A stretch of DNA of 48,088 nucleotides from Chiloscyllium plagiosum. Taxonomy: Eukaryota. The notes under the pieces are model-generated. The model saw nothing but the letters and a program-made list of their open reading frames with translations. It was not told the DNA's origin and did no database searches. Location: positions 9,198,700 through 9,246,787 of the forward strand of contig NC_057718.1 of NCBI RefSeq assembly GCF_004010195.1, read 5' to 3'. Every line of letters starts with the position of its first letter. Positions within the stretch are counted from its first letter, which is position 1. A program made the translations under genes and the position numbers. This document shows positions 1 to 48,088 of this stretch, piece by piece.

Positions 1-308
1 TATCCCAGCAACCAGTCAGTCAAGCCCTGTCAGAACATAGTGTGCTTCAATGATATTCCCTTCTTTTTATTCAGTGAACGTAGGCCTTGCCATCTCATTG
101 CATTCTCATAAGACAATAGAAATATATAGAGAATATATCCAAGAGACAATCTCAGATGGTGCCAAGCTTCTTTATGTTGGAGCTCCTTCAATGTCATTGA
201 ATGCCAAGGGGTGATGGTTGAAATTCCTCTTTGCATGGAAATGGTCATTGCTAGTCACTTGAACGTTACTTGCTTTGCAACCAATGAAGCACTTCTTTAG
301 TGGGGCTT

Positions 309-650
309 GGGGTAGCGTGGTGGCTCAGTGGTTAGCACTGCTGCTTCACAGCACCAGGGACCCAGGTTCGAATCCAGCCTCTGGCAACTTTGTGAGGAGT
401 TTGCACATTCTCCCCGTGTCTGCGTGGTGGGTTTCCTCCGGGTGATCCGGTTTCCTCCCACACTCAAAAGATATTCAGGTCAGGTGAATTGGCCAAGCTA
501 AATTGCCCGATAGTGCTCAGGGATGGTTAGGTGCATTAGTCAGGGGTAAATGTAGGGGAATGGTTTTGGGTGGGATACCCTTCAGAGGGTCGGTGTGGAC
601 TTATTGGGCCAAAGGCCCTGTTTCCACACTGTAGGGATTCTATGGATTCT
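309..650 (+). mobile_element. HE1-type tRNA-derived V-SINE
   Basis: A-box TGGCTCAGTGG, B-box GGTTCGAATCC, V-domain GTGTCTGCGTGG..TTTCCTCCGGGTG, and CR1-like tail GGCCAAAGGCCCTGTTTCCACACTGTAGGGATTCT; seven related copies in the window. Confidence 0.9.
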
Positions 651-841
651 GAAGAATGGTCACCATTGAAATGTAGGAGAACACAGCAGTCAAAGATCTC
701 ACTGTCAGTCGTGAGGTAGTGACCAAATAATCTGTTGGCAGGATTTGGTTGAAAGGTGGACACCGGTCAGGAGGGCTGCTGGAATGCCTTCTCATCTTAG
801 AGATCTACAGCACAGATAAAGGCCCTTTGGCCCATTGAATC

Positions 842-1463
842 TGTGACAATGCTATGGCTGTTAGATATGCATTCTGTCCGTTTTTTGAAGAAAGGTTGTG
901 CCAGAGATGATGGCAGTCTGTCCCAAAGCTAATAAAGTCAACAGCTTGTGAGGCCTTCGGTTTTTTTTAAACTCAGAACAATAGATGCTGCCTGGATGGG
1001 TGGAGTCAAGCTCCCACAGAACCAAGAATTTTAGTTTTAGCTCAGTAGCAGTTGCTGGGATCTTGAAGCTGGGTTTAGGAACTGCAGTGCATCTCTCTCT
1101 GATACTCTCTCTCTCAGAGACTTCTTTAGATGGTTTTCCTCCTGGACTGCGGAAATGTATGTGAAACAATCTATTTTACCGAATTTGCCTTTTGCCATGG
1201 GTGTGTTAATGGGATGTTACTGTACTGTAACAGTTACTGTTTATTAACTAAATCATCTACTACTCCAGTAGAGTTAAGATATTTCCAATTTCTTCTTTCT
1301 TTTGTTGTATTTTAACTATAGTATATGAATAAAGTGTGTTTTGCTTCAAATCTGGTAGTTTGACCAATCAAACTGCATCTAGAATGCCTGTAAAATCCGA
1401 AAATGTTAGGGTCTAAGTTATCGTCTTAACATATGTTGAGGGGGTTTGGTCTGGTTCACAACA
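842..1463 (+). mobile_element. Solo LTR (622 bp), probably Gypsy/ERV-type
   Basis: Begins TGTGA, ends ACA, flanked by 4-bp direct repeat AATC (838-841, 1464-1467); internal AATAAA near 1329; no coding capacity. Confidence 0.7.
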
Positions 1464-1600
1464 AATCAAAACCAAGCACTTGACTACTCTAATCCCAATT
1501 TCGAGCAGTTGACCCATCACCATGTGGGTTTTGACTTGCACATCTAAAACCTGCTTCTCCGATGAACAGCATGGAGGGGGCTCCCACGTTTTCCACAGGC

Positions 1601-1690
1601 AGTGTGTTTATGGGAGGTTACTATATTGGAACATTTATTGTTTAGTAATTAAATAATCTATTGTTCTGTTAAGTTTTCCAATAGAGTTTA
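1601..1690 (+). repeat. Diverged fragment related to the 842-1463 LTR
   Basis: GTGTGTTTATGGGAGGTTACTATATTGGAACA...TAGAGTT resembles 1201-1276. Confidence 0.55.
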
Positions 1691-3953
1691 ATATCAACAC
1701 CCTCCAATGACAGTCTGTCAGCCATGAGGCAAGAGCAGCAAGATTTTGGTGTTGAGTTGCTGGAGGGAGATCCGAACCAGTAACCTTCTTTCTCAGAAGT
1801 AAGTGTGGGACCCAGAGAAACATTTGATTCAGTGAAATGTCCCTGAAGCTGTCAGATTCTAGAGGACACAATGCGAAAACAACAAGCTTGAAGGTTACCT
1901 TTAGCTTCCATATCTTGGAGCGCATTGTGCCTTAACTCCACTTTGTAATAAAAAGCCTATGTCCCCTTGTAACAATAAATCTGCGTCGTGCAACTTCAAA
2001 AACTACCATTTTCTCTTCCAGTGTGTGCTTCGAGAGAATCGACATTGACCCTCTCAATTCCGACAGATCGGTTTCATAGGACCTGTCCAATCAGACACAG
2101 ACACACAGGCACACACACAGACGCACACACATACGCACACACACACAAAGAGACACACGCACACACTCACGCAGACCATCTCATAGAGCCATAGAGTCAT
2201 AGAGATGTACAGCATGGAAACAGACCCTTCAATCCAACCCATCCATGCCGACCAGATATCCCAACCCAATCTAGTCCCACAAGCCAGCACCCGGCCCATA
2301 TCCCTCCAAACCCTTCCTATTCATATACCCATCCAAATGCCTCTTAAATGTTGCAATTGAACCAGCCTCCACCACTTCCTCTGGCAGCTCATTCCATACA
2401 CGTACCACCCTCTGAGTGAAAATGTTGCCCCTTAGGTCTCTTTTATATCTTTCCCCTCTCACCCTAAACCTTTGTCTTTTAGTTCTGGACTCCCCCATCC
2501 CAGGGAAAAGACTTTGTCTATTTACTCTATCCATGCCCCTCATGATTTTGTAAACCTCTATAAGGTCACCCCTCAGCCTCCGACGTTCCAGGGAAAATAG
2601 CCCCAGCCTGTTCAGCCTCTCCCCATAGCTCAAATCCTCCAACTAGGCAACATCCTTGTAAATCTTTTCTGTACCCTTTCAAGTTTCACAACATCTTTCA
2701 GATAGGAAGGAGACCAGAATTGCACGCAATATTCCAACAGTGGCCTAACCAATGTCCTGTACAGCCGCAACATGACCTCCCAACTCCTGTAATCAATACT
2801 CTGACCAATAGAGGAAAGCATGCTTAATGCCTTCTTCACTATCCTATCTACCTGCGATTCCACTTTCAAGGAACTATGAACCTGCACTCCAAGGTCTCTT
2901 TGTTCAGCAACATCCCTAGGACATTACCACTAAGTGTATAAGCCCTGCTAAGATTTGCTTTCCCAAAATGCAGCACCTCACATTTATCTGAATTAAACTC
3001 CATCTGCCACTTCTCAGCCCATTGGCCCAAACTGATCAAGATCCTGTTGTAATCTGAGGTAACCCTCTTCACTGTCCACTACACCTCCAATTTTGGTGTC
3101 ATCTGCAAACTTACTAACTGTACCTCTTATGCTCCCATCCAAATCATTTATGTAAATGACAAAAAGTAGAGGACCCAGCACTGATCCTTGTGGCACTCCA
3201 CTGGTCACAGGCCTCCACTCTGAAAAACAACCCTCCACCACCACTCTCTGTCTTCTACCTTTGAGACAGTTCTGTATCCAAATGACTAGTTCTCCCTGTA
3301 TTCCATGAGATCTAACCTTGCTAATCAGTCTCCCATGGGAAACCTTGTCGAACGCCTTACTGAAGTCCATATAGATCACTGCTCTGCCTTCATCAATCTT
3401 CTTTGTTACTTCATCAAAAAACTCAATCAAGTTTGTGAGACATGATTTCCCATGCACAAAGCCATGTTGACTATCCCAAATCAGTCCTTGACTTTTCAAA
3501 TACATGTACATCCTGTCCCTCAGGATTCCCTCCAACAACTTGCCCACCACCCACATCAGGCTCACTGGTCTATAGTTCCCTGGCTTGTCCTTACAATCCT
3601 TCTTAAACAGTGGCACCACGTTAACCAACCTCCAGTCTTCCGGCACCTCACCTGTGACTATCGATGATACAAATATCTCAGCAAGAGGCCCAGCAATCAC
3701 TTCTCTAGCTTCCCACAGAGTTCTAAGGTACATCTGATCAGGGCCTGGGGATTTATCCACCTTTATGCGTTTCAAGACATCCAGTACTTCCTTCTCTGTA
3801 ATCTGGACATTTTGCAAGCTGTCACCATCTATTTCCCTGCAGTCTATGTTTTCATACCCTTTTCACAGTAAATACTGATGCTAAATATTTGTTTAGTATC
3901 TCCCCCATTTCCTGCGGCTCCACACAAAGGCCGCCTTGTTAATCTTTGAGGGG

Positions 3954-4180
3954 AGAAAGCGAGGACTGCAGATGCTGGAGATCAGAGCTGAAAATGTGTT
4001 GCTGGAAAAGCGCAGCAGGTCAGGCAGCATCCAAGGAACAGGAGAATCGACGTTTTGGGCATGAGCCCTTCTTCAGGAATCACCATTCCTGAAGAAGGGC
4101 TCATGCCCGAAACGTCGATTCTCCTGCTCCTCGGATGCTCGCTGACCTGCTGCGCTTTTCCAGCAACACATTTTCAGCTC
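3954..4180. mobile_element. Non-coding PLE-terminus hairpin insertion (family A)
   Basis: Inverted arms ~3983-4080 / 4085-4180; 14-bp TSD TAATCTTTGAGGGG (3940-3953, 4181-4194); interrupts CR1 ORF2. Confidence 0.9.
4085..4120 (+). ncRNA. Minimal type I hammerhead ribozyme motif
   Basis: ATTC-CTGAAGA-A-GGGC(TCAT)GCCC-GAAAC-GTC^GATT: core, 4-bp stem II, ACGT palindromic stem III, GUC triplet. Confidence 0.8.
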
Positions 4181-5263
4181 TAATCTTTGAGGGGCCCTAT
4201 TCTCTCCCTAGTTACCCTTTTGTCCTAAATGTATTTGTAAAAAGCCTTTTGGTTCTCCTTAATTCTATTTGCCAAAGCTATCTCATGTCCCCTTTTTGCC
4301 CTCCTGATTTCCCTCTTAAGTATACTCCTACTTCCTTTCTACTCTTCTAAGGATTCACTCGATCTATCCTGTCTATAGCTGACATATGCTTCCTTCTTTT
4401 TCTTAATCAAACCCCCAATTTCTTTAGTCATCCATTATTTTCTGTACCTACCAGCCTTCCCTTTCACCCTAGCAGGAATAAAGTGTCTCTGGATTCTTGT
4501 TATCTCATTTCTGAAGGCTTCCCATTTTCCAGCTGTCCCTTTACCTGCAAACATCTGCACCCAATCAGCTTTTGAAAGTTCTTGCCTAATACCATCAAAA
4601 TTGGCCTGTCTCCAATTTAGAACTTCAACTTTTAGATCTGGTCTATCCTTTTCCATCACTATTTTAAATCTAATAGAATTATGGTCGCTGGCCCCAAAAT
4701 GCTCCCCCACTGACACCTCAGTCACCTGCCCTGCCTTATTTCCCAATAGTAAGTCAAGTTTTGCATCTTCTCTGGTAGGTACATCCACATACTGAATGAG
4801 AAAATGTTCTTGTACACACTTAAGAAATTCCTCTTCATCTAAACCCTTAACACTATGGCAGTCCCTGTCTATGTTTGGAAAGTTAAAATCCCCTACCATA
4901 ACTACCCTATTATTCTTACAGATAGCTGAGATCTCCTTACAAGTTTGTTTCTCAATTTCCCTCTNNNNNNNNNNNNNNNNNNNNNNNNNNNNNNNNNNNN
5001 NCAGTCCTGCCCATCTCTGAGCCATGTTTCTGTAATTGCTATGATATCCCAGTCCCATGTTCCTAACCATGCCCTGAGTTCATCTGCCTTCCCTGTTAGG
5101 CCTCTTGCATTGAAATATATGCAGTTTAATTTATCAGTCCTTCCTTTAGTCCTACCTTGTCCCTGCCTGCCCTGACTGTTTGACTCACTTCTGTTCTCAA
5201 CTGTACCAGTCTCAGATTGATCTCTTTCCTCACTATCTCCCTGGGTCCCACCCACCCACCTTT

Positions 5264-6128
5264 CTAGTTTAAATCCTCCTGAGCAGTTCTCGCAAAGCTC
5301 CCTGCCAGTATGTTAGTCCCCTTCCAGTTTAGATGCAATCCTTCTTTCTTGTACAGGTCACGTCTACCCCAAAGGAGATTGCAATGATCCAAAAATGTGA
5401 ATCCTTCTCCCATACACCAGCTCCTCAGCCATGCATTCATCTGCTCTATCCTCCTACTCCTGCCCTCACTAGCTCGTAACACCGGGAGTAATCCAGATAT
5501 TGCTACTCTCGATGACCACCTTTTTAAATTCCTGCCTAACTCTCTGTAATCTCCCTTCAGAATCTCAACCTTTTCCCTTCCTGCACCTTCTCTGAGACAT
5601 CCTTGATCCTGGCACCAGGGAAACAACACACCATTCTGAATTTTCTCTGCTGGCCACAGAAACGTCTGTCTGTACCTCGGACTAGAGAGTGCCCTAATGC
5701 AATTGATCTCTTGGAACCCGGCGTACCCCTTGTTGCATTAGAGCCAGTCTCAATACCAGAAACTTTTGTGCTATGTTCCCCTGAGAATCCATCACCCCTT
5801 ACATTTTCCAAAACAGCATACCTGTTTGAAATGGGTATATCCACAAAAGGCTCCTGCCCTCGGTGCCGACCTCTCTTACTTACCTGGAGTTAACCCATCT
5901 ATGTGACTGTATCTGAGACTTTCCCCCCTTCCTATAACTGCCATCCATCACACACTGTTGCTGTTGCAAATTCCTCATCGCTTCTATCTGTCTCTCCTAC
6001 CAATCCATTCGATCTGATAAGATTCACAACCAACAGCATTTATGGCAGATATAATCCACAGTAACCCTTAAACTCTCTTTAATCTCCCACATCTGATAAG
6101 AAGCGCAAATCACTCTACTAAAGGCCAT
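5264..6128 (-). pseudogene. CR1 ORF1: Cys-rich N-terminus plus SGNH/GDSL esterase-like domain, disrupted
   Basis: ATG at 6128 reads MAFSRVIC..; motifs ALGHSLVRG, VCCFPGARIKDV, EGLHLNWKG. The GTND block seen in the 11041 copy is missing. Confidence 0.8.
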
Positions 6129-6178
6129 TTTTGATCCTTCACAATCTACAGACCCTTATAAGACCCTCTCTTATACTC

Positions 6179-6312
6179 AAGGCATCTGGATGGATATATG
6201 AATAGGAAGGGTTTGGCAGGTGGGTCTAGATTGGGTTGGGATATCTGGTCGGCATGGACAAGTTGGACCGAAGGGCCTGTTTCCGGGCTGTATGTCTCTG
6301 TAACTCTATGCC
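6179..6312 (+). mobile_element. CR1 3' end fragment
   Basis: Matches the 3' end and tail of the other CR1 copies (GGCATCTGGATGG...CTCTATG). Confidence 0.8.
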
Positions 6313-6857
6313 TCTAAGCTCTCTCTCATATGCTCAAACATACAGTTCCACACACACACACACTGTCTCACAAACTTATACCCCTTTCCACTCACACTCA
6401 CACATATCCACACACTCTTTCACAAACACTCATACCCCCAGCCCTGCATGCATGACACACACACATACACACACATATATAGGTTTGTGGGGTGAATTAT
6501 AACTTGCAGAATTACATTTTATTTTGATAAAAAATTGCATGAATCCATGTAAGATTCTTTAAATGCCTTTTTTAGATTAGAATCAGTCTGAACATTGGGG
6601 CACAGACAGCCTCACACAGGGCACCTCACACCTTCAATGCATTATCTGGGCTGACATGGCACCTATTGTTAACGTTCACTTGAGAACGTAACTTTAAAAA
6701 AGTTTTGCGATTTACTTATGAAAGAACTAAAACCAACATTCTAAAATATGAGAGACTTAACAAACAATCCAAGTCTTTTTCGATATATAATTTCAGTTAC
6801 ACCACACTGTAAACTTTTGCTATAAATTCTGTATCTTACAATCTTACACTCCACAAT

Positions 6858-6893
6858 CACCTGATGAAGGAGCAGCCCTCCAAAAGCGAATGT
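6858..6893 (+). ncRNA. Degenerate hammerhead motif (family B) near the PLE 3' end
   Basis: CAC-CTGATGA-AGGAGCAGCCCTCC-AAAAGC; GAAA is mutated. Confidence 0.55.
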
Positions 6894-7655
6894 TTCCAAA
6901 TAAATCTGTTGGACTATAACCTGGTGTTCTCTGATTTTTAACTTTGTCCACTCCAGTTCAACACTGGCACCTCCAAATCATGTCCTATCAGGGATTATGT
7001 GATCCAGGGTTAACAATTAACCTAAAAGCAAAGAACCAAATGCCAAAATTTGATGAAGGTTTCTTTTTCGGTTAGTTCTGTGGATGGAATCTCTTTACCG
7101 TGACCGAAGCTTTTACAAGTTTGGATAAATACCAGGATTTACTTACAATGTAACGAGTACACACAAGTGCAGGAAGTAACGTATTACGTCAGCAATAAAC
7201 ATAATTTAATGCTTTAGTTGGTTTTAAGAGCACACAGTAACAACCTTCACACAATGTTGCATCTTTTGTTCCTGAATTAGAAAGTCGCAGGTTGAGAAAC
7301 ATGCATAAACTGGGTTTATGAGCTGAATTTAAGCCCCAGTGATGGCTGGGGTGGGATTTGAAACCCCATCTCTGGGTCATTACACTGGTTCCCCAGATTG
7401 CGCATTCAGTGATGTTACCACCAGGCCACTACATCTGCCCCCTGCGAGAATAGGGGCAATTTGTCATGGAGTGAACAATAGATCAGAGCGTGGATTTGGA
7501 ATTATAATGTCCTGGGATGGGGTCAGGCCAAGCAGGAAAGGCCAGTGCAGGCCAGCGAGGAGAGTGAAGATGGGTGTTGTAGTGATTGCTGAACTCAGTG
7601 AAGGTTGCGATTTCCAGTAACCAGTTTGGATGGGATGGGGTGATGAGATTCATGA

Positions 7656-8056
7656 GGTAGCAGTAGCTCAGTGGTCAGCACTGCTGTCTCACAATGCCAG
7701 GAACCTGGTTCTATCCCAACCTCAGGGGACTGTCTGTGTGGAGTTTCTACATTCTCCATGTAATTGTGTGGGTTTCCTCCAGGTGCTCCGGTTTCCTCCT
7801 GCAGTCCAAAGGTGTAGAGATTTAGGTGGATTGGCCATGCTAAATTGCCCATTGTATCCAGGGGCGAGTGGTGTTAGGTGGGTTAGCTGTAGTGTCCAGG
7901 GATGTGCAGTGTAGTTGATTCACTTCAGTAAAAAACCCCATGCAGGGTTCTGGGGATGGATGGGTGAGCAGGTCTGGATGGGATGTCCTTTGGAGGCTTG
8001 GTACAGACTCAATGGGCCAAGTGACCTCTTTCTACACTATAGAGATTCTCTGATTC
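7656..8056 (+). mobile_element. HE1-type SINE, older copy
   Basis: Degenerate A/B boxes, V-domain and CR1-type tail. Confidence 0.85.
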
Positions 8057-8619
8057 ACTTGTGTCTGATTAAGCACAGCCTCAGCGTACAGATTCTAGGA
8101 AAGGTGGGGGTAAACCAAACACTCACAAAAGGGGAATTCAATGATTCAGCATTAGTTTAGAGGCAAAACCAATATTTTGCAAGGAGAAATGGAAAAGACA
8201 GAGGCACTGGTGTAGAGAGGCCCCAATGCCTCCTTCCTCCAACAAATCAAGTGTTCTATAATCGTCAGATACAAGCAATTTCCACAACCGTGCATTAGTA
8301 AGAGCTATTCTTCATCATGCAGGATAGCATACCTCTGGGAGCACACTCTTTTAGAAGGACCCCTCACAATAAAGCAATTTTACAGCACAGAACACAAATT
8401 AATTACAGCAGCTTATTTGATATACTTGTAACAACAAGTTAATTTCCAGCATTTGGCAGAATGTGGAGCTGTGACATTTACACACTGTGGTGTCCAGCAG
8501 TTTGTGACTGATGTGGTGTTATAGCCAGCCCATTCTGACAAACAGTTAGCAAAGTGCCAGAAGAACAGAAAGCAAGACCAGTTAAAGGCTGTCAGAGTGA
8601 AATAGAGAGTAACATTAAA

Positions 8620-8812
8620 GTAAAAGACAGTGGGTCTCGGAAATCTGAGATATCAAATTAAAAGTGCTACAAGCATTCAGCAGGTCTGGCAATATCTGGG
8701 GAAAGGGAAAGAAATTAGATATTGGTTGAATAGTTAAATATTTGAATTAGTAACATTGTTTCTCCTCCACAGACACTGCCTTAGCTGCTGAGTATCTCCA
8801 GCATTGTTTGTT
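8620..8812. repeat. Old fold-back element related to PLE termini
   Basis: CAGCAGGTCTGGCAATATCTGGGGAAAG.. mirrored by ..TTTCTCCTCCACAGACACTGCC..GCTGCTGAG; similar remnants at ~9380-9430/10360-10460 and ~41395-41480. Confidence 0.55.
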
Positions 8813-8959
8813 TATGATACAAGTATATTTTACATGCATCTGTACATGTGAGATACAGCACACTCTGTGGAGTATGTCATGTTAGGACGATGTATGAGAT
8901 CTTTATACTCTCAGGTCATCCCACGATGGTAGAATGTTAAATCAATAAAAATCAGAGAG

Positions 8960-9290
8960 TCTGTGATGACCCATGAAATTATTGTTGAATGTTGGAAAAA
9001 TCCACCTGGTTCACTAATGTCCTTGAAGGAAGGAAACTGCTGTTCTTACCTGGTCTGGCCTACATGTGACTCCAGACCCACAGCAATGTCGTTACTCTTA
9101 ACTGCCCTCCAGGCTATTAGGACTACCCAGCAATGCCCACAATCCTATAAATTAATATTTTTAAAAGTCACATTTTTAAAAAAATTCTTTCATGGGATGC
9201 CATGATTTGAACATCTTACCCAGAATATGAGGCTGGAATTCTGGATTACTAATGCAGTAACATTGCCAGCACACCATCTGTCCTCCCCCC
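8960..9290. mobile_element. Second SINE-like family (fragments)
   Basis: Core CCTGGTCTGGCCTACATGTGACTCCAGACCCACAGCAA recurs in reverse at ~18965-19010 and ~21030-21075. Confidence 0.6.
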
Positions 9291-10036
9291 ACCATGCAAT
9301 GTGTATCTCTTACAGCTGCCTTGCTGTCCTTGAGGCATAGTCCAATTGGTTCCTGCAATTAAGAACCTATACTAAACACCAAGAGCACTGGGCAAACTCA
9401 GCCAGTCTGGCAGTGTCAGGGGAGAGAAATAGAGTCATAGAGATGTACAGCGTGGAAACATACTCTTCAGTCCAACCTATCCATGCCGACCGGATATCCC
9501 AACCTAACCTAGTCCCATTTGCCAGCACTTGGCCCAAATCCCTCCAAACCCTTCCTATTCATATACCCATTCAGATGTCTTTTATATATTATACCAGTTA
9601 TTATACCAGCCTCCACCATTTCCTCTGGCAGCTCATTCCATACACGCACCACCCTCTGTATGAAAACGTTGTGCCTTATGTCCCTTTTAAATCTTTCCCC
9701 ACTCACTTTAAACCTATACCATCTAGTTTTAGACTCCATTATCCTAGGGAAAAGACCTTGGTTATTCACCCTATTCATGCCCTTCATGATTTTATAAACG
9801 TCTCTAACGTCACCTCTCAGCCTCCGACACTCCAGGGAAAGCAACCCCAGTTTATTCAGCCTCTCTCTATAGCTCAAAAAAGTCCAACCCTGGCAACATC
9901 CTTGTAAATCTTTTCTGAATCCTTTCAAGTTTCACAACATCTTTCCTAAATCACGGAACCACAAGTGAATGCAGTAGCCCAAACGTGGTCTAACCAATGT
10001 CATGTACAGCTGGAACATGACCTCCCACTCCTATAT

Positions 10037-10277
10037 GGAGAAAGTGAGGTCTGCAGATGCTGGAGATCAAAGTTGAAACTTTATTGCTGGAACAGCACAG
10101 CAGGTCAGGCAGCATCCAGGGAACAGGAGATTCGACGTTTCGGGCACAGGCCCTTCTTCAGGAATGAGCAGGGCATGCCTGCTCATTCCTGAAGAAGGGC
10201 CTGTGCCCGAAACGTCGAATCTCCTGTTCCCTGGATGCTGCCTGACCTGCTGTGCTGTTCCAGCAATAAAGTTTCAA
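10037..10277. mobile_element. Non-coding PLE-terminus hairpin insertion (family A), very young
   Basis: Perfect 102-bp inverted repeat 10071-10172 / 10178-10279; 15-bp TSD CTCCCACTCCTATAT (10022-10036, 10278-10292). Confidence 0.93.
10185..10220 (+). ncRNA. Minimal hammerhead ribozyme, intact (mirror copy on minus strand at 10130-10165)
   Basis: ATTC-CTGAAGA-A-GGGC(CTGT)GCCC-GAAAC-GTC^GAAT; stem I ATTC/GAAT is fully paired. Confidence 0.85.
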
Positions 10278-10599
10278 CTCCCACTCCTATATTCCACGCA
10301 CTGACCAATAGAGGCAAGCATACCAAACACCTTCTTCAGTATCCTGGCTACCTGCAACTTAACGCATTGAGTCCCATATAACTCCTATCCAGTTCATGTT
10401 AGTTTGACAGCATTCTCTGGGTTTATTTCAGGTGTCCAGCATTCGCAGTAACTGGCCTTTATTCGAGATTGAGACTATATTGTCTGGAGTTTCGAAAAAA
10501 GTGAGGTGATCTTATTGAGATACACAAGAATGTGAAGAGGTGTGTTAACTACATACTGAAAGGCTGCTTTCCCCAGCAAGGGATCTCAGACACAGGCAC

Positions 10600-10845
10600 A
10601 TACACTCAGCGTAAGTCTTGACAGAGCATTATAGATTTCTATACTACCTCCCTCATTTTCTAAACTCCAGTGAGTATAGTTCTAACCAATCCAGTCTCTC
10701 TTCATCCATCAGTCCGTCCATCCCAGGTATCAGTCTGGTAAATCTCTGTTGCACTCCCTCCACTGTCAGAACATCCTTCCTCAGGTAAGGAGACCAAAAC
10801 TGCACACAATATTCCAAAGCCAAGACCCTGTACAATTGAAGCAAG
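10600..10845 (-). mobile_element. Old CR1 RT C-terminal fragment
   Basis: LEYCVQFWSPYLRKD..QRFTRLIPG. Confidence 0.8.
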
Positions 10846-13498
10846 GTCTGTGATTCACAGCAGGCGACAGGAAGCTAGTATGGGGGAGAGGACCAAGTGC
10901 AGAGAATCGCAGAGACTGGAAAAAAATAAACAAACTGTGATCCAAATGAGTGCAAAGTAAATTGAAGCAATACATCAAAAAAGATTGTGGTGGTTACAGG
11001 GAACTGGAGCTGGAGCTGGATGACTTCGGATCATTGAGACATGGAGGGGGTAATTGAGAGGAGTTACAGGGAGGTAGTCTCACCTCAGATACAGGAGAAA
11101 GGTAGATGGGTTACAGTCAGGGGATGGAAAGGGAACAGGCAGACAGTGCAGGGATCCCCTATGACCGTTCCCCTCAATAATCAGTGTACTGTTTTGAATA
11201 CTGTTGGGGGGATGACCTACCAGAGGGAAACCGCAGCGGCCAGGTCTCAGGCACTGAGCTTGGCTCTGTGGCTCAGAAGGGAAGGGGTGGAGATTAGAAA
11301 AGTGCCAGTGGTAGGAGGCTCAGTAATTACAGGAACAGGCAGGAGATTCTGTGGTCATGAACAGGACTCCTGGAAGGTATGCTGCCTCCCGGGTGCCAGG
11401 GTCCAGGATGGCTCTGATCGAATCTACAGGATTCTGAAGGGGGAGGGGGAGGAGCCAGAAGTCATGGTGCACATTGGCACCAATGACATAGCCAGGAAAA
11501 GGGGTGAGGATCGAAAAAGTGATTTCAGTGAGTTAGGTTAGAAGCTAGGTAGGAAGCAGGACGAGCAGAGTAGTAATTTCAGGATTACCGACAGTGCCAT
11601 GTGCTAGTAAGGCGAGGAACAGGGAGCGAGTGCAGCTAAACACATGGCTACAGGGTTGGTGCAGGAGGAAGGGCTTCAGATACATAAATCATTGGGGTAC
11701 CTTCTGGGGAAGGTGGGACCTGTACATGAAGGATGAGTTGCACTTAAACTGGAGGGGCACCAATGTCCTGGGCGGGAGATTTGCTAGGGCACTTCGGGAG
11801 GGTTTAAACTAGGTTGGCAGGGGAATGGGAACCAGAGCTACAGATCAGAGGATAGAGTAGTTGTTGAATGGGCAGAAATAGAATGCAGAGAGTTTGTCAG
11901 CAAGGATACACAATTGGTAGGCCGAAGGGATGTGGTAAAGTATGCCTGTTTCAATGCAAGGAGTGTCAGGAATAAGAGTGATGAACTTAGAGCATGGATC
12001 AGTACTTGGAACTATGATGTTGTGGCCATAACGGAGACATGGATTTCACAGGGGCAGGAATGGTTGCTGGATGTTCCAGGGTTTAGATCTTTTAAAAAGA
12101 ACAGGGAGAGGGGTAAAAGAGGAGGGGGGTAGCATTGTTAATTAGTGAGTGTATCCACAGCTGCAGTAAAGAAGGTTGTTGAGTAGGGTTTGTCTATTGA
12201 GTCAGTGTGGGTGGAAGTCAGGAACAGGAAAAGAGCAGTCACTTTATTGGGTGTTTTCTATAGACCCCCCAACAGCAGCAGAGAGATTGGACAGCAAATC
12301 TTGGAACTGTGCAGATGTGACAGAGTTGTTGTTATGGCTTCAACTTCTCCAATATTGACTGGAACCTCCTTCGTACACATGGTCTGGATGGAGCCGATTT
12401 TGTTAGGTGTGTCCAGGAAGGATTCCTGACTCAACATGTAGATAGGCCGACTAGGGGGAGGCCATATTGGATTTGGTGCTAGGCAACGAGCCAGGCCAGG
12501 TTTCAGATCTCTCGGTGGAAGAGTATTTCAGTGACAGTGATCGCAACAGCCTCACCTTTATCATAGCCATGGAGAGGGATAGGAACAGACAGAATGAGAA
12601 GGTATTTAATTGGGGGAGGAGAAATTATACAGCTATTAGAGAGGAACTGTGGAGTATGAATTAGGGACAATTGTTCTATGGGAAATGTACAACTGAAATG
12701 AGGAGGCTGTTTAAGAAGAACTTCTTGCGAGTGTTTAATACCTTTGTCCCACTGAGACAGGCAAGGAATGGGAAGGTGAAGGAGCTTTGGATGATAAGAG
12801 AAGAGGAGCTTCTCACCAAGAGGAAGAAGGAAACTTACTTAAGGTTCAGGAAGCAAGGATCTGGCAGAGCCTTAGAGGGTTACAGGGTAGGTAGGAAATA
12901 AACTCAAAAATGGATTGAGGAGAATTAGGAAGGAGCATGAAAATGCCGTGGCAGGAAGGATTAGGGAAAACTCAAAGGCGTTCTTCACTTTCGTGAGGAA
13001 TACGAGAACGATCAAAGAGAGGGTAGGGCTGATCAGAGATAGTGAAGGGAATTTGTGCCTGGAGCCTGCAGAGGTACGGGAGGCCTGAAATGAGTTTTTT
13101 GCTTCAGCATTCACTGGAGAAAGGGACCTTGTTGATAGTGAGACCACCGTGGACCAGGTTAATAGGCCTGAACAGATCGATATTAAGGAAGCAGATGTGC
13201 TGGAAATTCTGGGAAGCATTAAGATAGATAAGTCTCCGGGGCCAGAGCAGATATATCCAAGGTCACGATGGGAGGTGAGGAATGAGATTGCTGAGCCTCT
13301 GGCGAAGATCTTTGCCTCCTCGCTCTCCGCGGGAGTAGCACTGGATGATTGGAGGGAGGCAAAAATGTTGTTCCTCTGTCAAGACTGGAATAGGTAAATC
13401 CCTCGGAATTCCAGACCAGTCAGTCTTATGTCTGGGGTAAGTAAGGTACCTGGAGAGAATTCTGAGAAATAGGATTTATGATTATTTGGAAAAGCATT

Positions 13499-14843
13499 AA
13501 ACATAGAACCTAGAAAAATACAGCGCAGTACAGGCCCTTTGGCCCTCGATGTTGCGCCGATCCAAGCCCACCTAACTTACACTAGCCCACTATCCTCCAT
13601 ATGCCTATCCAATGCCCGTTTAAATGCCCATAAAGAGGGAGAGTCCACCACTGCTATTGGCAGGGCATTCCATGAACTCACGACTCGCTGAGTAAAGAAT
13701 CTACCCCTAACATCTGTCCTATACCGACCACCCTTTAATTTAAAGCTTGTAATAGCTGACTCCATACGTGGAAAAAGGTTCTCATGGTCAACCCTATCTA
13801 AACCCTTAATCATCTTGTACACCTTTATCAAGTCACCCCTAAACCTTCTTTTCTCCAATGAAAACAACCCCAAGTGCCTCAGCCTTTCCTCATACGATCT
13901 TCTTACCATACCAACATCCTGGTAAACCTCCTCTGCACCCGTTCCAGTGCCTCCACATCCTTCCTATAGTATGGCGACCAAAACTGCACACAATACTCCA
14001 GATGTGGCCGCACCAGAGTCTTATACAACTGTAACATGACCTCAGGACTCTGCACCACTGATAGTCTGATCACATGTCAGGGTAGCAAGAATGGGGCCAT
14101 TCCCCTGGGTCCTGCTCCCAGAGGGATGAAGCTGCTAATGATAGATTAATTCCTCACACCCACAGCCTCCTTCCCAGGCACTGACCTAGACTGCACATAC
14201 TCCCACAGTTGCCAGCACTGCGACCGTGCACTGGTCTCCCTCCTACAGCACGTGCTCCCGATCATACAGGAGTCCAGGAGATTGACAGCAGCTGCTGCCC
14301 AATATATCAGAATCCCTACAGTATGGAAANNNNNNNNNNNNNNNNNNNNNNNNNNNNNNNNNNNNNNNNNNNNNNNNNNNNNNNNNNNNNNNNNNNNNNN
14401 NNNNNNNNNNNNNNNNNNNNNNNNNNNNNNNNNNNNNNNNNNNNNNNNNNNNNNNNNNNNNNNNNNNNNNNNNNNNNNNNNNNNNNNNNNNNNNNNNNNN
14501 NNNNNNNNNNNNNNNNNNNNNNNNNNNNNNNNNNNNNNNNNNNNNNNNNNNNNNNNNNNNNNNNNNNNNNNNNNNNNNNNNNNNNNNNNNNNNNNNNNNN
14601 NNNNNNNNNNNNNNNNNNNNNNNNNNNNNNNNNNNNNNNNNNNNNNNNNNNNNNNNNNNNNNNNNNNNNNNNNNNNNNNNNNNNNNNNNNNNNNNCTTGC
14701 TTCCCAGAGAATCCTAGGATAAATGCCATCAGGTCCAGGGGACTTATCTATTTTCACCCTTTCCAGAATTTCCAACACCTCTTCCCTACATACCTCAAAG
14801 CCGTCCATTCTAATTAATTGTGACTCAATATTCACATCGGCAA
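13499..14843 (-). mobile_element. CR1 (third subfamily) inserted antisense in the 10990 element; spans the N-gap
   Basis: ATAGAAC tail at ~13500; RRFRGDLI ORF at 13577-13909; KSPGPDGIYPRILWEA at 14696-14843. Continuity across the gap is assumed. Confidence 0.75.
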
Positions 14844-14985
14844 AATAGTCAGCATGGCTTTGTGAGGGGCAGGTCATGCCTCACAAGCCTTATTGAGTTC
14901 TTTGAGGAGGTGACGAGACAAATTGATGAAGGTCAAGCAATGGATGTGGTGTATATGGATTTCAGTAAGGCACTTGATAAGGTTC

Positions 14986-15106
14986 GAGGAGAAAGTGAGG
15001 TCTGCAGATGCTGGAGATCAGAACTGAAAATGTGTTGCTGGAAAAGCTCAGGCAGCATCCAGGGAACAGGAGAATCGATGTTTCGGGCATAAGCCCTTCT
15101 TCAGGA
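14986..15106 (-). mobile_element. Single-arm PLE-terminus insertion (family A) with hammerhead motif
   Basis: 9-bp TSD ATAAGGTTC (14977-14985, 15107-15115); minus strand reads CTGAAGA-A-GGGC(TTAT)GCCC-GAAACATC. Confidence 0.88.
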
Positions 15107-15468
15107 ATAAGGTTCCCCATGGTAGGCTCATTCAGAAAATTAGGAGGCATGGGATACAGGGAAATATGGCGTCTGGATACAGAATTGGATGGCCGAAAGA
15201 ATACAGCAAGTGGTAATGGATGGAAAGTATTTCACCTGAGGTCGGTGACCAGTGGTGTCCACTGGGGTCTGTTCTTGGGCCTCTGCTCTTTGTAGTTTTT
15301 ATAAATGACTTGGATGAAGAAGTGGAAGGGTGGGTTAGTAAGTTTGCCAATGACACAAAGATTGATGGTGTTGTAAATAGTGTTGAGGGATGTTGCAGGC
15401 TACAACAAGACATTGACAGGCTGCAGGGCTGGGCTGAGAAGTGGCAGATGGAGTTCAAACTGGACAAG

Positions 15469-16210
15469 CAAATCTTAGCAGGACTTATACACTTAATGGT
15501 AAGGTCCACAGGAGTGTTGTTGAACAAAGAGACTTTGGAGTGCAAGTTCATAGCTCCGTGAAAGTGGAGTCGCAGGTAGATAGGATAGTGAAGAAGGTGT
15601 TTGGTATGCATTCATTCATTGGTCAGAGTATTGAGTACAGGAGTTGGGAGGTCATGTTGCGGCTGTACAAGACATTGGTTAGGCCATTGTTGGAATATTG
15701 CATGCAATTCTGGTCTCCTTCCTATCGGAAACTTGAAAGGGCTCAGAAAAGATTTACAAGGATGTTGCCTAGTTGGAGGGTTTGAGCTATAGGGAGAGGT
15801 TGAATAGGCTGACGCTGTTTTCCCTGGAGCGTCGGATGCTGAGGGGTGACCTTATAGAGGTTTATAAAATCATGAGGAGCATGGATAGGAGTGAGGGTGA
15901 GAGAGTCCACAACTAGAGGGCATAGGTTTAGGGTGAGAGGGGAAAGATGTAATAGAGACCTAAGTGGTAACTTTTTCACACAGAGGGTGGTACATGTATG
16001 GAATGAGCTGTCAGAGGAAGTGGTGGAGGCTGGTACAATTGCAACATTTAAAAGGCATCTGGATGGGCATATGAATAGGAAGGGTTTGGAGGGGTATGGG
16101 CCAGGTGTGGGCAGGTGGGACCAGATTGGGTTGGAATATCTAGTTGGCATAGACGAGTTGGACTGAAGGGTCTGTTTCCGTGCTGTACATCTCTATGACT
16201 CTATGACTCT
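15469..16210 (+). mobile_element. 5'-truncated CR1 nested in CR1
   Basis: Same subfamily as 2183-6157; ends CTCTATGACTCTATGACTCT; the host RT resumes at 16211. Confidence 0.9.
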
Positions 16211-16764
16211 AAATGTGAAGTGATTCATTTTGGAAGGTCGAACTTGAATACTGAACACAGGGTTAAGGGCAGGATTTTTGGCAGTGTGGAGGAACAGAGG
16301 GATCTTGGGGTCCATGTACATAGATCCCACAAAGTTGCTGCACAAGTTGATAGAGTTGTTAAGAAGGCTATGGTGCTTTGGCTTTCGTTAACAGGGAGAT
16401 TGAGTTTAAGAGCTTTGAGGTTTTGCTGCAGCTCTATAAAACCCTGGTTAGACCACACTTGGAATATTGTTCCCAGTTCTGTCGCCTCATTATAGGAATG
16501 ATGTAGCTGCTTTAGAGAGGGAGCAGAGGAGATTTACCAGGATGCTGTCTGGATTGAAGGGCTTGTCTTATGAAGAGAGGTTGAGTGAGCTTGGACTTTT
16601 CACACTGGAGAGAAGGAAGAGAGGTGACTTGATAGAGGTGTACAAGGTAATGAGAGGCACAGAGAGAGTAGATAGCCAGAGACCTTTCCCCAGGGCAGAA
16701 ATGGCTGTCACGAGGAGTCGTAATTTTAAGATGACTGGAGGACTGTGTAGGGGAGATGTTAGAG

Positions 16765-16857
16765 TCAAAGAGTGGGCGCTGAAAAAGCACAGCCGGTCAG
16801 GCAGCATTCGAGGAGCAGGAGAGTCGATGTTTCGAGCATAAGCTCTTCACCAGGAAT
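16765..16857 (-). mobile_element. Single-arm PLE-terminus insertion with degenerate hammerhead
   Basis: Imperfect TSD GGGGAGATGTTAGAG (16750-16764) / GGGGAAATGTGAGAG (16858-16872); ends CAGGAAT like the other family A copies. Confidence 0.75.
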
Positions 16858-17694
16858 GGGGAAATGTGAGAGGTAGGTTTTTTACGCATGGAATGCACTG
16901 CCAGCAATGATATGAGAGTCAGAGATATTAGGGACATTTGAACGACAGCTGGGCAAGCACATGGGCGGCAGTAAGGTAGGTTGATGTGTAGGTTAGGTTG
17001 ATCTTAGATTAAGATAAATGTTTGGCACAACATCATGGGCCAAAGGGCCTGTTCTGTGCTACGTTCTATGTTCTATTATTAGTAGTTAGTACAATGAAGG
17101 GTATGTAGATTAGACTGATAGGATAAAAGCCGGCACAACACTGAGGGCCAAAGGGCCTGTACTGTGCTGTACTGTTCCATGTTCTGTTATATTACCATCT
17201 CATTCAGACAGATCATCCTCCCTACCCTCAATTCCCTTCCTGACTAAAAACCTGTCTCCCTCAGCTTTGAAGATACTTAATGATACAGCTTATGGTAAAG
17301 AATTCCAGAGATACACAACCACCTGAGGGAAGAAATGTCTCCTCATCTCTGTCTGAAATGGGTAACCTTTCATTATCAGGTTCTGCCCTTCAGTCCTCAA
17401 CTCTCCCATAAAGGGAAACACTCCTTCAACATCTACCCTGCCAAGTGTTCCCCGACATGCTGCACTAGGAACTCCATGTCAAAAGCTGAAAAAGCAACCC
17501 TGGTGCTATCTAGATGCAAGAATGGACACACCACCCATCTTTCTATCACAAGCCTCCCCTCAGTTCGTATCAAGAGTGTTGCAAGCTCAAGTTGTTGTTG
17601 CATTGGTGAGTGTGAACTCTCCAGGACGTTGCGGTTTCTGAAATGGCATTCTGGAGTCCCTGAGATGGCTGGGCTAAGCAGGATCTCTAACAGG

Positions 17695-17890
17695 GCGGAG
17701 GTGGGTACTGCAGATGCTGGAGATTAGAGTCAAGATTAGAGTGGTGTTGGAAAAGCACAGCAGGCCAAGCAGCATCCAAGGAGCTGGAAAGTTCCTGATG
17801 AAGGGCTGTTGCCCGAAATGTCGATTTTCCTTCTCCTTGGATGCTGCCTGACCTGCTGTGCTTTTGCAGCACCACTCTGATCTTGACTCT
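17695..17890. mobile_element. PLE-terminus hairpin insertion (family A variant) with hammerhead motif at 17791-17826 (+)
   Basis: 13-bp TSD GATCTCTAACAGG (17682-17694, 17891-17903); CTGATGA-A-GGGC(TGTT)GCCC-GAAATGTC. Confidence 0.88.
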
Positions 17891-18516
17891 GATCTCTAAC
17901 AGGCTGAGTTCTGAGGCGCATGCAATTGAGCCAAGGAACTCCCGCAGCAAGAGACTTCCAGTCTCGCATTCCCAGATTTACAACGTACACAGCGTCCAGT
18001 ACGTTGGCAAGACAACCAAAAGTCACCTTGACAGAGACGTTCTTTTTCCTTTTTTGTTTTGTAAATTGTTCTGGTACTCCGTGTTGAGGGACTGCGATAA
18101 ATCATGAATGGTTCATAAACATCCCAGCGAAAATCACCTTCGGGCCAGGCCAGGAATGTGTTCCCCTCAGAGCTGAAGAAAGGCAAGGCATGACTTTAAA
18201 CTAGAGTTGGTAACAGAGCCCACCTTGTAAGACCCCTCCACTAGATTGCTTGTGAGCCAATGTCGCTGTCCTCCTGTTTGGGTGAACCAGAGTGGGCTAG
18301 GGGGGAGGGTGAAGGGGATGTGTTTTATGGCCCTCTCCCCTTCTCCGATTGAGAAAACACTGAAGTAGCTTTGTAAACTTTTTGCCAAGTTCTGCTTAAT
18401 TCCTCGATGATCTGACAGAACCCAGAGAGTTTATTTTCTGCGCACAGAACTCTGGGAGACTGATTGAGTTTGTGCTATTGCCCACATAATTAAGTAGACA
18501 CTTCCTTATTCTCTGT

Positions 18517-18838
18517 CATAGAATCCCTGGAGTGTGGAAGTAGGCCATTCAGCCCATCAAGTTCACACAGCATCTAAACAGCATCCCACCAGATCCTCTC
18601 TATCCTTTTATTTCCCATGGCTAACCCAGCTAGCCTGCTCATCCCTGGACACTACTGGCAATTTATCAAGGCCAATCCACCTAACCTGCATATCGCCGGC
18701 CTGTGGGAGGAAACCGAATAAAACCCATGCAGACACGGGGAGAATGTGTAAACTCCACACAGACAGTTGCCCGAGGCTGGAATTGAACCGGGGTCCCTGG
18801 CACTGTGAGGCAGCAGTGAGCCACCACGTTGCCCCACC
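18517..18838 (-). mobile_element. HE1-type SINE
   Basis: Reverse complement of the HE1 head, V-domain and tail. Confidence 0.88.
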
Positions 18839-18879
18839 ATACTACTGTCCTTGGTCAATTTCTTTTTTGTGTGTGGGAT

Positions 18880-19215
18880 GTGGGTGTCACATGGTGCTCT
18901 GCCCTAATTGCCCTTGAACCAAGTGTCACGTTCAACCATTTCAGAGGGCTGTTAAGAGTCAACTGCTTTGCTGTGGATCTGGAGTCATGTGTAGGCCAGA
19001 CCAGGTAAGGATGGCAGATTTTCTTCCCTGAAAAATGTTAGTGAATTCAATGGGTTTTTACAATAATTGATGATAGTTCCATGGTCGCCAACACTGGGAC
19101 TAGCTTCCAAATCCAGTTTTAATTCATTGAATTTGAATCCAACCCAACTATCAAGGCTGGATTTGAACATAAGACCCCAGAGCTTTGGCTGCTCCTTTCG
19201 TGGCATTAATACTCC
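18880..19215 (-). mobile_element. Second SINE-like family copy
   Basis: Shares its core with 8960-9140 and 20985-21250; degenerate tRNA-like B-box near 19160. Confidence 0.6.
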
Positions 19216-19689
19216 AGCACCTGTATCAGCAACCTACCCCACAATACCCACTCCCCAATAAACCTCTCAACAGCAGATTACCAAGTAGTAAAGTCTTGGC
19301 TGTCCGTGGGAGCCAATGTTTCCTATGCTGCAACAGTAGCTGCATTTCACAAGCACCTCATTGTCTGTGAAGTGGTTGGCAACATATGCTGATCATGAAA
19401 GCTGCTATGTAAATGCACACCTTTCCTTCGTACCACTTGTCATACAATCCTCTGCAGTCCCCTTTCTTCTTTTTTGTTGCAACACCTTAGGTTCTGGTCG
19501 ATCATGAGCAAGGAAATCTAGCTCTCAGTTAGCAAAGGGATAGTAGAGAGTTGGGGACGATCCAGAGGAGCATGATTGCAATGATACCGGGGTGAGGGGT
19601 TTCAGTTTTGTGGAGGAGTTCAAGAAACTGACTGTGTCCTTCTTAGAGCAGAGATTTCTCCCCGTCTATAAAGCCTCTGCTTCATTTAA

Positions 19690-20095
19690 TGGGATTATAG
19701 GTCACCCTTTCACTTGTTATTCAGCTGCTGATAATTTACTCACACTGTCTGACACTCTTCATCGCCTGGAGAGAACTATTATTTGGTCTGTCAACACTCT
19801 ACTCACACCATTTGTATGATCGTTTGATCTCTCTGCTTATTGATCTCTCTGCCTATAAATTCTGTCAAAAAAATCACCCCCGGTGTCATGTGAGTTTTGA
19901 CCTTGTCCAACCCAGTCTAACCCCAGCACCTCCACATTATAAATTCTGTGCCTGTATGCTTCTCTCTCATTTCGCCTGATGAAGGAGCAGCGCTCCGAAA
20001 GCTTGTCATTTCAAATCAACCTGTTGGACTATAACCTGGTGTCTGTGATTTCTGACCTTGTCCAAACCAGTCTAACGTCGGAACCTCCACATCAC
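19690..20095 (+). mobile_element. PLE 3' end (family B) with hammerhead at 19973-20006
   Basis: CTGATGA-A-GGAGC(AGC)GCTCC-GAAAGCTT followed by AACCTGTTGGACTATAACCTGGTG, as in the other family B ends. Confidence 0.8.
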
Positions 20096-20184
20096 GTCCA
20101 CTTTAGGATGTGTCTTCAATCTACCCTCTCTGACCAAATGTATGGCTATTTGCCCTTAATATCATTAAATGGCTAACATTATTT

Positions 20185-20620
20185 TATAACACTCCTTTGA
20201 TGTACCTTCAGGGAACATTTATAACATTAAAACTTCAATATAAATATTCATTATTATTCCTCTGAGTTAAAGGTGAGAGTGCTCCCTAACTGAGCCACAG
20301 CTGGATGGCTAGCTCTAGATCTTGGAGGTCACTATCCTTTCCTTCTCCTCCCCAGTAAGACCATAAGGATTTGCTCTAGTGAGCTGTCAACTGGTAATTA
20401 GAATCATGCAACATTTCCCTGTTAAACATGTCCACCAGGTAATCCTGAGATGCGTTTGAACAGACGACACACCCAAACTTCTTCACACCTGTCTAATAGC
20501 CCTGTTGTTAATTTACACAGTTTACTGTGTTAACAGGCCTGACCTTTTTACTTAATCCTTTAATATATATCCCACTTGTTTTACAGCATTAAGGTCATGA
20601 GAAATTAATCAACAGGAAAC
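20185..20620 (+). repeat. Local duplication, copy 1 (paralog at 28767-29016 plus 30474-30670)
   Basis: Colinear similarity across an L2-type tail, a SINE-head remnant and unique sequence, e.g. TTTACTG.GTTAA..GGCCTGACCT...CCACTTGTTTTACAGCA.TAAG.TCAT.AGA. Confidence 0.8.
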
Positions 20621-21441
20621 AGTCAATCAGACAGTAACACGTCGACAGACTCTGTGCAATTACTCTACAATGGGCCCTTAACAACTTAAATGGCTTAACA
20701 TGCAGGTATAGCAGGCAATTAGGAACATCAATAAAGTGTTGGCTATCTATTAACAAAGTGTTTGTTGTATAAAAGTAAGAAATACAATTGTACAGGGCAT
20801 TACAAACATGATCCAGTGGTGCTGTGTCTGTCTACAGATCAGAAGGTGGTTGGGGCACCTATGGTTAGGATTGAGTACAACTATAGGAGCTTTGAAGGTG
20901 TAGTGGTAGTGTCACTATCTCTGAGCTGAGAGACCATGTTCAGCTCCAGAGGGTGTTTTCATTACTGACCAGCGCAGCATATATTATCCATGCCCATTGC
21001 CCAGAGGGCAGTTAAGAGTCAAAACCACTTTGCTGTGGGTCTGGAGTCACATGTAGGCCAGGCCAGACCAGGGAAGGATGGCAGTTTCCTTCCCAAAAGG
21101 GCATTCGTGAATAAGATGTCTATTTTCCAACAGTCAGCAATGGTTTTGTGGTTATCAGTAGATTCTTATTGCCAGATTTCTTTTATTCAATGCAAATTCC
21201 ACCATCTGCCAGAACAGAATTCAAACCCAAGTCAGCAGAATTACCTGTGACCAGTTTAGTTTGGCATTATGTTCGGCATGGACTGGTTGGACCGAAGGAT
21301 CTGTTTCTGTGCTGTATGACTCCATGATTTTTGATTAATAGTCTTTTGATCAAACCACTAGGCCATCACTACCCCAAGCCTGTCTGAACAGGATGGTTAA
21401 AGATCTACAGACCATGGGTCTGGAGAAATCTGGTGAACCAG

Positions 21442-21727
21442 TGGTAACGTGGTGGCTCAGTGGTTAGCACTGCTACCTCGCAGCGTCAGGGTCCCAGGTT
21501 CAATTCCAGGCATGGGGCAATTGTCTATGTGGAGTTTGCACATCCTGCATGGGTTTCCTCCCACAATCCAAAAATGTACAGGTCAGGTGAATTGGTCATG
21601 CTAAACTTCCCATATGGTTAGGTGCATTAGTCAGAGGGAAATGGGTCTGGGTAGATTACTCTTTGGAGGGTCAGTGTGGACTTGTTGGGCCAAAGAGCCT
21701 GTTTCCACACTGCAGAGAATCTAATCT
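21442..21727 (+). mobile_element. HE1-type SINE
   Basis: A/B boxes, partly deleted V-domain, tail. Confidence 0.88.
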
Positions 21728-22042
21728 TTAAAAAAAAATGGCACTGTCTTATATCATAGAAAGCTTGAGGGTAATGTTCTCTATAATGTGGGTCCAAATT
21801 CCCAATAGCAGGTAGCAAACGTTTTGAATTCAATTTTATTTGAAGTTTCAGGAATAACAAAGCTAATGGTGACCATGAGCTGAATGCCATGTTGTGGCAC
21901 AGTGGTATTGTCCCTACCTCTGGGCCAGGAGATCTGGGTTTATGTCTCACCTGCTCCAGAGGTGTGGCATTACATTTCTGAGCAGGTTATTTAGGAAACT
22001 ATTGACAGGGAGGCTGCAGTTTTGATCTGCTTCCCTAAAGAA

Positions 22043-22445
22043 GGTTAAAAATCACACAACACCAGGCTATAGTCCAACGGGCTTCTTTGGAAGTACTAGC
22101 TTTTGGAGCACTGCTTCTTCATCAGCGAGCTACCTGATGAAGGACCACCCCAGTCCAACACTGGCATCTCCCTCGTCATGGCAACTTAAGCAGGACAAAG
22201 CTCACTGGGAAGGAGTATAATGAAGGCTCACTGGACTGATCCTGGGGATCAATGCATTGATTGACAAAGGGCCAGACATTACCTACCCAAAGCCCGGAAG
22301 AACAAGATTTAATTGAAGTGTTTAAGATACTTAAGATAAAACAGGGTGACTGTGCCAGAATAAAGTTAAAAATCACACAACACCAGGTTATCGTCTACCA
22401 GGTTTATTTGGAAGCACTAGCTTTCAGAGCGCGGCTACCAGATTA
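22043..22445 (-). mobile_element. Two short PLE-terminus (family B) insertions, ~22043-22178 and ~22362-22445
   Basis: GTTAAAAATCACACAACACCAGG..CTAGCTTT.(G)GAGC; degenerate hammerhead cores with a short fold-back (CTACCTGATGAAGGA). Confidence 0.75.
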
Positions 22446-23329
22446 AGGAGTTGGCCATTTAGGACTCAGAAACAGTGACATCTTTTGCCTGGAAGAATTG
22501 TGGATCTTTGACATTCACTGCCACAGAGAGCTACGGATATATTCAAATCAGAGATGAATAGATGTTTGAGAACCAAAGGAATTAATGGATATGTGGATCA
22601 CATGAGCAGGTAGAGTTGAGATGAACAAAAATCTTATCGATTGCAAAGCAGCCTCTATGTATCAGAAGTTCCTCATGCAGAATGAATCAAACAAAACCTC
22701 AGAATGTCGCTAATGTCGGTGCAGTGTTCACCCACCCGCTGTGGACAGATATCACAGCAACAATTCATTCGCCTTGTTCCTTTTAACAACAGCCACAAGT
22801 TATATTCATATAGCACCTTTGGGAGGTGAAGCGTGAATGTTGTTTTACAGGAGAGTTACCAAACTAAATTTGACATTAAAAGCCACATTACAGCAGGTGA
22901 CTGTCAGCTTGGTCACAGGGATACGTATTAAGCTGTGTATTAAGGAGGAGGAGAGAGAAGTACATGGGTCGAGTGAAGGTCATCTCTCTGTCTTTGGTAA
23001 AGAAAGCATTTTGGATTTTTGCTATATATTTTACTTCATATTAATTCATTTTTTTTTCAGGGGATGTAAGTATCACCAGCTGGGGCGGCATGAATTGCCA
23101 ATTCCTATCCCTGAGGGGGAATGTTTTCACATAAAGGGTGGTGCATATATGGAACGAGCCACCAGAGAAGAGGCACAGTTACATTTCAAAGACAGGTACG
23201 TGGACAGGAAAAAGTTCAGAGACATATGGGCCAAATGCAGGAAAATGAGACTGGTTCAGTTAAGGAAACCAGATCAGCATGCATGAGTTGGGCCGAAGGG
23301 CCTGTTATTGTGTTAGATGACTCTCTTTG

Positions 23330-23550
23330 CCCTTGAGAAGGCAGTAGCGAGCTGCCCTCTTGAGCCACTGAGGTCCATGTGGTGTGAGAACACCCAGAAC
23401 ACTGTCAGACAGAGAGTTCCATGATTTTGACGCGGCAACAATGAAGGAACAATGACATATTTCCATGTCTGGAGGGTGAGTAGCTTGGAGGGGAACTTGC
23501 AGGGGGTGACACTGCCGTATCTCTGCTGCCCTTGTCCTGCTGTGTTGTGG
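23330..23550 (-). mobile_element. 3' end of the second (CR1/L2-group) LINE family
   Basis: Reverse complement of ~34390-34605. Confidence 0.75.
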
Positions 23551-24138
23551 AACTAGCAGCTTGCATGAATTTTGTCCATCATGTCCTAATATGTCCATCT
23601 AGCAATCGCAATAGGTTTCACAAATTCCCCTTGGACAATGTTGTCAACCCTATTGCTGTCTGTACAACATTGTGCCAATTCCCAGTTGACTCAAGTCCTT
23701 GGCATGAAATGCTCGTGGTTCCACCCCAATTCGAACTATGTTACAGAGGCCACTTCTACTGCTGGACCTGAGATGACATTTAAATATCACATGGTTGCAG
23801 TAGGTGGAGCTTTTCAAAGGCAGCCATCAGGAAATGTTTGATCGGATAGAGAGCATCTGGTCAGTCCTATATTTGGCTCAGGTCCATCGACCGCCGAACT
23901 AACAATTTGCAGTTACGCAATGAAGATGCTTTGGAATATCACCTTGGTTTGACCTATTGCTGGACTTGGGGATAAGGCATAACTGGGAATTTGTGGTCAG
24001 GGCAATTCCCATGTTGGCCAACTAAGGAAGAACTTACATTTGCCTAATACTCTTTGTGACTCCAGGACATCCCAAAGAACGTTATGGCCAATGCCTTTTG
24101 AAGTTTGGTCACAGTCACAACGCAAGAAACATAACAGT

Positions 24139-26430
24139 TATAGAGTCATAGAGATGTACAGCACAGAAACAGACTCTTCAGTCAAACCCGTCCATGCCAG
24201 ATATCCCAACCCAATCTAGTCCCACTTGCTAGCACCTGGCCCATATCCCTCCAAACCCTTCCTATTCATATATCCATCCAAATGCCTTTTAAATGTTGCA
24301 ATTGAACCAGCCTCCACCACTTCCTCTGGCAGCTCATTCCATACACACACCACCCTCTGAATGAAAGTAATTGCCCCTTAGGTCTCTTTTATATCTTTCC
24401 CCTCTCACCCTAAATCTATGCCCTCTAGTTCAGGACTCCCCCACTCCAGGGAAAAGACTTTGTCTATTTATCCTATCCATGCCCCTCATAATTTTGTAAA
24501 CCTCTATAAGGTCACCCCTCAGCCTCCGACGCTCCAGGGAAAACAGCCCCAGCCTCTTCAGCCTCTCCCTGTAGCTCAAATCCTCCAACCCTGGCAGCAT
24601 CCTTGTAAATCTTTTCTGAACCCTTTCAAGTTTCACAACATCTTTCCGATAGGATGGAGACCAGAATTGCACACAATGTTCCAACAGTGGCCTAACCAAT
24701 GTCCTCTACTGTCGCAACATGACCTCCCAACTCCTGTACTCAATACTCTGGCCAATAAAGGAAAGCATACCAAGCGCCTTCTTCACTATCCTATCTACCT
24801 GAGACTTCACTGTCAAAGAGCTATGAACCTGCACTCCAAGGTCTCTTTGTTCAGCAATACTCCTTGGGACTTTACCATTAAGTCTATAAGTCCTGCTAAG
24901 ATTTGCTTCCCCAAAATGCAGCATCTCACATTTATCTGAATTAAACTCCATCTGCCATTTCTCAGCCCATTGGCCCATCTGGTCCAGATCCTGTTGTAAT
25001 CTGAGGTAACCTTCTTCGCAGTCCACTACACCTCCAATTTTGGTGTCATCTGCAAAATTACTAACTGTACCTCTTATGTCTCACATCCAAATCATTTATG
25101 TAAATGACAAAAATAGAGGACCTAGCACCGATACTTGTGGTACACCACTGGTCACAAGCCTCCAGTCTGAAAACTAACCCTCCACCACTACCCTATCTTC
25201 TACCTTTGAGCCAGTTCTGTATCCAAATGGCTAGTTCTCCCTGTATTCCGTGAGATCTAATCTTGCTAATCAGTCTCCTATGGGGAACCTTGTTGAACGC
25301 CTTACTGAAGTCCATATAGATCACATCTACCGCTCTGCCCTCATCAATCTTCTTTGTTACTTCCTCAAAAAAACCCAATCAAGTTTGTAAGACATGATTT
25401 CCCACGTACAAAGCCATGTTGACTATCCCTAATTAGTCCTTGCCTTTCCAAATACATGTACATCCTGACCCTCAGGATTCCCTCCAACAACGTGCCCTCC
25501 ACCGACGCCAGGTTCACTGGTCTATAGTTCCCTGGCTTGTCCTTATCATCCTTCTTAAACAGTGGTAATATGTTATCCAACCTCCAGTCTTCCAGCACCT
25601 CACCTGTGACTATTGACGATACAAATATCTCAGCAATCACTTCTCTAGCTTCCCACAGAGTTAATGGGTACACCTGATCAGGTCCTGGGGATTTATCCAC
25701 CTTTACCCTTTTCAAGATATCCAGCACTTCCTCCTCTGTAATATGGACATTTTGTAAGATGTCACCATCTATTTCCCTACAGTTTACATCTTCCATATCC
25801 TTTTCCGCAGTAAATACTGATGCAAGATACTCATTTAGTTTCTCCCCCATTTTCTGCAGCTCCTCACAAAGACCCCCTTGCTGACCTTTGAAGGGCCGTA
25901 TTCTCTACCTAATTACCCTTTTGTCTTTAATGTATTGGTAAAAACTCTTTGGATTCTCCTTAATTCTATTTGCCAAAACTATCTCATGTCCCCTTTTTGT
26001 CCTCCTGATTTCCCTCTTAAGTATACTCATACTGTCTTTATACTCTTCTAAGGATTCACTCGATTGATCCTGTCTATACCTGACATATGCTTCTTTCTTT
26101 TTCTTAACCAAACCCCCAATTTCTTTAGTCATCCAGCATTCCCTATACCTACCAGCCTTTCCTTTCACCCTGACAGGAATATACTTTCTAATAGAATTAT
26201 GGTCGCTGGCCCCAAAGTGCTCCCCCACTGACACCTCAGTCACCTGCCCTGCCTTATTTCCCAAGAGTAGGTCAAGTTTTGCACCTTCTCTAGTAGGTAC
26301 ATCCACATACTGAATCAGAAAATTGTCTTGTGAGCACTTAACAAATTCCTCTCCATTTAAACCGTTCACACTATAGCAGTCCTAGTCTATGTTTGGAAAG
26401 TTAAAATCCCCTACCATAACCACCCTATTG
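24139..26430 (-). mobile_element. CR1 LINE, 5'-truncated with internal deletion (APE end plus RT)
   Basis: GDFN, SDHN, KSPGPD, QHGF, DFSKAFN and RRLRGDLI motifs; tail at ~24140; highly similar to 2183-4910. Confidence 0.93.
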
Positions 26431-26675
26431 TGCATGGCAGGATCCCACAGACTACAATGAACTAACAACCAGATAATTCAGAAGGAGAACTAAGTAAAAC
26501 CTGTGATTGATTCATACTGGTCCAACTTGTTTTGTCAGCCTCATAACACCCCTCCAGTAAAACCAATATGATCTTTTCCAAATATTACCTTTGTTTTTCA
26601 ATGTTTTTTCCCTCTGGGTGGAGGAGGGTCAACAGACAGAAATTCTGGAATCTGTCTCATTTCTGTCTCAAATAT

Positions 26676-27280
26676 TGTCATCACATCCAGGATATCTCTG
26701 CAGGGGTTCCGCACGGTAATGTCCTCGGCCCAACTGTACTATTTGTAATGAAGTCAGTCAGGTGGACCTCAAAGAATATGAGTTCTCTAATTGGGGAGTT
26801 AATCTGGCCCAATCAAGGAGCCCTGGCTGACAGATCGAAACTGGAGTGGTCCCTACCCTCCCTTTCACCTTTTTGATCATGCAGCATTGCCCTTTGATGT
26901 GAAGAGCACTGCTTGTCATCGGCATTCAGGTATTTCCTTTCTTCCTGGTGGTGGATCATAAATAAGGTTTTATGCGCTCGTTCATTCACCGTGTCTTACA
27001 CCTGCATGCACACAACGTGGGTGCTGGGGGGGATGAAAATATAAACAGGAGTGTCCGAGGTTCTGTTCACTCTGAGAGCTGGCTCTGAGGGAGCTGGGTC
27101 GGTGTCAAAGGGCTCTCCACACGTAAATAAAGGGGGGCTTGGTGACCAGATACCGACCTCTGTGGAGTTACTTCACCAACCATCTTCAGCTGCTTCATCA
27201 ATGATCTTCCCCCCACCATAAGGTCAGGAGTGTTCACCGATAATTGCACAATGTTCAGTACCATTTGCGACTCCTCAGAC
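26676..27280 (+). mobile_element. RT fragment of the second LINE family, split by a solo LTR
   Basis: ISAGVPHGNVLGP|TIFSCFINDLP matches 33350-33505. Confidence 0.8.
26735..27175 (+). mobile_element. Solo LTR (441 bp)
   Basis: TG...CA termini, 5-bp TSD CCAAC (26730-26734, 27176-27180), TATAAA near 27040 and AATAAA near 27126. Confidence 0.8.
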
Positions 27281-27413
27281 CATCAATAATCACATGAATT
27301 AATAAAAGAAATAAAATTAATTGAGTGTGCTTGCAACCTTGTTGACACACCTTATTTTCTTTTTTTTTGGTCTTGTGATTTTTTTGCTAAAGAGATAACT
27401 TTGGTCTCGAATG

Positions 27414-27550
27414 TGAAATAGCTCCACAGCAGTTGGTATACCATCACCAAGTCACCCATGTCTTTACACTTGCATCGTACTTGGCACTGCTCCAGCTTCG
27501 TCAGAGCCAGCTCTCAGAGTGATCAGAACCTTTGACACTCTTTTTTATTT
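27414..27550 (-). repeat. Inverted partial copy of the same LTR family
   Basis: Diverged reverse complement of ~27045-27175. Confidence 0.7.
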
Positions 27551-27574
27551 TCCAAGATGAGTTCCCAATCTCAT

Positions 27575-27985
27575 ATTCATGCAGACGTCCCATTTCAAAT
27601 TGTCTCAGTTCACCTGCCACTCAAACTATTATTTCTCAATCTTTTGTTCTCTTTTGCCTTGACTATTCCAACAGACTCCCAATATCCACCCTTTGCAAAC
27701 TTGAGATCATCCAAAATCCTATGCCTCTATCTTTACTCAGACCAAATCTGTTCCCCCATCACATCTCCTCCTGCGCTGTGGTTTCGCAGTCAGGCAATAT
27801 CTTAATTCTAAAATTCTCATCCTTGTTTTTCCAATTCCTCCTTGACATTTCCCCTTCCAGATTCCTGTAATCTCCTCCAGCCTCACAACCTTCTGAGGTA
27901 CCTGTGCCCATCTCACCCTGCCCTGGTTTTAATTGGCCCATTATTGATGGCCTTGCCTTCAGTTGCCTGGGCTCTAACCTCCAAC
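27575..27985 (+). mobile_element. L2 LINE 3' coding remnant (tail resumes ~28645-28840)
   Basis: LDYSN..L..LEIIQN motif typical of the L2 RT C-terminus. Confidence 0.65.
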
Positions 27986-28146
27986 ATTATCTGTTTTCAC
28001 AAAGGGGTTTGATATAATTCTTCGGGCTAAAGGGATCAAAGAGTACGGAGAGAAAGCAGGAAGAGGGTATTGAGTTGGATGATCAGCCATGATCGTATTG
28101 AATGGGGGAGCATTCTCGAAGAGCTGAATGGCCTGATCCTACTTTA

Positions 28147-28525
28147 ACATAGAACATAGAACATAGAACATAGAACATTACAGCACAGTACAGGCCCTTC
28201 GGCCCTCGATGTTGCGCCGCCCTGTCATACCAATCTGAAGCCCATCCCACCTACACTATTCCATGTACGTCCATATGCCTGTCCAATGACGACTTAAATG
28301 CACTTAAACTTGGCGAATCTACTACCGTGGCAGGCAAAGCATTCCATACCCTTACTACTCTCTGAGTAAAGAAACTACCTCTGACATCTGTCTTATACCT
28401 ATCTCCCCTCACTTTAAAGTTGTGTTCCCTCGTGTTTGCTGTCCCCATACTTGGAAGAAGGCTCGCCCTGTCCACTCTATCTAACCCTCTGATTATCTTG
28501 TATGTCTCTATTAAGTCACCTCTCT
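28147..28525 (-). mobile_element. CR1 3' fragment
   Basis: (ATAGAAC)n tail; RGDLIETYKIIRG..VRVWNALP. Confidence 0.88.
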
Positions 28526-28545
28526 CTTGCGAAAAACACAGCCAC

Positions 28546-28617
28546 CTCCCCAGCAGGGAACTGAACACCAGTCTCCCATGTGACAGGAAGGGATACTAAC
28601 CACTATACTACCGAGGA
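28546..28617 (-). tRNA. tRNA-Asp(GTC) pseudogene
   Basis: Minus strand TCCTCGGTAGTATAGTGGTTAGTATCCCTTCCTGTCACATGGGAGACTGGTGTTCAGTTCCCTGCTGGGGAG aligns without gaps to the vertebrate tRNA-Asp(GTC) (72 nt). Anticodon stem and T-arm are disrupted. No CCA; a T5 run lies about 10 nt downstream. Confidence 0.88.
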
Positions 28618-29681
28618 GAAGGCACTTCCTGTGCTTCTATGTTTCTCCCCAAAACTCTCCCCTTCTCTCTCCTCTTTGAGAAGTTCCTTAAGACCCCACC
28701 TCATGGACCAAGCTCATAGACATCGGCTTTGACATCTCCTAAAGAGTTCAATGGCTACTTTTGGCTCATAACACTCCTGTGAGGTAGCGTTTGGGGACAT
28801 TCATAACAGTAAAGCTTCGATATAAATATTCATTATTGTTCTTAACGGCAAAAGTCCTCCCGAACTGAACCATAGCTGATTAGGGAGCTATGGTTCATGA
28901 AGTTCACTACTCCATCTCATTCTCCTTCCCAATAATGGCATTAGGGTATTCCAACTACATTCTAGTGAGATGTGAGCAAGGACATGCTGAATAATGATGC
29001 TTTTCCCTATTAAAATTGACAGAGAGAGAGAGATATCAACCTGTTAAGTGATGTTATTGCACACCCCTGGTGTAGATGGGATTTGAAACTAGGCTGCAGG
29101 ATGCTCAGAGGTAGAGATACGACCACTGCTCTACAAGAATCACCATTGCATCTTCCCAGGTTGCCTTCCATCCAAGTACAAGCCAGACATGTATCTTTTA
29201 ATAGGCCTTTATAAAAACAAATTAAAAATAAAAGCGAACCTATCTTTGAGCATAGGAGTTGGGACATCATGTTGAGATTGTCCCGAACGTTGGTGAGACC
29301 TCTTCTGGAATACTGTGTCCAGTTCTGGTCGCCCTGTTACAGGAAGGAGAGTATTAAACTGGAGAGGGTTCAGAAGGGATTTACCAGGATGTTGCCAGGA
29401 ATTGTGGGTTTAAATTATAAGGACAGGCTGGATAGGCTGGGAATTTTTCACTGGAGCGTAGGAAGTTGGGAGATGACCTAATAGAGATTTATAAAGTCAT
29501 GAGCAGTACATATCAAGTGAATGACAAGTGCCTTTTCCCTCGAGTGGGGGATTTCATGACTTGGGAGTGTATTTTTAAGGTGAGAGGAGAAAGATTTAAG
29601 AAAGATATGAGGGACAACCATTTTACACAGAGGGTGGTTTGTGTGTGGAATGAACTTCTGGAGGAAGTGATGGATGCGGGC

Positions 29682-30021
29682 ACAAAATGTACTCTGGGTG
29701 GAGCATTCCAATTTCACCATCGAGAGTGGCTCGGTAGCAGTACTACTGGCTGGGTCCTAAAGGGCATAGCTCCTAGACTGGGTCTGCAGCCGGTGGTGAG
29801 GGAACCAACACGAGTGAAAAACATACCTGACCTCATCCTCACCAATCTGTCGGCTGCCGATTCATCTGTCCGTGACAGTATCGGTAAGAGCGACCAGCGC
29901 ACAGTCCTTGTGGAGACAAAGTCCTGCCTTCACATTGAGAATAACCTCCATTGTGTTGTGTGGCACTATCACCATGCTAAATGGGACAGACTTCACACAG
30001 ATCTAGCAACTCAAGACTGGG
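29682..30021 (+). mobile_element. Internal APE fragment of the second LINE family
   Basis: Highly similar to ~31945-32260 (QPVVREPTR..DLILTN, WHYHHAKWD). Confidence 0.85.
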
Positions 30022-30165
30022 CAGGTTTAAAAGATATTTACTAAGTACATGAATAAGAAATGTTTGGAGGGATATGGGCCAAGTGCAGGCAGGTGGGACT
30101 AGTTTAGTTTGGGAACATGGTCAGCATGGACTGGTTGAACCGAAGGGTCGATTTCCATGCTATAT

Positions 30166-30460
30166 AGGTGGCACAGTTGCTCAGTGGTTAGCACTACCGT
30201 CTCACAGCAACAGGGTCCTAGGTTCAATTCCAGCCTTGGGTGACTGTCTGTGTGGAGTTTGCACATTCTCCCTGTGCCTGTGTGGGGATGCTCCGGTTTC
30301 CTCCCACAGTCCAAAGATGTGCAGGTCAGGTGAATTGACCATGGGAACTTGCCCATAGTGTTAGGTGCATTAGTTAGAGGGAAATGGGTCTGAGTGGGTT
30401 ACTCTTCAGAGGCTTGGTTGGGCCGAAGGGCCTGTTTCCACGCTGTAGGGAGTCTAATTT
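30166..30460 (+). mobile_element. HE1-type SINE
   Basis: A/B boxes, V-domain, tail. Confidence 0.9.
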
Positions 30461-30799
30461 AAGTGACTCTGTGCCTGTTAAAATGTATCTTAGGTAATTC
30501 TGAAGTAATAGGCGGAAAGACTTTTCACACTTGCCTTGAGTGCAAAGAGCCCTGTCATTTATTTAAAAGGTTTACTGAGTTAAGCGGCCTGACCTCTTCT
30601 TTAATCCTATAATATCTAACCACTTGTTTTACAGCAGTAAGATCATAAGAGATGGATGAATTGCAAACATTTGCTGCTGTACCGAGAAGGCGTTATAAGG
30701 ACAGAAGACATATAGTATGTCCTACATCATAAATTTTAAGAAGCTTTTTGAAACAGAGAGCAATAGAACGGTGGAGAGTTACAGTGACTTCATTATATA

Positions 30800-31600
30800 C
30801 CGAGGCTTACTGTCTTAAGCAGCTGACATGATTCCCACTTGTGTTTCCAGATCCCGTCGCGATCTCTCCTCTCCCCATCACTGTAATCTCCTCCAACAGC
30901 ACAACCCTCGAGATATCTGAGCTTCTCAAATCCCGGCCTTTTGAGCATGCCCACACCAACCCAGACCCACGCTCTTGAATTCCCTCGATAAACACATTCT
31001 TTGTCTCCTTCTGCCTCATTCAAACCTAAAGAAGCTCAACACCAATCCAGGGCATTGGCATCACACCCACAAACACGCACTCCCTCCACCACCCGATGCT
31101 CAGTAGCACCAGTGTGTACCATCTACAAGATGCTCAGCAGAAATTAACCAAAGATCCTCAGACAGCACCTTCCGAACCCACAACCGCTTCCAACTTGAAG
31201 GACAAGGGCAGCAAATACATGGGAACACCATCAACTGCAAGCTCCCCTCCAAGCCACTCCTGACTTGGAAATATATCGCCTTTCCTTCACTGTCGCTGGG
31301 TCAAAATCCCCCCTCAATGGCCTACTCGCTGCACATGGACTGCAGTGGTTCAAGAAGGCTCACCACCACCTTCTCAAGGGCAACTAGGGACGAGCAATAA
31401 ATCCTGGCCCATCCAGCGACACCCATGTCCAACAAATGAATAATTAGGAAAGTTTACTCTTTGACCAGGATCTTGACTATCTAAACTGACATCTCCTGAT
31501 ATAACTCGGCATCATAGCTTGTTTTATAAAGTTCCTGCAAAGTGCTTTGGTGCAGTTTATGACATTTAAGGTGCTATATAAATGCAGATTATTGTTATTG
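30800..31600 (+). mobile_element. L2 3' remnant with a nested 3' end of the second LINE family (~31035-31445)
   Basis: L2-type tail GGTGCTATATAAATGCAGATTATTGTTATTG at ~31570-31600; the nested part matches ~34210-34645. Confidence 0.65.
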
Positions 31601-31839
31601 ATCGACCTATTCACGTACTCGTTGTTTCGGCAAGATTCTTACCAGGAGAGACTTTTCCAGGAAATCACATTGCAACATGAATGTAATTCTTTCGCATTTC
31701 AAGGAATAAGTTCTGGCTAAAAATGTAACTAGGTTGAGGAATACCAAGTTCTAAACCTTCCCAATTATTCATTGAAACACACGGCACTCTGCAGAAATTT
31801 CCCAGAGAAAGTTGCAACAACCTACATTTATATAAACGT

Positions 31840-34650
31840 ACAGGAAACCTCCTGCTGATTACCATGTTCCATCCTCCCTCAGCTGATGAACTGGTACTCC
31901 CCCAGGTTGAACAATATTTGGAGGAAGCACTGAGGATAGCAAGGGCACAAAGTGTACTCTGGGTGGGGCATTCCAATTTCACCATCGAGAGTGGCTCGGT
32001 AGCAGCACTACTGATCGAGCTGGCTGGGTCCTAAAGGGCATGGCTCCTAGACTGGGTCTGCAGCAGGTGGTGAGGGAACCAACAAGAGGGAAAAACATAC
32101 CTGACCTCATCCTCACCAAGCTGCGGATTCGTCTGTCCATGACAGTATCGGTAAGAGCGACCACACATAGTTCTTGTGGAGACAAAGTCCTGCCTTCACA
32201 TTGTGTTGTGTGGCACTATCACCATGCTAAATGGGACAGATCTAGCAACTCAGGCGTGGGCATCCATGAGGCACTGTGGGACATCAACAGCAGCAGAACT
32301 GTACTCCAGTACAGCCTGTAACCTCATGACCCGACATATTCCCCACTCAACCATTACCATCAAGCCAGGGGATCAACCCTGGTTCAATGGAGAGTGCAGG
32401 AGGGTATACCAGCAGCAGCATACCTGAAGATGAGGTGTCAACCTGATGAAACTACCAAACAGGATTACTTGCATGCCAAACACCATAAGTAGCAAATGAT
32501 AGACAGAGCTAAGCGATCCCACAACTAACAGATCAGATCTAAGCTCTTCAGCCCTGCTACATCCAGCCAGTAATAGTAGTGGGCAATTGAACTACTCACT
32601 GGAAGTGGAGGCTCCACAACTATCTCCATTCTTAACATTGGGAGATCCCAGCACATCAGTGCAAAAGGCTGAAGCTCTCGCAGCAATCTGCAGCCAGACG
32701 TGCTGAGTGGATGATCCATCTCAGCCTCCTCCAGTGGTCCCCTGCATCACTAATATCAGTCTTCAGCCAATTTGATTCAGTCCACATGATATCAATAAGT
32801 AGTTGGAGGCACTGGATACTGCAAAGGCTATGAGTCCTGACAACATTTCAGCAATAGTACTGAGGACTTGTGCTCCAGAACCTGCCACTCCACAAGCCAA
32901 GCCATTCCAGTACAGTTACAACACTGACATCTAACCACAATGTGGAAAATTGCCCAGGTTTGTCCTGTACATAAAAAGCAGGTCAAATCCAATCCGGCCC
33001 ATCACCATGCCATCAGTCTAATCTCAATCATCAGTAAAGTGGTGAAAGATGTCATCAACTGTGCTATCAAGCAGCACCTTCTCAGCAATAACCTGCTCAG
33101 TGACGCCCAGTTTGGGTTCCACCAGGGTCACTCAGCTCCTGACCGCATTCCAGCCTTGGTTCAAACATGGACAAAGGAGCTGAATTCCAGAGAGGAGGGG
33201 AGAGTGACAGCCCTTGACATCAAGGCTGCATTCAACTGGGTGTGGCATCAAGGAGCCCTGGCAAAACTGGAATCAATGGGTATCTGGGGGCAAATTCTCC
33301 AGTGGTTGGAGTAATAACTGACACAGAGGAAGCTGGTTATTGGAGGTCAGTCATCCAAGACATTTCTGCTGGAGTTCCTCACGGTAGTGTCCAAGGAAAA
33401 AACCATCTTCAGCTGCTTCATCAATGACCTTCCCTCCATCATAAGGTCAGAAGTGATGTTCGCCGGTGATTGCACAATGTTCAGCACCATTTCTGACTCC
33501 TCAGATACTGAAGCATTGTCTGTTCAAATGTAACAAGATCTGGACAATCTCCAGGCTTGGGCTGACAAGTGACAAGTAACATTCACGCCACACAAATGCC
33601 AAGCTATGACCATCACCAATAATAGACAATCTAACCACTGACCTTTGACAATCAATGGTGTTACCATCACTGAGTGTCCCACTATCAATACCCCGGGGGC
33701 TCCCATTGACCAGAAACACATTGGACTCACCACAACTGGGCGGTATGGTGGCTCAGTGCTGTATTGCTGTCCCACAGCTCCTGGGAGCCGGCTTCGATTC
33801 CAGCCTTGGGCGAAGGTGTGGCATTTGCACTTTCTCCCTGTGTCTGTGTGAGTCTCCTCCAGGTCCTCTGATTTCCTCCCACAGTCCAAAGATGTGCAGG
33901 TCAGGTGAATTGGCCATGCTAAATTGCCCATAGTGTTAGGCACATTAGTCAGAGGGAAATGGGTCTGAGTGGGTTTCTCTTCAGAGGGTCAGTGTGGATT
34001 TGTTGGGCCAAACAGCCTGTTCCCACACTGTAGGGAATCAAATCTAAGAACACAGTGGCGACAAGAGCAGGTCAGAGGCTGGGAATACTGCAGTGAGTAA
34101 CTCACTTTCTAACTCCTCAAAGCCCATCCACCATCTACAAGGCACAAGTCAGGAGTGTGATGGAATACTCCCCACTTGCCCTGGATGGGTGCAGCTCCAA
34201 CAATACTCAAGAAGCTTGACACCATCCAGGACCAAGCAGCTCACTTGATTGGTACCACATCCACAAACATCCACTCCCTCCACCACCGACACCCAATAGC
34301 TGCAGTGTGTGCCATCTACCTGATGCACTGCAGAAATTCACTGAAGATCCTCAGTCAGCATCTTCCAAACCCATGACCACTTCCAACTAGAATGACAAGG
34401 GCAGCAGAAACTTGCAAACAGCTTTCCCTGCAAGTTCCCCTCCAAGCAAAATGCCATCCTGACTTGGAAATGTATCGCTGTTCCTTCATTGTCACTTGGT
34501 CAAAATCCTAGAATTCCCTTTCTAATGACGTTGTGGGTCAACCCACAGCAGGTGGACTGCAGCGGTTCAAGAAGGCAGTTCACCGCCACCTTCTCAAGGG
34601 GCAACTAGGGACAGACCATAAATACGGGTACAGCTGGTGATGCCCATGTC
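31840..34650 (+). mobile_element. Second LINE family (CR1/L2 group, possibly Zenon/Crack-like), degenerate ORF2 APE-RT plus 3' UTR
   Basis: EPTRGKNIPDLILT, QPWFN, WKIAQVCPVHKK, AQFGF, ALDIKAAF, SAGVP.GS, INDLP; many stops; ATGAATAA-type tail. Confidence 0.88.
33738..34046 (+). mobile_element. HE1-type SINE nested in the LINE
   Basis: A/B boxes, V-domain, tail. Confidence 0.88.
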
Positions 34651-34817
34651 CTAATAAATGAATAAACAAATATAACTTCTTTCTTGAACTCTGAATGCCT
34701 CAATGTGCTTTACAGCTAATTATCTATTTTTGAGACTTAAGTGCTGTGGTAACCCAGGAAGCATGGCAGCAAATTGTGCACAGCAAGCTCCCACAGACAG
34801 TGACATGTCACATTGAC

Positions 34818-36570
34818 AATGACCTTAGAGAGGTTTACAATATCATGACAGGCATGGAAAAGGTGAGTAGCCAAGCTCTTTTCCCCAGAGCTAGAGAATC
34901 CAAAACTAGAGGGCATAGGTTTAAGGTGAGAGGGGAAAGATATAAATAGGATAACATTTTCATGCAGAAGGTGATGTATGCTGAACAAAGAGACCTTGGA
35001 GTGCCGGTTCAGAACTCCTTGAAAATAGAGTCGCTGGTAGATAGGATAGTGAAGAAGGCGTTTGGCATGCTTGCCTTTATTGGTCAAAGTATTGAGTACA
35101 AGAGTTGGGAGGTCGTGTTGCAGCTGTACAGGACATTGGGTTAGGCCACTTATGGAATATTGCATGCAGTTCTGGTCTCCATCCTATTGAAGGGTGCTGT
35201 GTAACTTGAAAGGGTTCAGAAAAGATTTACAACGATGTTGCCAGAGTTGGAGGATTTGAGCTTTAGGGAGAGGCTGGAGAGGCTGGGGCTGTTTTCCCTG
35301 GAGTGTCAGAGGCTGAGGGGTAACCTTATACAGGTTTATAAAATCATGAGGGACATGGATAGGGTAAATAAACAAGGTTTTTTCACTGGAGTTCAGAACT
35401 AGAAGACATAGGTTTCGGGTGAGAGAGGAAAGATATAAAAGAGACCTTTGGGGTAACCTTTTCACACAGAGGGTGGTACGTGTATAGAGTCATAGAGTCA
35501 TAGAGATGACCATTCAGTCCAACCCGTCCATGCCGGCCAGATATCCCAACCCAATCTAGTCCCACCTGCCAGCACCCGACCCATATCCCTCCAAACCCTT
35601 CCTACTCATACCACCATCCAAATGCCTCTTAAATGTTGCAATTGTACCAGCCTCCACCACTTCCTCTGGAAGCTCATTCCATACACGTACCACCCTCTGA
35701 GTGAAAAAGTTGCCCCTTAGGTCTCTATTATATCTTTCCTCTCTCACCCTAAACCTATGCCCTCTAGTTCTGGACTCCCCGATCCCAGGGAAAAGTCTTT
35801 GTCTGTTTATCCTATCCATACCCCTCATGATTTTGTAAACCTCTATAAGGTCACCCCTCAGCCTCCGATTCTCCAGGGAAAACAGCCCCAGCCTGTTCAG
35901 CCTCTTCCCTATAGCTCAAATCCTCCAACCCTGGCAACATCCTTGTAAATCTTTTCTGAACACTTTCAAGTTTCACAACATCTTCTGATAGGAAGGAGAC
36001 CAGAATTGCGCACAATATTCCAACATTGGCCTAACCAATGCCCTCCCATCTCCTGTACTCAATACCCTGACTGATAAAGGAAAGCATACCAAATGTCTTC
36101 TTCACCATCCTATCTACCTGCGACTTCACTGACAAGGAGCTATGAACCTGCACTCCAAGGTCTCTTTGTTCTGCAACACTCCCCAGGACCTTACCATTAA
36201 GTGTATAAGTCCTGCTAAGATTTGCTTTCCCAAAATGCAGCAGCTCGCATTTATCTGAATTAAACTCCACATGCCACTTCTCAGTCCATTGGCCCATCTG
36301 GTCAAGATCCTGTTGTAATCTGAGGTAACCCTCTTTGCTAACTGTACCTCTTATGCTCCCATCCAAATCATTTATGTAAATGACAAATGAGCTGCCAGGG
36401 GAGGTGGTGGAGGCTGGTACAATTACATTTAAAAGGCATCTGGATGGGTACATGAATAAGAACATATGAACATAGGAAGGGTTTAGAGGGATATGGGTCA
36501 AATGCTAACAAACAGAACTAGATAAATTTCGGACATCTGGTCTGTTTCTGTATTGTGTGTCTCTATGGCC
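34818..36570. mobile_element. Cluster of nested CR1 3' fragments; minus copy 35484-36385 inserted in a plus copy
   Basis: The plus copy breaks at GTGGTACGTGT and resumes AATGAGCTGCC at ~36386; the minus copy has the (CTCTATGA)n tail. Confidence 0.88.
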
Positions 36571-37060
36571 ATCTACATGGCCAGGTAATTTGTTTTTGAT
36601 GCTGCTTGAGAGGTACCTGTTGCCCAAGTTAGTGTAGTCTACCTGATTAACAGCCAGACCTGCCTCTTCTGTACTGTATCATTCCATGAGTCTATCAGCA
36701 CACAGTGGATGTTCTGAAGGGTCTCTTCTTTACTCTCTGATTCTCTGCTTTATGAGCATGTCAGTGAAGAAGGTTCCAGTGAAGTCTGACTGAAGTATGC
36801 AGTGTCCATCGTGGAAATTGTCCTTAATGTTCAGCTGTTGGCACATGTATGCTCAGTCCTGCTGTGCCTGAATCTCCCAGAAGCTATCACTTCATGTTGG
36901 TCATGATGGTGAGTGGTCTGCGAGCTGTTTCCATGGGATCCCAGCTACTGGTGATCAGGACAGCGACATGGCTTTGAAACAGTAGAACACAGTGAAAAAA
37001 GCGCCCAGAGCAGTAACTGGGCCAATTCACCATCACCAAAGCCGAATGGCAGCTGGGTAA

Positions 37061-37235
37061 ATCCAAAGATGTATAGATTAGGTGAGTTGGCCATGCTAAA
37101 TTGCCCATAGTGTTAGATACATTAGTCAGGGGTAAACATACAGAAGGGGAATGTGTCTGGGTGAGTTACTTTTCGGAGGGTTGGGTCAAAGGGCCTGTTT
37201 CCATACTGTAGGTAATCTAATCTAATCTAATCTAA
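37061..37235 (+). mobile_element. HE1 SINE 3' half
   Basis: TTGGCCATGCTAAATTGCCC..GGGCCTGTTTCC followed by (TAATC)n. Confidence 0.85.
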
Positions 37236-38069
37236 AAGGTGTACAGAATGATGGAAACTGCCTTTTGACCTCCACCATCTGAATTCTCAACTACATTGTG
37301 CGCTGGACAAACTAGCATTGCGTGATGTTATCGCCAATATCAGGGAGAATGCCTCTGCTCTTCTCAAAACAATGTCATCTTTTACATCGACTGGAAACAG
37401 TCAATAGAGACTCCATTTAATCTCTCACCTGTCAGTACAAGTCAGCATCAGCGCAGACTGTGTGCTCAAGCTCCTGCTGGGATTGTAGCACAGAGTTTAC
37501 CGACTCAGAGTAGAATCTGCTCTCCGTTGTGGCAAGGCTGACTCTCTCGGTGGGATTAAATGCTCCCGTACTCCCGTACCCCTCTCCATTCCCAGCGTTT
37601 GGAGGTGGGAGGGTACTGTATCAGAGAGGAAGCTGCAAGGTGGGAACTCCACCCTATTCCCGCACCCACCTAATGCACGTCTGAGAGGATGGGAGGCTCA
37701 CGGATGTGATTCCCACCCCCCCCAGACCCTGACTGAGATCCTCAAATCTTCCAGTGAGCGCCCATGGGAGGGTCTCATCCCAGCAGCATCGGAGCTTTCA
37801 AAAGGGGACAGGAGGGCGGGTTTGGGGCAGGCATTGGGTGGGTGGGTGGTGGCTGCTTGATTGAGGGACCCAATCAGGAAGGTGGAGTTTGTAGGAGGGG
37901 AAGAGAGGCTGGAGACTGGACCCCAGCCCTTGTTCCAGCCCTCACCACTGTGGTGACCTCCAGCCCACCCACCTCCTGGCGCTCTGGTGGGTGCAATGCC
38001 AGCGTGTGCCACCATTCCTGGTGGTGGTGATGGCAAGCCAGAGCTGATTGGCTGACAGTCCCCAGCAGT

Positions 38070-38285
38070 CATGAAGTTGAGGTGCCGGTGTTGGATGGAC
38101 AAAGTTAAAAATCACACAACACCAGGTTATAGTCCAATAGGTTTATTTGGAAGCACACTAGCTTTCGGAGCACTCTCCTTCATCAGGTGGTATTGGAGTA
38201 TAAGATTGTAAGACACAAAATTTATAATTTATAGTAAAAGTTTACAGTGTGATGTAACTGAAGCGATATATTGAAAAAGATCTGG
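38070..38285 (-). mobile_element. PLE 3' end (family B) with intact hammerhead at 38156-38189
   Basis: Minus strand CAC-CTGATGA-A-GGAG(AGTG)CTCC-GAAAG-CTA^GTG; stem I CAC/GTG. Confidence 0.85.
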
Positions 38286-38794
38286 AGTTCCCAGGAGGTA
38301 TGACTTCCACCCCAGGCAGTCCTTACACCCAGGGGAGTCCTGATAGTGACCACTCAGGTTCCTGATAGGCACCTAACGGACTTTACCCAGTGGAGATAAC
38401 ACAAAGCTCCCTGTGATAATGAGTGAGATCCCTCCATGACCCTTACCTGTTCATCTTCCAGAGGTTGAAGGATACACTGTGAACTTTCCATTATTGTTGT
38501 CTTTCCCCATTCCCCACAAGGACAATCGGATAATGGCAGTTTTTTGACACAGAGGGTGGTAAGTGACTGGAATATGCTGCCAGAAGAAATGGTCTTAAAT
38601 TGCAACATTTAAGAATTATCTTAAGATACCTGAAAAGGCAAGGGATTGAGTCATTGAGTCCTAGAGTCTTGAACTGGACCCCCAACTCTCGGGAAAAGAC
38701 ACCTGTTCTTTCACCCCATCTATGTCCCTCATGATTTTGGAAACCTCGATAAGGTCACCCCTCAACCTCCTACGCTCCAGTGAAAAAAGTCCCA

Positions 38795-39512
38795 GCCTCA
38801 CACCATAACTTAAACCTGGATATAGGTTTGCTCAATGAGCTGGAGGTTTGTTTTACCTGTTGTCTGCATAGGGTCTTTCAAGTTCATTAGCTGCTGTTTT
38901 AGTGTGTTGGTGGGTTTGTGGGCTACCATGATGCCAAGGGATCTGAGTAGTCTGGCAGTCATTTCTGCGGTGCCTTTGATGTAGGGGAGAGTGGCTAGGG
39001 TTTCTGGATGTGTTTTGTCTGCTTGTCTGGGTTTGTTGCTGAGAAATTGGCGGACTGTGTTCATTGGATACCCATTCTTTTTGATTATTTTCCTCTGCTC
39101 TGTGTAGTTCCTCTGTGCTGCAGTGTGTGATGGCTCATTGAAATAATGTTCTAATGCAGCTTCGTTTGTGGGTGTTGGGATGATTGCTTCTGTAGTTCAA
39201 TATTTGGTCCATAGATGTTTTCCTGTAGAAATGACTGCCAGACTACTCAGAACTCTTAACAGCATGGCAGACCACAAACCCACCAACACACTAAAACAGC
39301 AGCTAATGAACTTGAAAGACCCTATGCAGACAACAGGTAAAACTAATGTCATTTACAAAATACCTTGCAAGAACTGTAACAAACATTAATTGGACAAACA
39401 GGCAGAAGACTAGCCACCAGGATACATGAATGTCAACTAGCCACAAAACGACATAACCCTCTCTCACTAGTATTGTTACATAAGGATGAGGAAGGACACC
39501 ACTTTCAAAAGG
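38795..39512. mobile_element. Penelope (Poseidon-like) coding fragment with internal inversion
   Basis: Minus: TLPYIKG..RLLRSLGI.VAHKPTNTL. Plus: KPTNTL..NVIYKIPCKNC followed by a decayed (Y)IGQTGRRL..RIHE (GIY-YIG). Confidence 0.85.
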
Positions 39513-39654
39513 CAACACGTGTCAGCACAGTCTTGGTGGGCCAAATGGCCTTTTCCTGTGCAAATGGTCTTTGTTCTTTGGTGCAGGATTGGGAAAGAGA
39601 CATTCCAGCATCACTACGTTTTCCTTGAATTGACCTGACTGACTGATAATAGCT

Positions 39655-39752
39655 TGTGGAAAGTGAGGACTGATGAAGAGCTTATGTTTGAAACATCAAC
39701 TCTCCTGCCTGACTGGCTGTGCTTTTCCAGCACCACACTTTTTGACTCTGAT
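39655..39752 (+). mobile_element. Short family A PLE-terminus insertion with degenerate hammerhead
   Basis: GAAAGTGAGGACTG joined to CTGATGAAGAGCTTATGTTTGAAACATC..GCTTTTCCAGCACCACAC. Confidence 0.65.
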
Positions 39753-40879
39753 ACTAGTTTGTGTCTATCCATTAAGAATGCATCAGCGAGAAAGCTTGCC
39801 TTGTTATTTAGGCGATCACTTGAACCTAAGAGATGAAATACAACCTTAAAACAACCTGCAAACATACTAACTTTGAGTGGGAGTAGGCCACTCAGACCCT
39901 GCTGCACCATTCAGTCAGACCTATTTGGGGTCTCCATTCCACTTTCGGCCTGTACCCAGATACCGAGTGACTCCCTTATTTGTCAAGATTTGATCTGCCT
40001 CTGCCTTAAAGCTATTCCCAAGGTTGCTGGTTTCTCTGTTTGCAGCTTTGACCTTCAGAACAGAAGGCTGCTAGCTCATGCCTGGAGAGTGGATTCACTG
40101 TGCGGTTTCCTGTGGCCAGTGTCATAGCAGGAAGATGAGGTGGGTCGGATATTGGGAAACGTGACTCATGGCCCCCCTCTGGTCTCCCCAGCCCACAGCT
40201 CTCATGAAGACAAATCTTGTGAGTCTCTTCTGCCGAACAGGCTTTTCCTCAATTTGCCTGTACCTGGGGAGCCCAAAGAGAAAAATCCTGCCTTGGCGTA
40301 GCGCCTCGCCACACCTGCAAGCTCTCTTCACCCGACGAAGGGTCCTTCTTCGAACTTGGGGTCAGGCTGTTGGGATGCAGGAAACTCAGTAGCCAGCATG
40401 TGCACAGCAAATCCCACAGAGAGCGAGAGATTAGAACACTCTTGTGGGCTCAGCAATGCATGTGGGCCCGGGTGTCTCCGCAGGGCCTTGGACTGGGGTT
40501 GGTGGCACTTCTTTGATATCTGCCAGAGAGGCCTACACAACATCTCTGCTGGTGGTCTCCTCTGAAAGGTGACCCTCTGACAGTGCAGCACCTCCACAGT
40601 CCGCCACAGGTATCTCAGTCCACCTCCCACCGCAGCTGCTGGGTGAGGTGTTTGGGGGCAGCTGATGTGTTAAGTTACTTGCAGAAGTGTGTCGGCTCAG
40701 TTAGGAATGCGGTACACTGCGTGTTTGGCCAAAGGAAGTCCTAAACAAAGTCAAAGGCAGGATTTGGGGATGTAAAACGAAGGAAGACGGAGCGCAATAT
40801 TGGCAAAGGCAAATCTGAATATTTTCTTAATGTGGGATCGAAGTGATTCCCATGTTGTTACATAAATATCACTAAAACT

Positions 40880-41385
40880 AAAGGAAAGTACTGCCCTGGT
40901 TTGCTTTTCCAAAATGCAACACCTCACATTTATCGAAATTAAACTCCACCTGCCGCTCCTCAGCCAAATCAGTCCATCTCATCAAGGTTCTGTTGTACTC
41001 TGAGGTTGTGCACTGAAGGTTGACCTTACAGAGGTTTATAACATCATAAGGGGTATGGATAAGGCAAATAGCCAAGGTCTTTTTTTATTCTGGGGTAGGC
41101 AAGTTCAAAATTAGAGGGCATTTTCTTTAAGTGAGAGAGGAAAGATTTAAAAGGGACCTCAGGGGCAACTTTTTCCCACAGAGGGTAGTGTATGTATGTA
41201 TCCAAGCTGCCAGAGGCTGGTACAATTACAACATTTAAAAGGCAAGTGGATAGATATAAGAGTGAGAAGGGTTGAGAGGGATATGGGCCAAATGCTGGCA
41301 CACTAGATTAATTTAGGTTATCTGGTGGGCATGGACAAGTTGGACTGAAGGGTCTGTTTCCATGTTGTACATCTCTATGATTCTA
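40880..41385. mobile_element. CR1 3' fragment with inverted 5' part
   Basis: 40880-41010 is minus-strand RT (FNFDKCEVLHFG); 41015-41385 is the plus-strand 3' end and tail. Confidence 0.8.
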
Positions 41386-42182
41386 AGACTCATACTGGAC
41401 CCAAAACGTTCACTCTGTTTCTCTCCATGGATGCTTCCAGATCTGCTGAGTTTCTCCAGCGCTTTCGATGTTTGTTTTAAACAGAGAGTTTGGAACTCTC
41501 AGTGTGAGGAAATCTTGGATTCAAGAACCACTTCAGGACATTAAACCGCACAGCTCCAGCCTGACACTGCCAGTGCTGTGCTGAGAGAATACTGCACTGT
41601 CAGTCCCGACATCTTTCAGGTGAACTATTGCAGTGAAGTACAGTCGATTGTTCCAGGCTGATGGTGAGGTAACTCAGGACTACAGCACACGTGGAAAAGT
41701 GCACACATTGTCACGGCAACTTGGACTCCTTGGGGGCTCGGGTGACTGACAGCCAGAGTAGATCAGGTCAGTGCAAGCCACATGGGGCTCAGACCCCGAT
41801 GAATGAGCTGCTCATTGATTTCGGGAAACGGAGTTGGGGGGGCACACCCCTCTCTGTATCAATGGAGCTGAGGTGGAGATGGTCGAGAGATTCAAGTTCC
41901 TGGGAGTGACAATCACCAACAATCTGCCCTGGTCCACCCATGTCAAAGTACATCAGTGACTCTACTTCCTCAGTATGCTAAGGAAAATTGGCATGTGCAC
42001 AAAGGGCTCTTACCAATTTTTATACATGCACCAGAGAAAACATTCTGCCTGGTTACATCACAGCTTGATATGGCAACTGCTCTGTCCAGGACTGTAAGAA
42101 ATGGCAGAGTTGTGAACACAGCCCAGTCTAAAGTTAAAAATCACACAACACCAGGTTAGAGTCCAACAGGTGTATTTGGAAT

Positions 42183-42217
42183 CACTAGCTTTCGGACCGC
42201 TGCTCCTTCATCAGGTG
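42183..42217 (-). ncRNA. Minimal hammerhead ribozyme motif (family B)
   Basis: CAC-CTGATGA-A-GGAGCAGCGGTCC-GAAAG-CTA^GTG; one stem II mismatch. Confidence 0.78.
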
Positions 42218-42983
42218 GTTGTGGAGTATAAGATCATAAAACACAGAATTTATTGCAAAAGTTTACAATGTGACGTAACTGAAATTATATATTGAAAAAG
42301 ACCTGGATTGTTTGTTAAGTCTCTCATCTTTTAGAATGGGCATGCTAGTTTCAGTTCTTTCATATGTCAATTCCAGAACTTTCTTAAAGTTACATTCTCA
42401 AGTGAACTTTAACAATAGGTGTCATGTCGGCCCAGATAGTGCATTGAAGATATGAGGTGCCCTGTGTGAGGCTGTCTGTGCCCCAATGTTCAGACTGATT
42501 CTATTTTAAAAAATGGATTTACAGAATCTTACATGGAGTTAACAGTTTTTGAGCAAAATAAAATGTAATTCTGCAAGTACAAATTCACCCCACAAACCTA
42601 TATGTGTGTGTGTATTTGGGTGTGTGTGCATGGTGGGGGCAGGGGTATGAGTATCTGTGAGAGAGTGTATATGTGTGTAGGTGTGAGTGTAAAGAGGTAT
42701 AAGTCTCTGAAACGGTGCGTGTGTGAGTGTGGGAGTGTATGTGTGAGCGTATGAGAGAGAATTTGTGGATGAGAGAGGGCCTGTATGAGTGTATGGGTCT
42801 GTAGAAGTATGTGTGTGTATCTGTATAAGTGACTGTCTGTGAGTATGTATCTATTTCGGTGTGTGTGTGGGAGTGTATGTGTCTCTGTGTGTATAGTGCA
42901 ATGGGGTCACCTGTAGTGTTCCAGTTGAGACCATCCCCGTGGGTACTGAACTTGGCTATCAGCCTCTGCTCGGCCACCTTGCG

Positions 42984-43289
42984 TTATTGCTTGTCCCGAA
43001 GTCCATCTTGGAGGAGGGTCACCTGAAGGTCCAAGGTCGGATGTCCCAGACCGCTGAAGAGTTCTCCAACTGGGAGGGAACACTCCTGTCTCTTGATTGT
43101 TGTGCGGTGCCCATTCATCCGTTGTCGTAGCCTTTGCTCGGTCTCACCAATGTACCATGCCTCAGGGCATCCTTGCCTGCAGCTTATGAGATAAACAACG
43201 TTGGCCAAGTCACATAAGTACTCGCCAACTACATGGTGGGAGGTGTCCCCACATGTAATGGTAGTATCTATGTCCACATCTTGCAGCAT
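42984..43289 (-). pseudogene. GIY-YIG endonuclease domain of the PLE
   Basis: VVY...YIGET...R..GH signature; the C-terminus (EQRLIAKF..H.DGLN) continues in another frame. Confidence 0.85.
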
Positions 43290-44239
43290 CTACCTTGTTA
43301 AAGTTGTATGGAGTTATCCTGAAAGTTGGGCAGTTTGCTGCGAACAATGATCTGTTTGAGGTTTGATGGTTGTTTCAAGGTGAGAAGTAGAGGTGTGGGG
43401 AAGATCTTGGTGAGGTGTTCATCCTCATTGATGTTGTGTTGCAGGCTGCGAACCACACGGCATAGTTTTTTGGCCCCTGGGAAGTACTGGACAACAAAGA
43501 ATACCCTATCGGTTGCACCTCGTGTCTGTCTCCTGAGGAGGTCATTAATATTTCTCACTGTGGCACGTTGGACCTGGCGGTCAACCAGCCTTTGACCCAT
43601 TGACTCTACTTCCTGCTGACTCGGGAAAGCAGCCAACATCATCAAAGACCCCTCCCACCCCGGTTTACTCTCGTCCACCCTCTTCCATTGGGCAGAAAAT
43701 ATAAAAAGTTTGATGACACATACAAACAGATTCAAGAGCAACTTCTTCTCCACTGTTATCAGATTTTGAATGGAACTCTCAAACATTAATTCCAATCTCT
43801 CTCTCTCTCTGCACCTTTTCTGAGGCTGTAACACTGTATTCTGCACTCTGTTCTGCTACCCTGATGCGCTTTGGATGGCACGATCTGCCTGTCGAGGCAA
43901 AACCACAGCTTTCACTATGTCCCAGGTCATGTGACAAAAAACAATCAATCATTTGTGAGAAGGGTTTGGGAAACATCCTCTCACAATGCAGTGGAGACGA
44001 GGTTGGATTTGAATTCACGTAACAAGCTAAAGAAGACGTTTTGAGGATTGGTACCTTCTGGCTTGTCCTATTTTGGATTTGGGAAACTGTGATTTTAAAC
44101 GTAAGGTAGGAGCTGAAGGAAAATCTAATCGGAATAGATTCTAGGCAGGTCCGGCTGGAGCTCCCAAACAAAGGAAGGGTTGCTGGGGTGATGTCTCCAG
44201 TTGGCTGCAAAGGTGGGGTTTAATATTTAGTACAAGCAG

Positions 44240-46940
44240 ATTTTGGAAAAGTGCAGAAGTAACAGGGTTGCTGTTATAGGTGACTTTAATTTCCCTAATA
44301 TTGATTGGAACCTCCTTAATGCAAATAGATGAAGCAGATTTTGTCAGGTGTGTCCAAGAAGATATAGTAGACTCTATATAGATAGGCCAACTAGAGTGGA
44401 GGCCATATTGGATTTGATACTTGGCAACGAACCAGGTCAGGTGTCAGATCTCTTGGTGGGAGAGCATTTCAGTGATCGTGATCACAACTCTCTGACCTTT
44501 ACTATAGTCATGGAGAGAGATAGGAGCAGATGGTATGGTGAAATATTTAATTGTGGGAGGGGGAATTACAATGCTATTAGGCAGGAACTGTGGAGCATAA
44601 ATTGGGAACAGATGTGCTCAGGGAATTGCCTGACAAAAATGTGGAGGTTGTTTAGGGAACACTTGCTGATTGTGCTGGATAGATTTGTCCCACTGAGGCA
44701 AGGAAGGATGCTAGGGTGAAGGAATCTTGGATGACAAGAGATATGATATATCTAGTTAAGAGGAAGAAGGAAGCTTACTTAAGGTTGAGGAAACAAGGAT
44801 CAGACAAGGCTCTAGAGGGTTACAAGGTGGTCAGGAAGGAACTGAAGAATGGACTTAGGAGAACTAGAAGGGGGCATGAAAAAGTCTTGGCGAGTAGGAT
44901 TAAGGAAAACTCCAAAGCATTCTGCAGATATGTGAGGAACAATAAGATGGCCAGATTGAGAGTAGGACCAATCAGGGATAGTGGAGGGAACTTGTGTCTG
45001 GAGTCACAGGAAGTAGGAGAGGTCCTTAATGAATAATGGGGTGGCACAGTGGCTCAGTGGTTAACACTGCTGCCTCATAGCACCAGGGTCCCAGGTTCAA
45101 TTCCAGCTTCAGGCGACTGTCTGTGTGGGTTTCCCCGTGTCTGCGTGGGTTTCCTCCGGGTGCTCTGGTTTCCTCCCAAAGTCCAAAGATGTGCAGGGCC
45201 AGGTGAATTGGCCATGCTAAATTGCCCATAGTGCTAGGTGTATTAGTCAGAGGGAAATGGATCTGGGTAGGTTACTTTTCGGAGGGCCGGTATGGATTTG
45301 TTGGGCCAAAGGGCCTGTTTCGCACTGTAGAGAATCTATTCTAATACTTTGCTTCAGAATTCACGAGAGGGATCTTGTTGTTTGTGAGGACAGCGTGAAA
45401 CAGGCTGGAACGCTCAAACAGGTTGATGTTATGAAGGAGGATGTGCTGAAAACTTTGAAAAACATGAGGATAAATAAGTCCTGTGGGCCAGGCAGGATAT
45501 ATCCTAGGTTACTACAGGAAGTGAGGGAAGAGATTGCTGCGTCTTTGGTGATGATCTTTGTATCCTCACTGTCCACTGGAATTGGAGGGTGGCAAATGTT
45601 ATTCCCTTGTTCAAAAAGGGACTAGGGATAATCCTGGGAATTACAGACCAGTCAGTCTAACATTGGTTGTGGGCAAATTATTGCAGAGGATTCTGAGAGA
45701 CAGGACTTATGATTATTTGGTAAACCATAGTTTGATTAGAGATAGTCAGCATGGCTTTGTGAGGGGCAGGTCATGTCTCACAAGCCTTACTGAATTCTTT
45801 GAGGCTGTGACAAAACACATTGATGAAGGTAGAGCAGTGGATATCGTGTATATGATATTAGCAAGGCATTCAATAAGTTTCTCCATCGTAGGCCCGTTCA
45901 GAAAGAAGGGAGACATGGGATGCAGGAAACTTGGTTGTCTGGGTACAGAATTGGCTGGCCCATATAAGATGGAGGATGGTAGTAGATGGAAGGTATTCAG
46001 CCTGGAACTTGGTGACCAGTGGTGTTCCACAGGGATCTGTTCTGGGACCTCTTGCTCTTTGTTATTTTTAAAAATGCCTTGGATGAGGAAGTGGAAGGGT
46101 GGGTTAGTAAGTTTGTCAATGACACAAAGGTCGATGGAGTTGGGGATAGTGTGTAGGTTGCAACGTCACATTGACAGACGCAGAGTTCGGCTGAGAAGTG
46201 ACAGATGGAGTTCAACCTAGAAAAGTGTAAAATGACTCATTTTGGAAGGTCAAATTTGAGTGCAGATTACAGGGTTAAAGGCAGGATTCTTGGCAGTGTA
46301 GAGGAACAGAGGGATCTTGGGGACCTCGTCCATTGGTCCCTAAAAGTTGCCACCCAAGTTGATGGAGCTGTTAAGAAGGCGTATGGTGTGTTGGCTATCA
46401 TTAGCAGGGGTATTGAGTTTAAGATTATTCTGCAGCTCTATAAGGCCCTGTTTAGACCACACTTGGAACATTGTGATCAGGTCTGGTTGCATCATTATAG
46501 GAAAGATGTGGAAGGGCATGACTTATGAAGAAAGATTGAAGGAGCTAGGGCTTTTCTTATTGGAGCGAAGAAGGATGAGAGGTGACTAGATAGAGGTGTT
46601 CAAGATGATGAGAGGCATAGATAGAGTGGATAGTCAGAGACTTTTTCCCAGGGCAGAAAAGTCTACCATGAGGGTGTGTCATTTTAAGGTGATTAGAGGA
46701 AAGTTTAGGAAGATGTCAGAGGTAGGTTCTTTATACAGAAAGTGGTGGGTGTGTGGAATGGTGAAGTGGAGTCAGATACATTAGAGACATTTAAGTGACT
46801 CTTGGATAGGCACATGGATGATAGTATAATGAAGGGTAAGTAGATTAATTTGATCTTAGAGTAGGATAAAAGGTCAGCACAACATTGAGGGCCGAAGGGC
46901 CTGGAGTGTCCTGTTCTGTGTTCTATGTTCTATGTTCTAT
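44240..46940 (+). mobile_element. CR1 LINE (same subfamily as the 10990 element), 5'-truncated APE-RT
   Basis: GDFNFP, DLILGNEP, NYRPVSL, QHGF motifs; (TTCTATG)n tail at ~46915-46940. Confidence 0.92.
45038..45343 (+). mobile_element. HE1-type SINE nested in CR1
   Basis: A/B boxes, V-domain, tail; short AATA repeat at the flanks. Confidence 0.9.
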
Positions 46941-47346
46941 TTAAACACTCCAAAAGGTGATAACTCTGGAGTAAAAGGTCAGAAGACACAGTAATCACAT
47001 TATTCACGGCTCCAATCATATCCATCAGGAAATATCATCTCCGGGGTGAAATATTTCAGATGTAAAAACTAATCTCCACTTATTTTGCGCACCACATGCC
47101 TGGCACTTACCTTCAATATCCTTGAGCGAGAGCAGGAATATCTATGTCTGATGCCAGAGGATGTAATTTGCATTCTGTCAGTATCTAACACTTGTGATTG
47201 CCTTCATCCATGACATTGTTGGAGAGAGTCTGAATGTCAAACTCACTGGGAGCAGAGGACAAGGCATTTTTTTTGTGACCTCAGGACATTCCAGAGGGTT
47301 AGCCAATACTCTCGCTCTGCAGTGTAAGACACTGTGGAGGTACTAG

Positions 47347-47530
47347 TGTCGGACAAAGTCAGAGGTCACACGACACCCGGGTTGGAGTCCAACAGGTTTA
47401 TTTAAAATCACAAGCTTTCGGAGTGCCGGGCCCTCGTTAGGTGCACTGAAAAGCTCGTGATTTCAAATAAACCTGATGGACTTTTAACCTGGTGTCGTGT
47501 GACTTCTGACACTGTCCGGTGTAGGAAACA
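47347..47530. mobile_element. Family B PLE-terminus hairpin insertion, diverged
   Basis: Inverted arms GGACAAAGTCAGAGGTCACACGACACC..AAGCTTT / AAAGCTC..GGTGTCGTGTGACTTCTGACACTGTCC; degenerate hammerhead between them. Confidence 0.75.
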
Positions 47531-47659
47531 CCGGAGCCAGTATCAGGAGAGACAAAACATTGGGAACACAGATACAGCCTGCTTTGGTAGTTCTGTTTAA
47601 GGAACAAATATTGGCCAGGACACAGGCAATAACTCACCTGCTCTTCAGTGACGAGTCAA

Positions 47660-47770
47660 GGAGTCAGAGTCATACAGCACAAAAACAGACCCTTCAGCCC
47701 ATCTCATCCATGCTGGCCAGGATTCCTAAACTGAACTAGTCCCACTCACCTGCATTTGGTCCATATCCAT
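47660..47770 (-). mobile_element. CR1 3' tail fragment
   Basis: YGYGPNAGEWD* plus tail. Confidence 0.75.
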
Positions 47771-47774
47771 ATCT

Positions 47775-48088
47775 TTGGTCCATATCTTCCGTAATTACAC
47801 CGGCACCACTCCCCACCTCTTCCTCCGCTACATTGATGACTGCATTGGCGCCACCTCGTGCTCCCGCGAGGAGGTTGAGCAATTCATCAACTTCACCAAC
47901 ACATTCCATCCTGACCTTAAGTTTACCTGGACCATCTCTGACACCTCCCTCCCCTTCCTGGACCTCTCCATCTCCATCAGTGACGACCGACTTGACACTG
48001 ACATCTTCTACAAACCCACCAACTCCCACAGCTACCTGGATTACACCTCTTCCCACCCTACCTCCTGAAAAAATGCCATCCCGTATTC
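47775..48088 (+). pseudogene. Penelope-like reverse transcriptase fragment (runs off the window)
   Basis: FLRYIDD, FHPDLKFT, LPFLDL, FYKPT..YLDYTSSHP; in-frame stop at 48066-48068. Confidence 0.92.

Follow-up and report, generated by a model that had tools for sequence, protein, structure and literature searches.

A Neptune-type PLE most probably produced the family A insertions, which would be its shortest integration products, each comprising a pLTR end and tail without the element body. Within the window (the whole stretch of DNA analysed, 48,088 bases) we located six of them, 89–241 bp each and without an ORF, which together make up 969 bases (2.0%). Priming would have taken place from both target strands and at two internal RNA sites, with copying from both sites running to a common stop at hammerhead helix I, and the palindromes would represent dead-end products with no replicating unit. 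The tail signature, the head-to-head arms, the 9–16 bp TSDs and, in a related shark, an apparent family-A-like hammerhead after the RT-endonuclease of a Neptune-type element all favour very short PLE integration products, which was the first of two alternatives offered by the original prediction. Solo and opposite-strand minimal hammerheads have already been read as truncated PLEs (PMC4209133).

The density of about one insertion per 8 kb agrees with that prediction, and the five insertions it named all lie where it had put them, with TSDs (14, 15, 9, 15 with two mismatches, and 13 bp) within the 9–15 bp that it gave. The sixth, at 39655, had been considered a remnant and proved to be a complete, TSD-flanked insertion, and all six carry TSDs of 9–16 bp. 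When 295 random position pairs were scored as a control, the three best TSD scores were never reached, that of 39655 was reached twice, and the two weakest four times. Empty paralogous CR1 sites were identified within the window for four of the six insertions (3954, 10037, 14986 and 16765), while no insert-free paralog was found there for 17695 or 39655. A more diverged relative of family A lies at about 41375–41470. An exact 20-nt family A pattern had no matches in viral contigs, and all 17 of its metagenome matches were dismissed as chance, their alignments spanning 20–26 nt only.

Four of the six copies are two-armed and head-to-head, with unequal arms in every case, and two are single-armed, which means that the predicted fold-back structure was recovered for three of the five named copies and not for 14986 and 16765. 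The first insertion has an exact 14-bp TSD (3940–3953 / 4181–4194, + strand; empty CR1 paralog at 25802–25971), a tail-bearing arm (pLTR end and tail) on the minus strand (3954–4080) whose core has A for G12, a 4-nt spacer (4081–4084), and a tail-less arm on the plus strand (4085–4180) that contains an intact minimal hammerhead with its core at 4089 and whose 3′ end shares 5/6 nt of microhomology with the target. The second is flanked by an exact 15-bp TSD (10022–10036 / 10278–10292, + strand; empty paralogs at 2713–2860 and 24660–24812), and its tail-bearing (10037–10175, − strand, core at 10161) and tail-less (10176–10277, + strand, core at 10189) arms both carry intact hammerheads, are identical over 102 nt and meet in a near-perfect palindrome. 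The single arms are a tail-bearing one at 14986–15108 (− strand, with an 8-nt deletion; exact 9-bp TSD, 14977–14985 / 15107–15115) and a tail-less one at 16765–16857 (− strand, with a damaged core and A-U replacing G-C in stem II; 15-bp TSD with two mismatches, 16750–16764 / 16858–16872). The fifth insertion (exact 13-bp TSD, 17682–17694 / 17891–17903) combines a minus-strand tail-bearing arm (17695 to ~17794), which ends close to the predicted cut site of the ribozyme, with a plus-strand tail-less arm (~17792 to 17890, core at 17795). The sixth (39643–39763, + strand; 16-bp TSD with two mismatches, 39643–39658 / 39748–39763) consists of a tail-end stub of ~11–14 nt on the minus strand followed by a decayed tail-less arm with its core at 39670, the two being joined through three common bases.

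The arms fall into two classes of 3′ end. The outer end is fixed within 1–2 nt across many loci, and in the sequence runs loose ends occurred at 14986–14988 in 4/4 runs with unrelated flanks (agreement 0.33–0.49). All five tail-less arms end 31–36 nt inside this outer end, a spacing that matches the 30–40 bp tail of PLEs and thus supports the PLE reading (PMC8557442; PMC3846280; PMC11167929). Four of the five tail-less ends match the target at 5/6 nt (20,000 random draws put P at about 5e-5, with alignment registers picked after inspection of the data). These inner ends with microhomology run contrary to our preferred explanation to the extent that initiation in the anole element proceeds without homology. 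The centres differ in all four two-armed window copies, further junction types are present in public contigs, and at least three sequence variants of family A exist.

At the other end, six of the eight core-bearing arms start 0–4 nt before the core, none of the window copies reaches beyond about 11 nt upstream of it, and the 5′ ends of all six insertions cluster in a 12-nt interval (probability about 3e-5 under a uniform distribution along the arm). Ordinary random 5′ truncation does not account for this clustering, a point against our preferred explanation. The ends lie off the cut site in 8/8 core-bearing arms. A fixed copying length was rejected, given that arms from both start sites stop at the same RNA position, and a pile-up of loose ends at 15108 was discounted as proof of the 5′ boundary, since it is there that the reference passes out of the element. 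An initiator-like motif overlaps the family A boundary and is not common to the second family described below; a promoter might account for the boundary. That nearly all copies start just before the ribozyme is the one detail that the PLE reading does not account for.

A minimal-hammerhead descriptor gave eight matches in the window, of which six belong to family A and two to a second family; 200 shuffles averaged 0.035 matches, and none gave more than one. By its sequence, the motif conforms to the minimal hammerhead of PLEs. The features considered (core boxes, an extra base after A9, G10.1-C11.1, a palindromic 15.2-16.2 and a short helix I) are complete at 4089, 10161 and 10189, and at 17795 there is a G-U at 15.2-16.2; the other four arms are damaged. 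The expectation of a core on one or both strands was borne out in part: both strands are unbroken at 10037 only, the left arm of 3954 has A for G12, the left arm of 17695 lacks a core, and 16765 has G for A6. Stem II is paired in 28/28 cells, both partners of one pair being changed in 2/7 rows (probably one event), and the score was reached by 23 of 500 shuffles, making covariation within family A weak. Helices I, II and III differ in sequence between family A and the second family and yet pair in both. The hammerhead's orientation is fixed relative to the tail and is sense in the terminal repeat. Rfam returned no hammerhead match in the window at E up to 10; its mir-589 match at 10128–10222 (38.5 bits against a gathering threshold of 54.8) is merely the 10037 hairpin. 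Folding of three single arms and one second-family end gave z values between −0.37 and 0.80, within the ordinary range of stability. Within the PLE reading, which we consider probable as a whole, the hammerhead would be a mostly decaying passenger with predicted self-cleavage.

The enzyme that mobilised family A may plausibly belong to the lineage of a 5′-truncated, Neptune-type PLE reverse transcriptase fragment (47784–48088, + strand) that runs off the window end and that no family A arm adjoins within the window. This fragment, for which a Pfam search of seven frames returned no family, is 87% identical to the protein P0003 and 76% identical to P0013 (Stegostoma RT-GIY-YIG). The same Pfam search found RVT_1 in a CR1 frame. 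The defining feature of Neptune-type elements (PMC8557442) is present in P0003, P0010, P0026 and P0027, and its last C is changed in P0013. The final 15 residues of P0013, a gene model from another shark genus, are 7–11 base changes of 45 from the family A arms as compared with 14–17 from the second family; among 107,681 windows none comes closer than this C-terminus (the runner-up needs 12 changes). In a related shark, a family-A-like hammerhead thus appears to follow the RT-endonuclease of a Neptune-type element, an indirect link. That P0013 is the only one of 227 proteins compared to contain the translated motif counts against our preferred explanation. Protein searches with the translated arm gave three candidates, none of which scored, those with the P0003 endonuclease and its 3′ read-through gave eight proteins, none reading into an arm, and a search of representative proteins found distant PLE proteins, none with the translated motif.

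The second PLE family is represented at 42130–43855 (− strand) by a hammerhead-bearing end joined to a GIY-YIG remnant (weak Pfam match, below cut-off, at 42987–43289). It shows short forms like those of family A, and three of its eight arms continue into the element body. Its hammerhead helix I has 3 bp with starts at −3 to 0, compared with 4 bp and a start at −4 in family A.

The short copies could alternatively derive from a dedicated short non-autonomous RNA (about 125–135 nt, from helix I) that solo arms would produce and that a PLE enzyme would mobilise in trans, as with SINEs, the fold-backs being formed at integration. All six window copies are short with a common 5′ boundary, at least three variants exist, non-autonomous PLE derivatives have been described (PMC8557442; bioRxiv 10.64898/2026.07.22.740005), and raw RNA reads cover the arm about 9–15x as deeply as the CR1 flank. 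However, read-through of introns and UTRs can account for this coverage, the 10037 arm runs about 7 nt further upstream than the boundary and the loose-end consensus there starts with the same letters in three runs, which implies that longer templates exist, and three of eight second-family arms continue into the body. Internal initiation on a full-length RNA starting in the pLTR would, moreover, give the same product with no separate gene, and we regard the short RNA as unlikely. As a point against our preferred explanation, the raw RNA run contained no pile-up of RNA starts, which its poly(A) single-cell library was hardly able to show. Of the cut-site-to-cut-site joints expected of retrozyme RNA, for which this library was ill-suited, there was none among the rows shown. 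Improbable by comparison is a single priming event in which the first cDNA snaps back and copies itself into a hairpin, and in which the second arm ends where it anneals to the overhang on the far side of the target. Self-priming has been proposed for rotifer PLE palindromes (PMC3846280), the arms of one copy are always of one variant (3/3 long fold-backs), which speaks for our preferred explanation too, and the palindrome at 10037 fits such self-priming and our preferred explanation equally well. Yet 16765 consists of one tail-less arm only, has the same kind of microhomology at its end and must have been primed at the inner site, and at 17695 and 39655 the second arm exceeds the first in length and is not contained in it.

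The second alternative of the original prediction, an independently replicating fold-back element, either a MITE-like DNA element or a retrozyme moving through circular RNA, is largely refuted and seems to us very improbable. The original prediction had itself named unique junctions in every copy as an argument against such a family, and the centres of all four two-armed copies do differ. MITEs have matching terminal inverted repeats, a fixed TSD length and uniform copies, and this identity was rejected on the unequal arms, the variable TSDs, the differing centres and the two single-armed copies. High density, inverted arms, the lack of an ORF and a few, rare head-to-tail (‘goes back’) joints in public contigs speak for such an element, but none of the six window copies forms tandem units, more junction types appear in the contigs, the ends are off the cut site, and the hammerhead is minimal rather than canonical.

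Returning to PLE integration, we tentatively raise the possibility that the short copies are not truncations and are instead complete run-off products, i.e. integrated ‘strong-stop’ DNA. Reverse transcription would start only about 95–130 nt from the RNA 5′ end, making the stub the default monomer product, and full-length copies would need a jump or a tandem template. If this is true, the 5′ boundary is where the template begins, at the outer edge of helix I of the hammerhead, its occurrence in two unrelated families points to a role of the ribozyme fold besides cutting, the fold-backs record twin priming in which only one of the two primers has target homology, and shark genomes constitute a very large natural dataset for testing. 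As a repeat family, family A is ordinary, and its value is as mechanistic evidence on how PLEs form inverted copies and tails, and on what the PLE hammerhead does. The short stubs expose all four junctions of one event together, and their frequency makes statistics feasible on the two start sites, on twin priming versus snap-back and on the template RNA start. For annotation, Rfam misses 2% of the window and gives the 10037 hairpin a sub-threshold score as a microRNA precursor.

Family A belongs to a described kind of sequence, namely PLE termini that carry minimal hammerheads and come with tails and inverted copies. The EN+ PLE unit comprises a pLTR, an adjacent inverted 5′-truncated copy, an optional 30–40 bp tail and a TSD (PMC3846280; PMC8557442), and family A shares its head-to-head arms, a tail on one arm only (31–36 nt), palindromic centres, solo pLTRs and a similar TSD length (8–10 bp in rotifer PLEs versus 9–16 bp here; PMC3846280; PMC8557442); it differs in lacking a body, in its 89–241 bp size and 2% share of the window, and in its clustered 5′ ends. 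As far as the main-text parts and two supplementary files of the minimal-hammerhead survey go, described PLE motifs likewise have a short helix I, an extra base before stem II, G10.1-C11.1, a palindromic 15.2-16.2 and no helix III loop, and are mostly single, with some opposite-strand pairs 100–700 bp apart, whereas stem II has 4 bp in family A and 7–8 bp in the Schistosoma families. In those same parts we found no shark and no mapping of ends or TSDs, which are mapped here. In vitro, the RT of the Poseidon element of Anolis carolinensis (PAc) starts at two internal sites, and these define the tail; both target strands are cut and extended, uncut RNA is the main template, and initiation is non-homologous (PMC11167929). 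The shark RT, in contrast, is Neptune-type, the inner end here has target microhomology, and no ORF start could be shown in the family A arm. Non-LTR animal retrozymes, reported in one chondrichthyan, are non-coding, carry a type I hammerhead and are derived from or related to PLE pLTRs; they form head-to-tail tandem repeats that are processed between ribozymes into circular RNA (PMC7229834; bioRxiv 10.64898/2026.07.22.740005), whereas family A consists of dispersed single or inverted arms.

The six insertions are real and were correctly recognized by the original prediction: the five that it named and the piece at 39655 are all present, and the direct repeats (TSDs) of 9–15 bp that it assigned to the five were recovered, measuring 14 bp at 3954, 15 at 10037, 9 at 14986, 15 (with two mismatches) at 16765 and 13 at 17695. 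The piece at 39655, previously taken for a remnant, is a whole insertion with a TSD of 16 bp (two mismatches), and those at 14986 and 16765, previously read as fold-backs, each consist of a single arm, probably one copy of the end of a Penelope-like element (PLE) terminal repeat (pLTR). In a control of 295 random pairs under the same search, the scores of the three best TSDs were reached in no case, that of 39655 in two and that of the two weakest insertions in four. Together these insertions (family A) total 969 bases, or 2.0% of the window. An empty CR1 paralog was present in the window for four of the six, its alignment spanning one long gap, and skip joints in public data represent further CR1 copies without the 14986 insert; no insert-free paralog of 17695 or 39655 was found within the window.

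The window is dense in LINE pieces (RVT_1 match; repeat families), which we take to be of CR1 type. Four insertions (3940-4194, 10022-10292, 14977-15115 and 16750-16872) lie inside CR1 remnants and are therefore younger than those CR1 copies; this proportion may merely mirror the CR1 share of the window. Also abundant is a SINE-like family (464-642, 7962-8050, 21554-21727, 30297-30470, 33872-34045, 37062-37136 and 45170-45343), presumably resembling the elasmobranch HE1 type, and a tRNA-like stretch at 28546-28617 on the minus strand (Rfam 22.8 bits, below the gathering score of 29) is possibly a SINE head or pseudogene. Assembly gaps at 4965-5001 and 14330-14695 touch no family A insertion.

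In ribozyme sense, all family A arms are pieces of one module of ~130 nt, which runs from the 5′ strand of helix I through the core, stem II and the cut site to a further ~65 nt and a terminal segment. The arms show two kinds of 3′ end, outer and inner. The outer end is fixed: in public data on 14945-15155, loose ends pile up at 14986-14988 in all four runs (432 and 169 reads in the raw-read run; 334 and 577, 798, and 56, 174 and 62 contigs in the contig runs), counts among the rows listed that are lower bounds, with 714 further rows beyond these. Past the outer end the sequences are unrelated (agreement 0.33–0.49), and overlap with the target, judged by eye, is 0–2 bases. The inner end lies 31–36 nt inside the outer end in all five tail-less arms, and four of them show microhomology with the target, the onward sequence of the module agreeing with the opening six bases of the TSD at five positions (P ~5e-5 from 20,000 random draws; eight registers, picked after the ends were seen). 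Two-armed copies always combine one outer and one inner end, facing outwards. Their centres differ in all four (a 4-nt spacer in 3954; a near-perfect palindrome in 10037; a 3-base overlap in 17695, whose first arm ends close to the predicted cut site; and a 3-base overlap following an 11–14 nt stub in 39655), which is the sign that the original prediction had itself named against an independently replicating family. Within each of the three long fold-backs the arms are of the same variant, with 5 differences over 96 positions in 3954 and none over 102 in 10037. A diverged arm at 41375-41470, ~80% identical across 37 nt and carrying a hammerhead-like core that is broken, represents an older or related family. 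Among 24 runs listed (four organisms, ten studies; ten rows possibly from the window DNA's own source), 20 contained the family A arm at 0.89–1.00 of nine sampled words.

The 5′ ends are clustered. Six of the eight core-bearing arms start 0–4 nt before the core and both arms of 10037 ~11 nt before it, with the cut site spanned by all eight; for the six insertions to fall within one 12-nt window has a chance of ~3e-5 if ends are uniform over the arm. The same boundary appears in at least seven contig joints with inserted letters (7 of the 12 rows listed, with 101 beyond), which depart from 15107 or 15108 to differing partner positions with 1–6 letters between, and three of the 15 joints among those listed switch strand, linking 15017-15022 with 15103-15108. 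The accumulation of loose ends at 15108 alone is no proof of a boundary, because the element ends at that point in the reference; in three runs the consensus of these loose ends opens with the same three letters and, in the raw reads, it matches the 10037 extension over six letters, and longer copies therefore exist. In a second PLE end family, three of eight aligned arms continue upstream, three start 0–3 nt before the core and two start further in. Helix I is 3 bp long in this family and up to 4 bp in family A, which together with the arm starts indicates that short copies in both families begin at its outer edge. No pile-up of RNA molecule starts was found in the raw run, a poly(A) single-cell library ill suited to revealing one.

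A minimal-hammerhead descriptor returned eight sites in the window, six in family A and two in the second family, against a mean of 0.035 and a maximum of 1 in 200 shuffles, and an Rfam search of the window gave no hammerhead match. The predicted family A ribozyme bears the marks given for PLE minimal hammerheads in the available text of PMC4209133, namely an extra base before stem II, G10.1-C11.1, a palindromic 15.2-16.2 and a short helix I. Among the named copies 10037 alone has it intact on both strands. Damage affects four of the eight cores in family A, in several cases at CpG sites. All 28 stem II cells are paired, and in two of seven rows a G-C pair is replaced in both bases by A-U (probably a single event); the covariation score was reached in 23 of 500 shuffles, no strong signal for sequences related to one another. 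Between the two families the helix III pair is flipped, both strands of helix I are changed, and stem II has another sequence yet still pairs.

The second family, with its own minimal hammerhead, occupies 6320-6945, 19975-20059, 22041-22180, 22355-22436, 38101-38286, 42130-43855 and 47355-47517. Both long and short copies occur, as do two fold-backs, and at 22134 the sequence of the second arm passes from the core directly into the tail. A decayed GIY-YIG region is attached to the copy at 42130-43855, and within the window only this family is joined to such a remnant. A third PLE-like endonuclease fragment (38810-39625), so labelled from its translation with no fitting Pfam match, lies beside an inverted, 5′-truncated copy of itself (arms 38847-38966 and 39227-39346) and ends just left of the insertion at 39655.

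The Neptune-type PLE reverse transcriptase (RT) fragment at 47775 continues past the end of the window, and no arm adjoins its 5′ junction; where that junction meets a CR1 3′ end there is a short tandem duplication (47757-47790). Over 47784-48065 the fragment shares 96% identity with a protein assigned by its source to Chiloscyllium punctatum, which bears out the shark origin given in the original prediction. Relatives of this RT carry a CX4CXXC-type motif ahead of a C-terminal GIY-YIG, which characterizes Neptune and Nematis elements according to the available part of PMC8557442. One relative, P0013 (named Stegostoma tigrinum; 76% identity to the window RT), has an endonuclease followed by a proline- and serine-rich stretch and 15 terminal residues, and these residues lie 7–11 base changes of 45 from family A arms and 14–17 from the second family; against the 3954 arm they need 8 changes, the lowest value among 107,681 peptide windows, the runner-up needing 12. 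This ending, from one of 227 proteins and a gene model read as protein alone, therefore points to a hammerhead resembling that of family A, in sense orientation and downstream of the RT in this lineage. Further protein searches, with the translated arm and with the endonuclease plus 3′ read-through of the related shark protein P0003, gave no added arm link.

Five observations bear on integration: the TSDs, the two 3′ end classes, the inner-end microhomology, the clustered 5′ ends and the unique centres. In the anole, according to the available text of PMC11167929, the PLE protein cleaves the two strands of the target and extends each, two internal RNA sites start reverse transcription and bound the tail, and the template is uncut RNA. 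For family A, a staggered target cut would leave two 3′ overhangs, with priming at the outer site from one and at the inner site from its partner. Both cDNAs would extend to the same end point at helix I and be joined head-to-head, or a single cDNA would be resolved alone. Such two-site priming accounts for all six insertions, the lone tail-less arm included. Snap-back self-priming of one cDNA, proposed as a source of fold-backs in the accessible part of PMC3846280, does not account for all six: it leaves unexplained both the insertion made of a lone tail-less arm and the two in which the second arm exceeds the first in length. The template for two-site priming is probably full-length element RNA beginning in its pLTR, and a start site inside the pLTR is described for Drosophila Penelope (PMC8557442, in part); a separate short RNA is an unlikely template.

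The structure of family A is one already described for PLEs. Dimeric PLE hammerheads were reportedly treated by Lunse et al. in 2017. Retrozymes, the alternative identity raised by the original prediction, are tandem arrays in the available portions of PMC7229834 and bioRxiv 10.64898/2026.07.22.740005, the latter finding them in one chondrichthyan; family A in the window shows no tandem arrangement, and a retrozyme identity is very unlikely. Literature searches, with most subscription papers outside their coverage, found nothing on this shark family, which the retrozyme tables of that preprint may include, or on a concentration of 5′ ends at helix I, on which the genomic-ends figure of the anole paper may bear. 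Solo minimal hammerheads, and opposite-strand pairs 100–700 bp apart, have been read as truncated PLEs (PMC4209133, in part), and a pLTR with an inverted copy, a tail on one arm and a TSD is a typical PLE unit as set out in the available text of PMC3846280 and PMC8557442. Relative to these descriptions, the helix I boundary and the microhomology on one side only are modest additions.
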